The notes under the pieces: generated by a model
The model's input: the letters and a program-made list of their open reading frames with translations, nothing else
What the model was told of the DNA's origin: nothing
Databases searched by the model: none
Program-made: the position numbers and the translations under genes
Assembly: GCA_963708045.1 (NCBI GenBank)
Contig: OY970181.1
Location: forward strand, 387,740 to 451,739
DNA: 64,000 nucleotides
DNA from: an uncultured bacterium
Lineage (GTDB): Bacteria > Patescibacteriota > Patescibacteriia > CAIQCM01
Reading direction: 5' to 3'
Shown here: positions 1 through 64,000 of the stretch, piece by piece
Numbering within the stretch: the stretch's first letter is position 1
Layout of the letters: each line of letters starts with the position of its first letter

Positions 1-1
1 C

Positions 2-667
2 TATTTTGCAGTGGCGATTGTTTTGCTTGGTGGTGCGTTCCGACATAATCCGCTTGATATAGCTCGGGATAAATCAGTGGTGAAGCCGGAGTTTGTTTGT
101 CGCGCCGAAGGCGACCAAACTTGTTGTTTGGCCAAGTTGGCAAAAAAACAGACGTCGCTTGATCTCAACTTCAAATTGCCGCCTGGTATGTTTACCGTGA
201 CAACCAGCGTGATGCCGGACAGCGTTGAACACTGCTACGTGTCTGAGGAGAGTTTTTTTGGTGAGCCAAACAGTTTAATTAGAAATTCGAATCGTTTTAT
301 TACAAATCCGGTTCGCAGTATCTTTGTTGAACATAGTTTCGGGCTCGTTGATAAAAGCGGGCATACTCACGCGGGGACAGACTTTGAGTCTGAACCCAAC
401 GAGGATGTTAAGGCGGGGGTTGCCGGAACTGTATCGGTCGGAAAGACGCCACGGGGGGAAAGTTTTGTGACGGTGCACGGCGACGGCAAGCAGGGGGTAA
501 AGGATGTTACCTACATTCGTCTTTCGTCGGTCGCTGTTTCCGACGGCGACAAAGTGGAGGCCGGCAAGGTGATTGCCAAGACGGGAAGCGATGACAACCT
601 GCACGTTCAAGTGACAAATCCACAAGGCAAAACCATCAACCCTTGCTCAGTAATGGAGTGTCAGTAG
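2..667 (+). CDS. M23 family peptidase (LytM domain), 5'-partial at window edge
   Basis: Frame is open to position 1. Contains HxxxD (HTHAGTD) and HxH (HLHVQV) motifs typical of M23 metallopeptidases. Confidence 0.55.
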   Translation, partial: YFAVAIVLLGGAFRHNPLDIARDKSVVKPEFVCRAEGDQTCCLAKLAKKQTSLDLNFKLPPGMFTVTTSVMPDSVEHCYVSEESFFGEPNSLIRNSNRFITNPVRSIFVEHSFGLVDKSGHTHAGTDFESEPNEDVKAGVAGTVSVGKTPRGESFVTVHGDGKQGVKDVTYIRLSSVAVSDGDKVEAGKVIAKTGSDDNLHVQVTNPQGKTINPCSVMECQ

Positions 668-669
668 TT

Positions 670-1011
670 ATGACAAACGAAGGCGGACACACAAGTTTGG
701 AAAACGCTGATTTACCGAGCGAGGATCAAGCACGGAACGAGGGAGTTAGTGGTTTGGCCATTGGAGCGTTCATATTCGTGTTGCTTGCATTCATTATGTC
801 GGCCGTAGATAAAGGAGGTGATCATCGCGGTTGGTCTCCAACCGAGACGATCGAATGCTGGAACCGGCGACAGCGGGTTTTTGGGCGAGTGAACGCCGAA
901 GCGCTCAAGGCAGAATCGTCTGCCAAACGCGGAGTAAGTCCATCGGGACTCCTCCGCGTTTTATTTTTAAAAAATCGTCTCAATTTAGAGCAAATAAAAT
1001 GTCTAATCTAA
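670..1011 (+). CDS. hypothetical small membrane protein (doubtful 3' part)
   Basis: ATG at 670 follows the M23 gene. One predicted TM segment (LAIGAFIFVLLAFIMSAV). The 3' end reads through an intrinsic terminator hairpin at 926-974, so the ORF may be shorter or spurious. Confidence 0.25.
   Translation: MTNEGGHTSLENADLPSEDQARNEGVSGLAIGAFIFVLLAFIMSAVDKGGDHRGWSPTETIECWNRRQRVFGRVNAEALKAESSAKRGVSPSGLLRVLFLKNRLNLEQIKCLI
926..974 (+). terminator. intrinsic terminator hairpin (copy 1 of repeated terminator module)
   Basis: aacgcggagtaagtccatcgggactcctccgcgtt followed by T-run. A near-identical hairpin occurs at 2608-2646. Confidence 0.5.
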
Positions 1012-1034
1012 GCCATTTAATTAGTATAAAATAC

Positions 1035-1063
1035 TTGACAAAATCATAAGGATGTGTTATTAT
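1035..1063 (+). promoter_or_regulatory. sigma70-like promoter (TTGACA-17-TATTAT)
   Basis: Consensus -35 TTGACA at 1035-1040, 17-nt spacer, and -10 TATTAT at 1058-1063. Confidence 0.45.
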
Positions 1064-1069
1064 ATTTTG

Positions 1070-1199
1070 TTGACAATTGAGGGAGAGAGACCCGAGGCCA
1101 ATGGGAAAAAATGGCCACCTGATTCAGGCATAAGCCTAATCAAAGGACGCATTTGTTGTTGTCTCTAAAGACGAATACAAATGCGTCCTTTTTATTTTC
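1070..1199 (+). ncRNA. candidate small RNA / cis-regulatory leader (promoter to intrinsic terminator, ~130 nt)
   Basis: Strong promoter at 1035-1063. Internal hairpin ggcca(atgggaaaaaa)tggcc. Strong terminator at 1143-1199 (13-bp stem aaggacgcatttg/caaatgcgtcctt plus T-run). No convincing ORF lies between them. Confidence 0.3.
1143..1199 (+). terminator. intrinsic terminator
   Basis: 13-bp perfect stem plus TTTTTATTTT. Confidence 0.6.
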
Positions 1200-1594
1200 T
1201 ACGGGCGACGTGCAACGTGCCACGTGCCAAATCGCGACGACAGATGAGGAGAGGGAACGCTTGAGCAAACTCGCCTTCGGCGATCAGGCTCGGCGCGGCA
1301 TAAGGCCAGATTTTGATCGGCTAACCCTGATCAACTTCAGCCCCAAGCCATTAACGGTGCTCGCTCCGGCGAAACACCTTCATTCCCTTTCTAATCCGTC
1401 GTCGTGAAAAAATTTAAACACTCTACTCATTGACCTATTAAAAGATGGTTTTGCTTGCAGAACTATCTTCAGAGGGGTCAACGCTGTGGTGGTGTTGAAC
1501 TTGTTCTCTGAAACTCCCATGTTGAGTCGCGCCGTAGTGGCGCAAAAAATATGGGCACCGTGTGACTCGGTGTTGCTCTTGAAAGGAGTAAGTC

Positions 1595-2068
1595 ATGTTC
1601 ATGAAAAATGAAATTCAAATTTGTCTCCTGCGAAGCCATTTTGACAGGGTCTGTTTTGCTGGTTTCGCAAAAAAAGAAAACACAGATAATGTTCTGGCGT
1701 GGGAAAGGCAATTCTGTACCTCCTATGATGGGGGTGGAAATTTTCATAACCCTACGACCGTTGTGTCTGTGATTATCTTCTTGAGTGGAGCGCACACCGG
1801 CGAAAAATGGGTTCTTATTTCACCCTGGGGGAAACTTAAGGGCGAGCCCGATACCTACCACAAAGAACTTTTCGACTCAGATCAATTTGTTGATCCACGA
1901 GACCTCGTGGCTGATGCGCTCAATAGTCACGAGAGGAGGGGAGACATAGACGGCTTATCAAAGATTGACCCTAAGCGCGTCCCGGCCGTTTTTGCCGAGC
2001 CGCTTCAGAGAGCCGTCAGAGAAGTCAAAGCAAACTTCGGTCAGGGCGGCGACTTCTTCGGCCAATAG
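1595..2068 (+). CDS. hypothetical protein
   Basis: 157-aa ORF with SD-like AAAGGAG 6 nt upstream of the ATG. No recognisable family. Confidence 0.5.
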   Translation: MFMKNEIQICLLRSHFDRVCFAGFAKKENTDNVLAWERQFCTSYDGGGNFHNPTTVVSVIIFLSGAHTGEKWVLISPWGKLKGEPDTYHKELFDSDQFVDPRDLVADALNSHERRGDIDGLSKIDPKRVPAVFAEPLQRAVREVKANFGQGGDFFGQ

Positions 2069-2112
2069 TGATTGCAAAACACAAACATCGAGTTCGGATA
2101 AGGAGATTTCCA

Positions 2113-2585
2113 TGTCTAAGTACAGTGTTCTGGTTTCAATTCTCAGTCTCGCTATGGTAGCCGGTTGCAAACATGATCGTCCGGCAGTTTCACCACCTCC
2201 AAAGGGTGCGGAGACAGTCGTGGACTGTCAGGTCGCAAACGGACTGGCATACGTAACGCTTTACGGAGATTCCATGCTAACTGGGTTTTCGACGAACGAT
2301 GGCCTCTTTGGTCAGGCGAACATTCACGGCGAAGACGCAACCATCCTTTGTCTCGTCGGCGATGCCACCAATTGGAAACCTATCAAAGATACAACCGGTA
2401 TCTACTGCACGAAGATGAATGAGAAGCGGCAGTTCGTCTATACCGTTCGGGTGGATGACGTTGCTCGCGTGTTCAACTTCGGTGATTTCAACAGCAAGCC
2501 TGTTCGTTGGGTTCTCAGCGATCGCGTGACGGTAACCGGCGAATGCGGTTACTACGTGTATCACGGCGGGTTCGTTAAGAGATAG
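2113..2585 (+). CDS. predicted lipoprotein
   Basis: ATG at 2113 with AAGGAG RBS. N-terminal signal with lipobox LAMVAGC. The ORF track shows a longer upstream-extended ORF, 1965..2585. Confidence 0.6.
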
Positions 2586-2605
2586 CGTCACAACCTCACA
2601 ATCGA

Positions 2606-2646
2606 AAAACGCGGAGTAAGTCCATCGGGACCCTCCGCGTTTTTTA
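2606..2646 (+). terminator. intrinsic terminator (copy 2 of repeated module)
   Basis: aacgcggagtaagtccatcgggaccctccgcg plus TTTTTT immediately after the lipoprotein stop codon. Confidence 0.65.
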
Positions 2647-2649
2647 AAA

Positions 2650-2693
2650 CCTCCCATCTTTACGCGGTCGCGCCAAGATGGGAGGTTTTGTTT
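2650..2693. terminator. bidirectional terminator hairpin between convergent genes
   Basis: cctcccatcttt...aagatgggagg with T-run on the + strand and A-run upstream (T-run on the - strand). Confidence 0.55.
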
Positions 2694-3474
2694 ATTGTTC
2701 GTTTCGCGCGAGGTGGTGGGGGATACCTTCGGCGTAAAGTTTTTGAATTGCTTGGGCGGTCGTTGCACCGCTGTATAAGCGAACTTGGTCTAGTGTCCCC
2801 ACAAAACCATTTACGCCGGAAGAATTATCAGCCCCAATGGTAAATACATGATTGATCACGCTTGCACTAGGACCGGTGGTAAACTCCAAGGCTCCATCAA
2901 CATAACCTTTTATTGAAGTGCTGTCACCTGTTACGACGACAAAATGCCAATTACCGTCGTTAAATTTCCTTGTTCCTGTATAACAGTTAACCGTATCGCA
3001 CATCCTTAGCTTTCCACTGTTGTCTGTTCCGATTGGTTGCCCACCGTTGCCACTACCGGGAGAAAAAATCCATTGATAAGCACCTGTTGATGTTGTTTTA
3101 AGCCAAAGTGAAGAGGTAAAAGAATTAAGCGAGACAGTAAGTGAATTTGCAGTATCAATATGTGTACCATTAAAATATATCGCATTTCCAAAAATACCTG
3201 TTGTATATGTTGAACCGTTGATTGTACCGCCAAGCGTTCCATTATTTCCATTCCCCGATGCGTCAATGATTGTTGTGCCGCTTGTTTCGTCTAATCCCCA
3301 ATCACCAACAATTCGGTCGCCAAGGCCTTGGTAAATATTGACGTCTGATTGTTGCCCCACAGCAAGGCGTGCTTTGCTCCGCGCGGTCGTTAAGGAAACA
3401 ACGGCAATTGTTGAAAGCAGGCCGATTATCGCAATGACGACCAAGAGCTCAATTAAAGTAAAAGCGCGTTTCAT
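2692..3474 (-). CDS. type IV pilin-like protein with C-terminal LamG/concanavalin-like lectin domain
   Basis: N-terminal prepilin cleavage/methylation motif KRAFTLIELLVVIAIIGLLSTIAVVSL. Then a LamG_3-like segment (GDWGLDETSGTTIIDASGNGNNGTL...GNAIYFNG). Confidence 0.8.
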   Translation of the reverse strand: MKRAFTLIELLVVIAIIGLLSTIAVVSLTTARSKARLAVGQQSDVNIYQGLGDRIVGDWGLDETSGTTIIDASGNGNNGTLGGTINGSTYTTGIFGNAIYFNGTHIDTANSLTVSLNSFTSSLWLKTTSTGAYQWIFSPGSGNGGQPIGTDNSGKLRMCDTVNCYTGTRKFNDGNWHFVVVTGDSTSIKGYVDGALEFTTGPSASVINHVFTIGADNSSGVNGFVGTLDQVRLYSGATTAQAIQKLYAEGIPHHLARNEQ

Positions 3475-3497
3475 TGTATTACGGGTAAAGCGCTAAT

Positions 3498-4919
3498 TTA
3501 GAGCGCGCCTTTTCTGCCGATCACGGCAAAGGGAGTTTTAAGGAGAATGATGATGTCGGTTAAAAGTGACCAATGTTCAATGTAAAAATTATCCAAGCGC
3601 ACCTCGTCGGCAAAAGGAATGTTTGACCGTCCAGAAATTTGTGCGAGACCGGTAATGCCCGGGTGAACAGCGAGAACGCGCCGTTCGTGCGATTCGTATT
3701 TTTCCACTTCGCGCGGTTGGTGCGGACGCGGACCCACGAGCGACATCGTGCCACTTAGAACATTAAAAAGTTGCGGTAGTTCGTCCAATGATGTTTCGCG
3801 GATAAAACGTCCAACCTTGGTAACGCGCGGGTCGTCTTTAATTTTAAAGACTGGTCCGGTTTTGATATTTTTTTCTTCAATCAATTTTCTTTCAATTTCC
3901 AAAGCTTTTTCGCCGCCAAATTCCGCGCCCGTAGAAAGTTCGGCAAACATTGAGCGAAATTTAAAAAGCATAAAGCGTTTGCCGTGCTTGCCAATGCGCT
4001 CGTTTTTATAAATGATTGGTCCTTTTGAATTTAATTTAACCGCGATCGCGACCGCAAGAAGAACGGGGGAGAGTAGAATAATTAAAATGAAAGCGCCGAT
4101 AATATCAAAAATACGTTTGGCAATCATTCCCCAGCCTTCAAGCGAGGTGCGGCGAACTTCCACGACTGGCACGCCGCCAACCATCATCGTTTCTATGGAA
4201 GCGCGCTCCGTGCCAAGCAGATCGGCGACGTAACGGAAATCAAGATGATTGTCTACGACAAAGTTTTGAATAGAAAGAATTTTGTCGCGCGGAAAAGTCG
4301 GGTCGGCGATAATGAGCCCGTCTATCAGGTTGCGCTCGCGCATAGCGGCGAGGTCAGCGCGCGTTTGTTCGTCCCAGCGCGGGAAGTGAGCGACAATTTT
4401 ACTTGTCCAACGGAATTGCGAAAGAAAAGTTTTTTCTATGGCATCGCCTGCGACCGATTGTCCGACAAGCGCGAAACGGGTAATGCCAATGCCGGAACGA
4501 GTGAGCAGGTGGCGAACGAAACGAAGAACGGTGCGCAGCGCCAAAACAAAAAATATCGCAAAGACCCAAGCGGCGATAATAATAAAGCGCGAGGCAAAAT
4601 ATTGCCGCTGGAAAAATATTGAAACAATGACAATCGCAATGCCGGTTGAGGAGGCGAGAATGATTCTTGGAAATTCCGATGCCATCCGCCTACGCACGCG
4701 CGGGGAATAGAGGCCGGCGATTGTAAAAACAATAATAAAAACCAGAGCAAAAAAGGCGACGCTCGCGAAGAAGTCGGCGGGCGAGATGGTTGTTGTCGTT
4801 GGAAGGGTTTCGGCAAACGGTCCAAAACGGAGCGAATAAGCGGCCAGCGCGGCTAAAACTAGCGCGGCGTAGTCAAGCGGCACAAGCACGCCGAGAAAAA
4901 ACAAATCAAGTCGTTTCAT
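3498..4919 (-). CDS. exopolysaccharide/undecaprenyl-phosphate sugar phosphotransferase (WbaP/CpsE family)
   Basis: Multi-TM N-terminus. C-terminal bacterial sugar transferase motifs: RFMLFKFRSM, DELPQL, and LVGPRP. Confidence 0.85.
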   Translation of the reverse strand: MKRLDLFFLGVLVPLDYAALVLAALAAYSLRFGPFAETLPTTTTISPADFFASVAFFALVFIIVFTIAGLYSPRVRRRMASEFPRIILASSTGIAIVIVSIFFQRQYFASRFIIIAAWVFAIFFVLALRTVLRFVRHLLTRSGIGITRFALVGQSVAGDAIEKTFLSQFRWTSKIVAHFPRWDEQTRADLAAMRERNLIDGLIIADPTFPRDKILSIQNFVVDNHLDFRYVADLLGTERASIETMMVGGVPVVEVRRTSLEGWGMIAKRIFDIIGAFILIILLSPVLLAVAIAVKLNSKGPIIYKNERIGKHGKRFMLFKFRSMFAELSTGAEFGGEKALEIERKLIEEKNIKTGPVFKIKDDPRVTKVGRFIRETSLDELPQLFNVLSGTMSLVGPRPHQPREVEKYESHERRVLAVHPGITGLAQISGRSNIPFADEVRLDNFYIEHWSLLTDIIILLKTPFAVIGRKGAL

Positions 4920-4959
4920 ATAATCTAATAATATAGGATTGGACGGAAAAGGTTAAGGC

Positions 4960-5230
4960 GATCTGTCTTCGCCCCTCTTTGCAAAAGAGGGGAGTTCGTT
5001 TTGTCATAAATAACTTTAACGTAATAAAACAGAACTCTCCCTACCCTCCCTTTTACCAAAGGGAGGACTAATATTTTTCGCGCCCTTGTCACTCTCTTTG
5101 CAAAAAAGATTTAATTTGAGAATTTTGTTTTTGCCCGTTCTTTGCGAAATGATGTGCTTATAATCTGTAACCAATCTTTGCCCACTCTTTGCAAAAGAGG
5201 GGGTAGGGGGAGTTCGTTTTTCGCGATAGC
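4960..5230. repeat. cluster of related short inverted-repeat hairpins (cccctctttgcaaaagagggg family)
   Basis: Four related copies lie near 4968, 5086, 5135 and 5183. 5033-5052 is an inverted copy of 5203-5222 (gggagggtagggagagttc). Confidence 0.5.
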
Positions 5231-5265
5231 GCTTTCCCGTGAACGAGGCGTGGTAGTTTGTTAAC

Positions 5266-5307
5266 GATTAAAAAACAAACCTCCCCGAGAGGAAGGTTTG
5301 TTTTTTG
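5266..5307. terminator. bidirectional intrinsic terminator (3' of rnpB on the minus strand)
   Basis: caaaccttcctctcggggaggtttg followed by a U-run on the minus strand. Its reverse complement also has a T-run on the plus strand. Confidence 0.6.
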
Positions 5308-5750
5308 TCCGTGCGTCTATAAGCCGAATTCTGTCATCAAGTTTGCTTTCGCAAAATTGAGCAATGGTTATCTATCTGGGATTCATATTGCTATGAACCT
5401 CAAGCGGCCGTACGGCCTTGCACCGAATAGGTGTTTGCACCGGCTGTCATCTCTGACAGTCCCGCGTGAGCTCTTACCTCACGATTTCACCCTTGCTTCT
5501 CCCGTTAAGGAGGTTAGCGGTATGTTTCTGTTGCGTTCCCTTAAGCGTTGCCGTCTAAGGGATACCTTATCTTGCGATAAGACTTTCCGTGGGCTTGGGA
5601 AAAAATTTCTCTCGCGAGAGGCGAAATCATTTCTTGCTCCCCGCCGCTGTTAGCGGCTATTACTTGCCTTACGCCTTGCGGCATAAGAGGTGTTCGGACT
5701 TTCCTAATCAATTCAAATAAATGAATTGAGCAACCATCCGACGCGCGGAC
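5308..5750 (-). ncRNA. rnpB: RNase P RNA (bacterial type A)
   Basis: Minus-strand conserved blocks: GGAAAGTCCGAACAC (P4 5' strand), GGGTGAAATCGTGAGGTAAGAGCTCACGC, GGTGCAAGGCCGTACGGCCGCTTGAGG, and ACAGAATTCGGCTTATAG (P4 3' strand). P1 pairs the 5' gtccgcgcgtc with the 3' gacgcacggac. The ORF 5258..5653 (+) on the track is spurious. Confidence 0.8.
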
Positions 5751-5912
5751 AATGGTGAATATAGCCCATTTTTATGGAAAAGTCAAGGTCTCCGATGTGC
5801 CATATCTGCCCGAGAATGTTTATCGTTCATTGTTCATTGTTCATTCAAGTAATATAATGATTAACGGTTCGGGTCTTGATTTTTTGTTTAAAACGCGCTA
5901 ATATCGTTGGTT

Positions 5913-7877
5913 ATGAAATTTCCAAAATTTGAAGGAAAACAAATCTTGATTTCTTTGGCTTGCGGCGTGCTCGCGGCGGCGTTCATTCTCCTTGGTGTTT
6001 TTGGAACCTCCGAACGCCGAATTCATGATTTTCTTTATCACGCGCGCCAACCGCAACCGGACATTGTCATTGTCGCAATTGATGACGCTTCGTTACAAAC
6101 CGTTGGCCGCTGGATGTGGGATCGCGCTACGTTTGTAAAACTATTAAGCAATCTCGCGCCCGCAAAAATAATCGGGCTAGATATAAATTTTCCCGAAAGC
6201 TCGCCCACGCCAAACGCTGACGCGTCACTCGCGGCAATAATTTCCTCGCTCGGCAAAGTTGTTTTGCCGACCGACATAACTTACTTGGCTGATAATAAAA
6301 CTGTGGCGCATGCGACGACGCCAATCCCATTGCTTGCAAGCGCGGCTGTTGCTATCGCGCACACGAGCGTGCTCCCTGATCTTGATGGTATTTTACGACG
6401 TTTGCCGCTTGTTGTTTCGGCGCCCGATGGCAATACCTATCACGCCCTTGGGGAGATTGTTGCTCGTCGCGCTGGCGCTCGCGTAGAAAATTATCCGTTG
6501 GATGCTAAAGGGATGATGCTTGTTCCATATTCTGGCGCGCCTGGACGCATCCGTACCGTTTCCGCCGCTGACGTTCTTTCCGGCCGCTTGCCGCCCGAGT
6601 CTTTCCGAAATCAAATCGTGATGGTCGGCGGCACCTCGGCGATTTTTCGCGACCAGTATCGCGTCCCGACTTCGTCGGGCGCGCTAATGTCTGGCGTTGA
6701 AGTGCAAGCCAATCTTGCCGACGCTTTTCTTTCGGGAAATTTTTTCTATGAAGTCTCACCGTTTCTTGCCGCGCTCATTTGTTTATTGCTCTTGTTTGTT
6801 GTCGGCATAATTTTTGCCGCGGCGCGAACGCGAACGGCGATAATTTTTACGGTTGCAATTTTTGTCGCTTACTTTGTCGCTTACGGCGTCTCGGCTTTCT
6901 TTGGATATTTTTTACCAATAATAAATATCGCGCTCGCGCTGCTGCTTGCGTGCGTTTCGCTCATAATTTTCCGCTACGCAAAAATGACCACCGAGCGGCG
7001 CCATCTGCGGTCGGCTTTTGAAAAATATGTTGCCCCGTCGGTTATTAATTCGGTAATGGCGCATCCGGAAAAATTAGCGCTTTCGGGCGAACGCCGCAAA
7101 ATGTCGGTGCTTTTTACCGATCTCCGCGGCTTTACTACTCTTTCCGAAAAATTAAATCCGTCCGACATTATCAAAATTTTAAACGGTTACCTGAACGCAA
7201 TGACGGAAATAATTTTTGACGAACATGGCGTCGTGGACAAATATATGGGTGATTCCATAATGGCTTTTTGGGGCGCGCCGATTGACGATCCGCATCATGC
7301 CGAACGGGCGATTCGCGCCGCCATCCGAATGCGCGACCGGGTAAACGAGCTTAATCATTCTGACTATTTCGGCGCTGGCGTCACGCTTCGGGCCGGGGTT
7401 GGCGTTTCCACGGGCGAAATGATTGTTGGTAATATGGGCTCCAATCGCCGCTTTGACTATACGGTTATTGGCGACACCGTTAATCTTGGTTCACGCGTTG
7501 AAGGTCTCAACAAAACTTACGGCACGGAAATTCTCGTTACCGAAGAAACGGTTAAAGGTTTGCCGCACGACTATATTGTTCGTCAGCTTGACCGTGTCGC
7601 CGTAAAAGGGAAAAACGAACCAGTGCGGATTTATGAAGTTATTGGTTTTCGTCAGCACGCCGCGCCGGAAGTGATGGATAAACTTGATCGTTTTGCGCGG
7701 GCGCTCGCGCGCTATGAAGCGCGCGATTTTCACGGGGCGTTTATTCAGTTTGGTGATATTCTCGCCTTAAATCCGTCCGACGCGCCGTCCAATGTTTTTT
7801 GGGAACGCTCAAAATATTTTATGGAAAACCCGCCGCCCGCCGATTGGAACGGAGCGTGGGTGATGATTACTAAATAG
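5913..7877 (+). CDS. CHASE2 sensor domain-containing class III adenylate/guanylate cyclase
   Basis: N-terminal CHASE2-like extracytoplasmic domain, then 3 TM segments. The C-terminal cyclase domain has the motifs FTDLRGFT, GDSIMAFWGAP and IGDTVNLGSRVEG. ATG at 5913; the track ORF starts at a TTG at 5907. Confidence 0.85.
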   Translation: MKFPKFEGKQILISLACGVLAAAFILLGVFGTSERRIHDFLYHARQPQPDIVIVAIDDASLQTVGRWMWDRATFVKLLSNLAPAKIIGLDINFPESSPTPNADASLAAIISSLGKVVLPTDITYLADNKTVAHATTPIPLLASAAVAIAHTSVLPDLDGILRRLPLVVSAPDGNTYHALGEIVARRAGARVENYPLDAKGMMLVPYSGAPGRIRTVSAADVLSGRLPPESFRNQIVMVGGTSAIFRDQYRVPTSSGALMSGVEVQANLADAFLSGNFFYEVSPFLAALICLLLLFVVGIIFAAARTRTAIIFTVAIFVAYFVAYGVSAFFGYFLPIINIALALLLACVSLIIFRYAKMTTERRHLRSAFEKYVAPSVINSVMAHPEKLALSGERRKMSVLFTDLRGFTTLSEKLNPSDIIKILNGYLNAMTEIIFDEHGVVDKYMGDSIMAFWGAPIDDPHHAERAIRAAIRMRDRVNELNHSDYFGAGVTLRAGVGVSTGEMIVGNMGSNRRFDYTVIGDTVNLGSRVEGLNKTYGTEILVTEETVKGLPHDYIVRQLDRVAVKGKNEPVRIYEVIGFRQHAAPEVMDKLDRFARALARYEARDFHGAFIQFGDILALNPSDAPSNVFWERSKYFMENPPPADWNGAWVMITK

Positions 7878-7911
7878 GTGTTAGGGGTTAGCGTTTAGGG
7901 TTTAGTTAAAA

Positions 7912-7946
7912 AAATTCTCCCCGCCAGAGGCGGGGAGAATTTTTTA
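7912..7946 (+). terminator. intrinsic terminator
   Basis: ttctccccgcc agag ggcggggagaa plus TTTTTT. Confidence 0.6.
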
Positions 7947-7947
7947 T

Positions 7948-8047
7948 GGCGTCATTCCGAACCCGTGATGTTGTTTTGTCTAGGGTGAGGAACCTCAAGG
8001 CAGGAATTGAGACGTTGAGATCCCTCGCTCGCGCTCGGGATGACGAC
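7948..8047 (+). repeat. MITE-like ~105 bp repeat, copy A (GTCATTCCGA...CTCGGGATGAC)
   Basis: Shares termini and internal blocks (GAGACGTTGAG, CCCTCGCTCGCGCTCGGGATGAC) with 7 other copies in the window. Confidence 0.6.
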
Positions 8048-8049
8048 GA

Positions 8050-9042
8050 TTAAAACCCTATTTTCTCCCTCACCATTTTCATCGTCTCTTCGGCCTTGGC
8101 GCGGGCGCGCTTGCCGCCGGCGGCAAAAACTTTTTTAACATAATTTGGATTTTTAAGAAGTTCGGCGCGCCGCGTTCTAAAGTCGGCAAAGTAAGCGATA
8201 ATGTGGTCGGCAACGGCGTCCTTGAGTTCGCTGTAGCGAATTGAACCATCGGCGTACTCGCGTTCAAACTTTTTAACTTCATCGGCTGGACCGAATTCGG
8301 TAAATAATTCAAAAAGGTTGCGAACGCCTGGCGGCATTGTGCCCGCGACTGCAGCGGTGGCGGTTACGGCTTTTCTTACCTTAGCGCGAATTTCATCGGG
8401 GGAGTCAGTAAGGAAGATCGCCGAATTGGCGACCGACTTGGACATTTTTCTTTCCGGAAAATTTAGCGACATCACGCGCGCTGTTTTGGTAAGTAGTGGT
8501 TTTGGTTCGGCAAAGGTTTCGCCAAAACGGTTGTTCCAAAAACGGGCAATGTCGCGAGTAAGTTCAACGTGCTGGACCTGATCCTCGCCAACCGGCACGC
8601 GGTTGCCGCCGTAGATAAGAATGTCGGCGGCCTGGAGGACGGGGTAATTCATTAGTCCGGCGTTGACGCTTTTTTCTTTGGCCACATAATCCTTGTACTG
8701 TGTCATCCGCTCCAAAAACGCGACCGGCGTAACGTTTTCAAACATCCAGCAGAGCTCGGTTGTTTCCGGAACGTCCTTCTGGAAAAAGAGTGTAACTTTT
8801 TTTGGATCAAGTCCGAGCGCCAGCAGATCAACAGCCATATCTGCCGCATAGGCTTTATAATTTATAAATTCTTCGTGCTGGGTCATTGCGTGATAGTCGG
8901 CAATGAAAACATACATGCGTCCGGAATATTCTTTTTGCAGATCAACAAGTTGACGAAGCATTCCCAAATAAGTGCCAAGGTGCGCAACGCCTGTTGGTTT
9001 TAGACCGGTAACAATAGTTTCTTTGTCGTTTGGCATAATCAA
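8050..9042 (-). CDS. trpS: tryptophanyl-tRNA synthetase
   Basis: Class I aaRS. HLGTYLG (HIGH-like) and KMSKS motifs. ~330 aa. Has the FIADYHAMT TrpS signature. Confidence 0.85.
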   Translation of the reverse strand: MIMPNDKETIVTGLKPTGVAHLGTYLGMLRQLVDLQKEYSGRMYVFIADYHAMTQHEEFINYKAYAADMAVDLLALGLDPKKVTLFFQKDVPETTELCWMFENVTPVAFLERMTQYKDYVAKEKSVNAGLMNYPVLQAADILIYGGNRVPVGEDQVQHVELTRDIARFWNNRFGETFAEPKPLLTKTARVMSLNFPERKMSKSVANSAIFLTDSPDEIRAKVRKAVTATAAVAGTMPPGVRNLFELFTEFGPADEVKKFEREYADGSIRYSELKDAVADHIIAYFADFRTRRAELLKNPNYVKKVFAAGGKRARAKAEETMKMVREKIGF

Positions 9043-9128
9043 AAGATAGAGATAAGAATGTGGGTATTATACCGGCCTCTTGACAAAAAACCAAGTTTAG
9101 TGTAAATTAAGCGGTTAAATATAAACCT

Positions 9129-11603
9129 ATGAAAAAAGCAATAATTCTCGTTATTTTAGCTGTTTTAATTGCAGGCGCGACGCCTGTGGGCGCTGCTGGT
9201 GTAAACCCAGGATCGCTTGTTAAAGGCAGTTCCTCGGCCGTGTATTACATTACCGCCTCGGGAAATCGTCTCGCCTTTTCCAATGAAGCTGTCTACAAAA
9301 CTTGGTACTCGGACTACGCTGGCGTTATCAAGATAAGCGATTCCATGCTCGCGAGCTATCCGCTCCGCGGCGTTGTTTGGTATCGCCCTGGTTCTAAACT
9401 CATCAAGGTTCGTTCGGCACCGCAAGTTTATGCGGTTGCCGCGAACGGCGTTTTGCGTCCGCTCGCTTCTGAAGGCGCGGCGCGCGCTCTTTATGGTCAA
9501 GACTGGAACAAGAAAGTTGATGACCTTAATGATTCGTTTTTTGTAAATTATAAAGTCGGCACGCCGATCGCGACAATTCTTGATTATTCTCCGGCTACGG
9601 AAATCGCCGCGACCCCGACGATTGCCGCCAACGGTGCCGGCGCTTTGCCTGTTGCTTCGTCTACAAATTCAAACAATGTCAAACCCGCGAACAATTCGTC
9701 TTCGGTTTTGACGACGGCTATTTCCAACTCGGTTTCGTCCTCGGGTCGCATTATGAGCGTGGCCGTTGATCCGAAAAACGAAAATACCGCCTACATTGGT
9801 TCGGCTTCGGGCGGTATTTACAAAACCACCGACCGTGGCGAAAATTGGTCGTCGGTTGCCGATAATTTAAATTCAATGCATATCGCGGCGCTCGCGATTG
9901 ATCCGAATAATTCCGACATTGTTTACGCCGGCACGGGTGAAACCTATATGCCAGGCGACGAATACGGTTATAACGGCGTTTATGTAACCAAGGACGGCGG
10001 CAAAAATTGGTCGCTTATGCCGGGAACCCAGCCGCTTGCTTTGCGCGCGATCTCCAGTATCGTTGTTGATCGCACAAGTGGTAATCATCTTTATCTCGGC
10101 ACGAATGCCGGTGTTTACGAAACAAAAAATTCGGGAACCAATTGGAAAAAAATCGCCGACGGCTTTATTGAAAATTTGATGATCTCGGAAAAAAATCCGT
10201 CAGTTATTTTTGCGACCGGCGCGTCTTCGCTATTAATGCGCTCGTCCGACGCTGGCGCGACTTGGGAAAAAATGACCGGCTGGAATATTAAGCGCGGTCT
10301 TCCTGAAGACAACCCCTGGTTTAACCGCGTAACGATAACACAGTCCTCGGGCAAAACCGTAGTCGGCGATGCTTCGCACGTTATCTATGCGGCTTTTGCC
10401 GATCCGTATCAACTTTTCCGTTCGGATGATGATGGCACGAGCTGGCACGAAGTCGCCAAACAACCGTATAGCGGTATGCGTAACTACGCCGTGCTTGCCG
10501 ATCCTACTGACGCCGACGTTATTTTTACGGCTGGCACTTATCTTAATCGCGCGACTCAGGGCGGTTGGACGGTCGTACCGGTGGCTTTTCCGCTTTTTGA
10601 AGTCCGTAATCTTGTTTTTGCGCCAAGCAATAGCCGCGTGATGTATGCTGTAACCGATACGGGCGTCTGCGTTTCTGTAAATGGCGGCTTGGACTGGACG
10701 GTAAAAAATAAAGGATTGGATACGACGCAATGGTACGCAGTGGCTGTTGGAAAAAATGGAAATATTTACGGAGCGGTGCAAGACCACTCGCTTATGCGTT
10801 ATGACACAGCTTGGGGCGATGCCTCATGGGGCGATGCTCGCAAAATTATTACCGATCCGACGCGTGCCAATGTTGTCTATGTCCTTTCTTCTGACAATAA
10901 AGGCATCGGCCGTTCGCAAGATTTTGGAAAAAACTTTTCGCCGATCAATGGATATATGACTCCTGGGAGCGCGAGCTTAATCGCGGCTGATCCGTCAAAC
11001 GGCGGAACGATTTACGCCGCAGTTGGCGCGACCATCTACCGCTCAACTGACAGTGGCGATAGCTGGAGCGGACTTGGTAATGGCAACTCTGATGCCGCAA
11101 TTACAGCAATTAGTCCTTCGCACGCGCCTGAACGTATTGTCGTTGGTCGCGCAAATGGCGCGGTTCAGTCGGTTGTCCCAGGGATTGGTTCTAATGTCGC
11201 TACTTGGAAAACAATTTATACCGAACCGAACAAAAAGTCGGTGGCAAAAATTGTTGCTTCCGCTGACAGCATCACGATCGCCTTTAACGTTGATTGGGGT
11301 ACGCGTGTTGTTCGCTTAAAAGAAATTTATAGCGGCTCTTTTAAGCCAGCTGATTTAACCGGCGACCTTATCGGCGGCGCGTGGGTGCGTGATATGGATA
11401 TGGATATTTCCAATCCGAGCACGATCTACGTTGGCACACTCACGGGCGCTTTCGTTGGTCGCGAGGTCGCGGCCGGCAAATGGGTTTGGTCAAAAATTAA
11501 CGGTATCCCGTTTGTTGAAGTCACCGGCGTCGTGTCAAATAATGATAATTCCAAAGCCTACTTCTCAACTTGGGGCCGCGGACTCTACGAAATCACTAAG
11601 TAA
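9129..11603 (+). CDS. secreted BNR/Asp-box repeat beta-propeller protein
   Basis: Signal peptide, then at least 7 xxDxGxTW/NW repeats (TDRGENWS, KDGGKNWS, KNSGTNWK, SDAGATWE, DDDGTSWH, VNGGLDWT, TDSGDSWS). Confidence 0.7.
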   Translation: MKKAIILVILAVLIAGATPVGAAGVNPGSLVKGSSSAVYYITASGNRLAFSNEAVYKTWYSDYAGVIKISDSMLASYPLRGVVWYRPGSKLIKVRSAPQVYAVAANGVLRPLASEGAARALYGQDWNKKVDDLNDSFFVNYKVGTPIATILDYSPATEIAATPTIAANGAGALPVASSTNSNNVKPANNSSSVLTTAISNSVSSSGRIMSVAVDPKNENTAYIGSASGGIYKTTDRGENWSSVADNLNSMHIAALAIDPNNSDIVYAGTGETYMPGDEYGYNGVYVTKDGGKNWSLMPGTQPLALRAISSIVVDRTSGNHLYLGTNAGVYETKNSGTNWKKIADGFIENLMISEKNPSVIFATGASSLLMRSSDAGATWEKMTGWNIKRGLPEDNPWFNRVTITQSSGKTVVGDASHVIYAAFADPYQLFRSDDDGTSWHEVAKQPYSGMRNYAVLADPTDADVIFTAGTYLNRATQGGWTVVPVAFPLFEVRNLVFAPSNSRVMYAVTDTGVCVSVNGGLDWTVKNKGLDTTQWYAVAVGKNGNIYGAVQDHSLMRYDTAWGDASWGDARKIITDPTRANVVYVLSSDNKGIGRSQDFGKNFSPINGYMTPGSASLIAADPSNGGTIYAAVGATIYRSTDSGDSWSGLGNGNSDAAITAISPSHAPERIVVGRANGAVQSVVPGIGSNVATWKTIYTEPNKKSVAKIVASADSITIAFNVDWGTRVVRLKEIYSGSFKPADLTGDLIGGAWVRDMDMDISNPSTIYVGTLTGAFVGREVAAGKWVWSKINGIPFVEVTGVVSNNDNSKAYFSTWGRGLYEITK

Positions 11604-11616
11604 ATTATTCTGAAAA

Positions 11617-11661
11617 TAAAACACCCCCACCCCGATGTACATCGGGGTGGGGGTGTTTTTG
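11617..11661. terminator. bidirectional terminator between convergent genes
   Basis: acacccccaccccgatg tac catcggggtgggggtgt with flanking A/T runs. Confidence 0.65.
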
Positions 11662-11668
11662 ATATTGA

Positions 11669-12172
11669 TTATTCGCCAACTAAATAATTTAAATTTCGGC
11701 TCCAGGCTGAGAATGTTGTGGTGCAACCGTTAGGTACCGAGGTTGGGTTTTCCAGGCTAAGTGCCATCATATAATTAGTCGGCAGGCCTGTATATCCAAA
11801 CGCGCATTTACTGATTGGTTTATACCCGCGCACGTAATAATAAGCATAAGGCGTTCCGGTGTTGATTGGGTCAACCGGTATGTTGCTTAAATAATTTGGT
11901 TTAATTTCCATTGCCGTAAAACTTCCGCCTGGATAAGCGACCGAGACGCAGTCGCAGGTGGCTGGGCAAGCCTGCCCGCAAGTTGGATAAGCGCCAGTTT
12001 CGTCAAAGTAGAGATCAAGGGCGGTTTTGATTTGTTTAAAATCAGCAACGCGTTTGGCGTCCCGCGCTTTGCTTCTTGAGTTACTCAAAGACACGACCGC
12101 AATCGTGCTGAGGAGGCCGATAATGGCAATGACGACCAGTAATTCAATAAGAGTAAAAGCACGATGAGACAT
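11669..12172 (-). CDS. type IV pilin-like protein (prepilin-type N-terminal cleavage/methylation domain)
   Basis: MSHRAFTLIELLVVIAIIGLLSTIAVVSL followed by a PilA/GspG-like segment (KRVADFKQIKTALDLYFDETGAYP). Multiple Cys residues. Confidence 0.8.
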   Translation of the reverse strand: MSHRAFTLIELLVVIAIIGLLSTIAVVSLSNSRSKARDAKRVADFKQIKTALDLYFDETGAYPTCGQACPATCDCVSVAYPGGSFTAMEIKPNYLSNIPVDPINTGTPYAYYYVRGYKPISKCAFGYTGLPTNYMMALSLENPTSVPNGCTTTFSAWSRNLNYLVGE

Positions 12173-12181
12173 GACGAAATA

Positions 12182-12206
12182 TCTAATGTCTAATATCTAA
12201 TCCGAT
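12182..12206. repeat. ctaat/attag word-repeat array immediately upstream of a pilin start codon
   Basis: atctaatgtctaatatctaatcc. Confidence 0.5.
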
Positions 12207-12292
12207 AAACGACCAATTGGTTTTGTGCTGATATTATACCACCAATACAAAAATGCCCCGATAATCATCGGGGCATTTTCATTTCTAACTAT

Positions 12293-12353
12293 ACGCTAAA
12301 CGCTATACCCTAAACCCTAAAAATTACACTTCAATTATAACCGGAAGAATCAT
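12293..12353. repeat. direct repeat: duplicated copy of the rnj 3' end (last 9 codons MILPVIIEV* plus ccctaaa flank)
   Basis: ccctaaaaattacacttcaattataaccggaagaatcat matches 14025-14063 with 2 mismatches. Confidence 0.65.
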
Positions 12354-12354
12354 T

Positions 12355-13170
12355 TTATTCCGTCACGACCGTAGCCACTTGGTGCGAACGAAGACCTTCG
12401 GCGTACATTTTTTTTATTTGCGCTAAACTAAGGGTTGAAGAATAAACTCGCGTGTCGTCTATGTTGCCGTGGAACGGATCGCCTAATGCGATTGGTGAAT
12501 AGCTCCCGATCGCTAAAGTGACACTATTATAGGCAGTTATTGTACAGGTGGCTGTTTTGCCGACCTCGTGTCCGTTAAAGAAAAGTTTCATCGTCTGGTT
12601 GACCGAGTTGATTGAAAGGGCGACCATTGACCAGGAGTTCGCGGGAATTTGCGGCCCAGTCAGGTATAAAGAATACGACCAGCCCACACCAGCACAACTC
12701 ATCAAGGATTCCAAGTTGCCGTCATGGATTCGATATTCGTATTGCGCTAATTTGGAGAGGATCGTATTATATCCAGTCGTGCTTGTCGGATAGATCCATG
12801 TTGTGAAAGTCGCATTGGTCGCCTGTAGGTTAAGCGTTGAACTAAGATAATTTGATCCTGAAAAATTCGCCGAACATCCGGTATTTCCTGGGGCGTTGCT
12901 CGTTGACCATCCGGCGCCGCCACTCCAGGTCGCAGTGTTGCCGTTTCCAGAAGCATCGCTCGCGGTATTGCCGGAACATTCATTAAAAAGCCATTCGCCG
13001 ACGAGTTGGTCGCCGAGCCCGTTGCGCAAGCTTTGATCAAACGATTGTCCGGCAGCAATTTTTCCTTTATCACGTGCGGTCACCAAAGACACGACCGCGA
13101 TTGTGGAAAGCAGTCCGATAATCGCGATCACAACAAGAAGTTCAATTAGGGTAAAGGCGCTACGTTTCAT
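12355..13170 (-). CDS. type IV pilin-like protein with LamG/concanavalin-like domain
   Basis: Prepilin N-terminus KRSAFTLIELLVVIAIIGLLSTIAVVSL. LamG_3-like segment (GEWLFNECSGNTASDASGNGNTATW). Confidence 0.8.
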   Translation of the reverse strand: MKRSAFTLIELLVVIAIIGLLSTIAVVSLVTARDKGKIAAGQSFDQSLRNGLGDQLVGEWLFNECSGNTASDASGNGNTATWSGGAGWSTSNAPGNTGCSANFSGSNYLSSTLNLQATNATFTTWIYPTSTTGYNTILSKLAQYEYRIHDGNLESLMSCAGVGWSYSLYLTGPQIPANSWSMVALSINSVNQTMKLFFNGHEVGKTATCTITAYNSVTLAIGSYSPIALGDPFHGNIDDTRVYSSTLSLAQIKKMYAEGLRSHQVATVVTE

Positions 13171-13220
13171 GCTCTATTTTTTAAAATTAAACCGTTTCTT
13201 TTCATCACTCTCTAGCAGTA

Positions 13221-13757
13221 TCAATACCAACTTGATGCTCCTGGCGTGAAGATGGCCCAACCGCTATTTGTGTGGGTGGGGTCATAAAACGGATCACTTG
13301 CTGAGAGTGTCCCTTCCGGCGTGCAGTAAGCTAATAATTTATAATCTATTCCGTTTGAAGTATACACATATGTATTCCAGCCAGCCTGACTCCTGCAACC
13401 AGCTAAGGCAGAGCTTGGGTTAGTTTTGCCCATATTGGTATCGTCTGGTAGTCGTCCGATATAATTAGGGGCTAGATTGGGAATCCATCCGTTTGAACCA
13501 GAACTGTCATGGCTACCAAAAGTTGAAGTTACTCCCCACCAACTGCAACACCCGCTTACGCCCGTTGAAGGATAGGCGTCAAAGTTGGTGTAATAGAGTT
13601 CCAGCGCTTTAGAAATTTGGACGAGATCAACTTTTCGCTTCTGGTTTCGCGCGTTCATTCTCGTTGTACTTAAAGACACCACCGCAATCGTGCCGAGGAG
13701 GCCGATAATGGCAATGACAACAAGTAATTCAATAAGAGTAAAAGCACGACGAGTCAT
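13221..13757 (-). CDS. type IV pilin-like protein
   Basis: MTRRAFTLIELLVVIAIIGLLGTIAVVSL. The 5' ~75 nt are ~95% identical at nucleotide level to the pilin at 11669..12172. Confidence 0.8.
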   Translation of the reverse strand: MTRRAFTLIELLVVIAIIGLLGTIAVVSLSTTRMNARNQKRKVDLVQISKALELYYTNFDAYPSTGVSGCCSWWGVTSTFGSHDSSGSNGWIPNLAPNYIGRLPDDTNMGKTNPSSALAGCRSQAGWNTYVYTSNGIDYKLLAYCTPEGTLSASDPFYDPTHTNSGWAIFTPGASSWY

Positions 13758-13765
13758 TAAACGAA

Positions 13766-13803
13766 TGTCTAATTTCTAATGTCTAATGTCGAGTGACTAA
13801 TCC
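13766..13803. repeat. ctaat word-repeat array, upstream of pilin start and abutting a MITE-like copy
   Basis: gtctaatttctaatgtctaatgtcgagtgactaatcc. Confidence 0.5.
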
Positions 13804-13922
13804 GCCGTCATTCCGAGCCTGTAAGGTTGGTTTGTCCAAGGCTCGGCCGAGCTCAGCTCGGCGAGGAACCACGGAGCCTGTTTTGAGACTTTGAGTTCCT
13901 TCGCTCCGCTCGGGATGACGCC
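13803..13922 (+). repeat. MITE-like repeat copy B
   Basis: ccgccgtcattccgagcctgtaaggttggtttgtccaaggc...gagactttgagttcc...ctcgggatgacgcc. Confidence 0.65.
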
Positions 13923-14033
13923 TAACGACAGACGCTGGCTTTGGCCAACGAACTCACTGATATTATATCACTAAATTAAAAATATCATCGCTTGAGCGAT
14001 GATATTTTTTAACTCTACGCTAAACCCTAAAAA

Positions 14034-15944
14034 CTACACTTCAATAATAACCGGAAGAATCATCGGGCGGCGTTTGGTTTGTGACCAAAGGTATTGGCCA
14101 ATGTCATCGCGAATTTTATTTTTGGTATATTCCTCAAAAGCCGGGGAACGCGGGTCAGCGTCGTGAAGGATTTTGCGGACACGGGCGCGCGATTTTTCCA
14201 CAAGTTCGTGCGCGTCTTTAAGATAAACGAAGCCGCGGGAAATAATATCGGGACTGCCGATAAGTTTGCCGGTGTTTCGTTCCATCGTGCAGATGACAAC
14301 AAACATTCCGTCCTCGGCCAGCTGCAGGCGGTCACGCAAAACGACGTGCGAAACGTCGCCAACGCCCAGGCCGTCCACCATAATATATTCAATCGGGTAT
14401 TTGTCGTCGGTCATTTTGCCGCCGTTTCCATCAAATTCAACAATCTGTCCGTTGTCCGGAATAAAAATGCGGTCGCGTGTTACGCCAACTTCTTCGGCCA
14501 AGTCGGCATGCGCGTGGCGCAAGAACAGGTTGGCGTAGCCGGGGAGGAAATAGCGCGGCTTTGTGAGCATAATCATTTCTTTAAGCTCTTCTTGTTTGGC
14601 ATGACCGCCAGCGTGCACGTCCATATTGGCATAATGCACGACTTTAGCGCCTTGGCGGATTAGGGTGTCTTTAAGCGATTGCACCGTGCGTTCATTTCCT
14701 GGAATGACCGAAGAAGAGAAAATAACCATATCGCCCTCTTCTAAACGGACGGATTTGTGTTCGCGGTTTGCGATGCGCATTAGAGCTGCGTTTTCTTCGC
14801 CTTGCGCGCCAGTGCAGATGATAATAAGTTTTTCCGGAGCAATGTGCTTAATCTCGTCTTCTTCAATAATCGTGCCCGGCTTGTATTTCATATAGCCAAG
14901 CTGGTGGGCAATTTCCACGTTGGAATGCATTGATCGTCCGAGAAGCAAAACTTTGCGGCCGGTTTTTTCGGCGATCGTTAAGAGTTGCTGAACGCGGGTG
15001 AGAAGCGAAGCAAACGTGCCGACGATAATGCGGCCTTTGTGTTTGGAAACAATACCTAAAAGTTCTTCGCTTACGACCGTTTCCGAAATTTGTCGTCCGG
15101 GTGAAGCGGCCGAAGTTGAATCGGACACAAGCAAGAGGACGCCGCGTTCGCCAAAAGCGGCGACGCGCGCGGGGTCGGCCGGCAGTTCTGGCGGAATCGG
15201 GTCGCGATCAAATTTAAAGTCACCGGTAAAAATTACCGTTCCGTATGGCGTATGCAAAGCAACGCCGAAAGAGTCGGCAATATTGTGGTTAATATGAAAT
15301 GGTTCAAAAACAAAATTTTTGCCCATCTGAATGCGAACATCGGCCGTTTTAACCAATTGAATTTTGAGTTGTTGAAGGTTGCCGTATTCTTCTTGGCGTT
15401 TTTTAATAAGACCAGCGGTAAGCGGGGCGGTATAAATTACCGGCCAGCCAAGCTTGGGCATAACGTGAGGAATGCCGCCGATGTGGTCATAGTGTCCATG
15501 GGTAATAATCACGCCGCGGATATTTTTTTCTTTTCCGCGCAAGCAGGAAGTGTCAGGGATGATGTAATCAATCCCAGGCATTCCTTCTTCGGGAAACATC
15601 AAACCCATGTCCACGATAATAATATCATCGCCCATTTCCACGACGGCGCAATTTCTTCCGACTTCTTCTAGTCCGCCAAGTGCGTAAACTTTTAATTTGG
15701 TCGGATCGTATTTAATTGTCGGCATTGGTGGCTTCACGACTTCGCGCGGTTCGGCGCGAAAACGCGGACCACGTCCGCCTCCGCGCGCGCCGCCGGAATG
15801 TTTTTGATTAGGCGGATGCCCGCTTGGTTTTTTGGAACCTTGATTAAAACGATTTACACCCTGATTGCTTTTTGCCGGTGTAAAGGGGGCGTGATTTTTT
15901 GGATTGTCGTGCCTTTGAACCGGGTGCTGTTGGTTTTGCACCAT
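14034..15944 (-). CDS. rnj: ribonuclease J (metallo-beta-lactamase/beta-CASP), with ~75-aa Arg/Gly-rich N-terminal extension
   Basis: HGHYDHIGG motif plus beta-CASP region. N-terminal low-complexity stretch GGARGGGRGPRFRAEPRE. Confidence 0.85.
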   Translation of the reverse strand: MVQNQQHPVQRHDNPKNHAPFTPAKSNQGVNRFNQGSKKPSGHPPNQKHSGGARGGGRGPRFRAEPREVVKPPMPTIKYDPTKLKVYALGGLEEVGRNCAVVEMGDDIIIVDMGLMFPEEGMPGIDYIIPDTSCLRGKEKNIRGVIITHGHYDHIGGIPHVMPKLGWPVIYTAPLTAGLIKKRQEEYGNLQQLKIQLVKTADVRIQMGKNFVFEPFHINHNIADSFGVALHTPYGTVIFTGDFKFDRDPIPPELPADPARVAAFGERGVLLLVSDSTSAASPGRQISETVVSEELLGIVSKHKGRIIVGTFASLLTRVQQLLTIAEKTGRKVLLLGRSMHSNVEIAHQLGYMKYKPGTIIEEDEIKHIAPEKLIIICTGAQGEENAALMRIANREHKSVRLEEGDMVIFSSSVIPGNERTVQSLKDTLIRQGAKVVHYANMDVHAGGHAKQEELKEMIMLTKPRYFLPGYANLFLRHAHADLAEEVGVTRDRIFIPDNGQIVEFDGNGGKMTDDKYPIEYIMVDGLGVGDVSHVVLRDRLQLAEDGMFVVICTMERNTGKLIGSPDIISRGFVYLKDAHELVEKSRARVRKILHDADPRSPAFEEYTKNKIRDDIGQYLWSQTKRRPMILPVIIEV

Positions 15945-16125
15945 AATTTTCTGTTTTTCTCGGAATAAGATTAATACTAAAAGGGGCTAAAATCAGCCCG
16001 CTCGCGCAATTTTATGCGCGACTAAATTAAAGAGATGAACAGTGAATATTTTTATAAGCTACAAAAATATTCACTGGCCGCCTGTAATTTATTTTTGCTT
16101 TGCGACCGGTTCCCGCACAAACCAA

Positions 16126-16208
16126 TGCCCGGAGGGAGACTCGAACTCCCATGACCTTGCGGACACCAGCTCCTGAAGCTGGCGCGTCTGCCATTCCGCC
16201 ATCCGGGC
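16126..16208 (-). tRNA. tRNA-Leu (anticodon CAG)
   Basis: 83-nt cloverleaf with long variable arm and anticodon loop TTCAGGA. Acceptor GCCCGGA/TCCGGGC. No encoded CCA. Confidence 0.85.
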
Positions 16209-16365
16209 AAAAGACTGTGCGGGATACGTTTTCCAACCCTTAGTCCACAAGGGGGAGAGGGAAAAATTGTAATAAAATCGCCGAGAAAATTCTCAGATGA
16301 CTTTAAAATAGAGGAAAACTAAGTCTATAAATATACCACATTGGCGCTTTTTTGGCAAGTACTGA

Positions 16366-16463
16366 TTAGGGTATAGCGTATAGCGTTCAGGGTTTAGTTC
16401 TATAAGAAACGAACAATCATTCTCGCGCTAGAAAACTATACCCTATACCCTTGACCCTAAACT
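16366..16463. repeat. long imperfect palindrome built from ttaggg/ccctaa words
   Basis: ttagggtatagcgtatagcgttcagggtttag ... ctataccctatacccttgaccctaaac. Confidence 0.5.
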
Positions 16464-18317
16464 CTATTTAAGACCCACGGCCTTCTTAATGTACCAATCG
16501 GTAATATTTGCAAAGCGGTCGGATGGCGATGAGATTGAAGTAACGGAAAAGTTCTTTACGTTTGTTGACTGGGGGTAAAGAAAACGAGGTGAGTAAAGGA
16601 AAATTGCGGACGAATCAGCCGTGATAATTTTTTGAAATTCTCTAAGCATTGCTTGTTTGGCGTTGGCGTTGATCGTCGCTCGCGCTTTTTCTAAAAGTTC
16701 GTCAACGCGGCGGTTTGAGTATTTAGACAGATTAAGTCCACCCTCAGCTTGCGACGAATGCCAGAAGGCGAATGGGTCGCCACCCTCGCTTAAGATTTCG
16801 CCAAAAATAAGCGCCTCGTAGTTTGCGTCCTTGATTACGGTTTTTTGAGCATCGGCCGCGGACACAAGAACAATATTCACTTTTGCGCCAATCGCTTCCC
16901 AATCCTGCTTAATCAAATTCGCGGTTTTTTGGCTAACCTCAGTATTAATTGCCGTCAGCTTAATACTAAGTTCGGTTATAGTTGGCGGTGGCTGGATTTT
17001 TGCCGTTGATTTTACTGTTTGGGTCTTTGTGCGAACGGTGGAGTTTTCCGACAAAACAAAGCCAGCTTTTTCTAGCAGGGCTTTGGCTCCAGCTGGGTCA
17101 TAGTTATAAATGGCGACGTCAGCAGAATAATTTTTATCGTCAAGCGGCGCGTTGCTTATAATCGCCGTGTTACCGGTCGCGTCAATGATGATTCGTTCGC
17201 GGTTAATGGCCATAGCCAAAGCATGGCGGACATCAAGATCGGAAAAAATCGGCTGGGCTTTAGGGTTAAAGAAGATCGCCGTATCTTCGTCAAGATTTAT
17301 TTCGTGAGTGTTTACGTTTGGGAGTTTGAGGATGGCGGGATAGAGGCGCGATGGAACAAAGTTGAGTCCGAAAACGGCGTTCGCGGAAAGTTTTTCAACG
17401 GCCGTTTCGTAATCGTCAAAAAATTTAAAAGTAATTTTATCAATTTTTGAATTTGATCCTTCGGTCGCGGCCAAAGTGTAAGAAACAATGTCGCCGTCCG
17501 AATTACGAGTAAAATTTAAAAAATGATAAGCACCGCTTCCGATTGGTTTTAGGTTAAAATCGGAATTTGCGACCGTAGCAGGATCGGTTTTTTCCCAGAG
17601 GTGTTTAGGAATAATGCCCACCGTGAGCAGGGAGGGGAAGTAAGAATTGGGTTCTTTTAGAACAAAGGTAATTTTTTCTTGGTCAATGACGTTTACAGAA
17701 ACGCCGGAAAATTTTTTTGCAATCGGACTTTTCCATATTGGGTTCACGATCGTTTGAAAAGTATAGGCAACGTCAGTGGCGGTAAGTTCGGTTCCGTCGC
17801 TAAAGCGCGCGTTACGCAAAGTGAACGTATAAATTTTACCATCAGCCGATACAGAAACATTATTGGCAAGATCAGTTACGAGGTTGCCCGATCCGTCGTG
17901 GCGGTATAAACCTGAATAAACCAGGCTAATAATATCCTCGTCAACGTCATTCCCGTTTGAAAGAATTGGGTTTATCGTTCGCGGACGACCAACGATTCCT
18001 TCGGTGTATTCGCCGCCCGCGGCTGGGACAAGGGTTATGTGGCGCGCTACCCAGCCGCCAGCAACAAGAATAAGGCCGATTGTAAAAACGGAAATGCCGA
18101 TCGTGATTATTTTTTTCTCTTGCGGCGTTGTAACTTTTCCAAGATGCCGCCATTGGCTTAGACTGGGGAGTCTGCGCTTGGCAACAATATGGTAAGCGAT
18201 CATTAAGTCGGCGCGTTCTTCGCGCTGGCTTTTTAAGTTATCGGATTTTTTTTTAAACCATTCGCGGCTGACAGTAAAAATTTTTTTAAAAAAATTCATA
18301 CGAATGGTAATGATCAA
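16464..18317 (-). CDS. ABC transporter substrate-binding protein, family 5 (peptide/nickel-type), membrane-anchored
   Basis: N-terminal TM anchor followed by an SBP_bac_5-like domain. ~600 aa. Confidence 0.6.
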   Translation of the reverse strand: MIITIRMNFFKKIFTVSREWFKKKSDNLKSQREERADLMIAYHIVAKRRLPSLSQWRHLGKVTTPQEKKIITIGISVFTIGLILVAGGWVARHITLVPAAGGEYTEGIVGRPRTINPILSNGNDVDEDIISLVYSGLYRHDGSGNLVTDLANNVSVSADGKIYTFTLRNARFSDGTELTATDVAYTFQTIVNPIWKSPIAKKFSGVSVNVIDQEKITFVLKEPNSYFPSLLTVGIIPKHLWEKTDPATVANSDFNLKPIGSGAYHFLNFTRNSDGDIVSYTLAATEGSNSKIDKITFKFFDDYETAVEKLSANAVFGLNFVPSRLYPAILKLPNVNTHEINLDEDTAIFFNPKAQPIFSDLDVRHALAMAINRERIIIDATGNTAIISNAPLDDKNYSADVAIYNYDPAGAKALLEKAGFVLSENSTVRTKTQTVKSTAKIQPPPTITELSIKLTAINTEVSQKTANLIKQDWEAIGAKVNIVLVSAADAQKTVIKDANYEALIFGEILSEGGDPFAFWHSSQAEGGLNLSKYSNRRVDELLEKARATINANAKQAMLREFQKIITADSSAIFLYSPRFLYPQSTNVKNFSVTSISSPSDRFANITDWYIKKAVGLK

Positions 18318-18358
18318 GGTGGTGGCGCGACGATGAAAAGCTTACTCGTGGCCGATTA

Positions 18359-18589
18359 TTAGCGCGCCGCGAGAAACGAAGTAAAAGCCACTCCAAAAAA
18401 TAAAATGGAGAGAACAATAGTAGCGATAAAAAGACCTTTTTCAAGGCCACGTTTGGTGCGGTAAATATTCCCTTCGCCTCCGAAAGTTGCGGACAAGCCG
18501 ACCCCGCGCTGTTGAAGAAGAACGGCGGTAATCAAGAGAACGGCAATAATTATCTGAACGATAGACAAGATTTGTTTTATATTTTGCAT
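18359..18589 (-). CDS. secG: preprotein translocase subunit SecG
   Basis: Two TM helices with a QQRGVGLSATFGG...RTKRGLEKGL loop motif. Start chosen at the internal Met (MQNIKQIL); the track ORF extends to 18667. Confidence 0.65.
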   Translation of the reverse strand: MQNIKQILSIVQIIIAVLLITAVLLQQRGVGLSATFGGEGNIYRTKRGLEKGLFIATIVLSILFFGVAFTSFLAAR

Positions 18590-18876
18590 AATAAGCGGCT
18601 CTAAATATAATGAAAGACGCATTTTGCGTCGGTGGGTTAATTTATCACTCGCGAGCTTCTTAGTCAACGTTTAACGCGATTTGCAATATACCCAGCCAAT
18701 TTTTTCATATTTCGTCCGGAAACCGCCATCTTGGGTTTTTTGTGTTTTTCTCTTCGCTCGGCCTTGGTAAGTAATATGTCATGTTTCATATAATAGGCGG
18801 TATTATGGACAACGTACCAAATAGTTGTCCATTGTATGTGGTATGTTGTCCATTTTTTATGTTATAATATCATTCT

Positions 18877-19599
18877 ATGGCAAAAAAAAGCCGAAAACAA
18901 TTGTGGTGGATATTGATCTTGGGGACAGTTTTTATTTTAATCGCTACTTTTGTTTTAAAAGTCTGGATCAATTATCGTCTTATTAAAACCGGCAACATTG
19001 ATTTAATTTCCGTAAACGAATCACGAGACAGGTTTACGCGCGGCACGGGCGCCGTCGGAGATGGAGCGGCACCACTTTGGGAAAAGGGAGTGCCTTTGCT
19101 TGGCGACGAGTCGGCGCCAATTCAACTCATTGAGTTTGCCGATTTCGGTTGTCCATTTTCAAAAGATGAAAGCTCGGTTTTGCGCGAATTGCTTATTAAA
19201 TATCCATCTATCTTCCGTCTGCAATTTAGAAATTTTCCGATTACCGAACTTCATCCTGGCGCTGACCTCGCGGCCGCGGCTGGCGTTTGCGCGAACGAAC
19301 AGGGTAAATTTTGGCCGATGCACGACAAACTTTTCGCCAATCAAGGTTTATTTATTGATACCGATCTAATAAAATTTGCTGGCAGTGTCGGTTTGGATGA
19401 AAATCGGTTTAAGAAATGTTTAACGTCTGCGGAAACGACGAAAAAGGTTACAAGCGACATTGGCGCGGGGAAAACGGGCGGCGTTACCGGAACCCCGACT
19501 TTCTTTATCTCTTTTGGAAAAGGAGCGCCGATTAAAATAGAGGGCGCCTTGCCGAGCGAAGTATGGGAAAAAATAAGATTGTTTTTTGTAAAAAAATAA
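18877..19599 (+). CDS. DsbA-like thioredoxin-fold oxidoreductase with CPFS (CxxS) active site, membrane-anchored
   Basis: N-terminal TM segment. EFADFGCPFSK in the position of the CPxC motif (second Cys replaced by Ser; codon TCA). DsbA/BdbD-like remainder. Confidence 0.65.
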   Translation: MAKKSRKQLWWILILGTVFILIATFVLKVWINYRLIKTGNIDLISVNESRDRFTRGTGAVGDGAAPLWEKGVPLLGDESAPIQLIEFADFGCPFSKDESSVLRELLIKYPSIFRLQFRNFPITELHPGADLAAAAGVCANEQGKFWPMHDKLFANQGLFIDTDLIKFAGSVGLDENRFKKCLTSAETTKKVTSDIGAGKTGGVTGTPTFFISFGKGAPIKIEGALPSEVWEKIRLFFVKK

Positions 19600-21158
19600 A
19601 ATTGTTTTCTGGTTTGCGCGTCGGCGTTGCTTTGGCCGCGCTGGTTTTTGTTTTTTTAGCGCCAGTCTTGGCAATGGCCGGCGTTACATCTACCGCTTGG
19701 ACCGACACGGAATGCGCCAAAATTGGCGGCGCTTGGCTGCCTACGGATGCTTCATCGCAAACTTTTGATTGCTTTGCCAAAGAAGTGCCGTCGCCGATAA
19801 TGATTTCCATTGGCAGTGTCTCTGGTACAACGACGCTCACCAAATACATCGCCGCCTTTTATAATTATATGGTTGCTGGCGCCGCTGTGCTCGCTGTAAT
19901 TTATATAATGATTGGCGGTTTCCAGATTCTTTATTCGGCTGGCGGCGGTGAGGTGGGGGAAGGGCGGAAAAAAATTACGAGCGCCGTTCTCGGGTTGGTG
20001 CTTATTTTCTGTTCCTACGTTCTTCTCCAGACGGTTAACCCCGCGCTTGTTAGTCTTCAGTCACCGCGGCTAAAACTTATTAAGGCGAGTTATCTGGATC
20101 AACTTACGCCGTCAAATGGCATTGGTAAGGGAAGCGCTTGTTGGACGGAAAGTGATGCCGAAGCTTGCAAAGCTGCTTGTGATAGCTGTATATGTAAAGT
20201 TCTAAAAGAACCACCGGCCGCGAAAATTGCTATTGGCATACCAATTGCGATGTTATCAATTTCGGCTGCCGTTGGTGGCGCCGCGGCAGGTATTGCCGCC
20301 GCGGGCGCGGCCAGTGGTGCCTCGATCGCCTCAGCTACCTTGAATATTTTAAGAGGTGGTGGGCGGGCAATTTGGGCCGCGACCAAGTTTGAATTTACCG
20401 TTGGAAAAGCGCTCGGCGGAACAGCTGGCGGCGTGGGTACTGTTGTTGGTGTTCCGTTGGCTGGGACTGCTTATTTAGCGAGCGAGCTTTGGGGTTCGGA
20501 TAAAAATAGTAAAGGCGAAAAAGGCGTCTGCTGGCCGTTTGCCAACCACGATATTGCCAAAGGTGAAATCTGCCAAGCCGGCGACAACCAAGGCTGTATT
20601 TCAAATTATTGTTTGACGATTGATGAATCGCTTGGAATTGGAATTTGCGCGGTGTTTGATGGCACGGTTGATTCGCTATGTAAAACGGAAAGCGATTGTA
20701 AAAAAATACAGGCTTCGGCCAAGTGTGTTACAACGGTTTCCGATGCTTATAAAAAATGCACCGACGGCGCGGTTGGTTCTCCTTGTGGCCAGGACGGAGA
20801 TTGTGCAAGCGGGTACAAATGCGATACCTCGCGATATGTTTGCGGCGGCGGTGGAGGTTTTGGAATCGGCGCGGTTTGTACTGGGAGCGCTGATTGCGCG
20901 GGTAGTAATTGCGCGATGCCTGGTGGATCAACAAAAGGAACCTGCGTGACCGGCACGCTCGGATCTTACTGTTATCGGGACAGCGATTGCAATAATGCGA
21001 CTAGTGGTTTGGTGTGTCTTGGTTATGACCTGAACACCGAAAGCAGACAGGGCGTCTGTGGTACGCCGACGCTTGATGGCGAATGTTTCTCAAATCACGA
21101 TTGTCCGACCGGCAGTCATTGCGCGATAGAAGATACCGGCGGCGTTTGCGTAAAATAA
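19563..21158 (+). CDS. secreted cysteine-rich protein with VirB2/TrbC-like hydrophobic hairpin and tandem 6-Cys modules
   Basis: Signal peptide with an AMA cleavage site. Two hydrophobic helices flank a GGGEVGEGRKK loop. Ala/Gly-rich segment. C-terminal repeats of the type C-x3-DC-x5-C-x6-C. More than 40 Cys in total. Overlaps the DsbA-like gene by 37 nt. Confidence 0.6.
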   Translation: MGKNKIVFCKKIKLFSGLRVGVALAALVFVFLAPVLAMAGVTSTAWTDTECAKIGGAWLPTDASSQTFDCFAKEVPSPIMISIGSVSGTTTLTKYIAAFYNYMVAGAAVLAVIYIMIGGFQILYSAGGGEVGEGRKKITSAVLGLVLIFCSYVLLQTVNPALVSLQSPRLKLIKASYLDQLTPSNGIGKGSACWTESDAEACKAACDSCICKVLKEPPAAKIAIGIPIAMLSISAAVGGAAAGIAAAGAASGASIASATLNILRGGGRAIWAATKFEFTVGKALGGTAGGVGTVVGVPLAGTAYLASELWGSDKNSKGEKGVCWPFANHDIAKGEICQAGDNQGCISNYCLTIDESLGIGICAVFDGTVDSLCKTESDCKKIQASAKCVTTVSDAYKKCTDGAVGSPCGQDGDCASGYKCDTSRYVCGGGGGFGIGAVCTGSADCAGSNCAMPGGSTKGTCVTGTLGSYCYRDSDCNNATSGLVCLGYDLNTESRQGVCGTPTLDGECFSNHDCPTGSHCAIEDTGGVCVK

Positions 21159-21170
21159 TAAAAATAGCTA

Positions 21171-21212
21171 AAAGCCGCAGCCCCCTCGGGGGGTTGCGGC
21201 TTTTGTGTTTTA
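21171..21212 (+). terminator. intrinsic terminator
   Basis: agccgcagccccc tcg gggggttgcggct plus T-run. Confidence 0.65.
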
Positions 21213-21289
21213 ATGATACGCTGTCCGTTCGCATGTCTTATGAAATAAGTTTTATGAATTTTGCATAAGACAGTCCGTCACAATATTTT

Positions 21290-24118
21290 ATGCAGGAAAA
21301 AATTTCTATCCGCGGGGCGCGGGTACATAATCTAAAAAACGTATCTTTGGATATTCCCAAAGGCAAGCTTGTCGTGATGACCGGACTTTCCGGTTCGGGC
21401 AAATCGTCGCTCGCTTTTGACACGGTTTTTGCCGAAGGTCAGCGCCGCTATATGGAATCGCTTTCGTCGTACGCGCGGCAATACCTTGAGCTTCAGGACA
21501 AACCCGACGTTGATGAAATTCGCGGCCTCTCGCCAACAATCGCGATTGACCAGCGATCCAGTTCGCAAAATCCGCGCTCAACCGTTGGCACGATCACCGA
21601 AGTTTATGATTTTTTGCGCGTTCTTTTTGCACGCGCCGGTTCGCCGCATTGTCACATTTGCGGACGCGTCGTTGCTGCGCAAACAACCGAGCAGGTTGCT
21701 GAACGGATTATTAAAGAAGCGGCCAAAGGAGAAATCATCGTACTCGCGCCGGTCGTTAAGGACGAGAAGGGCGAACATAAACATATTTTTCAAGATTTTG
21801 AAAAGAGCGGCGTAATGGAAGTGCAGATTGACGGCGAAATAAAAAGCACGGCGCAGGCAAAGAACGATCGGTTGGCTCGCGATCGCCGTCACGATATTTA
21901 CGCCGTCGTCGCGCGCCTCACAACGCCGCCCGAAATTTCTCGCGCCAAAATTATCGCGAGCCATGGCCTAGAATGGGGCGATGGCTTTGTTGAAGTAATG
22001 CACGTTGCCTCGGGTGCCGTCGTCAAACTGTCACGCGACCTAATGTGCTCCAATTGCGGCGTTTCTTTGCCGACCGTTGAGCCGCGCTTGTTTTCGTTTA
22101 ACAATCCGCAAGGCGCTTGCGCCGCTTGTACTGGTCTTGGAATTAAATTGGTTTTTGTTCCTGATTTGGTTATTCCCAACCCCAAACTTACGATCGCGCA
22201 GGGCGCGGTCAAACCTTGGATGCGCATTGCCGGAAATCGCGAAATAAATCTCGCGCTTATTGAAGAAGTCGGCAAGCGCTATGGCTTCTCCGCCAATTTG
22301 CCGATTTCAGAATTTCCCAAAAAAGCGATGGATATTCTGCTCTATGGCACGGACGGCGAAAAATATACCGTTTCGGGAAAAGAAGAAATGTTTGAAGGCG
22401 TGATTCCGAGCCTAGAGGCGCGTTATCGCGAAACCGATTCCGACTATGTGCGAAAAGAGCTGGAAGAATATATGCAGACGCTCATTTGTCCGGCGTGTAA
22501 CGGTCGCCGCTTGCGACCGGAGGCGCTTGCGGTGCGTTTTGCCGATCGCAATATTTCTGAAATTGTTAAAATGCCGATTGACGAAGCGTCTAAATTCTTT
22601 TCCGAAATCAGCCGTCTTACAAACGGCAAAAAAATCGGCTTGGACGATGATGGACTTAAAATTGCGAAGCCAGCAGCCAAAGAAATTGCCGCTCGGCTTA
22701 CATATTTGCTTGATGTCGGACTTGGTTATTTAACTCTGGATCGTTCGGCCGTGACGCTTTCGGGCGGCGAAGCCCAGCGTGTGCGGCTTTCTACTCAACT
22801 CGGCACGTCGCTTTCCGGTGTCATTTACATTTTGGACGAGCCGTCCATCGGGTTGCATCCAGCTGACACTGACAAGCTCATTCTCGCGATGCGCAAGCTA
22901 AAAGATATGGGCAACTCGGTCATCGTTGTTGAACACGACGATGCCACCATTCGCGCCGCTGATTATCTGATTGACGTGGGACCGGGCGCGGGGGAATACG
23001 GCGGCGAAATTGTCGCCGAAGGCACAGTCGCGCAGGTCATAAAAAATCCCAAGTCATTAACGGGCGCGTATCTTTCTGGAAAAAAATTTATTGCCCCGCC
23101 AGTTGCGTATCGCAAAGGAAACGGCAAAGCGCTTACCGTTCTTGGCGCCGAAGAATTTAATTTGAAAAAAATAGACGCGAAAATTCCGCTTGGAAAACTT
23201 GTTACCGTGACCGGCGTTTCCGGTTCGGGCAAGTCCACGCTCATTTTGGATATTTTAGGGAAAGCGCTTTCCGCCAAACTGCATCGCGCTCGCGAACTTC
23301 CCGGAAAACACAAAGCAATAAAAGGAATAGAAAATATTGATAAGGTCGTGGCCGTTGACCAGTCGCCGATTGGCCGCACGCCGCGCTCCAACCCAGCCAC
23401 TTACACTGGTGTCTTTACGGCGATTCGCGATCTCTTTACTGAAATTCCCGAAGCCAAAGCCAAAGGTTATGACGCCGGAAAATTCTCCTTTAACGTTAAA
23501 GGTGGCGGCCGTTGCGAAGCGTGTTCGGGCGAAGGCTATGTGCAAATAGAAATGTTTTTTTTGCCCGACGTATTTATTGAATGCAAAGAATGCCGCGGTC
23601 GGCGCTATAATCGCGAAGCGCTGGAAGTGCACTACAAGGACAAAAATATCGCCGACGTGCTGGATATGACGGTAGAAGAAGCGCGCCGTTTCTTTTCGGA
23701 CACGCCTTCTATTTCCGACAAACTGGGCGTGCTTGCCGAAGTTGGGCTTGGATATTTGCGTCTGGGACAGCCGGCAAATACGCTCTCGGGCGGCGAAGCG
23801 CAGCGCGTTAAACTCGCGACCGAATTGTCGCGTCGCGAAACCGGCCGCACCGTTTATATTTTGGACGAACCAACAACTGGTCTTCACTTTGATGACATTA
23901 AACGTTTGCTTGAAGTGCTAAATCGTTTGGTTGAAAAAGGTAACACCGTCGTTGTAATTGAACACAATTTGGACGTTATCAAGTGTTCTGACTGGGTGAT
24001 TGATATGGGGCCCGAAGGCGGCGCGCGCGGTGGCGAAATTGTCGCCGAAGGCACGCCTAAGGAAGTCGCGAAGAACGCTAAAAGCGTGACGGGGAAGTAC
24101 TTGAAGGGGAGTCTATAA
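21290..24118 (+). CDS. uvrA: excinuclease ABC subunit A
   Basis: Two ABC ATPase modules (GLSGSGKSS / GVSGSGKST). Zinc-finger CxxC motifs. LSGGEAQRV signatures. 942 aa. Confidence 0.95.
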
Positions 24119-24138
24119 GAGGTGTATATTGTTTTGGT

Positions 24139-24471
24139 ATGGAAGACGCATCAAAAAATGAAATACTAGAAGCCATCGGCGAGTTCTCTAATCGGGTAGA
24201 GCAGCGTTTTGATAAGATTGAGGATAGATTGGGAAGTGTTGAGAATAGGCTTGAGAAAGTTGAGAATAAACTAGGGAAAGTTGAGGCTGTTATGGTCACC
24301 AAGGATTATCTTGATGACAAGTTGTTGGATATGAAAGGTGATATGGTTGTGATGATGCGCAAAGAAGACGAGAAGGTTAAAATGCTAGTGCAAATTCTTC
24401 AACGAAAAAATTTATTGAACGACGCCGAGGCTAAACTGATTTTTGCCCTTGAACCGTTTCCCAACCGCTAA
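24139..24471 (+). CDS. hypothetical coiled-coil protein
   Basis: 110 aa with heptad-rich segment RLGSVENRLEKVENKLGKVEAV. Confidence 0.4.
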   Translation: MEDASKNEILEAIGEFSNRVEQRFDKIEDRLGSVENRLEKVENKLGKVEAVMVTKDYLDDKLLDMKGDMVVMMRKEDEKVKMLVQILQRKNLLNDAEAKLIFALEPFPNR

Positions 24472-24556
24472 AAACCCAAACTCAAATATTAAACCCCCTG
24501 CTTATTGCAGGGGGTTTGTGATAGCAGTTGTTTTCATAAAATGATAAAATCATTTT

Positions 24557-25045
24557 ATGAAGCGCAAAGCCTTTACGTTAATTGAACTTTTGGTCGTGCT
24601 TGCGATTATTGGTTTGCTTTCCACGATTGCGATAATCTCGCTTTCAACCGCACGAAGGCAATCAAGGAACGTCAGACGGATTGCTGACGCCAAACAGCTT
24701 GTGACGGCTTTTGGTTTAGGTCTTGATGCTAGCGCGACAGGCCAATATCCTTCAACTGGCGGCGACGTGTGGAAATGCATTGGTTCAGTGTGCACTGGCG
24801 GTTGGGCGGTACTCCCCGCAAGTGCGACAGTAGACGCCTTCTTTACGCCTTTTATGGCCAAGCCAACTGATCCTGATGATAAAAATGCGCGTTGTTGCGA
24901 AGGTTATATATATAATGGGGCATTTGCTGTGAATGGAGGATTGCCGACCATTGAATATTTGTTAGAATTTCCTGCCACGTGCGGCATTGGAAAAATGTAT
25001 GGTACAACTGCTACCTATGTGTCCTGTATCGTGGGACTTAATTGA
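24557..25045 (+). CDS. type IV pilin-like protein
   Basis: MKRKAFTLIELLVVLAIIGLLSTIAIISL. TGA stop followed by terminator 25100-25140. Confidence 0.75.
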   Translation: MKRKAFTLIELLVVLAIIGLLSTIAIISLSTARRQSRNVRRIADAKQLVTAFGLGLDASATGQYPSTGGDVWKCIGSVCTGGWAVLPASATVDAFFTPFMAKPTDPDDKNARCCEGYIYNGAFAVNGGLPTIEYLLEFPATCGIGKMYGTTATYVSCIVGLN

Positions 25046-25099
25046 TATTTGTTTTCTTTTATCTTTTTTCTTCCCCAATTAAGCACTATAATTTCTGAA

Positions 25100-25140
25100 T
25101 AAAAAAATCCTCCCCGCTTTTGGCGGGGAGGATTTTTAAA
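25100..25140. terminator. bidirectional intrinsic terminator
   Basis: atcctccccgc ttttg gcggggaggat flanked by A-run and T-run. Confidence 0.65.
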
Positions 25141-25141
25141 A

Positions 25142-25558
25142 TTACTGAAGGGATTTTTCCTTAAGCTTCTTGGTATAGTTTTTGATGTTGTAAAGTTTGG
25201 CGCGGCGAACCTTGGCTTGCTTGACCGGCTCAACGTTTACGATTGTCGGAAGATCCATTGGGTAGATTTTTTCAACGCCGATGCCGTATGATTCTTTTCT
25301 AACGGTAAAAGTGCGCGAAACGCCGGCGCCGCGGATGCCGATAATGATGCCTTCAAAAATCTGAACGCGCTCTTTTTCTTCGCCCTTTGGCGTGATTTCG
25401 CGAATCTTTTGGTGAACCTTAACCGTCATGCCAGGTTTAATATCCCAGCGGCGTTTTCCCGCGGGTTTCGCGGTTTCGGCCGGTGCGGTAACGGTGGTTT
25501 CGGTTGAATTTTGTTTGGTTTCTTCCATATAAATAACCCCGTTTCCGGGGGAAGTCAT
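25142..25558 (-). CDS. rplS: 50S ribosomal protein L19 (with N-terminal extension)
   Basis: RVQIFEGIIIGIRGAGVSRTFTVRKESYGIGVEKIYPMDLPTI matches the L19 core. ~50-aa N-terminal extension; start codon is uncertain. Confidence 0.8.
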   Translation of the reverse strand: MTSPGNGVIYMEETKQNSTETTVTAPAETAKPAGKRRWDIKPGMTVKVHQKIREITPKGEEKERVQIFEGIIIGIRGAGVSRTFTVRKESYGIGVEKIYPMDLPTIVNVEPVKQAKVRRAKLYNIKNYTKKLKEKSLQ

Positions 25559-25610
25559 TAGTGGTTAAAAGTATACACAAACCGCCAAATCTTGGCAATA
25601 CCCCCTTATA

Positions 25611-26159
25611 TTATGCGTTACTTGGCAACGCCGCCATAATTTTGTCAGCGTTTTCCATTGGGCCTTTGGCGTTGGTCGTGTCCAAGACAAAATCAAAATG
25701 GCTCGGGTCAAAGCATTTTTCCACGCCATAAAGACGCTTAAATTTTTGCACAAAACGTTGAACGCGTTCTGCGTTTATTTTTTTGGTGTCGCGAACGGTG
25801 GCGTAATTTGGCTCGTCTGGCCGGTTGCCGTATTTTTGGTCGGAAAAAATTCGGCGTGCGCCTTCGTTTTCGTCGCAAGTAACGAGAATTTTAAAAGATT
25901 TGGGAATTAGAAACCATGCAAGCTTGCCTTCAACAATAATATTGTCTTCGGTTTCGCCTAATTTTTTTTGATAATTATCTATTAAAATATCGGCCTCGTC
26001 GCCGCCTGACATAAGCTCGTCAATGGTTAGGCCTTTATTTTTTGCGATAATACCAAGACGGTCGCCAGCCGAAATAAGCGTATAGTTAAGACGCTTGGCA
26101 AGTTCTTTGGCAACCGAAGTTTTTCCCGAACCGGGCGTGCCAGCGATAGTTATTATCAT
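25611..26159 (-). CDS. cmk: cytidylate kinase (archaeal/AAA-type Cmk family)
   Basis: P-loop IAGTPGSGKTSVAKELAKRL, VEGKLAWF, and Cytidylate_kin2-like layout. Confidence 0.6.
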   Translation of the reverse strand: MIITIAGTPGSGKTSVAKELAKRLNYTLISAGDRLGIIAKNKGLTIDELMSGGDEADILIDNYQKKLGETEDNIIVEGKLAWFLIPKSFKILVTCDENEGARRIFSDQKYGNRPDEPNYATVRDTKKINAERVQRFVQKFKRLYGVEKCFDPSHFDFVLDTTNAKGPMENADKIMAALPSNA

Positions 26160-26160
26160 A

Positions 26161-26246
26161 GGTGTTAGGTTTCAGGTGTTAGGTTTTAGGTTTAGGGCGT
26201 CGGGTTGTCCCCTGACACCTTGAACCTTTAACCTAAAACCTAGGGG
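26161..26246. repeat. long imperfect palindrome built from ttaggt/ttaggg words
   Basis: aggtgttaggtttcaggtgttaggttttaggtttagggcgtcggg / cccctgacaccttgaacctttaacctaaaacctagg. Confidence 0.5.
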
Positions 26247-27106
26247 ATGTTAGTAAATTCTGGTGGCATTTCAGATTCATACGATACCTCGTTTCCGTTT
26301 AAATCAACAAATCCGATTTTGGAAGCGTGGAGAAGGAGGCGTTTTGGTTTAAGCCCTGCTTTGGTTGGAGCGTAGAGCGCGTCGCCGGCAATCGGGTGGC
26401 TGATAAATTTTAAGTGCACGCGGATTTGGTGCATTCTTCCAGTTTCGGTGATTATTTTTAGCAAAGTTGATTTTTTGCCGCGGCGCAAAACTTCATAATG
26501 CGTAACCGAGGCCAGGCCGTCTTCTTTAACCGCCATTTTTCCTTTGCGATTTCGGCCAAGCGGCTCGTTAATCGTTCCTGCTTCAAGTTTGGTTGACCCA
26601 AGGACAACGGCGCAATATTCTTTTTTAATTTTGTGATCGGCAAATTGTTTTTTAAAGTAATCGTAGGCTTTTTGCGTTTTAGCGGCGATCATTAAGCCGG
26701 AAACGTCGCGGTCAAGACGGTGAACAATGCCTGGGCGGTGCGGCTCGCCGACTTCGCGAATGGGCGGAAAATAATTCAGGAGAAGGTTTACGAGCGTGCC
26801 CTTGTGTCTCGTCGCGGTTGCGTGAACGGTAAGGCCGGCGGGTTTTTCAAGGATGATATAGTCTTTTGTTTCGGCAATTATTTTGAGCAGTCCGTCTTCG
26901 GCTGGAAGCTCCGAGGCGTCCGCGGGAAGAGTATTAATTTCATCGCCCGCCTTTAAGCGAATGCCGCCGCCTGCCGGTTTGCCGTTAAGGCTGGTTTCGT
27001 TTCGGCGAATGATATGCTGAACCGCCGAGCGGGTTATACCAAGCGCTTCGGCTAAATAGACGTCTAGCCGCTTTTTTGAATTTTGTTGATCAATTATGAA
27101 TTTCAT
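26240..27106 (-). CDS. RluA-family 23S rRNA pseudouridine synthase (RluD-like, S4 domain)
   Basis: N-terminal S4-like region and catalytic HRLDRDVSGLM motif. Confidence 0.8.
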   Translation of the reverse strand: MKFIIDQQNSKKRLDVYLAEALGITRSAVQHIIRRNETSLNGKPAGGGIRLKAGDEINTLPADASELPAEDGLLKIIAETKDYIILEKPAGLTVHATATRHKGTLVNLLLNYFPPIREVGEPHRPGIVHRLDRDVSGLMIAAKTQKAYDYFKKQFADHKIKKEYCAVVLGSTKLEAGTINEPLGRNRKGKMAVKEDGLASVTHYEVLRRGKKSTLLKIITETGRMHQIRVHLKFISHPIAGDALYAPTKAGLKPKRLLLHASKIGFVDLNGNEVSYESEMPPEFTNIP

Positions 27107-27186
27107 TTTTTAAACTTTTAACTTTTAGCTTTTAACTTTTAGGTGGCTAACTAAAAGTTAACAGTTAACAGTTAAAAGTTTTTAAC
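27107..27186. repeat. long imperfect palindrome built from cttttaa/ttaaaag words
   Basis: aaacttttaacttttagcttttaacttttaggtgg / ctaactaaaagttaacagttaacagttaaaagttt. Confidence 0.5.
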
Positions 27187-28701
27187 AAACTTCTCCGCCT
27201 CTTTTGCTGTTTTAATTTTTCCTTCCAATTGCGCTTCGCGAAGGGCGGCAATTAGTTTGCCGACTTCTTCGCCGGGCTCTAGTCCGGTTATTTTCATTAT
27301 CCGACAACCATCAATCAATGGCGGCGGTAATTTTTTACCCGCGCCCATTGCGGCGAGCTCATCAATTCTTTTCACGAGCAGGTCAAGATGTTTCAGGTGG
27401 TCGGGTTTCATTCCGCCATCCGGAATCGTTGCCATTGAGTCGGCGTATATTACCATTAAAAGCTCGCGGCCGGGAAGGTTGGGATTAAAGAAATATTTTT
27501 CCAGCGTGCTCGGGCGAATGTCGTCAATATTGCCATGAACGGTAAAAAGGTGGTGGTGGATGATCCAGCCAATGTTGTCCGGAGAAACGCCGATGTCTTC
27601 GGGCGCGGAAAACGTCAGTCGCTTGGCAATCGCTTCAGTCATTTCCGCGCCAACGCGGTCGTGGCCGTTGTAGCGAATGCGGTCGGTGCCGTCGCGTTCC
27701 GGTGTTTGAATTGTCGCCGGTTTTCCAAGATCGTGGAACAGTGTCGCCATTATAACGAGCGGCGATGGCGTTTCATTGTCAAAATATTTTTTAAATCCTG
27801 GCTTATAAAGCTCGGCAAGGGCGAGTCGCGTGTGCGCCCAAACGTCGCCTTCGCTGTGAAAGTTAGTTGGTTGAGGACAACCGCGCATTGTGAGAAGCTC
27901 CGGCATCAGGTTGTCGGTCGCCGTGGTTTCGTAAAAAAGATCAAAGGCGCGCGCGGGATCGGCAATAAATGATTTTAGTATTTCGCGGGCAATCGTTTCT
28001 GTGGAAATAACGCGAACGTTTCCTTCGCGAGTGGAACGGAAGTCGTTTAAATTTTTCATAAAAACGCGCATCGCGGTCAGGGTGTCGTTATCAATCGCAA
28101 AGCCAAGCTGAACGGAAAAACGAATGCCGCGCAAAATGCGCGAGTAGTCTTCGCGAAAACGTTCCTCGGGTCGGCCGACTGTGCGGATTATTTTTTCTTT
28201 TAAATCAGCTTGTCCGTTAAAGGGATCAATCAGCATCGGTTTTGGATAAAGACGATAAGCCATCGCGTTAACCGTAAAATCGCGCCGCGCCAAGTCATCT
28301 TCAATTTTTAAATTTGGGTCGGAAGAAACTTCTACGTCGCGATAACCGCCTTCATTAAACGAGTGCTCGGTACGAGGAAGGGCAATGTCCAACGCCCGCC
28401 CAGAATTTTGTCGCGGTTTTGCTTCAACCGATTTTGGCACAAACTTCCATACGCCAAAACGTTTGCCAACAAGGTTGACTGTGCCATGCGTTTTTAAAAA
28501 TTTTTCAAGCGCCGTGGGTGTTACGCCACGAACGACAATGTCAAAATCTTTGCTTCCGTCACGGTTAAGGAGTGCGTCGCGCACCGAGCCGCCGACCAAA
28601 AAGATCTCGCCTTTTTTAAAGCGGGTTTTAAAAGCTCCGACGAGCGTGCGGAGCGGTTCCTTGCGTCCGAGGGCGGAAAGTTTGGCTAGCTTCTTGTCCA
28701 T
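27172..28701 (-). CDS. cca: CCA-adding tRNA nucleotidyltransferase / poly(A) polymerase family with HD domain
   Basis: GGSVRDALLNR...DFDIVV head domain and HD motif (HDLGK). Confidence 0.75.
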   Translation of the reverse strand: MDKKLAKLSALGRKEPLRTLVGAFKTRFKKGEIFLVGGSVRDALLNRDGSKDFDIVVRGVTPTALEKFLKTHGTVNLVGKRFGVWKFVPKSVEAKPRQNSGRALDIALPRTEHSFNEGGYRDVEVSSDPNLKIEDDLARRDFTVNAMAYRLYPKPMLIDPFNGQADLKEKIIRTVGRPEERFREDYSRILRGIRFSVQLGFAIDNDTLTAMRVFMKNLNDFRSTREGNVRVISTETIAREILKSFIADPARAFDLFYETTATDNLMPELLTMRGCPQPTNFHSEGDVWAHTRLALAELYKPGFKKYFDNETPSPLVIMATLFHDLGKPATIQTPERDGTDRIRYNGHDRVGAEMTEAIAKRLTFSAPEDIGVSPDNIGWIIHHHLFTVHGNIDDIRPSTLEKYFFNPNLPGRELLMVIYADSMATIPDGGMKPDHLKHLDLLVKRIDELAAMGAGKKLPPPLIDGCRIMKITGLEPGEEVGKLIAALREAQLEGKIKTAKEAEKFVKNF

Positions 28702-28761
28702 ACTTATATGTTACGTAAAAAAGCGAACGCCGACCAGAGAGCGAACTCGGTGGTCGGCGGT

Positions 28762-29271
28762 TTACGGCGCGCTTTTACTAATGGCGCGCTCGAGCGGGGG
28801 AAGCGTGATGAACGCATAAATGCGTCCAACTTGCAGACTAAAAAGATCTGCCTCTTCTGGCGCGTGGGCCTGAAGCGAGGCGATGGCGTCGTCATAGAGC
28901 TTTGTTAGCTCCAAGTGTCCGGTTTGTCCTTGTGGCGTTTTTGTTTTGATCTCAATGCTTGTTTTGCGCAGAGTTTCAATCATATCTTTGATGAGGTCAA
29001 CGCTCCAGAGCCGATACATCGGCTTAGTTCTAATGGCTGCGTCAATCACATCCCGAAAATGAAACTCAAAAGCAAGTAAAAAGTTTCTTGCGAAAATGTT
29101 TTTCATTGCCTGTGGACAAGCAGCAATGATTTCGCTAAGAAGGACAAAACGCCAGATGCTCGTATTCGGTTTTTCAGTTTGCGATCCAAAGACCAGACCG
29201 GGGAGATAGGAAAATCTGTCCATAACAACACCTCCTTTCGGTTCAACGTCAAACCATATCAGGCTAGACAA
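28762..29271 (-). CDS. hypothetical protein
   Basis: ORF only. More likely start is at the internal Met MDRFSYLPG (29223). Confidence 0.35.
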   Translation of the reverse strand: MSSLIWFDVEPKGGVVMDRFSYLPGLVFGSQTEKPNTSIWRFVLLSEIIAACPQAMKNIFARNFLLAFEFHFRDVIDAAIRTKPMYRLWSVDLIKDMIETLRKTSIEIKTKTPQGQTGHLELTKLYDDAIASLQAHAPEEADLFSLQVGRIYAFITLPPLERAISKSAP

Positions 29272-29324
29272 ATTCTGTCAATTATGGTATTTTTAAATAA
29301 ATTTATCGTAATTATATCTAAAAT

Positions 29325-29939
29325 ATGAACGAAAGACATGCGGGGGAAAATTTTATGGAAGAACAGCCACCAGAAGACAGTCAAGAGTTGGTAATTGATG
29401 GTGCAGTTGGAGAAGAAGGGTTTGGAGACGATCTAACAGCAGCCGGTAAAAAAACTATTTCTGGTCCAAATCCGATGTTTGCCGGCGAAGAAGAATTTAT
29501 AGATCAGCCGACTATGCGCGAACCAAGTCCGCTTTTTAAAGTTGATCGTGACGAACGCTCCAGATTTATTATTGAATCACTAAGAAGCCCGGTCGCCAGT
29601 TTAATTGAAACTGGAAAATTTTCGCCAGAAAATGTGCCGGGAATGATTAAGGACATTCTTGCTGGTAAATTAAAAAATGATCCGCAATTAGGCGACACGC
29701 CGGCAAGCGAAAAAGATGTTAAAATAACAATCGCGCTGATTGCCGAAAATGTTCGCCGCTATGCCGAAGCTAGAAATGATCAGATTACGGCAAAATCGGC
29801 AGAGGATTTAATTCTTGCTTCGGTCGGGGTAAAATATACCGAACTTGGCGATTTTTTGCGCGGTGCCTCAATTATAAAAGGCGGAACGGATAAAGAAGAC
29901 ACCATCCTTGAAGCAGAGTTAAAAAAGGCGGGGTTATAA
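29325..29939 (+). CDS. hypothetical acidic protein
   Basis: 204-aa ORF rich in Glu/Asp. No recognisable domain. Confidence 0.4.
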   Translation: MNERHAGENFMEEQPPEDSQELVIDGAVGEEGFGDDLTAAGKKTISGPNPMFAGEEEFIDQPTMREPSPLFKVDRDERSRFIIESLRSPVASLIETGKFSPENVPGMIKDILAGKLKNDPQLGDTPASEKDVKITIALIAENVRRYAEARNDQITAKSAEDLILASVGVKYTELGDFLRGASIIKGGTDKEDTILEAELKKAGL

Positions 29940-29974
29940 ATGTGGGCGGATAGTTTTGCTTTTTCTATGGGCTC

Positions 29975-30046
29975 GGGCACGTAGCTCAGCGGTAGAGCGG
30001 ACGTCTTATACACGTCTGGTCCTAGGTTCGATCCCTAGCGTGCCCA
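29975..30046 (+). tRNA. tRNA-Ile with anticodon UAU (decodes AUA)
   Basis: 72-nt cloverleaf. Acceptor GGGCACG/CGTGCCC. Anticodon stem GACGT/ACGTC. Loop CTTATAC gives anticodon TAT. Confidence 0.75.
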
Positions 30047-30073
30047 TATAAAAAGCAAAATTGAAAAAATTTA

Positions 30074-31144
30074 ATGAATAAAATATTGCTTTATGTTGCT
30101 GGCGGTTGCGCGTGCTTAGGGATAGGCGCGTATTTTTATAGTGTCTTGCCAGCGGCAAAGACCGTAGTGATTTTGGATAATAAACAAAACGATGTAAACC
30201 AATCGGTTGTTAAAAAAGAAGAAGCGCAATTGCCAAAAGAAGAGCCGATTATTTCAATAATTTTTGGCGGCGACATAATGCTGGGGCGGAGCGTGGCCGC
30301 GCAAATTAAAACCAATGGCACGGATTATCCTTTTGCAAAAATAAATAACACCATCGCGGCTGCGGATTTTGCGATCGCGAACCTAGAGGGACCGATTACG
30401 AAAATAAATAACGAACCAGCCAACCGAATGCGTTTTCATTTTGACCCATCGCTAGCGCAAGAGCTCGCGATGGTCGGCTTTGACGCTTTTTCGCTCGCCA
30501 ATAATCATGGTTTGGATCAAGGAAGCAAAGGACTTACTGATGACAAGAAAAATCTTGAGGCCGTTGGTCTAAAATATTTCGGCGATCCATCCGCAACCAA
30601 CGGAAGTGTTTATGAATTTACCGCGGCCGGAAAAAAGATCGCCGTCATTGGTTTTCAAATGGTTTACGGAAAACTCGATCCCAATGGATATGCCAAAGCG
30701 ATTGCCGACGCCAAAAAGAACGCCGATATTGTTATCGTAATGCCGCACTGGGGCATTGAATACGAACATACCGCGACAAAGTCGCAAAAAGATTTAGCGC
30801 GGCAATTTATTGACGCCGGCGCCGACATTATCGTCGGCTCGCATCCGCACGTTTTGGAAGGGATAGAAATATATAAAGACAAGCCGATTTTTTACTCGCT
30901 CGGCAATTTGGTTTTTGACCAATATTTTTCCGAAGAAACTCAAGAGGGGATGATGTTGCGTTTAAATTTATCGGCCAGCAAACAAACGATTGAACTTTTG
31001 CCATATAAAATTCCCCAAAGCCAGCCGGTTTTGGCCGAGGGCGAGGTAAAAGCCAAAATGCTTAACGACATCGCCTCGTGGTCGGCGGCGGAATTAAAAG
31101 AGCAAATAATTGCAGGGAGTATCGCCGTCATTCCAAGTCTGTAA
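30074..31144 (+). CDS. CapA/PGA_cap family metallophosphoesterase (poly-gamma-glutamate synthesis-like)
   Basis: GGDIMLGRSV, ANLEGPIT, and GFDAFSLANNH...DQG motifs. Confidence 0.7.
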   Translation: MNKILLYVAGGCACLGIGAYFYSVLPAAKTVVILDNKQNDVNQSVVKKEEAQLPKEEPIISIIFGGDIMLGRSVAAQIKTNGTDYPFAKINNTIAAADFAIANLEGPITKINNEPANRMRFHFDPSLAQELAMVGFDAFSLANNHGLDQGSKGLTDDKKNLEAVGLKYFGDPSATNGSVYEFTAAGKKIAVIGFQMVYGKLDPNGYAKAIADAKKNADIVIVMPHWGIEYEHTATKSQKDLARQFIDAGADIIVGSHPHVLEGIEIYKDKPIFYSLGNLVFDQYFSEETQEGMMLRLNLSASKQTIELLPYKIPQSQPVLAEGEVKAKMLNDIASWSAAELKEQIIAGSIAVIPSL

Positions 31145-31167
31145 AGTCGGTTAAGTCCAGACCTCTT

Positions 31168-31273
31168 GCCGTCATTCCGAGCTCGTAAGGTCGTTTTGTC
31201 CAGAGCGAGGAAGCATGGAGTATAATTAGAGACTTTGAGTTCCCTCATCGCTTCGGCGCTTCGGGATGACGCC
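31168..31273 (+). repeat. MITE-like repeat copy C (first of tandem array)
   Basis: gccgtcattccgagctcgtaaggtcgttttgtccagagcgagg...gagactttgagttccctc...cttcgggatgacgcc. Confidence 0.65.
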
Positions 31274-31300
31274 ACACACCCCTTCGTCGCTCCTACCCCC

Positions 31301-31434
31301 GCCGTCATTCCGAGTCCGTGCGGTCGGTGTGTCCAGGACGAGGAAACACGAAGCTTGATTTAAGACGTTGATAGTTACAATCTCCGTGCGAACTAAGACG
31401 CTTAGCGATCTCTCGCTTTGTATGGGATGACGCC
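31301..31434 (+). repeat. MITE-like repeat copy D (longer variant)
   Basis: gccgtcattccgagtccgtgcggtcggtgtgtccaggacgaggaaacacgaagc...gggatgacgcc. Confidence 0.6.
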
Positions 31435-31460
31435 ATATACCTCGCTATCGCTTCTACCCC

Positions 31461-31560
31461 GCCGTCATTCCGAGCCTGTAAGGTCGTTTTGTCCAAGGCG
31501 AGGAAACACGAAGCTTGCTAGAGACTTTGAGTTCCCTCGTTACCACTCGGGATGACGCCG
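31461..31560 (+). repeat. MITE-like repeat copy E
   Basis: gccgtcattccgagcctgtaaggtcgttttgtccaaggcgaggaaacacgaagc...ctcgggatgacgccg. The spacers between copies are also similar (ctcgct..ctacccc). Confidence 0.65.
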
Positions 31561-31621
31561 AGTGTGAGCTCTTGGCAAAAATAAATCTTTGGGTTATTAT
31601 GGCGTCTGCAAGCAAATATTA

Positions 31622-31699
31622 GGGCGGCTAGCTCAGTTGGTTAGAGCGTCACATTGACATTGTGAAGGTCAGAGGTTCGAACCCCTCTGCCGCCCACCA
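31622..31699 (+). tRNA. tRNA-Val (anticodon GAC), CCA encoded
   Basis: Acceptor GGGCGGC/GCCGCCC. Anticodon loop TTGACAT. 3' ACCA. The T-arm parse is slightly irregular. Confidence 0.8.
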
Positions 31700-31701
31700 A
31701 A

Positions 31702-31735
31702 AACACCCAGTCCAAAACGACTAGGTGTTTTTGTA
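31702..31735 (+). terminator. intrinsic terminator after tRNA-Val
   Basis: acacccagtc caaaac gactaggtgt plus TTTTTG. Confidence 0.55.
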
Positions 31736-31831
31736 TTTTATGTAAAGGTTTCGCCTCGACCAAACCGCCTTGACTTTTTGGCGATTTTTTGATAGAATAA
31801 TTTAATATTTTATAAAATAATTAGTAATTTT

Positions 31832-32806
31832 ATGAGATCAGCGGAACATTTTAGTCCGGTGGAGGGACGAGGAATTGAATCTGAACCAAACGACGTTGAA
31901 ACTAAAGAAAAGCCACGGAACATCACCTCGGTAATTGAATTACAAATTTTTAGGCATGGCGATAAAGAAAAAGATCCGACCAAGCCGGACGAAGAAATAT
32001 TGTTGACGGCGCCGGGTAGGTTGCAGGCAAAAAAGATTGGCGCGGCGCGGGCAGGCGAAAGGCTGGCGGGTGAAGGTCTTTCACAATCAGTCGCCAAAGG
32101 CAGTAATCGCAAACGTGCTCAGGAAACAGCGGCTTTGGTTATGGGCGGGGCCGAAGAAACAATAACCGGCGAGGAAACTTTTGATGAGCTCAGAAAAAAA
32201 TTAGACGAAGGAGTGAAATATGGCAGTAAGATAGGAACCGATAAACGGTTGAATTTTGAAATAGACGAAAAGTCTCCCTTTGGCGCCAAAGCAATGGAAG
32301 AATTTATGGCGGGAAGATATTTAAAATTTATTGTTGAAGAGAGCGACGCTCTAGCCGAGTCATTGCATGACGAAAAAGCCGAGCCCTATAGTAAGACTGC
32401 TAGCAAAATTGCCGAAGTGATTTATAAATATATTAGAACGGCGCCGCGCTGGGACAGACTTGTCCAAGACTCCGAAAAGGAATACGAAGACACGCTTAGG
32501 CGTTTTCTTGGCACGCACCAAGGAATCGGCGAATCTTTTTTAGCAAAGGTAATTGAATTAACCGAAGGTAAGAAAGAACGCGACGCGTTTGTTAATTCTT
32601 TGGCCGTTAAAAAGGGTGACAAAGAAATTAATAATGGCTTTGGTTTTGTAGAAGGCTTTAATGTGTACATAGAAACCGACGACGCTGGAAAGCGAACCGT
32701 GCGCGTTTCTTTTTTAAAAGAAAAAGACGGCGAAACAATATATAACTACGACGAGGTTGTGCCGGAAGAAATTATTCAAAAAATGATTTTGCCGGAAAAG
32801 AAATAG
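31832..32806 (+). CDS. hypothetical Glu/Lys-rich protein (weak histidine-phosphatase-like N-terminal motif)
   Basis: IFRHGDKEKD...LTAPGRLQA resembles the RHG motif of the histidine phosphatase superfamily. Weak assignment. Confidence 0.4.
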   Translation: MRSAEHFSPVEGRGIESEPNDVETKEKPRNITSVIELQIFRHGDKEKDPTKPDEEILLTAPGRLQAKKIGAARAGERLAGEGLSQSVAKGSNRKRAQETAALVMGGAEETITGEETFDELRKKLDEGVKYGSKIGTDKRLNFEIDEKSPFGAKAMEEFMAGRYLKFIVEESDALAESLHDEKAEPYSKTASKIAEVIYKYIRTAPRWDRLVQDSEKEYEDTLRRFLGTHQGIGESFLAKVIELTEGKKERDAFVNSLAVKKGDKEINNGFGFVEGFNVYIETDDAGKRTVRVSFLKEKDGETIYNYDEVVPEEIIQKMILPEKK

Positions 32807-32811
32807 AAATT

Positions 32812-32849
32812 AAAAAAGCCGTGGCGCGAAATCGCTCACGGCTTTTTTG
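32812..32849 (+). terminator. intrinsic terminator
   Basis: gccgtggcgcgaaatcgctcacggc plus TTTTTT. Confidence 0.6.
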
Positions 32850-33536
32850 GCGTCTTTACGCCAGCGAGAAACTAGGTGGAAGAAGCTACAATCGGTTTGC
32901 CTTGGGCAAGACCGAGGACTTCTCCATGGCGGGGTCGGAATCGGCAGAAAGTTAGATTTTCATCGCGTTCATCAAAATCAGCGTTGTGATGCTCTTCAGC
33001 GAGTTGCCATCTTGGCCGTCGGTGGTGCGTACCTGTACTGGAAGCGCGTTTTCCAACAAGCTTCCTTCGCTCACCAACGCGATGGCCAATTGGTTTCTCT
33101 TCATCGTACTCAACTATTGGCATACGGATACTCCTGCCTGGGTTTGGGGTTTTGCCGCAAAAGCGCGGCGGCTCTCTCACACAAAAGATAAGCTACCAAT
33201 AAGTGCTCTGACTGTCCAGACTAGTGCCGCGAACCGGCTGGCCGTCCGCGAAAGGTCGGCTGTCGGTTGTACGGTGGTTGTACTCGGTCGCTTCGGTTAA
33301 TGCTACCGCCGACGCTTTGGCGAGGGTGAGATGGCCACGGATCAGGCGATCGCGCGAAAACCAAGCCGTCGTCCGTGTCTGGCGGTGGTTCCATAGCACT
33401 GTGTGCAGCGCTTGCTCCAAATGTAATGTTCTTTGCTCTTCGCATGCTTCGGTTTCCTCCACGGGGTTGTTTTCTAACGGAGAAAAAGGACAAATCGCAG
33501 GATATCACTAATTATTCGGCGCGTCAAGATAGCACC

Positions 33537-34682
33537 TTAGCGCGCGGCGGCAATAGTGCTCCGGACGTGATCAACAATGTTTTTTTCCGCAGAAATTAGG
33601 TCGCTTGCCGGAAGCGAAAAACGCGCCAGTTTGTTGTTGCCGGTGGGAGAAAAAGGTGCGGCAAGGTGCATTGCGTTTTGTCCGCGTTCGGCGCCGATGA
33701 GCGCGGAAATTTTGCCGTCGTTTGCGGAATTTTCGTGGATGACGCAAACAATGTCGGCGTCGCTTGTTGAAGCAATTAACTCTTCAATTGCATTTGGAAG
33801 ATGTGACTCGTCGGCGCCGGCGTGAACAAAATCGGCGCGTGTTAAAACCGACCAAACAAAGCGGCTTTGCCGGTCTTGTTTAAGGCGGGCAAGGACGCGT
33901 CCCCAAAGACGGAGCGCTTCCACTGGTCGCATTCTAAAAAGATTTTCAATAATTTCGCCGCGGCGCGCGCCGGCACTAATCAGCCGTCCGGCCGTGTCCA
34001 AAGTTTTTGGCGTTACGGCGTTGGTGCGAAAACTTTTTGTTTTAGAAATTATGCCGGCGAGCAAAGTTGTCGCTGTCTCGGGATTCACCAGTTTCCAATC
34101 TAAGGCCGCGAAAAGATCGGCGACAATCTCGGCGGTCGCCGAAGCGCGAATGTCCACCAAATTTATTTGCCCAAACTGTTCGTTAGCTGGGTCGTGGTCA
34201 ATGTTTACAATCGGTGTTTCGTTTAAAAAAACGCGGTAGTCGTTTTTAATCGCGCCAAGCGAAGCAAGGTCGGGTGTGTCCACACAAACAATAAGATCGT
34301 GTTTCCATTCTTCGGTCGTGGCGGCAATATTTTCTGGGCCAATCAGACCGTTTTCCGTTTTTACGGAAATATGAATCGCGCCGTCCTTATGCGTATGCGT
34401 AAGGTCGTAGTCGGCGGGCGCGGCGTTGATTTTTAAATTAAGCAAACGCATTTCGCGTGGCTTGGGGAGAACGCTATTTTGTTTTTCCAAAAAATTATAC
34501 GAAGGGTGGGGGACAAAGTTATCGCAAATAATCTCGGCTGGTTTCCCAAGTGACGAGACAAGTTCGGCAACAGCAAGGGCGCTCCCGAGCGAATCGCCGT
34601 TCCAAGCCGAACGGAAAAATACCCCAACCGAACGGCTGCGTTTCACGGCTTCAAAAAATTGTTCGTAAGGCGCAAAGGCCAT
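33537..34682 (-). CDS. nrnA: DHH-family bifunctional oligoribonuclease / pAp phosphatase NrnA
   Basis: DHH motifs (NGDSLGSALA; DHDPAN...) and DHHA1-like C-terminus. Confidence 0.8.
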   Translation of the reverse strand: MAFAPYEQFFEAVKRSRSVGVFFRSAWNGDSLGSALAVAELVSSLGKPAEIICDNFVPHPSYNFLEKQNSVLPKPREMRLLNLKINAAPADYDLTHTHKDGAIHISVKTENGLIGPENIAATTEEWKHDLIVCVDTPDLASLGAIKNDYRVFLNETPIVNIDHDPANEQFGQINLVDIRASATAEIVADLFAALDWKLVNPETATTLLAGIISKTKSFRTNAVTPKTLDTAGRLISAGARRGEIIENLFRMRPVEALRLWGRVLARLKQDRQSRFVWSVLTRADFVHAGADESHLPNAIEELIASTSDADIVCVIHENSANDGKISALIGAERGQNAMHLAAPFSPTGNNKLARFSLPASDLISAEKNIVDHVRSTIAAAR

Positions 34683-34779
34683 ATAGCTCCCACCCTACTG
34701 TCTCGGTAGCCCCCGATTCAACTCATAAGGTAATGGGTTAGATTACGAAATATACGGCTTTTGGTCAAGACCTGTGCGA

Positions 34780-34870
34780 ATGAACCATATACCATGAACC
34801 ATGAACAATACGTAAAAAATTACGAATCATTATCGGATGGTATATGGTTCATGGTGCGTGGTACATGTTT
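34780..34870. repeat. long imperfect palindrome built from ccatga/catggt words in divergent promoter region
   Basis: gaaccatataccatgaaccatgaacaatacg / cggatggtatatggttcatggtgcgtggtacatg. Confidence 0.5.
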
Positions 34871-34894
34871 ATTGTTTGATATTACCGCCCTGTT

Positions 34895-37534
34895 ATGCTA
34901 AATTCCATAAATATGGAAGAAAAAAACGAACTGCCAAAAGCGTACGAAGCCGCTCTTTATGAGATCGGGCTTTATGAACAATGGGAAAAATCTGGCTATT
35001 TTAACCCGGATAATTTGCCGGGCGAGCGCCCGGAGGTATTTACGATTAGTATGCCTCCACCCAATCGTACGGGTACACTGCATATCGGTCATGCGACCGG
35101 TTTGACGCTTCAGGATTTAATGATTCGTTTTGAACGAATGCGCGGGAAGCGTACTTTGTGGGTTCCTGGCACTGATCATGCGTCAATTGCCACGTCAATT
35201 AAGGTTGAACAATTGCTTATTGAACGAGGAATGAAAGATCCGCGCAAAGAATTGGGCAAGGAAAAATTTGTTGCAGAGGTTCGCACCTTTGTTGATAAAT
35301 CCGGAAAACGAATGGAAGAACAGATGCGACGTATGGGCGCTTCTTGTGATTGGTCGCGCGAAGCCTATACCCTAGATGAGCCGCGAAACAAGACGGTCAA
35401 TGAAATGTTCAGAATGATGTACGAGGACGGAATTATTGAACGCGGATACCGCATAGTAAATTGGGATCCACAATTTCAAACAACACTCTCGGACGACGAA
35501 GTGTTGACCAAAGAAGTTAATGCGCGGCTCATTACCTTTAAATACGACGCTGATTTTCCGATTGCCATTTCCACCACCAGGCCGGAAACAAAATTTGGCG
35601 ATACAGCGGTCGCGGTGCATCCCGACGACGAACGATACAAACAATTTGTCGGCAAAATTTTTGAGCCGGTATTTTGTGGCAAGAAAATAAAAGTGAAGAT
35701 TATCGCCGATGCGGTAGTTGATCCGGCTTTTGGCACTGGGGCGTTGGGTGTCACACCGGCACATTCAATGATTGATGCGGAAATTGCTGAACGACACGTT
35801 TTGCCAACGGTTGTTGTGATTGGAAAAGACGCCAAGATGCTGCCGGAGGTGGGCGTTGATTTTACTGGTCTCACTGTTGTCGAGGCTCGTAAAAAAGTTG
35901 AAAAAACTTTGGAAGCCGCTGGCTTGCTTATTAAGGTAGAAGACGTTTCGCAAAATTTGCCGATTGCCGAACGCGGCGGCGCACCCGTTGAACAGATACC
36001 GATGAAACAATGGTGGATTCGTGTTAAAAAGCCGTTTGTTTTACGGCAAGATACTTTAGGTAAATGGAAAAAAGGGGAGAGTGCGACGCTTAAAGAATTA
36101 ATGACCGAAGCTGTTGCCGCGGGCGGAACAAAAATCGTTCCCGAACGATTTGAAAAAATTTATTTTCACTGGATCAACAATTTGCGCGACTGGTGCATCT
36201 CGCGGCAAATTTGGTTTGGACATCAAATCCCTATTTGGTATAAAAACGATGAAATAAAAATGTCGGCGGAAAACCCAGGCGAAGGATGGGAGCGCGACCC
36301 CGATACGTTAGACACCTGGTTCTCGGCTGGCACGTGGACATTTTCGTCATTGGGATGGCCGGAAAAGACTAAAGATTTGGAAACATATCATCCGACCACG
36401 GTTTTGGAAACGGGTTACGATATTATTTTTTTCTGGGTGGCAAGAATGATCCTCATGAGCACTTACGCGCTTGGAGAAGTACCGTTCAGATATACCTACC
36501 TGCACGGACTCGTACGCGACGAACAAGGGCGCAAAATGTCTAAGTCGCTTGGAAACGTGATTGATCCACTGGACGTCAGTGCGAAGTATGGCACCGATGC
36601 TGTGCGTCTTTCGCTTATTCTTGGCACCTCGCCCGGACAGGATATGAAAATGAGTGAAGAAAAAATCGCCGGCTTCCGGAACTTTACCAACAAACTTTGG
36701 AATATTGGCCGCTATGTGTCGCGCGCGGGAAACGAAAAGAAAGATTTGTCCATTACCGACAAATGGATTTTGTCGCGATTGGATAAAACTGTTACCGACG
36801 TCACCGAAAATCTTAGCGCCTTTAATTTTTCCAGAGCGGGTGAAATTTTACGCGACTTTGCTTGGACGGAATTTGCCGATTGGTATGTTGAGATTAATAA
36901 ACGCGAGGGTAACGACGCGGTACTTCGTGATGTGTTTATGACGCTTTTAAAACTTTGGCACCCATTTATGCCATACGTGACGGAAAAGCTTTGGAGCGAG
37001 CTCGGCGGCGAAGGAATGTTAATGATCGCCGAATGGCCAAAATCTTTGGCTCGCGCCGACGCTAATGCCGAAAAAATAATGTCCTCACTTCAAGAAGTTG
37101 TTTCCGCCATACGTTCCATCCGCGCTGAATATAAAGTAACGCCAGATAAATTAGTTGATGTTGTGGTTGAAGCTCCAATATACGCTGAAGAGTTTGTGTC
37201 GTTTGAGTCGGTCATTAAAACGCTTGGCCGCGTCGCTAATCTTAAAATCGCGGGCGAAATTGCAAGACCTGATCAGGCCGCGACTGTTACCGTTGGCACA
37301 AATACCGTTTCAATTCCACTTGCCGAATTGGTTGATCTCGGCAAAGAAAAAAAGCGGATTGAAGACGATATTGTTGCGACTAATAAATTTATCGCCTCCA
37401 TAGAAGCGCGCCTTGGCAATAATGAATTCGTCGGCAAAGCCCCAGTCAAAGTAGTGGAAGGGGAGAAGACTAAACTCGCCGAAGCCAAAGCCAAATTGGA
37501 AAAACTGGAAGCGCAACTTAAAGATTTGGGGTAG
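34895..37534 (+). CDS. valS: valyl-tRNA synthetase
   Basis: PPPNRTGTLHIGHA and KMSKS motifs, editing domain, and C-terminal coiled coil. 879 aa. Confidence 0.95.
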   Translation: MLNSINMEEKNELPKAYEAALYEIGLYEQWEKSGYFNPDNLPGERPEVFTISMPPPNRTGTLHIGHATGLTLQDLMIRFERMRGKRTLWVPGTDHASIATSIKVEQLLIERGMKDPRKELGKEKFVAEVRTFVDKSGKRMEEQMRRMGASCDWSREAYTLDEPRNKTVNEMFRMMYEDGIIERGYRIVNWDPQFQTTLSDDEVLTKEVNARLITFKYDADFPIAISTTRPETKFGDTAVAVHPDDERYKQFVGKIFEPVFCGKKIKVKIIADAVVDPAFGTGALGVTPAHSMIDAEIAERHVLPTVVVIGKDAKMLPEVGVDFTGLTVVEARKKVEKTLEAAGLLIKVEDVSQNLPIAERGGAPVEQIPMKQWWIRVKKPFVLRQDTLGKWKKGESATLKELMTEAVAAGGTKIVPERFEKIYFHWINNLRDWCISRQIWFGHQIPIWYKNDEIKMSAENPGEGWERDPDTLDTWFSAGTWTFSSLGWPEKTKDLETYHPTTVLETGYDIIFFWVARMILMSTYALGEVPFRYTYLHGLVRDEQGRKMSKSLGNVIDPLDVSAKYGTDAVRLSLILGTSPGQDMKMSEEKIAGFRNFTNKLWNIGRYVSRAGNEKKDLSITDKWILSRLDKTVTDVTENLSAFNFSRAGEILRDFAWTEFADWYVEINKREGNDAVLRDVFMTLLKLWHPFMPYVTEKLWSELGGEGMLMIAEWPKSLARADANAEKIMSSLQEVVSAIRSIRAEYKVTPDKLVDVVVEAPIYAEEFVSFESVIKTLGRVANLKIAGEIARPDQAATVTVGTNTVSIPLAELVDLGKEKKRIEDDIVATNKFIASIEARLGNNEFVGKAPVKVVEGEKTKLAEAKAKLEKLEAQLKDLG

Positions 37535-37536
37535 TA

Positions 37537-38052
37537 ATGATTACGCCGGAACAACAAAAATGGATTGATCACTTGAGCGATACTAAAACCATTGTTGTTG
37601 TTCCATTTGATCCAACCTGCGAGGAAAAATATCAAAAAGTAAAAGACGATATCCAAAATTTGTTCGGCAAAGACCAGTCGGTTGTTCATTCTGGCGCGAG
37701 CGCGCTTAAAATTTCTGGTCAAGACGAGATTGATATATATGTACCGGTTCCACTTGCTTTCTTTGATGCTTCAATTGAGCGCATGAAGTTATTATACGGC
37801 GAACCGCACAGCCTTTACCCTGAAAAGCGCGCGCACTTTTTAACCGAGATTGGCGGAAAACATATTGACGTTTTTGTGATTAACGAAGACGATGATGGTT
37901 GGAAAGACAGCGTTGAATTTCATAAACGCTTATTGTCGCATCCGTCTGATCTGGAGCGATATCGGATCCTAAAAGAAAATAGTGCCGGTTTATCGGTTCG
38001 CGAGTATTATCGCAGAAAGACGGAATTTATAAATGAGATATTGAATAAATAA
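37537..38052 (+). CDS. GrpB/UPF0157 family nucleotidyltransferase-fold protein
   Basis: HSGASALKISGQDEIDIYVPV resembles the GrpB core. Stop/start overlaps the valS stop (TAGTAATGA). Confidence 0.55.
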   Translation: MITPEQQKWIDHLSDTKTIVVVPFDPTCEEKYQKVKDDIQNLFGKDQSVVHSGASALKISGQDEIDIYVPVPLAFFDASIERMKLLYGEPHSLYPEKRAHFLTEIGGKHIDVFVINEDDDGWKDSVEFHKRLLSHPSDLERYRILKENSAGLSVREYYRRKTEFINEILNK

Positions 38053-38090
38053 CTGGACGCAAGGCACACAAAACGATAAAGTGACTAACT

Positions 38091-39275
38091 ATGGCGAAAA
38101 AAATTACTAGCGAACAAATCAAACAAATTTTCGGCCGCGGGGTGGCGGAAATAGTCGGCAGTGAACGCTTGTTTCAAGCTTTAGAAAAAGGTGAGACTTT
38201 GCGTTTTAAAATGGGAATGGATCCGACCTCGCCCGACATTCATATTGGACACGCTGTTGGTTTGAGGCTGTTGCGAAAACTTCAAGATCTTGGTCACGAG
38301 GTCGTGATTATCGTTGGCGACTACACCGCGCGGATTGGCGACCCTTCGGGACGTTCAAAAACCCGTCCGGCGCTGGATCCAAAGGCGATTGACGCGAACG
38401 CCAAAACTTACCTTAGCCAAGTCGGAAAAATTTTGGACGTAAAAAAGATTGAGCTGGTTAAAAATTCCAAATGGCTTTCAAAATTAACTTTCGCCGATCT
38501 TATAAAATACGCCGCGCATTTTACGGTTGCGCGAATTCTTGAACGCGACGATTTTTCAAAGCGCTTCAAAGCGGGAACGGAAATTTTTCTTCACGAAATG
38601 CTTTATCCGCTAATGCAGGCTTACGACTCGGTCGCGATAAAGGCGTCCGTAGAAGTCGGGGGAACGGATCAAACCTTTAATATGCTCGCTGGTCGCGAAC
38701 TCCAGAAAAAGCTCGGCCTTCCCGAACAGGCGGTTATCACCTGCCCTCTCCTTGTCGGGTTAGACGGCACAAACAAAATGTCCAAGTCACTTGGTAACTA
38801 CATTGGTGTTACCGAATCGGCCGAAAGTATGTATGGCAAAGTGATGAGTATACCCGATACGCTAATTGCTAATTATTTTGAATTGGCAACCGAAGTTACG
38901 GCCGAAGAAATTGCCAAGATAAAAAATGAAATGCTTACCGGTGCAAACCCGCGCGACATTAAAATGCGTTTAGCGCGGGAGATTGTGTCATTGTTTCACC
39001 CCAAAGGCGCGGCCGAGAAGGCGGAAGAAGCTTTTGTTAAAACTTTTCAAAAAAAAGAAACACCGGATGAGATAGAAGAAAAAAAGGTAAAAGCTGATAC
39101 GCTTCTTGATGTACTTGTTGAAGTTGGCTTTGCTTCGTCCAAAACCGACGCCCGCCGGACGGTTGAACAAGGTGGTGTTAAGGTAGATGGCGAAGTTACT
39201 AAAGATTTTTTAATGGAAATTAAAAAAGGCAGCTTGATTCAGAAAGGGAAAAGGTACTTTGTAAGAATCGTTTAA
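38091..39275 (+). CDS. tyrS: tyrosyl-tRNA synthetase
   Basis: HIGH (DIHIGHAVGL) and KMSKS motifs, and C-terminal S4 domain. 394 aa. Confidence 0.9.
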   Translation: MAKKITSEQIKQIFGRGVAEIVGSERLFQALEKGETLRFKMGMDPTSPDIHIGHAVGLRLLRKLQDLGHEVVIIVGDYTARIGDPSGRSKTRPALDPKAIDANAKTYLSQVGKILDVKKIELVKNSKWLSKLTFADLIKYAAHFTVARILERDDFSKRFKAGTEIFLHEMLYPLMQAYDSVAIKASVEVGGTDQTFNMLAGRELQKKLGLPEQAVITCPLLVGLDGTNKMSKSLGNYIGVTESAESMYGKVMSIPDTLIANYFELATEVTAEEIAKIKNEMLTGANPRDIKMRLAREIVSLFHPKGAAEKAEEAFVKTFQKKETPDEIEEKKVKADTLLDVLVEVGFASSKTDARRTVEQGGVKVDGEVTKDFLMEIKKGSLIQKGKRYFVRIV

Positions 39276-39373
39276 TTTTTTCCTCCCCTTAAGGTAAGGG
39301 GAGGTAGGAGGGGTTATGAAAGGATTATAACTCACCCTACCCGCTCTTACCTTACAGAGAGGGGAAAGAAATT

Positions 39374-39478
39374 CCGTCATCCCGAAACGCCGAAGCGGTG
39401 AGGGAACTCAAAGTCTCTAGCAAGCTTCGTGATTCCTTGCCTTTGACAAACGACCTTACGGGCTCGGAATGACGGCGG
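39374..39478 (-). repeat. MITE-like repeat copy F (inverted orientation)
   Basis: ccgtcatcccgaaacgccgaagcggtgagggaactcaaagtctc...ctcggaatgacggcgg is the reverse complement of the family consensus. Confidence 0.65.
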
Positions 39479-39512
39479 ATTAGAAATTAGATATTAGGTA
39501 TTAGGTATTCAA
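39479..39512. repeat. attag word-repeat array immediately upstream of argS start
   Basis: attagaaattagatattaggtattaggtattc. Confidence 0.5.
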
Positions 39513-39514
39513 AA

Positions 39515-41232
39515 ATGTCTCCACTCTCAAAAATAAAACAAGAAATCATCAACGCGATTGCCCAAGTTTATCCAAACTCAACTTTGGTTGTTTCGGATAT
39601 TGTTCCCGCGCCAAGTCCGGCGCTCGGTGACCTCGCCGTACCAATGTTTAAGCTCGTAAAAGTTTTAAGTAAGTCGCCGAGCGCGATTGCCGAAGAGCTT
39701 CGCGAAAAAATGCCGTCTTTAAAAACGATTCAGAGCGCCGAAGTTGCCGGGCCGTATTTAAATTTGCGCTTGAATCAATCAGTAGTCATAAACAACGTAA
39801 TGGCGGCCATTACCAAAGAAAAAGCAAAGTACGGCAACGGAAAAGCAACTAAGGAAAAAATAATGGTTGAATTTGTCGCGCCGAACATTAATAAGCCGCT
39901 TCACTTGGGACACCTTAGAAACGCCGCGCTTGGCGAATCACTCTGCCGGATTTTAGAAGCCGCCGGCAACACGGTTGTTCGCTCTAATTTACTAAGTGAC
40001 AGGGGTGTTGGTGTTGCCAAAGCGATGGTGGCCTACGAACATTTTGGTGGCAACGAAACGCCAAAAAGCTCGGGAATGAAAGGTGATCATTTTGTTGGAA
40101 AATATTACGTGATGTTTGAACAAGAAAAAGTTCGGCACCCAGAAATTGAAAACGAAGTGGCTGAGTCGCTTAGAAAATGGGAAGCGGGGGACAAGGCCAC
40201 GCGCGCTCTTTGGCGGGTAATGACCGACTGGTGCGTAAAGGGACAAAACGAAACGCTAAAAATGCTTGGCGTTAAATACGACAAAGTTTATCGCGAAAGC
40301 GCGTTTTATAATGAAGGCCAGAAAATGGTTTTGGCGGCCTTGGAAAAAGGGATTTTTTCTAAAGACGAAAAAGGAAACGTTGTCGCCAAACTTCCGAACG
40401 AACCTGATAAAGTTGTTCTTCGTGCTGACGGGACGGCCGTCTATATTACAACCGACTTGCCGCTTACGGTTAAAAAAATGACTGAATTCAAATTGTCGCG
40501 GTGCTTGTGGGTTGTTGGAATGGAACAAGACCAGCACTTGCGCCAGCTTACTGGTATTATGCGGCTTTTGGGTTACAGGTGGGTAGACGCGCTTGAACAT
40601 GTTTCTATGGGCACGTCGCTCTTCCCGAAGGCCGGATGAAGTCGCGCGAAGGCACGGTCGTGGACATTGATGAATTAGTAGAACACCTTTCCAAGCTCGC
40701 GGCGGCGGAAATTAAAGAGCGCCACGACTTTTTGGATCAAGCCGAAGTGGACAAGCGCGCCGAAGAAATCGCTCTTGGCGCGGTTAAGTTTTATTTGTTG
40801 TCAGTTACGGCGACGAGCGGAATGACTTTTAATCCAAAAGAGTCGTTGTCCTTTAACGGCAAGACTGGTCCGTATTTGCAGTATACAAATGCACGCATTG
40901 CTTCTATTTTGCGCAAAGCCGCTCATGATAAAATAAAAATTGGCCGAATTGACGCCTCTAAACTTATTGAGCCGACGGAGTGGCAGCTTGTTTTGCGCTT
41001 GTCTGAGTTTGCCGATGCTATAGAAGCGGCCGCAAGCGGTCGCGACCCTTCGGTAATTGCCCGATATTGTTACGATCTTTCAAAATCATTCGCCGAATTT
41101 TACGAAAACGTTCCGGTTATAAAAGCCGAAGCAATATTTCGCTCCTCGCGGCTCGCGCTTTCGGCCGCCGTCGGGTTGGTGCTTGGTCGTAGTTTGGAAC
41201 TGCTCGCCATCCCCGCGCCAAAGGAAATGTAG
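39515..41232 (+). CDS. argS: arginyl-tRNA synthetase, interrupted by a 1-nt frameshift near 40636 (two ORFs 39515..40639 and 40636..41232)
   Basis: N-terminal Arg_tRNA_synt_N, HLGHLRN (HIGH-like), and catalytic core in ORF1. KMSKS-equivalent MKSREG plus DALR anticodon-binding domain (YLQYTNARIASILRKA) in ORF2. The frame shifts inside the ccggatgaag run. Confidence 0.8.
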
Positions 41233-41340
41233 AGTGCGCACAAAAAGTGTTCAGTTATCACATTTTTTCCACTGGATATTGCGGGGGATATGGGTTACTC
41301 TAACATTAGACATAAACTATTAATTTTAATTTAAAAAACT

Positions 41341-41736
41341 ATGTTCAAGAAAGAAGACGGAGTGGCGGTAGAAACAGTGATCGCCGCCGGCGTAAAAGTT
41401 GAAGGTGATTTTGTTTCTCCCGGCAATGTGCGCATTGAGGGGATTGTGAAAGGTTCGGTTAAAGCCGACGGAAATTTGTTTGTTTCCGAAACAGCACGAA
41501 TCGAGGCGGATGTTAAAGCGGAAAACGCGATGATTGCCGGAGAAGTTGTCGGCGATCTCACGGTTTCTGACAAATTGGAAATTACGAGCACAGCAAAAAT
41601 TAGCGGCGATATTTCCGCTAAGGTAATGTCAGTTGAAGCGGGTGCGACAATTTTGGGCAATTGTTCCATTGCCGCGGAAACATCGTCGGCAAAAAGTCGC
41701 GTAAAGGGAGAACGCACCGCCGAGGCCGAAGCCTAA
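41341..41736 (+). CDS. bactofilin family cytoskeletal protein
   Basis: Repetitive beta-helix pattern G.V.G.I....V.I.G.V (DUF583/CcmA-like). 131 aa. Confidence 0.75.
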   Translation: MFKKEDGVAVETVIAAGVKVEGDFVSPGNVRIEGIVKGSVKADGNLFVSETARIEADVKAENAMIAGEVVGDLTVSDKLEITSTAKISGDISAKVMSVEAGATILGNCSIAAETSSAKSRVKGERTAEAEA

Positions 41737-41753
41737 GGGTCGGTATTTTTAAA

Positions 41754-42512
41754 AATGTGTACCACTATATTTACGATTCATTTTTAACCGATCCCAAATA
41801 CGCAAAGATCCTTGGTAATATAGAAAATCGGCTGACGGACTTGGGAATTTTTGGCAGCGTTCATCGCCTGGCGCTTTTTAAGTCAATGAAGGGCGCGATT
41901 AGCGACGCCGTGCGCCGCGGCGCAAAAACGGTCGTGATTGTCGGCGACGATCTTTCGGTTGCCAAAGCCGTTGACGCGATTCCCGAGTTTAAAGACGCGA
42001 TTTTTGGGATTATGCCAATTGGCACGAAAAACAACATCGCCGAACTTTTGGGTATTCCGATTGGCGAAGCCGCTTGCGACACACTCTCGGCGCGGCTTAT
42101 TGAAGAATTGGATTTGGGCAAAGTAAATAATCATTATTTTTTGACTTCGCTTCGCGTGCCGGGTGTTGTGAAAGCCGAGTGCGACGGGCGCTATACGGTT
42201 TCGCCGATTTCTGCCGGTGAAATCTGTGTGAATAATTTTTCTATTGATGGTTCGGCTTCTAACCCGCGCGACGGCTTGCTTGAAACAATGGTCAAGACAA
42301 CCAAGCGAAATTTTTTTGGTTCGCTTTTTGCTCGCACGCCAGCGGCGGCGAGTGTTAGTGTTTTTCCCGTGGAGAAAGCAATTATACGTTCTGGTAATGG
42401 CGAAGAGGTAACAGGGATGGCCGATGGTCAAGCAATTTCCGACGCTGAATTTCGCGTTGAAGTGATGCCGCGGCATTTTAAAGTGATTGTCGGCAAAGAA
42501 CGGAAGATATGA
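41754..42512 (+). CDS. DAGK_cat-family lipid kinase-like protein (degenerate GGDGT motif: VGDDLS)
   Basis: IFGIMPIGTKNNIAELLGIP and LDLGKVNNHYFLTSLRV match the DAGK_cat conserved blocks. Probable GTG start at 41754; the track ORF from 41661 overlaps bactofilin. Confidence 0.5.
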   Translation, partial: NVYHYIYDSFLTDPKYAKILGNIENRLTDLGIFGSVHRLALFKSMKGAISDAVRRGAKTVVIVGDDLSVAKAVDAIPEFKDAIFGIMPIGTKNNIAELLGIPIGEAACDTLSARLIEELDLGKVNNHYFLTSLRVPGVVKAECDGRYTVSPISAGEICVNNFSIDGSASNPRDGLLETMVKTTKRNFFGSLFARTPAAASVSVFPVEKAIIRSGNGEEVTGMADGQAISDAEFRVEVMPRHFKVIVGKERKI

Positions 42513-43420
42513 GCAAATACGTTGACTTGCACGCGCATACGACCTATTCCGACGGCCATGATACGCCGTCGGAGGTTGTTAAAATGGCGGCCGAGCAAAA
42601 TGTTTCAATTCTCGGCATCGCCGATCATGACAATTTGGAAGGTTTAAAAGAAGCGCTTGTGGCTGGCAAAAAATATGGCGTCAAAATTGTTTGCGGTGTG
42701 GAAATATCAACCGTCTTTCATAATTCAACTATTCATTTGCTTGGTTACGGCTTGCCATTAGATGACGCCGCGTTTAATAGTTTTTTGTCGGGCATTTATT
42801 GACAAAGAAAAAATCGATTGCTTGAGGTTGTTAAAAAATTAAACGAAAAATTTAATGTCGAAGGGCGGCGGGTGGTGAATCTTAAAGATTATGAAAATAC
42901 GCTGGGAAAATATTTTAATTTTGAAAAAACAGCGCAATATTTAATCGTCAACGGTTTTTTTACGGATTTTGAAAAAACTAGAAAATTGCTCATTGGCTTA
43001 AGTGATGGTGGGGGATATTTTGTTTCTGTTGCTGATGCAATACGGGCTGTTCACGAAGCCAATGGGCTTGCAATTTTGTCGCATCCTTTTGCTCGCGGCA
43101 CGTCGCTTAAAAAAATTGATCCGACGCCGGCGGGGCAAGAGGTATTGCTTAAAGAAATAATCGCGGCGGGTATAGACGGGATGGAGTGTTATCAGTCGGA
43201 ATACGGCCCCGAAGAAACGGCGCTCGCCCTCGCGCTCGCCCTGAAATATAATTTATTGGTATCGGCTGGAAGCGATTGGCACGGCGCGATTTGCGACATT
43301 CCAGGGGATATGAAAGACCGAAAATCTTTTTATCCCGAGCATGTCGGCGGGTTAAAGATTGCGCCACAAACAGTCGCGCCGTTCCTTGAACGCCTTGGCA
43401 TAAACGTTGACAAGGATTAA
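42509..43420 (+). CDS. PHP-domain phosphoesterase with in-frame TGA at 42800-42802 (ORFs 42509..42802 and 42818..43420 are the same frame)
   Basis: N-terminal DLHAHTTYSDGH and C-terminal SAGSDWHG PHP motifs. The single TGA reads ...FLSGIY*QRKNRLLEVVKKL... and the frame is conserved across it. Confidence 0.65.
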
Positions 43421-43457
43421 AAATTTTAGCATAATCTCCTCAGTAACAAAGAAGTAA

Positions 43458-43543
43458 GCTCGGGTGGTGAAATGGTATACACGCTACCTTGAGGTGGTAG
43501 TACCCGTAAGGGTGTGGAGGTTTGAGTCCTCTCCCGAGCACCA
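43458..43543 (+). tRNA. tRNA-Leu (anticodon GAG), CCA encoded
   Basis: 86 nt with long variable arm. Anticodon loop TTGAGGT. Acceptor GCTCGGG/CCCGAGC. 3' ACCA. Confidence 0.85.
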
Positions 43544-43576
43544 AAAAATCCTACCTATTTGGGTAGGATTTTTTGT
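43544..43576 (+). terminator. intrinsic terminator after tRNA-Leu
   Basis: aatcctaccta ttt gggtaggatt plus TTTTT. Confidence 0.6.
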
Positions 43577-43671
43577 ATTGAGATTTCTGAAAGACAAAGA
43601 CGTTTTGTAATGTGGATAATTTGTGATTAAAGGATATTGACGATCTTGATATTATGCAGTAAGGTGGCGGT

Positions 43672-44250
43672 ATGTTAATAAAAGAGTTTGCACAAGTTAT
43701 CGGTGGTTATGTCTTTCGGGAAGCGATACAGCCGGATAATAACGGCGATATCTGTGTTTTTCAAGCCAAAGACCTCACTGCTGGCGAAGCTATTGAAAAC
43801 GTTGGTACACTTACAAAAATTTCTTATAACATCCCCGAGTACGCCGGTCATCTTAAAAAGAACGACATTTTGGTTGTCGCTCGGGGTATGAGGTCAGGGT
43901 CATTTCGGTCGGCGGTTTTTGTTTCCGACGCACCAAACGTAATCGCCTCGTCCTCCATCCACATAATTCGGATAACCGCCGCTGGCGTAATGCCGGAATA
44001 TGTTTCGCGGTATCTTAATTCAAAAATTGGCCAAGACGCGCTTACGCAGATCGTTTCCGGTTCGTATATCGGCTCCCTGCCGCGTAAGGAAGTGGAAAAA
44101 ATAAAGATCCCCATCCCGACACTAGAAAAACAAAAAGCAGTTGTGGATCTGGATCGGAATATACGTGAGCAAGAAAAAATTATCAACCGTCAGAGCGAAA
44201 TAAAGCACAATCTTATGAACGCAATCTTTACCAGCCTAGCCGCTAAATAA
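43672..44250 (+). CDS. hsdS: Type I restriction-modification specificity subunit, half-size (single target recognition domain)
   Basis: 192 aa: one TRD plus the conserved C-terminal helix region typical of HsdS halves. Confidence 0.65.
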   Translation: MLIKEFAQVIGGYVFREAIQPDNNGDICVFQAKDLTAGEAIENVGTLTKISYNIPEYAGHLKKNDILVVARGMRSGSFRSAVFVSDAPNVIASSSIHIIRITAAGVMPEYVSRYLNSKIGQDALTQIVSGSYIGSLPRKEVEKIKIPIPTLEKQKAVVDLDRNIREQEKIINRQSEIKHNLMNAIFTSLAAK

Positions 44251-44255
44251 ATATT

Positions 44256-45770
44256 ATGCCAACTGAAAAAAAATACACTCAGGAAGACTTAAACAAAACG
44301 CTTTGGGCGGCGGCTGATTCGTCACGCAGCAATGTGGACGGTGGTGTTTACAAGGATTACGCCCTCACGATGCTATTTTTAAAATACGTCAGCGATTTGA
44401 ATAAAAAGCGCTACGCCGAGTATAAGGCGCGTTTTAAGAACGACGAAAAGCGCGTTGAAGAAAAAATGAAGCTGGATCGCTTTTATCTTCCTCCTAAGTC
44501 GTCGTTTGATTACATCTACAGTAAGATTGAGGAAGACAACATTGGCGAAGAAATTAATAAAGCGCTACACCGCATTGAAGACGCCAACAAGGAAAAGCTG
44601 GACGGCGTGTTTAGTGTGGACTTTAATTCTGAATCAGTACTGGGAAAATTGGATTCGCGCAATAAAATGCTCCGCCATCTTATTCAGGATTTTGCCAAGA
44701 TTGACCTTTCGGATGTCGGCGACGACATTATCGGAAATTCGTACATGTACATGATTGAACGCTTTGGCGCCGATGCTGGGAAGAAAGCCGGAGAATTTTT
44801 CACAACTAAATCCGTGGCGCGGCTCGTGGCGATGCTCGCTGAACCAAAAGAAGGCGACCGGATTTCCGACCCTGCTTGTGGATCGGGCGGCTTGCTTCTT
44901 TTGGCTGGCGAAGAGGTTGAAAAGAAAGGCTCAAAAAACTACGCGCTTTATGGTCAAGAATCAACTGGCTCCACTTATCAGCTTGCACGGATGAATATGT
45001 TCTTGCACGGCAAAGACTCGGCGCGGATTGAATGGGGCGACACGCTTAATAACCCACTCTTGGTTGAAAATGACCAGCTTATGCATTTTGATGTGGTCGT
45101 TGCCAATCCGCCGTTCTCGCTTAAAAAGTGGGGCGCCGAACACGCCGGATCAGATAAATACAACCGTTTTTGGCGCGGCATTCCGCCCAAGGACAAAGGC
45201 GACTTTGCCTTTATTACTCACATGGTGGAAACCGCCAAACCCAAAACCGGCCGCGTGGCCGTTATTGTTCCGCACGGTGTACTTTTTAGGAGCGGTGCCG
45301 AAGGTAAAATCCGCACCGAGCTATTAAAAGAAAATATCATTGATACCGTGATCGGATTACCTGCTGGTTTATTTCAGACAACCGGTATCCCGGTCGCCGT
45401 TTTGGTTATTGACCGCTCACGCGAAAAAGGCGGCGCGAATGAAAAGAAGAAAGATGTTTTGTTCATTGAGGCCTCTAAGGAATTCAAACCCGGAAAAGCG
45501 CAAAACACCTTGACCGACGAAAACATCGCCAAAATTTTTGACACCTACAAACAACGCAAAAATATCACTAAGTTTTCACGCAAGGTTGAATTAAAGGAAA
45601 TTGAAGAAAATGATTTCAATCTCAACATCACACGCTATGTTGACACCTTCATTGAAGAAACTCCGATAGACATCAAAGCCAACCTCCGTGAACTCGCCGC
45701 CCTTGAGCCGGAGCTTAAGAAGCTAGAAAAACAGATGGATGAGTATCTAAAAGAGCTTGGAATTAAATAG
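44256..45770 (+). CDS. hsdM: Type I restriction-modification DNA methyltransferase subunit (N6-adenine)
   Basis: HsdM N-terminal domain, then an N6_Mtase domain with NPPF motif (VVANPPFS). Confidence 0.9.
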   Translation: MPTEKKYTQEDLNKTLWAAADSSRSNVDGGVYKDYALTMLFLKYVSDLNKKRYAEYKARFKNDEKRVEEKMKLDRFYLPPKSSFDYIYSKIEEDNIGEEINKALHRIEDANKEKLDGVFSVDFNSESVLGKLDSRNKMLRHLIQDFAKIDLSDVGDDIIGNSYMYMIERFGADAGKKAGEFFTTKSVARLVAMLAEPKEGDRISDPACGSGGLLLLAGEEVEKKGSKNYALYGQESTGSTYQLARMNMFLHGKDSARIEWGDTLNNPLLVENDQLMHFDVVVANPPFSLKKWGAEHAGSDKYNRFWRGIPPKDKGDFAFITHMVETAKPKTGRVAVIVPHGVLFRSGAEGKIRTELLKENIIDTVIGLPAGLFQTTGIPVAVLVIDRSREKGGANEKKKDVLFIEASKEFKPGKAQNTLTDENIAKIFDTYKQRKNITKFSRKVELKEIEENDFNLNITRYVDTFIEETPIDIKANLRELAALEPELKKLEKQMDEYLKELGIK

Positions 45771-45773
45771 TCT

Positions 45774-47588
45774 ATGAAAATTTCATCATTAGAAATTAAA
45801 GACTTCCCGCCAATTAAAAATCTAAAGATGGAAAATCTTGGGGATATTGTAATTATTGCTGGAGCAAATGGTTCGGGGAAAAGCAGACTTAAAGAGGCTA
45901 TAGTAAGTACCTTTCAAGGTGGGAATCAAATGTCCATCTCTTTGCTGGCAACAAGAGAAAAAGAAAATGAAGATTTTGGAGGAGGTACTCTAACTGCTAC
46001 ACAAGGGGTTGCAAGTCAAACGCTAGCTGAGTATATGAGGAAGAGGCGGTATGGCCGTGGCCAGTATGTTGGTTCTCTGGTCCAAATAGATTCGCAACGA
46101 AATATTCAGACCACTCAATACCCACAGGTTAGTTGGCAAGTTTCTGATCCAGATGAAGTCGAAACGCCAAGTACTTTTTATTATCAAAATTTTACCAACA
46201 GGTGGCAAGACTTCATGACTTATATTCATAAAAAAGTAGCTGCCTACCAAAATCAACTAGCTACGGAAGTTATCAATGGGTCAGAAATAACAGCAAAGAC
46301 TATTAAGGAAAAATTGCCACACCCACTACAGAAATATAAAGAAATCTTTAAAACTCTACTTTCGGAAAAAGAGCTTCTTGATATTGATCCATTATCACCT
46401 CGTGAATTTCAATACCGGGATAAAACCGGCGTAGTCTTACCATTTAATTCCTTAAGTTCTGGCGAGCAAGAAGTTGTTAAGATTCTGTTTGATGTTGCAA
46501 GGAAAGATATAAAAGACTCGGTAATTATTGTGGATGAGCCTGAACTTCATTTACACCCAACTCTTACATTCAAATTAATTGAAGCTCTTAAATCCGTGGG
46601 GGATCACACAAATCAATTCATATTTTTGACACACTCTGCTGATTTAATTTCTACCTATTACTCGACTGGTAATGTTTATTTTATAGACTCAGAGCAGGGT
46701 GGCGCTAACCAGGCACATAGGCTAAGCGATCTTAATCACAGCCATAAGGAGCTGGTAAGCTTGATAGGTGAAAATCTTGGGCTGTTTGCAGTAGGAAAAA
46801 AACTTGTATTTGTTGAAGGTGAAGATTCTAGTACGGACAGGCTTGTATACCATGCATTGGCACAAAAGTATTTGCCAGAGGCAAAGGTCATACCCGTTGG
46901 TTCAGTTGAGAATTTGATTACTTTAAATGTTTTTGAGCGGCAGATTAGAAATTCTATATTTGGAATTGACCTATATATGGTCCGAGATAAAGATGGGCTA
47001 TCTACTACTCAAATTAGCGCTCTTGAAGATGGTGGTAAGATAAAGTGTCTTAGGAAAAGACATATTGAAAATTATTTTCTTGATTCAGATGTTTTGTTTA
47101 AAGTTGCGGAAAAGCTTTATATAACCACTACAAAACCTACTGTTACACATCAGTATATTGAAGAACAGCTTAAAATCATTGCTTCTGAACAAGTTAGTCT
47201 TAACTTACTTCAAAATACAAAAGAATATATAGCAACAAATCATAACTTTGATATTCCTACTGTCAAATCACTTGATACAAAAAATTGCGTTGATGTGGTT
47301 AATGAGTTCTCTTTTGAAATAGCGAGTGTTTTACATAGCCTTGTGTCTAACCTGTCTGACGTAAAGTTGAAAGAATGGATGAACGGAGAAAAAGAAAGAC
47401 TTGATGGCGCGTTGACCAGCGATAAGTGGAAAGATGAATTTAGGGGTAAAAATATTTTCTCAAAGTTATGTAGTGATGTCCTTGGTGAAGATAAAATCAA
47501 AATACGACAAGTATATATTGACGTTGCTTTGAATGAAAAACCGGAAGTTTTTAGTGATATTAAAGGAATACTGGAAAGTTTTAAGTGA
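45774..47588 (+). CDS. OLD-family-like ABC-ATPase + TOPRIM-like nuclease (Gabija GajA-like architecture), embedded in the hsd operon
   Basis: Walker A IIAGANGSGKS, signature-like LSSGEQEV, Walker B IIVDEPELHLHP, and H-loop FLTHS. C-terminal TOPRIM-like Glu (FVEGEDSSTD) and DxD (YMVRDKDG). Start is 3 nt after the hsdM stop, and the stop overlaps the next hsdS start. Confidence 0.65.
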   Translation: MKISSLEIKDFPPIKNLKMENLGDIVIIAGANGSGKSRLKEAIVSTFQGGNQMSISLLATREKENEDFGGGTLTATQGVASQTLAEYMRKRRYGRGQYVGSLVQIDSQRNIQTTQYPQVSWQVSDPDEVETPSTFYYQNFTNRWQDFMTYIHKKVAAYQNQLATEVINGSEITAKTIKEKLPHPLQKYKEIFKTLLSEKELLDIDPLSPREFQYRDKTGVVLPFNSLSSGEQEVVKILFDVARKDIKDSVIIVDEPELHLHPTLTFKLIEALKSVGDHTNQFIFLTHSADLISTYYSTGNVYFIDSEQGGANQAHRLSDLNHSHKELVSLIGENLGLFAVGKKLVFVEGEDSSTDRLVYHALAQKYLPEAKVIPVGSVENLITLNVFERQIRNSIFGIDLYMVRDKDGLSTTQISALEDGGKIKCLRKRHIENYFLDSDVLFKVAEKLYITTTKPTVTHQYIEEQLKIIASEQVSLNLLQNTKEYIATNHNFDIPTVKSLDTKNCVDVVNEFSFEIASVLHSLVSNLSDVKLKEWMNGEKERLDGALTSDKWKDEFRGKNIFSKLCSDVLGEDKIKIRQVYIDVALNEKPEVFSDIKGILESFK

Positions 47589-48820
47589 TTATGAAAATTA
47601 ATAAACCACAAACAAACATACCTCATGGTTGGAATTTTTATAAACTTAGCGATCTCCTTACTGTTGTTGTAGATAATCGTGGTAAAACACCGCCTATTCA
47701 AACAAGTGGGATCCCTATGGCAGAGGTAAATGCTATTGGCGATAAGAATATTGAATATTCTGAAATAACTAAGTTTGTTAGTGAAGAAACTTATAAAACA
47801 TGGTTCCGTAAACATTTAGAGAAAAATGATATCCTCTTTTCTACCGTTGGAAGAACTGCGTCTTGCTCTCTTTATACTGCAAAAATAAAGACGGTAATTG
47901 CTCAAAATTTAATAGGGTTAAGATTCGGAAAAGATAATCCTGAGTTTATGTTTTATCTTTTAACCCAAGACAAGAACAATCAACAATTTAAGAATATTGA
48001 GATGAACGCCGCACAGCCAAGTGTTAAAGTATCCCAAATGATACGACTTGAATTTTTGCTTCCACCCCTCCCCGAACAAAACCGGATTGTTGCAGTATTG
48101 GAAACTTGGGATAAGGCGATTGAAAAATTGGCGGAAAAAATTGAGATTAAAAAAGAGATTAAAAAAGTTTTAATGCAAGAATTATTGACAGCCCAGAAGC
48201 GTCTAATCGGATTTAAAGATAAATGGGCGAACGTAAAACTTGCTGATATTGCTGAAATTTTTTCGGGAGGAACGCCCGATACAAGCAATCAGGATTTCTG
48301 GAGTGGTGAGATAAATTGGATAACTCCGACAGAAATTACTAAAACAGGCAAATATATAGTATTAGAAACAGAGAAGAAGATCACAGGCGCTGGTCTTAAA
48401 AATTGCTCAGCAAAATTACTACCTAAAAATTCTTTGGTCATATGTACTCGTGCGACGGTTGGAGAATGTTCAATTTCTACATATCCAATTTGCACAAACC
48501 AGGGATTTAAAAATTTAGTTCCTAAGAAAAATACAACAGTTGAATATCTGTATTATTTTATTAAGTCAATTAAATCAAAACTTATAAAACTAGGATCCGG
48601 TAGTACTTTTCTTGAAGTCTCAAAGGGTGACATTGAAAAATTAAAATTATATCTACCACCACTAACTGAGCAAATTGCGATTGCAAATATTTTGACCACA
48701 GCCGATAAGGAAATTGCTGAACTCGAAAAAACCCTCTCACTTTTAGAAGAACAAAAAAGATATCTTCTTAACGAACTGATTACTGGTACAATCAGAACAC
48801 CTGAAACATTATCAGTCTAA
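47585..48820 (+). CDS. hsdS: Type I restriction-modification specificity subunit (two target recognition domains)
   Basis: 411 aa with two TRDs separated by conserved helical repeats (LPPLPEQNRIV / LPPLTEQIAIA). Confidence 0.85.
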   Translation: MIMKINKPQTNIPHGWNFYKLSDLLTVVVDNRGKTPPIQTSGIPMAEVNAIGDKNIEYSEITKFVSEETYKTWFRKHLEKNDILFSTVGRTASCSLYTAKIKTVIAQNLIGLRFGKDNPEFMFYLLTQDKNNQQFKNIEMNAAQPSVKVSQMIRLEFLLPPLPEQNRIVAVLETWDKAIEKLAEKIEIKKEIKKVLMQELLTAQKRLIGFKDKWANVKLADIAEIFSGGTPDTSNQDFWSGEINWITPTEITKTGKYIVLETEKKITGAGLKNCSAKLLPKNSLVICTRATVGECSISTYPICTNQGFKNLVPKKNTTVEYLYYFIKSIKSKLIKLGSGSTFLEVSKGDIEKLKLYLPPLTEQIAIANILTTADKEIAELEKTLSLLEEQKRYLLNELITGTIRTPETLSV

Positions 48821-48830
48821 AAATAACAAT

Positions 48831-49670
48831 ATGAAAAAAGTACTATCCGCCATCAATCATCCGGCCATGTTTGAACAGTCCGAGGTTTGACGGGTTTGGC
48901 ATAAAGAGCAATGGTTTTTTGCGATAAACGATGTGGTTGGGGTTTTGTCGCAAACCTCAAATGTTACCGATTATATTAAGAAAATGAGGCAGCGTGATGC
49001 TGAATTAGCCAAAGGGTGGGGACAGATTGTCACCCCCCTTTCCGTTAAAACAAAAGGCGGCGTTCAAAAGCTCAATTGTGCCAGTCTAGCCTCTATTTTT
49101 CGCATTGTTCAGTCAATTCCTTCGCCACAAGCTGAACCTTTTAAGCGTTGGTTGGCAAAAGTTGGGGGCGAGCGGATAGAAGAAATGCAGAACCCCGAAC
49201 TTGCGCTTAACCGTTCTCGTGAATATTGGAAAAAGCATGGCCGAAGCGAAAAATGGATTCAACAAAGAATGATGGGACAAGAATCTCGCAATAGGCTGAC
49301 GGATTACTGGAAACAGACAGGGGTTAAGGAGGGACAGGAATATGCCGTGCTCACGAATATTATCCATCAAGAATGGAGCGACTTGAGCGTAAAAGATCAC
49401 AAAGCGCTTAAGGGGTTGTCCAAGGTCAATAATTTACGCGACCATATGAATGAGGCCGAGCTAATTTTTACAGCTTTGGCAGAGCTTTCTACTAGGCAGA
49501 TTGCTGAGACGGAAAAAGCCATCGGGTTTGATGGAAATAAGTCGCCAGCCTTGCGCGGAGGACAAATTGCAAAGAATGCACGCTTGGCGCTTGAGGAAAA
49601 AACTGGAAAACGAGTAGTGAGCGGAGAAAATTATTTAACAGGCGGACGGAAAACAAAACGATTAAAGTAA
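48831..49670 (+). pseudogene. Bro-N/DinD-like (KilA-N-type) DNA-binding domain protein with in-frame TGA at 48888-48890
   Basis: Translation from ATG 48831 gives MKKVLSAINHPAMFEQSEV*RVWHKEQWFFAINDVVGVL. The segment after the TGA resembles the Bro-N/DinD N-terminal motif (IR..xxxxxWFxAxDV). The track ORF starts only at GTG 48933. Confidence 0.5.
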
Positions 49671-49674
49671 TCAT

Positions 49675-52600
49675 ATGTTAGAAAACGTACACTTTGACGA
49701 AGCACGGCAATCGCAACTCCCCGCCTTGGAGCTGCTTTTGGCGATGGGATACAAATATATTTCAGCAGAAGAATGCTTACGCCAGCGTGGAGGTGATACG
49801 AGTAATTTTATCCTTACAGATATTGCCGCTGAAAAATTGATGGCGATCAATGGGTATGAGATTAACGGGGTAGAATCAAAATTTAGCGAAAAGGATGTTC
49901 GGGATGCGATTGATGAGTTGGAACATATTCAATATGAAGGACTGATTGATACAGCGCAGAAAATTTATAATATCGTTATGCCGACTTCGGGGGGGAAAAC
50001 GATCAAGGTAAGCGTTGGCGGAAAAACAGTATCTAAAAATTTTCGTTTTATTGATTTTCAAAACCCACGGAATAACACTTTTCATGTGACGGCCGAATTT
50101 GAGGCTTCGGGTAAGCAGAATATTCGGCCGGATATTGTTTGTTTTGTTAATGGTATTCCGCTTGCAGTCATTGAGAACAAAAAATCAAGCGTTGATGTTG
50201 TTGAGGCATTAAACCAGATGAACCGGAACCAAGGGGCTGAATTTTGTCCCAAGCTTTTTACCTACACACAGTTACTCGTGGGAACGAACGGCAAAGAACT
50301 TAAATATGGCACGACCGGAACGCCGAATAAGTTTTATGCGGTTTGGAAGGAAAAGGGGATGACAGATGACGAAATTGAAAGCGAAGTCGTTTCGGTCATG
50401 CAAAAGAAAATTTATTTAAATGATTATAACAATGTCTGCGATGACCTAAACGGTGATACACGCGATGCTTTACCGCAATCGGTTCGTTTAGTTACGGAAC
50501 AGGACAAAGGGATCGTATTTTTGTTTAAGCCGGAGCGGCTTCTTGAACTAACCAAGAACTACATTCTCTTTGATGCCGGAGTTAAAAAGCTTTCCCGTTA
50601 TCAGCAGTTTTTTGCGATCAATAAAATGATGGCGCGTATTTTTGAGGAGGAAGCATCGCCAGTAGGCGGCGAACGGCGGCATGGCGGTTTAGTATGGCAT
50701 ACGCAAGGGTCAGGCAAATCGCTTACAATGGTTATGTTTGTAAAAGCGTTAATTGAGAACCCGCACATTATCAACCCGCGCGTTATTATTGTTACTGATC
50801 GTCGGGATCTTGATAAACAAATCAGGGATACATTTAAGAATTGCAATTTAAAAAAAGAAGTTATACAGGCGACCAGCGGCCAGCATTTGCTTGGTCTGAT
50901 TAATGACAAAAATCTTGCCGTAATTACGACCCTCGTACATAAGTTTGAATCGGCCTCAAAGAAAAAGACCGGTTTAGTTGACTACGATAAAAATATTTTT
51001 GTCTTGGTTGACGAAGCGCACCGCAGTCAAAACGGCATTGCGAACATTGAGATGAACCGGATTATTCCGAACGCTTGCTATATCGGTTTTACCGGTACGC
51101 CGCTCATGACCTCGGAAAAAGAAAGCTGGAAAAAGTTCGGCGGCTACATTGACCGCTACACAATTGACGACGCTTTGGCCGATAAAATTATTTTGCCGCT
51201 CATCTACGAGGGGCGGTATGTGGACATGGTGCAAAACGAAGAGCAGGTTGATCGCCAAGTTGAGCGGATCACCGCCGACCTAAACGACAAGCAAAAGCGC
51301 GATCTGCAAAAATATATTGGTTCAAGGATTGTCAAAGATAATCCTCAGCGCATCGTAGAAATTTCATACGACATTGAAAAGCACTATATAAGGAACTTCC
51401 AAAACACCGGCCTAAAGGCGCAAATTGTCGCGCCGTCCAAATTTTCGGCCATTCTTTTCCAAAAGTTCTTTCAGACGAACGGCAAAATTCGCACCGCTGT
51501 CGTAATTTCCGATGAACACGACGATGGCGACGAAGCTGATACTCACAAAAAAGAAGTGGTTGATTATCTTAATACCGTGCGGAAAAACCACAGTAGCGTT
51601 GAAAGTTATGAGAAAGAAGTAATCAATAGCTTTAAAAACAATGAAGACGGGATTGAGATAATTATCGTTGTTGATAAACTGCTGACGGGTTTTGATGCGC
51701 CCAGAAACACGGTGCTGTACTTGGCCGAAGACTTGCGCGATCATAATCTGCTTCAAGCCATTGCCCGCGTCAATCGTTTGTTTGAAAACAAAAAACTTCC
51801 CAAGACGGCGGGATATATTATTGATTACTCGGAAAACGCCAAGAATATTGATACGGCGATGAAACTCTTCGGCAATTACGACAAGGATGACGTTAAAGGG
51901 ACGCTTATTGATGTTAAAGAAAAGGTGGAGGAATTGGAACAGAGCTATGCGCTAGTGCATGATCTTTTTGGCGGCATAAAAGGATCGTCCGACGACGAAG
52001 CTTTTTTGCGCGTTCTTTCAGACGATCCTAAGCGCGAAATGTTTTATAAGTCGCTCGCCGCGTTCATTAAAAACCTAAATGAATGTTTTGTTCTTCAGGA
52101 TTTTGTGCATGAATTCAAACATTTGGATATATATACGCGCGAGCTTAAAAAGTTAATGGAACTTAGGAAGGCGGCGAGCTTAAAATATGCCGATCGCATT
52201 GACTTGGCCGAATACAAACAGTCGCTCGTTAATATCCTTGATAAATATATTGATGCTCGTGGTGTTGAGTTATTAACCAAGCAGATCAATATTACTGATC
52301 GTAAGCAGTTTGAAGAAGCTATTGATACTTTAGGTTCGGACAGGTCAAAGGCGGAGGCGATTGCCATGCAAACTAATAAAACTATTAGCGAAAAAATGGA
52401 GACTGATCCAGAATTCTATGAACGGTTCTCTAAAAAAATTGATCTTATTCTGCAAGAGATGCGCCAGGGCAAGTTAGCCGATGTTGCCGCGCTTAAACAG
52501 CTAAAGTTGATTAAAGACGATGTGATTAATAAGAAAGATAACGACCTGCCTGAACCAATTGTCGCTCTTAAAGGGTCGGATGTCTTTTATCGCAACCTGC

Positions 52601-52863
52601 GGGATTGCTTTGTTTTGTTTAAACTACCCGACGACTTATATATTGCCATTATTTTGGATATTTTTAATCTGGTTAAGCGTGAGGCGATTGTTGATTGGTA
52701 TAAAAACCTTGACGCCAAGCGTCAGATTATTAATAAGCTCGACGACTATCTTTATGATGTCGTTAAGAACGAGAAAAAAATTGATTTGTCCGACGACAAT
52801 ATGAAGTTAATTATTTCAAGCGTGCTTTCGCTCGCAGAAAATAATTATGAGCTCTTTGTTTAG
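49675..52863 (+). CDS. hsdR: Type I restriction enzyme R subunit (helicase-nuclease)
   Basis: N-terminal nuclease region. SF2 helicase motifs (TQGSGKSLTMV, DEAHRSQ) and HsdR C-terminal domain. 1062 aa. Confidence 0.9.
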   Translation: MLENVHFDEARQSQLPALELLLAMGYKYISAEECLRQRGGDTSNFILTDIAAEKLMAINGYEINGVESKFSEKDVRDAIDELEHIQYEGLIDTAQKIYNIVMPTSGGKTIKVSVGGKTVSKNFRFIDFQNPRNNTFHVTAEFEASGKQNIRPDIVCFVNGIPLAVIENKKSSVDVVEALNQMNRNQGAEFCPKLFTYTQLLVGTNGKELKYGTTGTPNKFYAVWKEKGMTDDEIESEVVSVMQKKIYLNDYNNVCDDLNGDTRDALPQSVRLVTEQDKGIVFLFKPERLLELTKNYILFDAGVKKLSRYQQFFAINKMMARIFEEEASPVGGERRHGGLVWHTQGSGKSLTMVMFVKALIENPHIINPRVIIVTDRRDLDKQIRDTFKNCNLKKEVIQATSGQHLLGLINDKNLAVITTLVHKFESASKKKTGLVDYDKNIFVLVDEAHRSQNGIANIEMNRIIPNACYIGFTGTPLMTSEKESWKKFGGYIDRYTIDDALADKIILPLIYEGRYVDMVQNEEQVDRQVERITADLNDKQKRDLQKYIGSRIVKDNPQRIVEISYDIEKHYIRNFQNTGLKAQIVAPSKFSAILFQKFFQTNGKIRTAVVISDEHDDGDEADTHKKEVVDYLNTVRKNHSSVESYEKEVINSFKNNEDGIEIIIVVDKLLTGFDAPRNTVLYLAEDLRDHNLLQAIARVNRLFENKKLPKTAGYIIDYSENAKNIDTAMKLFGNYDKDDVKGTLIDVKEKVEELEQSYALVHDLFGGIKGSSDDEAFLRVLSDDPKREMFYKSLAAFIKNLNECFVLQDFVHEFKHLDIYTRELKKLMELRKAASLKYADRIDLAEYKQSLVNILDKYIDARGVELLTKQINITDRKQFEEAIDTLGSDRSKAEAIAMQTNKTISEKMETDPEFYERFSKKIDLILQEMRQGKLADVAALKQLKLIKDDVINKKDNDLPEPIVALKGSDVFYRNLRDCFVLFKLPDDLYIAIILDIFNLVKREAIVDWYKNLDAKRQIINKLDDYLYDVVKNEKKIDLSDDNMKLIISSVLSLAENNYELFV

Positions 52864-53578
52864 CGGAAAAAAGGAATTTATTTTTGGTTCGTTTGCATAT
52901 CATTACGACCTTGTAATGCAAGACCGAAAAACGTTTAGCCTTACAGTTAAGCCTGATCTTGGTATAACCTTAAAATGTCCACATAGTGCCGGAGAAGAAC
53001 GGGTTGAAAACTTCCTAAAGAAAAAATGGTTTTGGCTTGAGAAGCAGTTGTCATTTTTTAAAAAATATCAACGAAAGGTATATCAAAAGGAATATATTTC
53101 AGGAGAGGGATTTTTGTACCTAGGCAAGCAATATACGTTGATGATAAAAAAAGCGTCCGAAGACAGAGTATCTCTAGTCAAGGGGATTATGCTGGCACAA
53201 ACAAAATTTGGTACAAGCGACATGTTGCATACACAAATATTATTACGCGATTGGTATTTTGACAGGATTTCTAAAATATTTTTTGAACGTTTTAAAAAAG
53301 TGTTATCGTATTTTGATTATAAAAATGTTCCCCCTTTGAGGATAAAATATATGCAAAAACGGTGGGGGAGTTATTTGGACGAAAAAATGATAATTTTAAA
53401 TCCAAAATTGATTCACGCGCCCAAGGAATGCATTGATTATGTAATTACTCACGAGCTTTGTCATATTAAATACAAAGAACACAATAAAAATTTTTATAAA
53501 TTACTAAGCGAGAAATATCCCAAGTGGGAGAAAGCTAAAGAAAAGCTGGAAATAATCGGAACACACGAAATACCTTAA
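52847..53578 (+). CDS. DUF45/YgjP-like M48-family zinc metallopeptidase (WLM-type), commonly hsdR-associated
   Basis: HExxH motif ITHELCHIKY. 243 aa. Overlaps the hsdR stop by 17 nt. Confidence 0.75.
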   Translation: MSSLFSGKKEFIFGSFAYHYDLVMQDRKTFSLTVKPDLGITLKCPHSAGEERVENFLKKKWFWLEKQLSFFKKYQRKVYQKEYISGEGFLYLGKQYTLMIKKASEDRVSLVKGIMLAQTKFGTSDMLHTQILLRDWYFDRISKIFFERFKKVLSYFDYKNVPPLRIKYMQKRWGSYLDEKMIILNPKLIHAPKECIDYVITHELCHIKYKEHNKNFYKLLSEKYPKWEKAKEKLEIIGTHEIP

Positions 53579-53617
53579 AGTGGGATTTTTTAATAGAAAT
53601 GCTATCATTAACTTTCT

Positions 53618-54547
53618 ATGGGCATTGCTGAAATATTTGTGATCGTTCTTGGGCTGACGTTGTTTGAGATTGTCTCATCAATTGATAACGCGGTTATTAA
53701 TGCCGACGTGCTTACGACGATGTCGGCGAAGGCACGGCGGTGGTTTCTTGTTTATGGAATTTTTATCGCCGTCTTTGTCGTCCGCGGTCTTTTGCCACTC
53801 CTCATTGTTTATTTTTCTACGCCCGGCCTCGGACTTTGGAACGCGCTTTCGGCCACCTTTAGTTCCGACCCCAAGGTTCTAGAAATTATAGAAAAACAAA
53901 CGCCGGTTTTGCTCGCGGGCGGCGGTCTTTATTTGGTTTTTCTATTTTTGCACTGGCTCTTCATTGAAAAAAAGGAATATGCTTTCTTTTTTGAACGCCA
54001 CGTTCACGAGAAGATGTATTTTTGGTTTTATTCGCTGGCCTCGGTGATTTTGTTGGTGCTGGTTTGGCTCACAATGAAAATAAATCCAATGATCGCTTTG
54101 GGTACGGTCGTTGGTTCCACAGCATTTTTCATTACGAACGGCTTTAAGCACAATGCCGAAGAAACGGAAAAACGGCTAATGGCGGGAAGCGGGCTTTCGG
54201 ACTTAAGCAAAATTATTTATCTGGAAATTATTGACACGACTTTTTCTATAGACGGCGTTTTGGGCGCGTTTGCTTTTACCGTTTCCATCCCGCTCATTCT
54301 TATTGGAAACGGCTTGGGCGCGTTTGTTGTTCGTTATATAACCGTGCACGGAATCGCGACGGTTAAAAAATACCGCTATCTTAAAAACGGCGCCATGTAT
54401 TCGGTCGCCGCGCTTGGCGTGGTGATGATTATGGAAAGTTTGGCCGTTCACGTTTATACGCTGTTACCACCGCTCATCACCGTCGTTGTTATTGGACTTT
54501 TCTTTTGGCTTTCGGTTCGCGAGTTAAAAATTAAAAAGGTGATATAA
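53618..54547 (+). CDS. TerC-family integral membrane protein
   Basis: Multiple TM helices with the hallmark DNAVI (EIVSSIDNAVINADVL) motif near the N-terminus. Confidence 0.6.
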   Translation: MGIAEIFVIVLGLTLFEIVSSIDNAVINADVLTTMSAKARRWFLVYGIFIAVFVVRGLLPLLIVYFSTPGLGLWNALSATFSSDPKVLEIIEKQTPVLLAGGGLYLVFLFLHWLFIEKKEYAFFFERHVHEKMYFWFYSLASVILLVLVWLTMKINPMIALGTVVGSTAFFITNGFKHNAEETEKRLMAGSGLSDLSKIIYLEIIDTTFSIDGVLGAFAFTVSIPLILIGNGLGAFVVRYITVHGIATVKKYRYLKNGAMYSVAALGVVMIMESLAVHVYTLLPPLITVVVIGLFFWLSVRELKIKKVI

Positions 54548-54576
54548 AAAAGATCCCGCCAAAGCGGGATCTTTTA
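54546..54576 (+). terminator. intrinsic terminator
   Basis: agatcccgc caaa gcgggatct plus TTTT. Confidence 0.6.
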
Positions 54577-54578
54577 AT

Positions 54579-54651
54579 TGCACGCTGTAGGGATCGAACC
54601 TACGGCCTTCTCCGTGTAAAGGAGTTGCTCTACCGCTGAGCTAAGCGTGCG
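54579..54651 (-). tRNA. tRNA-Val (anticodon UAC)
   Basis: 73-nt cloverleaf on the minus strand. Acceptor CGCACGC/GCGTGCG. Anticodon loop TTTACAC. T-loop GGTTCGATCC. Confidence 0.85.
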
Positions 54652-55041
54652 AAACAAGTTGCCTCTTTAAACTAACAGAATAGCCTATTTTTTTCCAGTC
54701 CTTGTCATTATTTATATGATTGTGTAGGATAAGTTTGATTCGGTTGTCGCTTTTCGTCATACCCGAAAAGATATGCAACTGATGCTTTCAAGATCAAAGA
54801 AGGTGCCGGTTTGGAGATCCACTGCGATCTTCAGACAATGGCCAAAACTAAAAGTGGATCTGAGTGCAAAGATCCACACAGGCGTACTACCCGTGAGGTA
54901 CCAATGATGCAACGCGGACGACCACAACTTTCCACTTCTTCTCAAACCCTACGATGACAACCGCGACCGCCGTAAAAGGAGGTGATGCCAATGCCTGATT
55001 CCGTTGTCGGGTTTCCGTAGCGCACAAATCAAAACGTATAA

Positions 55042-55069
55042 GCCGAGGAGGTATGACCTCGGTTTTTTC
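55042..55069 (+). terminator. orphan intrinsic terminator at the end of a ~400-nt ORF-free region
   Basis: ccgaggaggtatgacctcgg plus TTTTTT. No upstream + strand gene. Confidence 0.5.
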
Positions 55070-55202
55070 GTATTTATTTTATGCCCTCCCCCGAGTGCGG
55101 GGGAGGGGTTGGGGAGAGGGTTGTTTATTTTTTTTGCGATTTGCGTTAAACTCGGCTTGGTTTTGGCACTGCTTCGCACGTTCATTTTAGGAGGGAAAGT
55201 TC

Positions 55203-55886
55203 ATGAAAAATCAAACGTTTTCGCAAGAGTTTTATCCGATCCGCTTTGGCTGGCTTAAGACAATGCCGATGTTGATTTTTTTGGCGGCGATTATATATGT
55301 GTGGTTTGCGGCGTTAAAATCAGCGCACCTTGGGCCGCATTTGGTCGCGGTCGGTATACTTGGCGTATTGGTAACCGTCTTTGTGTGCTCTGTGTTTCAG
55401 ATGTTTTTCTCTGGCATCTACGTGGGTGATTGGAAATTTCTCCTAAACTATCTATGCAAGAATGTTATTGGTTTTGAAGTATGGATTTTAAAAGTTGGCG
55501 ACGGAGGGCCAATTTTTTCCATCAGACCTCGTGGAGCGAGTTTAGAAAAAGTACTGGATGGTGAGCGGGGAGATGGTTGGATGATTCGCTATTCGCTTGG
55601 CGGCTGGTTTCCGCGACGAGGGAGAATTGTTCATTGTAATGATGGTACGAATCTTGATTACGCCGGCCGCGTCAAAACTGTGGACATATCTGACCTTGAC
55701 CCATTGGAGCACTGGCTCTTGGTTCCCGACAGATTGTGCATAAAAGGCAAACCGCGTTTGATTGAGGAAGCTGTGGTGGGTGATCTATTTAATTGGACGC
55801 CGAGCTTTGTTCAGTTTGGTGGAATTAACTGGCGGGCGCATCACGAGCACGGTCATAAAGCGTTTCTTGAGGGGAATGAAGATTGA
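55203..55886 (+). CDS. hypothetical membrane protein
   Basis: Two N-terminal TM helices and a Gly/Trp-rich C-terminal domain. No family recognised. Confidence 0.45.
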   Translation: MKNQTFSQEFYPIRFGWLKTMPMLIFLAAIIYVWFAALKSAHLGPHLVAVGILGVLVTVFVCSVFQMFFSGIYVGDWKFLLNYLCKNVIGFEVWILKVGDGGPIFSIRPRGASLEKVLDGERGDGWMIRYSLGGWFPRRGRIVHCNDGTNLDYAGRVKTVDISDLDPLEHWLLVPDRLCIKGKPRLIEEAVVGDLFNWTPSFVQFGGINWRAHHEHGHKAFLEGNED

Positions 55887-55949
55887 CACATTCGCAGGCT
55901 GGGGCTTATCGCTCCAGCCTGTAATAATTTTGTGCTATAATAAATATAT

Positions 55950-56207
55950 ATGACTTGGGGAAGATTTTTTATCGCGCTTATCGGAACGATTGCCGGCTTT
56001 ATGCTGGTCTGGAAAACCGAGCCTGTTTTTGGTTTTACCGGCCGGTTTGATTTTGCCGAAAAGTATTTGGGAACCGAAGGTGGATCGCGTCTTTTTATAA
56101 AAATTATCGGCTGTATCGTGATTTTGGTTTCTTGGATGTATGGTTTTAATGTTGGCGGAATAATCATTCAAAAGCTATTCCTTCCCGGCCAGCCGGTTGA
56201 ATATTAA
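55950..56207 (+). CDS. hypothetical small membrane protein
   Basis: 85 aa with two predicted TM helices. Confidence 0.4.
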   Translation: MTWGRFFIALIGTIAGFMLVWKTEPVFGFTGRFDFAEKYLGTEGGSRLFIKIIGCIVILVSWMYGFNVGGIIIQKLFLPGQPVEY

Positions 56208-56757
56208 ATTTATGCCTCTTGGAACAAGCGTTCTTCTTGACCCCGATGCCGTCCTTGCCCGCGCCGGCGTTCGCGCCGGTTTTGTTGTGGCTGATCTTGG
56301 ATGCGGCACAACTGGGTATTTTATTTTGCCCGCCGCGCGCTTAGTTGGTGAAACCGGCCGCGCGATTGCTGTTGATATTATTCAATCTATTTTAGCCGGC
56401 GTTGCTGGCCGCGCGCGTTTTGAGGGCTTAACCAGTCTAGAAACTTTGTGGGCTGACTGTGAACGCCCGGGCGGCGTAAAATTATCAGACAACACTTGCG
56501 ACATCACCCTTGTCATAAACAATATGTATCAGGCAAAAAACCGCGGCGTATTTCTCGCCGAAGCCGCGCGTCTTACTAAGCCTGAAGGCAAAGTGGTGAT
56601 TATAGATTGGAAAACGGCGGCAACGCCGCTTGGTCCGCCTCCGGGGGAAAGGGTCGCGGCAGAAATAGTTAGAATAGACGCGGAAAAAGCCGGTCTTAAA
56701 CTTACTGAAAATTTTGAGCCAGGGCCGTATCACTGGGGAATGCTCTTCGCAAAATAA
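56197..56757 (+). CDS. class I SAM-dependent methyltransferase
   Basis: Motif I VADLGCGTTGY, then the conserved acidic residue (AVDI). Confidence 0.7.
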   Translation: MNIKFMPLGTSVLLDPDAVLARAGVRAGFVVADLGCGTTGYFILPAARLVGETGRAIAVDIIQSILAGVAGRARFEGLTSLETLWADCERPGGVKLSDNTCDITLVINNMYQAKNRGVFLAEAARLTKPEGKVVIIDWKTAATPLGPPPGERVAAEIVRIDAEKAGLKLTENFEPGPYHWGMLFAK

Positions 56758-56765
56758 TTATCAAA

Positions 56766-56787
56766 AAGTCCCTGATGGGACTTTTTG
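56766..56787 (+). terminator. intrinsic terminator
   Basis: agtccc tgat gggact plus TTTTT. Confidence 0.5.
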
Positions 56788-56825
56788 ATATTGCCTTCTT
56801 GCTGCGGTTCGTGTAATCTTTTCCG

Positions 56826-56892
56826 AATGGACCACATACCATGGACCACGCACCACACGGGTGTTTCATGGTTTATTGTTCATGGTACATAA
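56826..56892. repeat. imperfect palindrome built from catgg/ccatg/accac words
   Basis: accacataccatggaccacgcaccacacgggtgtttcatggtttattgttcatggtaca. Confidence 0.45.
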
Positions 56893-56900
56893 ATTATAAT

Positions 56901-57302
56901 ATGCAATATCTAAAATCTCTTATCTCGTTATCTTATTGGTTTAATTTAAATCCAGCGCCGTTTATGTCGCTCGTTTGGACGGTTCTTGGAATTTTGATTA
57001 TTGTTCTTTTTGTTGCCTCGGCCGCTACAAAATATTTGTCTTTTGCGAACCGAAAAAATCCGCCGCTTCACCGGATTCTTTCGCGCGCCGGCCGTGCTGG
57101 CCTTTGGGTAAGCGTTGTCGCGCTTCTTTTTTACTTCTTTAACTTTGAAGGTTTGCCAACACTCTCGGCTCGTTTTTGGTGGGCATTAATCGCCATTGGC
57201 GGCATTGTTTGGGCGGTATTTATTTTTATTGATTTCAAAAAAAATTACGCCCCCGCCCGAAAAACATTTTTAGAAAAACAAGAAAAAGAAAAGTACCTCT
57301 AA
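56901..57302 (+). CDS. hypothetical membrane protein
   Basis: Start taken at MQYLKSL, downstream of the palindromic repeat. 3-4 TM helices. Confidence 0.4.
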   Translation: MQYLKSLISLSYWFNLNPAPFMSLVWTVLGILIIVLFVASAATKYLSFANRKNPPLHRILSRAGRAGLWVSVVALLFYFFNFEGLPTLSARFWWALIAIGGIVWAVFIFIDFKKNYAPARKTFLEKQEKEKYL

Positions 57303-57388
57303 ACATGAACCATGTACCATAAACCACACACCATACGGATGGTACATGGTGCGTGGTACATGGTTCATGGTGTGTGGTTCATGAAAAA
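57303..57388. repeat. long imperfect palindrome built from catgaacc/ggttcatg words
   Basis: catgaaccatgtaccataaaccacacaccatacgg / atggtacatggtgcgtggtacatggttcatggtgtgtggttcatg. Confidence 0.5.
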
Positions 57389-57390
57389 GT

Positions 57391-57747
57391 ATGTCCAACC
57401 AATCTTTTGGACTGATCGGTCAAAATTTTGCCGAAAAATATCTTCGTAATCTGGGCTATAAAATAATCGTCCGTAATTTTCGGACGCGCTTTGGTGAAAT
57501 AGACATTATTGCCAAAGAAGGGGAGGATTTTGTTTTTGTTGAAGTTAAAACTCGGCGTGACCAACGTTTTGGCGCGCCCGAAGAAGCGGTTACCAAAACA
57601 AAACAGCGGCATTTACTTGCCGCCGCGCAAATTTATTTGCAAAAAATTCGTCGGATTAACGATCCGTGGCGCGTGGACGTTATCGCGCTTCTTGGCGACG
57701 GAATAAATTTTTCAGTGAATCACATTAAAAACGCCGTGAGCGCTTAG
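57391..57747 (+). CDS. yraN: YraN/UPF0102 family endonuclease
   Basis: GEIDIIAKEGEDFVFVEVKTR motif. 118 aa. Confidence 0.8.
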   Translation: MSNQSFGLIGQNFAEKYLRNLGYKIIVRNFRTRFGEIDIIAKEGEDFVFVEVKTRRDQRFGAPEEAVTKTKQRHLLAAAQIYLQKIRRINDPWRVDVIALLGDGINFSVNHIKNAVSA

Positions 57748-58472
57748 GCGGGAAATTCTGCCGCCAAATTTACGACCGCCCAAATTTTTTGATGCATTTC
57801 TTCGGGCGAAAGCATTCGTCCGTCTTGAACGCACTCAATTAGTTTAGTGTTGGGAAATATCTCGGCGATCTCGGTGTAAACTCTTTCTGCGTTTTTTAAA
57901 TGTTGAATATCAGCCTCATGCAGATCGCGTTTTTTTCCGTTTACATAACGGCGTTCGGCGGCTGATTTTTTATCAACTAGCAACTGCGCCATTTCCGCCG
58001 GCATATGCAAAATAATGTTAAGGTCGGGGCGGGGAATATTAAAGACGCCGTATTCAAGGTCGTCTAGCCATTTAAAAAACGCAAGCCGTTCCGAGATGTC
58101 CGCAATCTTGCCCCCCTGGTGTCCAGCATTAGCCGTTACATAACGATTGGAAACGATAATCTCGCCGCGGTTCAGACATTCGCGAATTTTGAATGAAGCG
58201 TCAAACCGGTCTATTGCATAAAAGGTTGAGGCGGCGCGCGGGGTCATTTGTCCATATTTTCCGTCGAGATATTCCTCAACCGGCCCTGCCGATTTGTTTC
58301 CGTATTGGGGAAAATCGGTCATTTGCACGGGGTATCCTTCCAAAATCAATCTTTCTAGTAATAATTTTGTTTGCGTTGCCTTGCCACTGCCATCGGTTCC
58401 GTCTATTACGATAAATCGGCCTTTGGCGGGAGTTTGGTGATTGGTTGGTTTAATATTTGTTTGCGAAATCAT
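57744..58472 (-). CDS. tmk: thymidylate kinase
   Basis: P-loop IVIDGTDGSGKATQ and a DRF/DRY-like region. Convergent with yraN, with a 4-nt overlap. Confidence 0.85.
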   Translation of the reverse strand: MISQTNIKPTNHQTPAKGRFIVIDGTDGSGKATQTKLLLERLILEGYPVQMTDFPQYGNKSAGPVEEYLDGKYGQMTPRAASTFYAIDRFDASFKIRECLNRGEIIVSNRYVTANAGHQGGKIADISERLAFFKWLDDLEYGVFNIPRPDLNIILHMPAEMAQLLVDKKSAAERRYVNGKKRDLHEADIQHLKNAERVYTEIAEIFPNTKLIECVQDGRMLSPEEMHQKIWAVVNLAAEFPA

Positions 58473-58605
58473 AATTTAATTTTTGTTTACCGTGCTTGCT
58501 GGTTGTAGGTTATCATAACGAGAAATATTATTCACATTGCGCGCGCGGGAAGTGAATGATAAGGTTCCTGAATTATTAAAAGATAGCCTTTAATTGCTAA
58601 TAAAT

Positions 58606-60375
58606 ATGGCCGAAGAACAAAGTTACAATCTAGAACGCTTAAACGACCGCGCCGCGGTGATTGTAAACGCGGCCGGCGAGAAATTTGTAACTTTTGGCGA
58701 CGGGAAAACGCTTCCCTTTGGCGTGTTTATGCGCGAGGAAGTTTTTAATCTGGTTTCGGTTTTTTTAGGCACGCCAAGTTCTAACGTCACTCTGCTTGAT
58801 TCGGCAAAATTGACCGGCCTCGTTGGCGCACTTCTCGCGCGGCAAAGCCGCGCGCACGGTTCGGTTGTTGATATTTTGGCCAAAGAATTTTTAAAACCCG
58901 ACGGCACGGTGAATCGCGAAAAAGCCGAAGCGCTTATTCACCGCGTGCTCATTCAGTTTGGCGACGATTCCGTGCAAGAGCTTGAATGCGCGACGGTGCT
59001 CTTTACTTCTATTTCCAATTTGGCGACTAAGAAAATTGAAGACCGCCGTCTTGGTAGCTACATTGAACAATCCAGTCGCTATGTTGTTTACACGGAGCGC
59101 GATCCGGTTTCGCGAGCTTGGCGCTATGCGCGCGAGCCGCGAATTATGGCGAGCGCTTTTGCAAAAGATTATGAAAGGACAATGGACGCGGCGTTTGACC
59201 TTTATGCGCGACTTTCGGAAATGCTTACAAGCTACTACGCGAGCATAAAACCACTTCAGGACGCCGAGTATGCGATCCGTCCGGACGAACCGCGCAAACT
59301 GCGCTGGCTGGAACTTCGGTCCGACGACGAGCGCAAAGAGTTTGAACGTGTTTACAAAACCGATCTTAAGACGCGTGCTTGCGACACGGCGCGCGTTGTT
59401 TTGCCAGCCGCGACCCTAACTAATATGGCAATGGTCGCAAACGGCCGCACCTATGAATATCTTTTAAAAGTTTTGTACTCGGCCGATATTCCCGAATTTT
59501 CTGACATTGCCGAACGCCTGCATAGTACGCTCAACCGGATAATTCCCCAGTATGTAAAGCGTGCCCTGCCAGCAGGTGATGAATTTTTGCGCGATTTGCG
59601 CGTGCGCGGACTACAGATTGCCGCGACTTATCCCGAGCTAAATAATGCCGACCCTAGCGAAGAGGTAAAGCTTATTGATTTGCCAAACTTGCTCGCCCCG
59701 GGGGAGGAAGCGCAAATTCATTTGCTCGCCGCCGCGCTCTATCCGCATTCGCGTGTCTCATACGGAAAAATCGTGGAGAGTATTAAAAACAGCCGCCGCA
59801 ATTACGTTGGGCTTATTGGACACCTTGCTGGTGGGCGAAAAAATCGCCGTGACCGTTCGCCGCGCGCTTTTGAACTTGGTTATCCCGTGAACGCCGAAGT
59901 GGTTTGCGACTTTGGCGCGTATCGCGATTTGCATCGCCACCGAATGCTCACTTTGGAGCGCCAAGCGCTGACGCCGTATCTTGGTTTCGCGATGCCAGAC
60001 GATATCATCGTAATCGGAATGGGAAACGAAGTTGCCGCGCTTGCCGAGGCCGTTTCCGCGCTTTATAAAAATATTGAAAAAGAAATTAATGCCGACGCCG
60101 CCGAATACTGCGTTCTCTTTGGCCACAAGTTACGCTTCCGCATTGGAATGAATTTGCGTGAGGCCCAGCATCTTTTGGAATTGCGCACCGTGGCGCAGGG
60201 ACATCCCAACTACCGTCGCGTCGCGCAAAAAATTTGCAAAGAAATTTTCGCCCGCGCCCCTTGGCTCGCCGAAACCGGGCTTTTAAAATTTGTTGATTGG
60301 AACGAATACAACTGGGCGCGCGCTGACGCTGAAGCCAAACAAAGCCAGAAGACGCTCGGGCTGGATGGGAAATAG
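58606..60375 (+). CDS. thyX: FAD-dependent thymidylate synthase ThyX-like, tandem (pseudo-dimeric) two-domain form
   Basis: The C-terminal half has LHRHRMLTLERQ (RHR motif) and FRIGMNLREAQHLLELRTVAQGHPNYRRVAQKI (ThyX C-terminal block). The N-terminal half has a degenerate copy (SVQELECATVLFTSISNLATKKIEDRRLGSYIEQSSRY). ATG at 58606; the track ORF starts at TTG 58594. Confidence 0.6.
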   Translation: MAEEQSYNLERLNDRAAVIVNAAGEKFVTFGDGKTLPFGVFMREEVFNLVSVFLGTPSSNVTLLDSAKLTGLVGALLARQSRAHGSVVDILAKEFLKPDGTVNREKAEALIHRVLIQFGDDSVQELECATVLFTSISNLATKKIEDRRLGSYIEQSSRYVVYTERDPVSRAWRYAREPRIMASAFAKDYERTMDAAFDLYARLSEMLTSYYASIKPLQDAEYAIRPDEPRKLRWLELRSDDERKEFERVYKTDLKTRACDTARVVLPAATLTNMAMVANGRTYEYLLKVLYSADIPEFSDIAERLHSTLNRIIPQYVKRALPAGDEFLRDLRVRGLQIAATYPELNNADPSEEVKLIDLPNLLAPGEEAQIHLLAAALYPHSRVSYGKIVESIKNSRRNYVGLIGHLAGGRKNRRDRSPRAFELGYPVNAEVVCDFGAYRDLHRHRMLTLERQALTPYLGFAMPDDIIVIGMGNEVAALAEAVSALYKNIEKEINADAAEYCVLFGHKLRFRIGMNLREAQHLLELRTVAQGHPNYRRVAQKICKEIFARAPWLAETGLLKFVDWNEYNWARADAEAKQSQKTLGLDGK

Positions 60376-60404
60376 TTGACGGATTTGCTTGTTTCTGTTA
60401 AGGT
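60376..60404 (+). promoter_or_regulatory. sigma70-like promoter for nusA (TTGACG-17-TAAGGT)
   Basis: -35 at 60376-60381 and -10 at 60399-60404. Confidence 0.4.
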
Positions 60405-60410
60405 AATTAA

Positions 60411-60442
60411 CTGGACATGTTTGAACAACATGTCCATTTTTG
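60411..60442 (+). terminator. leader intrinsic terminator/attenuator upstream of nusA
   Basis: ggacatgtt tgaac aacatgtcc plus ATTTTTG, between the promoter and the nusA start. Confidence 0.5.
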
Positions 60443-60452
60443 TACCAATACT

Positions 60453-60497
60453 AACCCCTAATTTCTAAAATCTAATTTCCAATCTCTAATCTCAATA
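60453..60497. repeat. ctaat word-repeat array immediately upstream of nusA start
   Basis: cccctaatttctaaaatctaatttccaatctctaatctcaat. Confidence 0.5.
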
Positions 60498-60500
60498 AAT

Positions 60501-61829
60501 ATGTCCAACCCTATTGTTCAAGCTATTAAGCAAATTTGCGACGAAAAGAAACTTTCTGCCGAAGCAGTTTTGGAAACCGTTGAGGCGGCACTTGCGGCTG
60601 CCTACCGAAAAGATTTTGGCGAAAAAAATCAGAACGTCAAAATTGTTTTTGATCCGGAAAGCGGCAATATGCGTGCCTTTGACGTAAAGACGATTGTTGC
60701 CGAAGAGCTTTACGAAAAATATGTTAAAGAAGAAGAAGATCGGAAAAAAGCTTCCGAAGAAGCAGTGGCACTTGGCATAAAGCCGGAAGACCGCAAAGAA
60801 GAAAAGCGCGCGGAACCGATTGCGCCAGCGCTTAATCCCGACGGCACGCCCATTCCTGAAGAGCCGGTTTATAATCCAAAACTTAATCTCGCGCTTTCAG
60901 AAGCGCGCGAAATAAAAAAAGACGCCGAAGTCGGCGAAGAGTTGCGTTTGGAATTGGAAATCCCTTCGGCTTTCGGCCGAATGGCGGCGATGACCGCCAA
61001 GCAAGTTATTACCCAGCGCCTGCGCGAAGCTGAACGGATCAATGTTTATAACGAAATGAAAAGCCAGGAAGGCGAACTTGTCGCTGGTGTGGTTCAACGC
61101 CGCGAGGGCCGTATGGTGCTCGTTGATCTTGGTCGGACAACCGGCGTTATGCCGCCTGAAGAACAAATTTCAACCGAGAACTACAACCCCGGCGATCGTG
61201 TTAAGGTTTTTGTCACCGCTGTTAATGTTACCCAGCGCGGTCCGCAGGTAATTGTTTCTCGCGCCTCCGAAGAAATTGTGCGCAAACTTTTTTCGTTGGA
61301 AATTCCCGAAGTTGCTTCGGGCGTTGTTTCCGTTCATGCCGTTGCTCGCGAAGCTGGTTCGCGCGCCAAGGTTGCCGTGAGTTCCAAAGAAGCGAATATT
61401 GATCCGATCGGTTCTTGTATTGGCCAGCGTGGTACGCGCATTCAAACGATTATTTCGGAATTGGGCGGCGAAAAAATTGACGTTATTCAATGGGAAGAAG
61501 ACGCGCAAAAATTTATCGCCATGGCGCTCGCGCCAGCCAAAGTAAGCAAAGTTGAATTGGACGCGGCCTCGGGAACGGCGAATGTCACGGTTGCGACCGA
61601 CCAGTTGTCGCTCGCCATCGGTCGCGGCGGACAAAACGTCCGCTTGGCCTCGCGCCTTTCCGGTTGGAAGATAAACATTATTGAAGAAAACAAAGCTCCG
61701 ACCGAAGACGAAACACCAGCGGAAGAATCCAAAGAAAAACCTGAAACCGAGGTCGAAAGAAAAGACCAAAGAAGAAGTAAACGACAAAGACGGCGAATAA
61801 AACCGTTCGGATTAGATATTAGAAATTAG
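60501..61829 (+). CDS. nusA: transcription termination/antitermination factor NusA (with basic C-terminal tail)
   Basis: NusA N-terminal domain, S1 domain (RVKVFVTAVNVTQRGPQVIVSRA), and two KH domains. C-terminal KDQRRSKRQRRRIK tail. Confidence 0.9.
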   Translation: MSNPIVQAIKQICDEKKLSAEAVLETVEAALAAAYRKDFGEKNQNVKIVFDPESGNMRAFDVKTIVAEELYEKYVKEEEDRKKASEEAVALGIKPEDRKEEKRAEPIAPALNPDGTPIPEEPVYNPKLNLALSEAREIKKDAEVGEELRLELEIPSAFGRMAAMTAKQVITQRLREAERINVYNEMKSQEGELVAGVVQRREGRMVLVDLGRTTGVMPPEEQISTENYNPGDRVKVFVTAVNVTQRGPQVIVSRASEEIVRKLFSLEIPEVASGVVSVHAVAREAGSRAKVAVSSKEANIDPIGSCIGQRGTRIQTIISELGGEKIDVIQWEEDAQKFIAMALAPAKVSKVELDAASGTANVTVATDQLSLAIGRGGQNVRLASRLSGWKINIIEENKAPTEDETPAEESKEKPETEVERKDQRRSKRQRRRIKPFGLDIRN

Positions 61830-61841
61830 ATATTAGATATT
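61806..61841. repeat. attag word-repeat array immediately upstream of yidC start (overlaps nusA 3' end)
   Basis: ggattagatattagaaattagatattagatattttt. Confidence 0.5.
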
Positions 61842-61844
61842 TTT

Positions 61845-62594
61845 ATGATGGATCTTTATACCACAATTCTTTTTCAGCCAATCTGGAACCTACTCGTCTG
61901 GCTTTATACGACCATTCCGGGTCGTGATTTTGGCATTGCTGTGATCGCACTCACGATTGTTATTCGCCTCATTCTTTGGCCGCTCCAGCAGTCGGCGCTC
62001 AAGTCGCAAAAGGCGATGCAGACACTTCAGCCAAAACTAAAAGAAGTTCAGGCAAAATACAAAGACGACAAAGTCGCGCAAAATAAAGCGATGATGGAAC
62101 TTTATGCAACGGAAAAAGTTTCGCCTTTTTCTTCGTGCTTGCCGCTCCTAATTCAGTTTCCGTTTTTAATCGCGCTCTACCAAACGCTTCAGAGCGGTCT
62201 CACTAAAGCCGATTTCGGTCTGCTTTATCCGTTTGTTTCTAATCCAGGATCAATTAATCAGATTGCTTTTGGTTTTCTTGACCTATCGCAAAAATCTATT
62301 CCGCTCGCCGTCCTTGCTGGTCTTGCGCAATTTTGGCAAACCAAAATGATGCCGATGAGCTCGCCAGCCGCAAATATGGGCGATGGTGCCAAAGACGAAC
62401 GCCAGCTCGTGCAGATGAATAAGATGATGCTTTATATGATGCCGGCGTTTACGGTTTTTCTTGGCGCAACGCTCCCCGGTGGTTTGACTCTTTATTGGCT
62501 TATAACAACGCTCATGTCCGTTCTCCAGCAATGGCTCTTCCTCCGTAATCACAAAAGGAAGATGGCGGCAGCGGCTACAACGCCGACGGTTTAA
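61845..62594 (+). CDS. yidC: membrane protein insertase YidC/Oxa1 (short form)
   Basis: Five TM core with the conserved RLILWPL and LLIQFPFLIALYQ regions. 249 aa. Confidence 0.85.
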   Translation: MMDLYTTILFQPIWNLLVWLYTTIPGRDFGIAVIALTIVIRLILWPLQQSALKSQKAMQTLQPKLKEVQAKYKDDKVAQNKAMMELYATEKVSPFSSCLPLLIQFPFLIALYQTLQSGLTKADFGLLYPFVSNPGSINQIAFGFLDLSQKSIPLAVLAGLAQFWQTKMMPMSSPAANMGDGAKDERQLVQMNKMMLYMMPAFTVFLGATLPGGLTLYWLITTLMSVLQQWLFLRNHKRKMAAAATTPTV

Positions 62595-62614
62595 AAGGCA
62601 CGAACATCCGCGTA

Positions 62615-63535
62615 ATGTGGGTGGAGGAAACAAGGAAACATATGCTTCTAGACGAAGCGGTGCTTAAAACAATTTCCTATTTTGACCTTTTTGATTATCC
62701 GCTTACTCGCGCCGAGATTTGGAAGTATTTAATCAGCGAAAAAATAAATTTATTCGAAACGGACACCGTTCTTACGACGCTCGTAAAAAGCGGGCGGCTT
62801 GAAGAAAAAAACGGTTTAATATTTTTTCCGGGGCGGGGAAGTATCGCTTTTAAGCGCGAATCACGTTATCGTCACGCGGCGCGCAAATGGCGCCGCGCTC
62901 ACCGTTGGGCGAATTTTTTTTCGGCCATCCCTGGCGTCGCGCTTGTTGGTATTGGCAACACGCTTTCGTATGGTAACGCCAAAGACAGTTCGGATATTGA
63001 TTTTTTTATCATTGTCCGTCGCGGCACGATTTGGCGAACAAGATTTTTTGCCGCCGGCATGGCCGCGCTTTTTCGTTTGCGCCCGACGCCAAAAACAGGG
63101 CGCGACAAGATTTGTCTCTCGTTTTTTGTTGACGAAGATAATTTAAATTTGCAAAAATTCGCTATCACCGCTTCTCCGGATATATATTTGGCTTTTTGGA
63201 TCGGTCAAATGATGCCGCTTTATGGCGACGTCCGTATTTACGAAAGATTTTTGTCGGAAAATGGTTGGGTTAAAGAAATTTTACCGAATATTTTTGGTTG
63301 TGGCGTGGTGAGCAAAAAAAATAATCTAAGCAAATATATTTTTTCTCCGTTAAATTTATTGCCAGGGAATTTTTTAAAGAAATTTCAAAGTCGTCATTTT
63401 CCCGCTGCTCTGCTTTTGGCGGAAAAAAAACGCGATGGCGCGGTTTGTATTTCCGACGAAGTATTAAAGTTTCACCTTAACGATCGCCGCGGCGAGATAT
63501 ACAATATGTGGAACAGGCGAATATCTAATACCTAA
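62615..63535 (+). CDS. nucleotidyltransferase-fold (Pol beta-like) domain protein
   Basis: Minimal NTase motif GIGNTLSYGNAKDSSDIDFFIIV. The C-terminal codons ISNT* lie within a ctaat word-repeat array. Confidence 0.5.
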   Translation: MWVEETRKHMLLDEAVLKTISYFDLFDYPLTRAEIWKYLISEKINLFETDTVLTTLVKSGRLEEKNGLIFFPGRGSIAFKRESRYRHAARKWRRAHRWANFFSAIPGVALVGIGNTLSYGNAKDSSDIDFFIIVRRGTIWRTRFFAAGMAALFRLRPTPKTGRDKICLSFFVDEDNLNLQKFAITASPDIYLAFWIGQMMPLYGDVRIYERFLSENGWVKEILPNIFGCGVVSKKNNLSKYIFSPLNLLPGNFLKKFQSRHFPAALLLAEKKRDGAVCISDEVLKFHLNDRRGEIYNMWNRRISNT

Positions 63536-63552
63536 TACCTAATATCTAATCC
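63516..63552. repeat. ctaat word-repeat array abutting MITE-like copy G
   Basis: atatctaatacctaatacctaatatctaatcc. Confidence 0.5.
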
Positions 63553-63555
63553 GTC

Positions 63556-63660
63556 CGCCGCCATTCCGAGCCTGGTTAGTTGCTTTGTCTTGACGAGGAA
63601 TCACGGAGCAATTAAGAGACGTTGAGTTCCCTCGTCGCTACCGCTTCTCGGGATGACGCC
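63556..63660 (+). repeat. MITE-like repeat copy G
   Basis: cgccgccattccgagcctggttagttgctttgtcttgacgaggaatcacggagc...gagacgttgagttccctcgtcgctaccgcttctcgggatgacgcc. Confidence 0.6.
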
Positions 63661-63669
63661 ATACACCCC

Positions 63670-63776
63670 GCCGTCGTTCCGAGTCTGTAAGGTCGGTTTG
63701 TCCAAGGCGAGGAATCACGGAGGTGAATTTGAGACGTTGAGTTCCCTCGTCGCTACCACTTCTCGGGATGACGGCG
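63670..63776 (+). repeat. MITE-like repeat copy H
   Basis: gccgtcgttccgagtctgtaaggtcggtttgtccaaggcgaggaatcacggagg...gagacgttgagttccctcgtcgctaccacttctcgggatgacggcg. Confidence 0.65.
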
Positions 63777-63812
63777 ATGGGTGGAGTTAATATCTAAATG
63801 ACGTCCTAAAAA

Positions 63813-64000
63813 ATGTATATAAAAATCATAAATCAAATTGATCGGTGGGGGACGATACTGCTCGTGTTTTTAATTCCTTGGCAGGCGCGGATTATTTTTC
63901 GCCAAGGATTTTTGGCAGGCGCGCCGCACGAGCCGCTCACGATCTCGCTTTACGCTTTTGAAGTCGGCGTTTTTGCGATTTTTCTTGTTCGCCTTTTTGT
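63813..64000 (+). CDS. hypothetical membrane protein, 3'-partial at window edge
   Basis: ATG at 63813. Translation MYIKIINQIDRWGTILLVFLIPWQARIIF...LYAFEVGVFAIFLVRLF is hydrophobic. The frame is open to the end of the window. Confidence 0.3.
   Translation, partial: MYIKIINQIDRWGTILLVFLIPWQARIIFRQGFLAGAPHEPLTISLYAFEVGVFAIFLVRLF

Follow-up and report, generated by a model that had tools for sequence, protein, structure and literature searches.

The CGTC-tagged REPs, which include dRS3 from Neisseria and RPE-4 and RPE-6 from Rickettsia, were described by Di Nocera, De Gregorio and Rocco (2013, BMC Genomics 14:522; PMC3733652). They are defined by a CGTC tag (variants TGTC and CCTC), an 8-9 bp stem whose first pairs are A-T and T-A, a loop of 4-5 nt and an unpaired tail of 3 nt, mostly CCA. 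They occur mainly as head-to-head dimers with spacers of 20-100 bp, and also as heterodimers; five phyla were reported and no linked transposase was found. REPINs are REP doublets which form hairpins, and their tandem clusters repeat the doublet plus its flanks (Bertels and Rainey, 2011, PLoS Genet 7:e1002132; PMC3116915).

The 64-kb stretch of DNA analysed here (the window) contains a repeat of ~105 bp, which is probably a head-to-head doublet of palindromic, CGTC-tagged REP units with the tags outward, similar to REPINs and BIMEs. This kind of element is already known from many bacteria, and the repeat is a variant specific to this lineage.

Every copy consists of two hairpin units, A and B, in inverted arrangement and separated by a conserved spacer of ~25 nt, in which the block AGAC(G/T)TTGA is located. 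Unit A reads CGTC / ATTCC-GA-GCC / loop / GGC-GA-GGAA on the + strand of the element, and unit B reads CGTC / ATCCC-GA-R / loop / Y-GA-GGGA on the opposite strand. The loop of unit A is 18-20 nt long (40 nt in copy 13803) and that of unit B 4-12 nt. The stem is composed of 4-5 Watson-Crick pairs, two G.A pairs and 1-3 more Watson-Crick pairs, which gives a mismatch-interrupted stem of near 8-9 bp.

An earlier note had listed eight copies of ~105 bp in the window, and a search with an nhmmer family profile recovered all of them, with E values from 1.6e-19 to 1.3e-27. These eight copies, grouped in five loci, and one previously unlisted partial 5' unit are the full nhmmer yield of the 64 kb. Compared in pairs, the eight copies are 62-89% identical (76% on average), values above the ~60% which the earlier note had taken as the lower limit for related copies. 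The conserved internal blocks it had described also hold: AGAC[GT]TTGA and GGGATGACG are invariant across the window copies and AGGAA is kept in 8/8. The sequence GTCATTCCGAG (with at most one mismatch) occurs 15 times in the window, compared to 0.81 expected, a number reached by none of 100 shuffles. Seven copies are on the + strand and one, copy 39374, is on the - strand, along DNA whose GC skew is monotonic. The features are the following:

7948..8047, + strand: full doublet copy (nhmmer 7948-8048, E 1.3e-24), unit A variant CGTC-ATTCC-GA-ACC...GGT-GA-GGAA; lies between convergent genes, a CHASE2-cyclase at 5907..7877 (+) and a class-I W/Y tRNA synthetase at 8050..9042 (-)
13764..13802, + strand: CTAATNT heptamer array ending in CTAATCCG, abuts unit A of copy 13803
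13803..13922, + strand: full doublet copy (nhmmer 13804-13923, E 3.4e-24) with an additional 20-nt hairpin (about 13840-13859) within the loop of unit A; RNase J at 14034..15944 (-) and a pilin-like gene at 13221..13757 (-) on either side
31120..31167 (limits by eye), + strand: partial copy, 5' arm and loop of unit A only (nhmmer 31124-31158, E 0.015)
31168..31273, + strand: tandem cluster, copy 1 (nhmmer 31168-31274, E 3.1e-26)
31274..31300, + strand: inter-copy spacer 1, ACACACCCCTTCGTCGCTCCTACCCCC, repeated along with the doublet
31301..31434, + strand: tandem cluster, copy 2 (nhmmer 31300-31435, E 1.6e-19)
31435..31460, + strand: inter-copy spacer 2, ATATACCTCGCTATCGCTTCTACCCC
31461..31560, + strand: tandem cluster, copy 3, the reference copy (nhmmer 31461-31559, E 1.3e-27)
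31463-31506: unit A of copy 31461, with tag CGTC at 31463-31466, ATTCC-GA-GCC, loop at 31477-31496, GGC-GA-GGAA
31507-31531: A/B spacer of copy 31461
31532-31557: unit B of copy 31461, whose top strand is the minus strand
31572-31600: tRNA-Val promoter-like site 3' of copy 31461, followed by tRNA-Val at 31622-31699
39374..39478, - strand: full doublet copy (nhmmer 39372-39476, E 4.1e-25); TyrRS at 38091..39275 (+) and ArgRS at 39515..40639 (+) on either side
39479..39510, + strand: ATTAGNN heptamer array, located between copy 39374, whose unit A it abuts, and the ArgRS start codon; context
63519..63553, + strand: CTAATAC/T heptamer array ending in CTAATCCG, just 5' of copy 63556; context
63556..63660, + strand: tandem pair, copy 1, tag variant CGCC (nhmmer 63557-63661, E 1.1e-21); ORF 62615..63535 (+) upstream
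63661..63669, + strand: short inter-copy spacer, ATACACCCC, a truncated version of the triplet spacers
63670..63776, + strand: tandem pair, copy 2 (nhmmer 63670-63775, E 6e-27)

The doublets are dispersed in intergenic DNA beside gene 3' ends. At least one gene 3' end adjoins every locus of the window (the earlier note had placed the copies usually at such ends); its statement that all copies are intergenic stands for the copies generally, but the partial copy at 31120 provides the PGA_cap gene 30074..31144 with its last six codons, AVIPSL* (its C-terminus was compared with those of L133 and L128). ORF 8050..9042 (-) has its stop codon 2 nt from the end of copy 7948. Copy 31301 is the most degenerate: its unit B is without an inner arm and it carries a 34-nt insertion. 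In the tandem clusters, the repeated unit comprises the doublet and its flanking spacer, and the two spacers of the triplet (31274-31300 and 31435-31460) are indeed related, with 78% identity. The abutment of three copies on CTAAT heptamer arrays ending in CTAATCCG was also found, at 13797, 39476 (minus strand) and 63546. The array at copy 13803 is neighbouring context, and possibly reflects an insertion-site preference.

The unpaired terminal tag relates the repeat to the CGTC REPs. The outer tags are CGTC at both ends of all eight copies, with single variants in two of them (copy 63556 has CGCC, copy 63670 has CGTCG), and TGTC variants are present in the metagenome loci L112, L118 and L123. 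The stem start AT of the CGTC REPs is seen in the metagenome copies in 21/27 cases for unit A and 20/27 for unit B, and the window copies frequently lack the first stem pair (after GGAA they have A, C or G). The window doublets are likewise head-to-head and heterodimeric with the tags outside, and the two families share an intergenic location with occasional intrusion into gene ends, a presence in many phyla and the lack of a linked transposase. Moreover, relatives of the window organism carry textbook single units, which have an 8-bp stem starting with AT, a 4-nt loop and a CCA tail. The unit at L133:15984, TGTC-ATTCCCGC-GAAG-GCGGGAAT-CCA, is one example; L122:674 and L116:9248 also have the published loop length, and a short basic doublet is found in a relative at L118:8462-8540.

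The window-type units differ from the published CGTC REPs in four respects. The loop of unit A, 18-20 nt (40 nt in one copy) and conserved across genomes, is longer than 4-5 nt; the stems contain tandem G.A mismatches; the spacer contains the invariant AGAC(G/T)TTGA; and the tail is CTC instead of CCA. This CTC tail is present in the metagenome copies and in unit B of the window copies, and the tail of unit A is variable in the window (ACA, TCA, CCA, GCA).

The repeat resembles REPINs in that it consists of two inverted REPs and a spacer, in a unit of ~70-110 bp which, as single-stranded DNA or as RNA, is predicted to fold into a long hairpin, and in that the copies are scattered in extragenic DNA, form tandem clusters which repeat their flanks and show no target duplication. 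On the other hand, the tag is CGTC, whereas that of REPINs is GTAG-type; each REPIN population goes with one single-copy RAYT gene that has REPINs on either side, and no RAYT link is seen in the loci searched here; REPINs are nearly identical within a genome, unlike the window copies (62-89%); and REP sequences differ from lineage to lineage, whereas this tag and stem are common to many phyla. The BIMEs of Escherichia coli, studied by Gilson, Bachellier and Hofnung, are similar in that two types of REP unit alternate in orientation, with conserved linkers of two alternating kinds, and form multi-unit clusters at gene 3' ends. The REPs of BIMEs are nevertheless GTAG-type and unrelated in sequence.

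In addition to the opposite orientation of their top strands, the two units of a doublet differ at defined positions. At stem position 3, unit A has T-A and unit B has C-G; unit A closes with G-C, unit B often with A-T. These differences between A and B are self-compensating, so that each unit folds alone, and the end-to-end stem contains a fixed T.G wobble and an A.C mismatch. The 8/8 window copies and the 19/19 aligned metagenome copies are all heterodimers of a T-type and a C-type unit with a spacer of ~25 nt, and the same holds for the cross-phylum set.

Covariation was scored on an alignment of 27 copies (8 from the window and 19 from metagenomes) and compared to 500 shuffles. For the model of two local hairpins, the covariation is 0.151, compared to 0.076 in the shuffled alignments, none of which (0/500) reaches this value; 28 cells have both sides changed, compared to 9.0 expected. 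The closing pair of unit B is A-U in 16 of the 27 copies, G-C in 11, and never broken. On the contrary, the end-to-end stem shows no covariation above the shuffles in the same 27 copies (0.059 compared to 0.055; 75/500 shuffles reach it), and its pair 65-106 is broken in 16/27 copies. An independent cross-phylum set gives the same picture. Its members were found by their outer arms only and the inner arms were then scored: both inner arms are recognisable in 75 of the 115 matches listed. Among these 75, 64 combine GGAAT and ATCCC, which pair locally and would give A.C in the long stem, 10 have a combination of inner arms that pairs in the long stem, and one has neither. The motif GCGNAGC is found on the tag-5' strand in 53 of the 115 matches listed, its complement in the other half in 33 of the 115, and the reverse arrangement in 4.

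The computed energies favour the long hairpin. Folded as DNA, one strand of the whole element has an energy of -17.4 kcal/mol (z -2.3) and the other of -18.3 kcal/mol (z -2.5), and the RNA fold of the + strand reaches -38.8 kcal/mol (z -3.2); in DNA as in RNA, the fold is a long hairpin. The isolated units, with nearest-neighbour DNA parameters, have energies of only -4.1 and -2.9 kcal/mol, not better than those of shuffles. Sheared G.A pairs and GNA loops have a known stability. Since the computed energies of the units are weak, the case for local hairpins rests on the covariation and on this stability. The RNA fold which the earlier note had suggested predicting is thus a stable long hairpin, but the covariation favours local hairpins instead, and the single end-to-end hairpin is rejected as the conserved structure even though it is the thermodynamically favoured fold. 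The data support two local hairpins as the conserved structure. Similarly, the imperfect terminal inverted repeats of the earlier note are inverted ends, but these are the outward tags and stems of two separate hairpin units.

The doublets are gained and lost between related genomes, like miniature mobile DNA. Loci L133 and L134 are syntenic with the window between its positions 14 and 34 kb, with 65-81% nucleotide identity; a segment of 461 nt in the window, consisting only of copies and spacers, corresponds to 59 nt in these loci. Conversely, a copy present in L114, 3' of its orthologue of 60501..61829, has no counterpart in the window. Two paralogous spacers of the window itself, 12173-12355 and 13758-14033, are empty and filled, respectively. 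The filled and empty sites have diverged, so that the junctions are not placeable to the nucleotide. Relatives with 82% identity have no copies in about 21 kb. The RNase J relatives L131 and L132 carry no copies, and their synteny breaks just 3' of the gene, so that they give no junction for copy 13803. The window copies are on average 76% identical to each other and 72-76% identical to copies in other genomes; the divergence within the window is thus about the same as between genomes, and a recent burst has not occurred.

Bacterial MITEs, such as the Correia elements of Neisseria, RUP of Streptococcus and the Coxiella MITEs (PMC5896051), are also elements of ~100-150 bp with inverted termini, dispersed and intergenic, which can extend or remodel ORF ends. 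They have target-site duplications and the termini of DDE insertion sequences, neither of which was found here. According to this explanation, which the earlier note had considered, the repeat would have arisen by internal deletion from a DDE-type insertion sequence, whose transposase binds the double-stranded termini and produces a target-site duplication. The size of ~100 bp, the inverted termini of 12-14 bp, the dispersed intergenic location and the presence or absence of copies at orthologous sites agree with it. However, no direct repeat flanks the 8 window copies or 20 metagenome copies, nor was one found in the comparison of the filled and empty paralogous spacers, and the termini are the outer arms of two locally covarying hairpins whose long-range pairs do not covary. 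A parent insertion sequence with these ends was not found in about 1.1 Mb of related loci, and among the 111 cross-phylum loci listed there is no longer element with the same ends and an internal ORF; in the tag maps of these loci, no outward pairs of tags consistently enclose an ORF-sized segment. The 141 ORFs that flank the elements belong to 174 Pfam families, none of which is recurrent, and transposases are not enriched among them. Finally, the same ends are found in about nine phyla, which would be unusual for one family of insertion sequences. A classical MITE is therefore very unlikely, and the term fits the repeat in a loose sense only.

The cognate transposase which the earlier note had proposed looking for was found neither in the window nor in the related loci searched. 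A jackhmmer search with the E. coli RayT as seed covered the six-frame ORFs of about 1.2 Mb, the window and the other loci together, and gave no RAYT in the window or in 25 related loci. Among the 111 cross-phylum loci listed, the sole RAYT match, L062:2829-3416, is flanked by an inverted repeat of the GTAG type, not CGTC. BLAST searches of plasmids with a cross-phylum copy and of phages with the triplet gave no match.

The stem-loops of E. coli REPs have been shown to block 3' exonucleases or to attenuate read-through. The window repeat might, in the same way, be an RNA element which is kept for the effect of its stem-loops in 3' untranslated regions, its spread as DNA being incidental. The gene 3' ends beside every locus, the stability of the RNA folded from the + strand and the invariant U.G in the outer stem of this strand fit such a role, and the copies are old (76% identity) yet have invariant stems and tags, which suggests constraint. 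But the copies are found in both orientations relative to the genes: copies 13803 and 39374 are antisense to the flanking genes, and the 31168 cluster and copy 63556 are sense. The other strand gives C.A mismatches at the U.G positions, and the purine-rich G.A version of unit B is on the strand opposite to that of unit A, so that no single transcript contains both optimal hairpins. Moreover, syntenic relatives lack the element at the same genes.

Rfam 15, in which the earlier note had suggested searching for the repeat, does not contain it. There is no match in the window at the gathering threshold, the region 31050-31720 gives only tRNA at E values up to 10, and the elements of 18 cross-phylum loci have no match at the gathering threshold; the Rfam matches in the searched regions are otherwise tRNA, tmRNA and RNase P only. 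Hammerhead, twister and other small-ribozyme cores were considered and rejected, as inspection by eye revealed no CUGANGA/GAAA arrangement and there was no Rfam match. The idea of a terminator or insulator module was not borne out: the region 30900-31900 contains neither a T-run nor a terminator-like site, the sequence 3' of the copies is not T-rich, and copy 7948 adjoins a canonical bidirectional hairpin terminator (7903-7945) that is separate from it and lies just before it. A repeat whose primary function is in RNA is thus unlikely, and the proposal of a REP/BOX-like structured RNA element is correct as regards REP, the repeat being a doublet of CGTC-tagged hairpins; the units have opposite top strands and the copies are in both orientations, so "structured RNA" is not the best description of an element whose symmetry is at the DNA level. 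As a secondary effect of a DNA element, hairpins in 3' untranslated regions probably also affect the stability of mRNA 3' ends.

The family is not restricted to one locus. Besides the five loci of the window, 21 full-length copies of the window type are carried by 19 metagenome contigs. Twenty matched the search pattern, the copies at L126:842-972 and L128:7779-7884 are two further copies that matched the profile only, and an identical copy is found on L116 and L120. The strict pattern, which includes the window-type spacer block, has no match in the GTDB species representatives; the window-type variant is thus absent from them and was recovered only in metagenome contigs. The broader pattern CCGTCATTCCGAG-N70-100-GGGATGACG matches at least 111 loci or species representatives in about nine phyla, for a chance expectation which we estimate at about 2. 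According to the titles of the records, the phyla beyond the published five are Acidobacteriota, Verrucomicrobiota, Chloroflexota, Gemmatimonadota, Planctomycetota, Bdellovibrionota, Bacillota and candidate-phyla-radiation lineages. The 12-nt tag and stem (CGTCATTCCGAG / CGTCATCCCGAG) are near-identical in at least 111 species representatives, including some with very small genomes. Sphingomonas and Methylorubrum are examples of hosts of CGTC REPs that can be cultivated. A full-text search of the literature with the terminal sequence and with the peptides of the spurious ORFs gave no relevant paper, and RepRanger (PMC12306157) and a survey of HUH endonucleases (PMC6006769) contain nothing specific on CGTC repeats.

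Some copies are close to genes of stable RNAs: the triplet is 62 nt from tRNA-Val, the single REP of L133 adjoins tRNA-Ile and the copy of L005 adjoins tmRNA. Most copies are not near tRNA genes.

The binding of gyrase, IHF and Pol I has been shown for the BIMEs of E. coli. The CGTC doublets could, by the same logic, be arrays of DNA sites bound by a host protein that is itself conserved, such as gyrase, a nucleoid protein or a recombinase, and the partner would explain their conservation. The near-identity of the tag and stem across about nine phyla (at least 111 species representatives) is in line with this proposal, as are the alternation of two unit types, like the Y and Z REPs in BIMEs, and the lack of a transposase. 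However, the presence of the doublets varies among close relatives (as mentioned before, those with 82% identity have none in about 21 kb), which argues against an essential chromosomal role; the compensatory changes within the units point to a hairpin and not to a duplex site; and no partner is indicated by this analysis. We consider such a role highly improbable.

The reading as a REPIN-like doublet of CGTC REPs leads to a mechanism by analogy with the REP/REPIN-RAYT systems and IS200/IS605. The hairpins would form in single-stranded DNA, for example in the lagging-strand template, and would be recognised by an enzyme acting in trans, with the conserved unpaired tag as its cleavage site. The doublet would be moved or copied in this way without duplication of the target, and the tandem clusters may result from slippage or unequal recombination.

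It is conceivable, although rather doubtful, that the CGTC doublets form an "orphan" REP system with a partner other than a RAYT. The tag and stem are near-identical across at least 111 species representatives and old copies have invariant stems, which could reflect a conserved trans-acting enzyme or host function acting on two alternating types of hairpin. If this were true, the AGAC(G/T)TTGA block of the spacer and the conserved loop of unit A would be extra recognition modules, and the source genome, of 1.19 Mb, would offer a minimal background for finding the partner.

The identification of the repeat as a doublet of CGTC REPs, and not as a new ribozyme, riboswitch or MITE, means that annotators can mask it and be wary of the ORF ends which it creates, ...AVIPSL* for instance. 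The tag and stem are present in many more phyla than the five reported, including genomes of the candidate phyla radiation. The two units differ by self-compensating changes which keep the small hairpins and spoil the long one, a rule that the independent cross-phylum set also follows. These results sharpen the question of what moves or maintains the CGTC superfamily without a dedicated transposase. In the lineage of the window organism, whose genomes are small, the filled and empty orthologous sites show that these doublets turn over.

The repeat family is real and was rightly described in the earlier note; it is accounted for by a known class, the CGTC-tagged REPs, of which it is a lineage-specific variant. 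The eight copies listed there, which start at 7948, 13803, 31168, 31301 and 31461 (a tandem triplet), 39374 (minus strand), 63556 and 63670 (a pair), were confirmed by reading the sequence, and a family profile retrieved the same eight at full length from the 64-kb window (E 1.6e-19 to 1.3e-27), together with only the fragment 31124-31158, a partial copy. With at most one mismatch, GTCATTCCGAG occurs 15 times in the window (0.81 expected), and 13 of these matches mark ends of copies already listed; the match at 22400, within uvrA, is probably due to chance, and that at 31127 marks the partial copy, absent from the earlier list. The eight copies are indeed related (pairwise identity 62-89%, mean 76%) and have internal blocks in common; the ~27-nt spacers of the triplet are related too (78% identity, direct repeat D17), and three copies adjoin CTAAT heptamer arrays whose end is CTAATCCG. 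Of the five loci, the 31168 cluster and the 63556 pair are sense to their genes, 13803 and 39374 are antisense, and 7948 lies in a gap where genes converge. The orientation bias along the window (plus strand for seven of eight copies, four of five loci) is only a hint.

The anatomy of the element is described on copy 31461-31560, used as a reference.

Features of the reference copy
31463-31466, plus strand: tag CGTC
up to 31506, plus strand: unit A, ATTCC-GA-GCC, 20-nt loop, GGC-GA-GGAA
between units A and B: spacer of 25 nt, which holds AGACTTTGA
31532-31557, opposite strand: unit B, CGTC, ATCCC-GA-G, 6-nt loop, C-GA-GGGAA

This layout shows that the element consists of two small inverted hairpin units with their tags outward. 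The 14-nt inverted ends, earlier described as "terminal inverted repeats", are only part of the structure. The eight window copies and 19 copies from metagenome contigs were aligned (alignment A3), and pairs were counted under two models.

Covariation in the 27 aligned copies
Two local hairpins: 0.151, shuffled mean 0.076, score reached by 0 of 500 shuffles
End-to-end stem: 0.059, shuffled mean 0.055, score reached by 75 of 500 shuffles

Under the local model, 28 cells are changed on both sides (9.0 expected), the closing pair of unit B is A-U in 16 copies, G-C in 11 and broken in none, and the three inner pairs of unit A (G-C/C-G/C-G) change to A-U, U-A or C-G. The end-to-end model pairs 89.5% of cells, solely because the arms are conserved, and its pair 65-106 is broken in 16 of the 27 copies. 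The outer stem of that model has an invariant U.G (27/27) and the inner stem an A.C in 26/27. Both follow from the arms of the two units, ATTCC/GGAA in A and ATCCC/GGGA in B, since each unit pairs with itself. The two units differ by a compensated change.

The fold, whose prediction had been proposed, was computed with nearest-neighbour energies, which favour the long hairpin on either strand (-17.4 and -18.3 kcal/mol for the two DNA strands; -38.8 kcal/mol, z -3.2, for RNA). The isolated units fold weakly (-4.1 and -2.9 kcal/mol, not better than shuffled sequences). The energy model gives no credit to sheared G.A pairs, so the case for local hairpins rests on covariation.

The family extends across phyla. 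In a scan that took a single genome for each species, the outer arms (CCGTCATTCCGAG-N70-100-GGGATGACG) matched at least 111 loci; about two matches are expected by chance in 596 Gb, both strands, by our estimate, which assumes equal base frequencies. According to record titles, the matches listed come from Acidobacteriota, Verrucomicrobiota, Chloroflexota, Gemmatimonadota, Planctomycetota, Alpha-, Beta- and Gammaproteobacteria, Bdellovibrionota, Bacillota and two candidate-phyla-radiation lineages, Roizmanbacteria and Komeilibacteria. In their common plan, CGTC-ATTCC-GA-GC-GNA-GC-GA-GGAAT-CYC is followed by a variable hairpin and by the inverse form, which has ATCCC/GGGAT; runs of the GCGNA pentamer are often present on one side. 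Since the inner arms are outside the search pattern, they provide an independent test of the pairing model. Among the 75 listed matches in which both are recognisable, 64 have GGAAT and ATCCC, which pair locally but would form A.C in the long stem. In just 10 do the two inner arms pair with each other in the long stem, and one shows neither pattern. Of 115 listed matches, 53 carry GCGNAGC on the tag-5' strand and 33 its complement in the other half, compared with 4 that show the opposite placement. It follows that the top strand of each unit is defined, and that the two units have theirs on opposite strands. Cross-phylum arrangements also include 19-nt-period arrays (loci L004, L058, L104), tandem repeats of tag plus half-stem alone, five doublets spaced 440-570 nt (L013) and a tandem triplet of 185-nt period (L006); the regularly spaced doublets may sit within a larger repeated unit.

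A stricter pattern including the window's spacer block had no match among species representatives and matched 19 metagenome contigs, which keep the window's unit A loop GGTCGNTNTGTCC, GAGGAATCTC and GAGAC(G/T)TTGAGATCCCTC. Textbook single units are found in the fetched contigs L122 (TGTC-ATCCCGGC-GAAC-GCCGGGAT-CCA), L116 (CGTC-ATTCCCTT-GAAG-AAGGGAAT-CCA) and L133 (TGTC-ATTCCCGC-GAAG-GCGGGAAT-CCA), and the basic GCGTAGC loop is seen in a short doublet, L118:8462-8540. The presence of these forms in the same contigs or in closer relatives indicates that the window type derives from the basic doublet by enlargement of the unit A loop.

Di Nocera et al. (PMC3733652) described CGTC repeats as having an unpaired CGTC/TGTC tag, a stem that starts with AT, spacers of 20-100 bp, a predominance of head-to-head dimers (tags outside), a preference for heterodimers, occasional intrusion into coding ends and no dedicated transposase. 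The window element resembles them in tag, head-to-head heterodimers, spacers, coding-end intrusion and the absence of a detected transposase, and in part in the AT stem start, whose first pair is often lost in the window copies. It differs in two listed features, a loop of 4-5 nt and a CCA tail; it is therefore filed as a variant within the superfamily, outside families CGTC-1 to CGTC-4. It shares with REPINs (PMC3116915) the inverted pairing of two REPs, the capacity for hairpin formation and tandem clusters in which the flanks are repeated, and with BIMEs the alternation of unit types and of linkers. Unlike REPINs, it has no GTAG tag, and no RAYT linked to it in the window or fetched loci. 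No Rfam family matched the element in the window region or in 18 cross-phylum loci, and searches of plasmid and phage sequences gave no match. The suggestion of a terminator is not supported, as 30900-31900 holds neither a T-run nor a terminator-like site; copy 7948 adjoins a separate canonical terminator (inverted repeat I7). With A-runs and T-runs on their flanks (AAAAAATTCTCCCCGCC...GGCGGGGAGAATTTTTT), the two near-identical perfect hairpins at 7903-7945 and 25102-25144 have the look of intrinsic terminators that act in both directions between convergent genes.

Copies have been gained or lost at orthologous sites, and they cluster in tandem. The window lies on a contig of 1,188,223 bp. In L133 and L134, loci syntenic with 14-34 kb of the window (65-81% nucleotide identity), 59 nt separate the PGA_cap gene from the tRNA-Val promoter, compared to 461 nt in the window, all of them taken up by three copies, the two spacers and the fragment. 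The PGA_cap protein ends in ...TGNINF* in L133, ...GNIGF* in the related locus L128 and ...AGSIAVIPSL* in the window, where the last six codons (AVIPSL*) of ORF 30074-31144, at its 3' end (31120-31144), come from the partial copy. Conversely, a copy present in the related locus L114, between the heptamer array and the orthologue of 60501..61829, is missing from the window; AAAGACGGCGAA at 61786-61797, at the position of the doublet's right end (GATGACG) in L114, could be the tag left behind by a copy since lost, or a coincidence. Of two paralogous spacers 5' of pilin-like genes, only one contains copy 13803: the empty spacer reads CTAATCCGA/TAAACGAC, the filled one CTAATCCG, element, TAACGAC. 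No target-site duplication is visible in this pair or at the flanks of window or metagenome copies. Three of the five CTAATCCG-ended arrays adjoin unit A, a weak hint of insertion-site preference. A profile search found no window-type copies in the loci of L131 and L132 (~82% identity) or L133-L136. Divergence within the window equals that between genomes, which indicates an old family and no recent burst.

Several paralogous pilin-like genes (N_methyl motif; 11669-13757, 3368-3468, 24557-24654) have conserved 5' parts. In L131 and L134, unrelated genes take the place of the block between RNase J and the BNR-repeat gene; this block is therefore a variable cassette region. About 20 short tandem arrays of 7-nt words (families CTAATNT, CCCTAAA, CATGGTN and TTTTAAC) occupy much of the intergenic DNA.

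Heptamer arrays in the window
1208, 5817, 7875, 12178, 12296, 13764, 16367, 16436, 26159, 27109
27152, 34780, 34837, 39479, 57304, 57339, 60458, 61811, 63520

Many stop 4-12 nt 5' of a start codon (12172-, 13757-, 39515+, 60501+, 61845+). In array 61808-61838, 29 nt are identical in L114 despite a flanking gene of just 77-89% protein identity, which suggests that the arrays may have a constrained promoter or leader role. The arginyl-tRNA synthetase is apparently split (ORFs 39515-40639 and 40636-41232, 4-nt overlap; the Pfam scan covered the first); a frameshift, a gene that is truly split or a sequencing error could explain this. The segment 46000-54000 (G+C 35-40%, 44-50% elsewhere) may be acquired. 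The bacterial type-A RNase P RNA (5304-5749, minus strand) has insertions, since it is 446 nt long for a 367-position model.

A jackhmmer search from E. coli RayT in six-frame ORFs of the window and all fetched loci (L001-L136) gave one protein only, L062:2829-3416, which is flanked by a GTAG-type inverted repeat. This sole RAYT-like ORF in ~1.2 Mb of fetched DNA is followed by GGTAGGGACG...CCATCCCTACC (flanks 3440-3530), and the same genome has CGTC doublets 1.7 kb away. The 141 ORFs beside the listed cross-phylum copies represent 174 Pfam families, none of which has more than three members or is a transposase. Both negatives, in the window and fetched loci, agree with the reported absence of a dedicated transposase for CGTC repeats (PMC3733652). 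By analogy with TnpA(REP) and IS200/IS605, the hairpins would act in single-stranded DNA, and a trans-acting enzyme may recognise or cleave them at the tag. The remaining interest lies in the factor that mobilises or maintains the whole CGTC superfamily.

Follow-up and report, generated by a model that had tools for sequence, protein, structure and literature searches.

Introduction

DNA mimics of the Ocr and ArdA type disable Type I restriction enzymes. PARIS senses Ocr, and fused forms of PARIS exist (Rousset et al. 2022, PMC9122126), while AriB has been characterised as a tRNA-Lys nuclease (Burman et al. 2024, PMC11464382). Type I restriction-modification (R-M) loci commonly harbour embedded defence genes, from which the PDC families derive; the defence function of HEC-04 requires both its Walker A motif and its TOPRIM metal site (10.1101/2024.01.29.577857). 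In the RRDM island of EPEC, an M48 peptidase gene follows hsdR (PMC12255303). The function of S subunits with a single target-recognition domain (TRD) has likewise been described (PMC3874165). Type I R-M loci with embedded defence genes have already been published, and the locus reported here, within a 64,000-nucleotide stretch of DNA (the window), is a well-delimited example of this described defence stacking. An R-M operon with two putative extra anti-phage genes beside a tRNA gene would make a clean case of stacked defences in a small, probably patescibacterial genome.

Results

Layout of the locus

The features between and including the two tRNA genes are as follows.

43458-43543, + strand: tRNA-Leu(GAG), found by ARAGORN; native backbone gene and left neighbour of the insertion
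43542-43575, + strand: tRNA-Leu terminator, a perfect hairpin with 14-nt arms followed by a T run (inverted repeat I15)
43575-53606, + strand: inserted segment of ~10.0 kb, holding a single R-M operon and its promoter region
43672-44250, + strand: half-size hsdS, 192 aa; Pfam Methylase_S with one TRD; PADLOC Specificity_I model of 208 positions
44256-45770, + strand: hsdM, N6-adenine DNA methyltransferase, 504 aa; HsdM_N and N6_Mtase, E 2e-98
45774-47588, + strand: ABC-ATPase/TOPRIM protein, best matched as fused PARIS-like "AriAB", 604 aa; AAA_15/AAA_21 and PADLOC AriAB PDLC02981
47585-48820 (GTG start at 47585 or ATG at 47591), + strand: full-size hsdS with two TRDs; Methylase_S matched twice, E 1e-47
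48831-49670, + strand: Bro-N/DinD-like gene of 279 codons with a TGA at 48888-48890 (codon 20); PADLOC candidate PDC-S13
49675-52863, + strand: hsdR, restriction/translocase subunit, 1062 aa; HSDR_N, SWI2_SNF2 and T1R_D3
52847-53578, + strand: YgjP-like (DUF45/M48-type) zinc peptidase, 243 aa, last gene of the operon; PF01863, E 6e-50
53618-54547, + strand: DUF475/TerC-family membrane protein, 309 aa; native backbone, outside the inserted operon
54579-54650, - strand: tRNA-Val(UAC), found by ARAGORN and also by Rfam; native gene

All ORFs between the tRNAs lie on the + strand, with junctions, from 5' to 3', of +5, +3, -4 (or +2), +10, +4, -17 and +39 nt; the overlap of 17 nt is that of the ygjP start with the hsdR end. 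ARAGORN, the ORF coordinates and domain searches recovered both tRNAs, the gene order and the tight junctions described in an earlier note on this DNA. Its domain labels agree gene by gene with the profile-search assignments, and Pfam and PADLOC bear out its reading of the locus as a composite Type I R-M operon in which accessory genes are embedded. HsdM scores 268 bits against the TIGR00497 cut-off of 243 and carries the NPPF motif. HsdR scores 483 bits against the TIGR00348 cut-off of 285, with a PD-(D/E)xK motif (PDIV...ENK) and a DEAH box.

The operon is inserted between native flanks

Three related contigs (L178, L179 and L180) keep the flanks TyrRS-ArgS-bactofilin-DAGK-PHP-tRNA-Leu ... 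DUF475-tRNA-Val and lack the R-M genes; between tRNA-Leu(gag) and DUF475 they hold only a 101-aa ORF or 64 nt. Because the flanking synteny persists without these genes, the comparison, which the earlier note had proposed, identifies the operon as an insertion at about 43575-53606, foreign to this position and probably acquired horizontally. The tRNA-Leu gene follows the PHP gene in all three contigs too, with the window 83-86% identical over 43404-43574. Alignment to the empty sites of L178 and L179 stops at 43574 and restarts at 53607, and native sequence to the left of the insertion ends with the tRNA-Leu terminator hairpin. An operon copy in L177 aligns to the window only from 43621 to 53569, and the module common to both (43621-45779 and 49669-53569) has 85-86% nucleotide identity. 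DUF475 is 88% identical to the window copy in L178 and L179 and 79% in L180, has homologues of 66-88% identity across Patescibacteria, adjoins tRNA-Leu in the empty sites and shows a backbone-like GC3 of 0.51; none of the six related R-M loci contains it. The tRNA-Val gene is 98% identical to the L178 copy but lies on the opposite strand, being inverted relative to all three related contigs. By this comparison DUF475/TerC and tRNA-Val are native backbone, and the island is therefore not bounded by two tRNAs: neither the ~11 kb tRNA-to-tRNA limits proposed earlier nor the inclusion of TerC as island cargo survives.

It has been suggested that the whole interval from tRNA-Leu to tRNA-Val (~11 kb, TerC included) is a classical tRNA-targeted island that arrived by site-specific recombination. 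The segment does adjoin a tRNA gene, and in a Logan assembly one contig (11,137 bp) ends inside both tRNAs. However, assembly-graph repeats or strain variation are expected to break contigs at tRNAs, and the empty sites, which already contain DUF475 and tRNA-Val, contradict this reading. There is no integrase among the ORFs or domain matches of the segment, the search for an att site or tRNA-derived direct repeat found none, and no repeats bracket 43575-53606. Nor do other copies of the operon adjoin tRNAs, none being present within the fetched flanks of five of the six related operons. We consider such an origin highly improbable, and find integrase-type mobility unsupported.

Base composition deviates as a mosaic. 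Against a backbone GC3 of 0.467 +/- 0.047, the only low values are those of AriAB (0.28, z = -4.0), the full-size hsdS (0.26, z = -4.4) and YgjP (0.34), so that the anticipated contrast with the rest of the window exists but is confined to three genes. The cargo and hsdS also lie below hsdM and hsdR in GC3, both in the window and in four of the other loci.

A conserved chassis with exchangeable cargo

The metagenomic contig L177 matches the window closely in half-size HsdS (87.5% amino acid identity), HsdM (97%), HsdR (94%) and YgjP (75%), and has DUF6119 with a different hsdS where the window has AriAB, hsdS and Bro-N. In L081 and L174, AriAB is 82-84% identical at the amino acid level, yet HsdM reaches only 36-40% and HsdR 28%. 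Every one of the six AriAB homologues with 65% identity or more sits between hsdM and hsdS, in three R-M chassis that are unlike one another, with spacings to hsdS of 0-17 nt or overlaps, whereas none of the five at 43-58% identity does so; these stand alone without Hsd genes. Elsewhere the hsdM-hsdS slot holds unrelated cargo, including DUF6119, a DUF4145/PD-T7-4-like protein and an S49 protease. The full-size hsdS matches L177 and L175 only in the conserved helices and appears to travel with the embedded cargo. The ygjP gene follows hsdR in L081, L082, L174, L175 and L177 as well. Comparison thus shows a modular operon, in which hsdM and hsdR-ygjP form a conserved chassis and "cargo gene + hsdS" is swapped between chassis. 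Exchange presumably occurs through homologous recombination in the conserved hsdM 3' end and the conserved parts of hsdS and hsdR.

Full-length homologues of the half-size hsdS precede hsdM in L177, L175 (46%) and L082 (34%). This gene is the conserved first gene of the operon type in four loci, not debris. The two hsdS genes had been read as a sign of turnover; the half-size gene is conserved and full-length in four chassis loci at 34-88% identity, which removes this argument. Turnover is visible in the cargo slot, as the L177 replacement illustrates, and not in the half-size hsdS.

The Bro-N/DinD-like gene matches the PADLOC PDC-S13 model with E 1.2e-94 and, once its N-terminus is restored, a full Bro-N domain with E 7e-11; L175 and L177 lack the gene. 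The in-frame TGA occupies a position held by Arg in 13 of 13 close homologues, and a Logan contig with an identical AriAB (ERR15459707) has a Bro-N predicted as 279 aa. There is no genome-wide recoding of TGA: of 49 long ORFs, only 7 terminate with this codon, and reading TGA as sense gives no systematic ORF merging. Within 9 kb, two more genes that are intact in relatives are disrupted, argS by a frameshift and the PHP gene by an in-frame TGA; three disrupted genes over this distance put sequence quality in doubt, and an assembly error may account for the stop in Bro-N. The interruption, earlier taken as another mark of turnover, is real in this sequence but is weakened as evidence to that extent. 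The PDC-S13 gene between hsdS and hsdR is a candidate defence gene, either inactivated here or mis-sequenced through an Arg-to-stop change.

Identity of the 604-aa protein

The best match of the 604-aa protein is the PADLOC fused-AriAB model PDLC02981 (E 3.7e-60, 202 bits). Among 101 homologues, the ATPase motifs are invariant or nearly so (Walker A G30-K36, LSSGEQE 227-233, D254/E255 and H287), as are the TOPRIM residues, with E348, D355 and D407 invariant and D405 nearly invariant. The C-terminal half aligns with DUF4435-bearing homologues (hhalign probability 100%, E 3e-46), and Pfam DUF4435 itself gives no match even at E<=1. A profile of the AriAB family gives a weak match to E. coli AriA (residues 132-295, E 2.7e-8), with UvrA and PtuA matching at least as well, and none to E. 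coli AriB. Foldseek retrieves nothing significant with the isolated C-terminal domain, and with the whole model no match above TM 0.42. The tie to the PARIS systems studied by experiment is thus an indirect one. The protein is best matched as a single-chain ABC ATPase with a divergent DUF4435/TOPRIM nuclease, namely a fused PARIS-like AriAB. Homologues carry the JGI label "OLD family endonuclease".

Two other readings of this protein need to be weighed. It could be a DNA nuclease of the OLD family (class 1) or of a retron-effector-like type, a passenger in the R-M slot whose trigger has nothing to do with anti-restriction and could be inhibition of RecBCD, for instance, or DNA ends. With the whole model, the nearest Foldseek matches are the retron-Eco8 effector, PtuA and Thermus OLD, the best NCBIfam match is retron_eff_Eco8 (sub-threshold), the JGI label points the same way, and a slot that also takes DUF6119, DUF4145/PD-T7-4-like and S49 protease genes would suit a passenger. 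However, the structural matches (TM <= 0.42, rmsd 7-19 A) mainly reflect the common ABC fold, PADLOC gives 59 bits for its Old model and 202 for AriAB, and the C-terminal domain has homologues among DUF4435-bearing proteins, so that we find this reading quite doubtful. Alternatively, the protein could be a latent nuclease held by HsdM2S, as PrrC is by EcoprrI, which would fire when the R-M enzyme is inhibited and would not sense the phage inhibitor directly. PrrC, a tRNA-Lys nuclease embedded in an R-M locus, is a precedent (PMC12707154) and likewise combines ATPase and nuclease in one chain; the position between hsdM and hsdS, fixed in all six close homologues and three different chassis, and the short gaps or overlaps with hsdS would fit stoichiometric co-expression. 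Yet the stand-alone homologues at 43-58% identity indicate that the fold can work independently, and a specific protein-protein fit is less likely when AriAB of 82-84% identity accompanies an HsdM of only 36-40%. We regard control by HsdM2S as unlikely, if worth keeping in mind.

Discussion

Taken together, the locus is probably best explained as an acquired Type I R-M operon with a fused-PARIS backup, a PDC-S13 gene, a ygjP tail and exchangeable cargo. HsdM and HsdR with two alternative S subunits, a core visible in the sequence, provide a methylation-dependent first line of defence. The full-size S subunit has two TRDs; the half-size HsdS, with one TRD and one dimerisation helix, should work as a homodimer on a symmetric site and would, by inference, confer a second, symmetric specificity. 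By analogy with the published two-protein PARIS, AriAB may serve as a backup and detect anti-restriction proteins of phages, such as the Ocr/ArdA-type DNA mimics; sensing would switch on the TOPRIM nuclease against host tRNA or other nucleic acid, and the infection would be aborted. Since ATPase and nuclease form one chain, activation would have to be conformational or oligomeric, never the release of a separate AriB. The YgjP-like peptidase closes the operon, as in many Type I loci.

Comparison with known systems

PARIS also joins an AAA_15/AAA_21-type ABC ATPase to a DUF4435-type TOPRIM nuclease. The 202-bit match to the fused-AriAB HMM and the conserved catalytic Walker A/B and TOPRIM E...DxD residues of the 604-aa protein agree with this, and the published "anti-anti-restriction" backup role suits a site inside a Type I R-M operon. 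However, the published release of AriB is impossible in a single chain, and the C-terminal domain has diverged too far for Pfam DUF4435 to recognise it and has no detectable match to E. coli AriB. Whereas PARIS is known from P4/P2 hotspots, the close AriAB clade is locked between hsdM and hsdS, here in a small Patescibacteria-like genome. PrrC of EcoprrI, a Type IC locus (PMC12707154), is similarly a single-chain ABC-type NTPase with a nuclease inside a Type I R-M operon and a suicide backup upon blocked restriction, and both PrrC and the published PARIS effector target tRNA-Lys; PrrC, however, lies between hsdS and hsdR and has an anticodon-nuclease domain instead of TOPRIM. The likeness proposed is at the level of the ABC fold. 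HEC-04, also the product of one gene, combines an ABC ATPase with a C-terminal TOPRIM extension and occurs inside another defence system (10.1101/2024.01.29.577857), but that host system is Hma, and the PADLOC HEC models score far below AriAB (HEC-01A E 6e-17 versus 3.7e-60). Ronin, an hsdS-hsdM decoy with the toxin RonA (10.1101/2023.04.06.535777), couples Type I R-M parts to an abortive effector triggered by anti-restriction proteins; it has no hsdR, and its toxin is a membrane protein of 61 aa, whereas the locus here is a complete R-M system.

The overall architecture resembles RptR-RMS-DarTG-M48 of EPEC (RRDM; PMC12255303) and the loci of the "guilt-by-embedding" survey of Type I R-M, BREX and DISARM (10.1101/2024.01.29.577857), with same-strand cargo inside hsdM-hsdS-hsdR, an M48/YgjP-type peptidase after hsdR and a slot described as a recombination hotspot; PDC-S13 is among the candidate families that the survey defined from embedded genes. 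In contrast to these, AriAB here occupies the hsdM-hsdS slot and PDC-S13 the hsdS-hsdR slot, no RptR-like regulator was seen, and an extra half-size hsdS comes first in the operon. That gene resembles the single-TRD S subunits of EcoDXXI deletion derivatives and Type 1 1/2 methyltransferases (PMC3874165) in its ~190 aa, its one TRD with a dimerisation helix, and its expected homodimer on a symmetric bipartite site; unlike them, it is a natural gene, conserved in four loci and placed alongside a full-size hsdS in one operon.

A complete Type I R-M operon between two tRNA genes

The interval between tRNA-Leu(gag) and tRNA-Val(tac) is filled by eight ORFs on the same strand, with junctions ranging from -17 to +39 nt. 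ARAGORN, ORF calls and profile searches confirmed this gene train as the earlier note had described it, in-frame TGA included. The 604-aa ABC ATPase is termed AriAB here, after the fused-PARIS model that it matches.

Features of the interval, in order (ORFs assigned by profile searches)
43458-43543, + strand: tRNA-Leu(gag) (ARAGORN)
+ strand: half-size HsdS, 192 aa, one TRD
+ strand: HsdM, HsdM_N and gamma-class N6-adenine MTase domain (Pfam E 2e-98; TIGR00497 268 bits, cut-off 243)
45774-47588, + strand: AriAB, 604-aa ABC ATPase (AAA_21 E 1.4e-18, AAA_15 E 2.8e-18)
+ strand: full HsdS, two TRDs and conserved helices (two Methylase_S stretches, E 1e-47; PADLOC Specificity_I over its full length)
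+ strand: Bro-N protein
+ strand: HsdR, HSDR_N (PD-(D/E)xK nuclease), SWI2_SNF2/ResIII (SF2 translocase) and T1R_D3 (TIGR00348 483 bits, cut-off 285)
+ strand: YgjP-like metallopeptidase
+ strand: DUF475/TerC membrane protein
54579-54650, - strand: tRNA-Val(tac) (ARAGORN)

The HsdM translation contains 'VVANPPFS', that is, the NPPF motif, and the HsdR translation contains 'PDIV...IENKK' and 'DEAH'. The locus thus shows a complete gene set for a Type I R-M system, including two S subunits, and is predicted to support methylation and ATP-dependent restriction. The host lineage, Patescibacteria/CPR, depends largely on R-M systems.

The presence of two hsdS genes had been read in the earlier note as a sign of turnover, an argument undercut by the half-size gene being full-length and retained upstream of hsdM in four loci. 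PADLOC holds a 208-position model for half-size HsdS proteins, and single-TRD S subunits act as homodimers on symmetric sites (PMC3874165). The half-size hsdS is a component of the system and not a remnant. At the other end of the operon, the gene after hsdR encodes a YgjP/M48-type peptidase, as it does in five related loci, and an M48-type peptidase occupies the same position in the EPEC RRDM island (PMC12255303). A role for YgjP as the protease freeing the AriAB nuclease domain was unsupported, and YgjP also trails hsdR where AriAB is missing (the EPEC island and L177, a JGI metagenomic contig).

The operon is an insertion into a conserved backbone

ArgS of the window is at most 46% identical to that of any GTDB species representative, so no close relative is found there and an ArgS-based genome scan was dropped as a route to empty sites. 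Empty sites were instead located by way of DUF475 homologues, together with exact look-ups of proteins. In metagenome assemblies the DUF475 protein has homologues that are 79-88% identical, and in named Patescibacteria, for example Uhrbacteria, Magasanikbacteria and Colwellbacteria, the identity is 66-75%. The three contigs encoding the closest of these homologues (L178, L179 and L180) share with the window the upstream order TyrRS, ArgS, bactofilin, DAGK-type lipid kinase, PHP-family phosphoesterase and tRNA-Leu(gag), and the downstream pair DUF475 and tRNA-Val(tac). In the stretch from tRNA-Leu to DUF475 these contigs carry no R-M genes, only a 101-aa ORF (L178/L179) or 64 nt (L180). The nucleotide match between the window and L178 stops together with the terminator hairpin of tRNA-Leu, at 43574, and restarts at 53607. 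Since synteny is kept in all three contigs while homology is interrupted over 43575-53606, the R-M operon is an insertion of ~10.0 kb.

The expectation that the site would differ in relatives was therefore borne out, although for the segment 43575-53606 and not for the whole tRNA-to-tRNA interval: DUF475/TerC and tRNA-Val are present at the empty sites and are native to the backbone, so that the tRNA-to-tRNA island bounds proposed previously do not stand. The GC3 of DUF475 (0.51) is backbone-like, and DUF475 accompanies none of six related R-M operons. Nor was the tRNA 3'-end repeat suggested as an att site found: no tRNA-derived direct repeat (attL/attR) is present in 42.5-56.5 kb, where short repeats are at chance level. 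The ORFs in 43.4-55.9 kb include no integrase, recombinase or transposase, and five of six related operons have no tRNA in the flanks covered. Large serine recombinases and T5orf172/PDC-S57 genes lie beside AriAB-bearing operons on two other contigs (L175 16015-18075; L176 2572-4212 and 14152-14718). This suggests that some AriAB-bearing R-M copies ride on mobile elements, though the copy in the window has none.

Several smaller features accompany the site. The 101-aa ORF (L178 6865-7170; L179 3265-3570) encodes a predicted small membrane protein at the R-M site and is absent from the window and from L180. The tRNA-Val(UAC) region at 54572-54654 lies on the minus strand in the window and on the plus strand after DUF475 in L178, L179 and L180; it is 98% identical as reverse complement, an inversion of ~80 nt with no obvious cause. 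The following ~550 nt (54651-55200) hold no convincing ORF, have a G-rich run at ~55087-55125 and a hairpin with a T-run at ~55043-55066, and gave no Rfam match at gathering thresholds. Elsewhere in the window are a tRNA-Ile with anticodon UAU (29975-30046), unusual in bacteria, and a bacterial class A RNase P RNA (5304-5749, - strand, 155 bits) that renders the overlapping ORF 5258-5653 spurious.

Cargo and hsdS are exchanged within a conserved chassis

L177 carries the same R-M chassis as the window, with amino-acid identities of 87.5% for half-size HsdS, 97% for HsdM, 94% for HsdR and 75% for YgjP, and nucleotide identity of 85-86% over window positions 43621-45779 and 49669-53569. Homology starts ~50 nt upstream of the half-size hsdS start, in the promoter region, and stops at the ygjP stop codon. 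The segment that separates hsdM from hsdR consists of AriAB, hsdS and the Bro-N gene in the window, but of a DUF6119/TIGR04141 gene and another hsdS in L177. The operon is thereby shown to be modular, with cargo and hsdS exchanged within a conserved hsdM...hsdR chassis. The L177 gene in the hsdM-hsdS slot (2830-4332) encodes a 500-aa DUF6119/TIGR04141 'sporadically distributed' protein that has no PADLOC model and is a candidate defence gene.

Base composition agrees with the chassis/cargo split seen against L177. The compositional difference anticipated for the segment holds for three genes, AriAB (GC3 0.28), hsdS (0.26) and ygjP (0.34), which fall 2.7-4.4 sd under the backbone (0.467 +/- 0.047; z -2.7 to -4.4), but not for the other five (half-size hsdS, hsdM, Bro-N, hsdR and DUF475), which are backbone-like (within +/-1.1); the result is a mosaic. 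Cargo and hsdS are also more AT-rich than hsdM and hsdR in L177 and in the AriAB-bearing contigs L082, L081 and L174.

The Bro-N gene and neighbouring disrupted genes

The gene between hsdS and hsdR belongs to PDC-S13 (PDLC04920, E 1.2e-94), a candidate family derived from genes embedded in R-M, BREX and DISARM loci (10.1101/2024.01.29.577857). Its homologues number in the thousands, are ~280 aa long and are annotated as Bro-N, antirepressor-like or DinD. The frame opens with ATG at 48831 and meets a TGA at 48888-48890, codon 20, where 13 of 13 homologues have Arg; what remains is at best a 245-aa ORF that misses the beginning of the Bro-N domain. On a Logan contig with identical AriAB, a 279-aa gene is reported at the Bro-N coordinates. 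Exact look-up of the 279-aa protein, with the stop replaced by R, G, W, C, L or S, found none in the collection, and the intact Logan version was not among the returns of a homology search with Bro-N.

Two further genes are disrupted, giving three within ~9 kb. The argS gene (39515-41232) falls into two ORFs of 374 and 198 aa, apparently through loss of 1 nt near 40615-40625, where L178 has a single ArgS of 573 aa; either the assembly is wrong here or an essential gene has become a pseudogene. The PHP-family phosphoesterase gene (42509-43420) has an in-frame TGA at 42800-42802 and is intact in L178, at 292 aa. As argS and PHP are broken here and intact in L178, the Bro-N stop may be a recent mutation or an assembly error alike. 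Recoding of TGA (code 4/25) was rejected as a cause of the in-frame stops: TGA ends 7 of 49 long ORFs and is an ordinary, rare stop, and reading it as sense yields longer real genes only for PHP (and Bro-N); there is no genome-wide recoding.

A member of a different PDC-S13 subfamily (E 7e-101) lies between hsdM and AriAB in a Gracilibacteria operon (L082 9082-9954). The PADLOC HsdS model PDLC03083 (717 positions) matches residues 13-284 of this L082 protein, the module corresponding to the N-terminus of the model, and therefore some HsdS proteins carry a fused Bro-N/DinD-like N-terminal module. This hints that the Bro-N/DinD-like module may be functionally tied to HsdS.

A putative fused, divergent PARIS-type protein at the hsdM-hsdS junction

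The best PADLOC model for the 604-aa protein is AriAB (PDLC02981, 202 bits, E 3.7e-60, residues 160-571), with the next models (PtuA, AbiLi, Old and GajA) at 99 bits or less; this is the fused AAA+DUF4435 HMM on which DefenseFinder and PADLOC rely, and the rule was first published with thresholds of 80 or 20 bits (PMC9122126). Across 101 aligned homologues, the ATPase motifs are invariant or nearly so (Walker A G30-K36, ABC signature L227-E233, Walker B D254/E255, H-loop H287), as is a TOPRIM-type acidic set with no variation at E348, D355 and D407 and almost none at D405. By position, E348 would correspond to the AriB active-site residue E26 (PMC11464382). Pfam DUF4435 (PF14491) gave no match to residues 323-604 even at E<=1, but is present in collinear homologues at ~30% identity (L094, 28.6 bits with a cut-off of 27; L133, 23.5 bits), and hhalign aligned the C-terminal profiles of the AriAB clade and of the DUF4435-bearing homologues with a probability of 100% (E 3e-46, 272 columns). 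By operational definition, the protein is classed as a putative fused, divergent PARIS-type protein.

To the AriA/AriB pair characterised by experiment in E. coli it is only distantly related. E. coli AriA (8ux9/8v45) matches weakly (E 2.7e-8, residues 132-295 only), E. coli AriB gave no match at E<=10, and the C-terminal profile, searched against PDB sequences, returned only noise. The AlphaFold model (pLDDT 78) has an ABC head, a helical insert, a four-stranded alpha/beta domain and a helical tail. With the whole model, the top Foldseek matches were the retron-Eco8 effector, PtuA and OLD, all of modest TM (0.32-0.42 for the retron-Eco8 effector and Thermus OLD), and with the isolated C-terminal model (pLDDT 84) Foldseek found nothing in the PDB below E 0.06.

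The family comprises 643 matches at E<1e-10, and the best 120 of the 643 are almost all 603-609 aa long. Members of this large family are spread over CPR bacteria, DPANN archaea, Bacilli, Pseudomonadota and Bacteroidota. Each of the six homologues that are >=65% identical and have readable contigs occupies the hsdM-hsdS position.

Operons with AriAB homologues on related contigs (amino-acid identity to AriAB of the window; gene order)
L174: 84%; M-AriAB-S-DUF4145-R-YgjP
L081: 83%; M-AriAB-S-S49 protease-R-YgjP
L175: 81%; S1/2-M-AriAB-S-R-YgjP
L176: 73%; M-AriAB-S-R
L082/L083 (Gracilibacteria): 65%; S1/2-M-BroN-AriAB-S-R-YgjP

Operons with AriAB at >=65% identity represent three chassis, between which HsdM is just 32-40% identical. 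As unlike chassis hold AriAB in the same slot, the gene has moved among chassis with its position kept. Five homologues at 43-58% identity lack Hsd neighbours, and AriAB-profile scans of JGI metagenomes and IMG/VR recovered mostly homologues at <=58% identity without Hsd neighbours, with three or four partial and very distant matches as exceptions (L159, L161, L162 and L173). Viral contigs in the IMG/VR scan held distant relatives only, and so gave no sign of a phage-borne clade.

Possible roles of AriAB and comparison with known systems

The locus shows a gene for a predicted ATPase-TOPRIM protein, its catalytic motifs intact, embedded inside an acquired operon. Drawing on the PARIS literature (PMC9122126, PMC11464382), AriAB would sense phage anti-restriction proteins that disable the surrounding R-M enzyme, and would then respond by nuclease-mediated growth arrest. 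The release-and-dimerise step of published PARIS is inapplicable to AriAB because its ATPase and nuclease are fused. A single chain with an N-terminal ABC ATPase and a C-terminal TOPRIM domain is also the architecture of class 1 OLD proteins, and AriAB may instead, though less probably, be an OLD-like DNA nuclease with another trigger; PADLOC gives the protein 59 bits with the Old model and 202 with the AriAB model. A PrrC-like guard bound to M2S is another, also less probable, alternative: the constant hsdM-hsdS position at >=65% identity speaks for it, and the more distant homologues that have no Hsd neighbours speak against it.

Returning to the PARIS-type reading, a bolder version of it, which we consider unlikely, is that the >=65%-identity clade of constant length (604 aa) is a distinct, 'R-M-locked' single-chain PARIS. 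Such proteins would be co-translated with HsdM and HsdS, guard the M2S complex in the manner of PrrC, be activated unlike published PARIS (no AriB release), and form, with their own hsdS, a 'specificity + guardian' cassette that can be swapped from one Type I chassis to another, both in Patescibacteria and in further lineages.

Exchange of cargo together with hsdS, and a clade tied to the hsdM-hsdS junction, could explain how a fused PARIS is activated without subunit release. The locus in the window is a cleanly delimited natural case of layered defence, in which restriction and a predicted anti-anti-restriction backup share one transcription unit.

Earlier work already covers ABC-ATPase defence genes embedded in Type I R-M loci, PrrC, fused PARIS, HEC-04, the PDC families, an M48 gene at the operon's tail and half-size S subunits. 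To these the locus adds an empty site that has been demonstrated, a comparison of chassis and cargo in which the breakpoints are sharp and, in CPR-type genomes, a PARIS-like clade that keeps to the junction of hsdM and hsdS.
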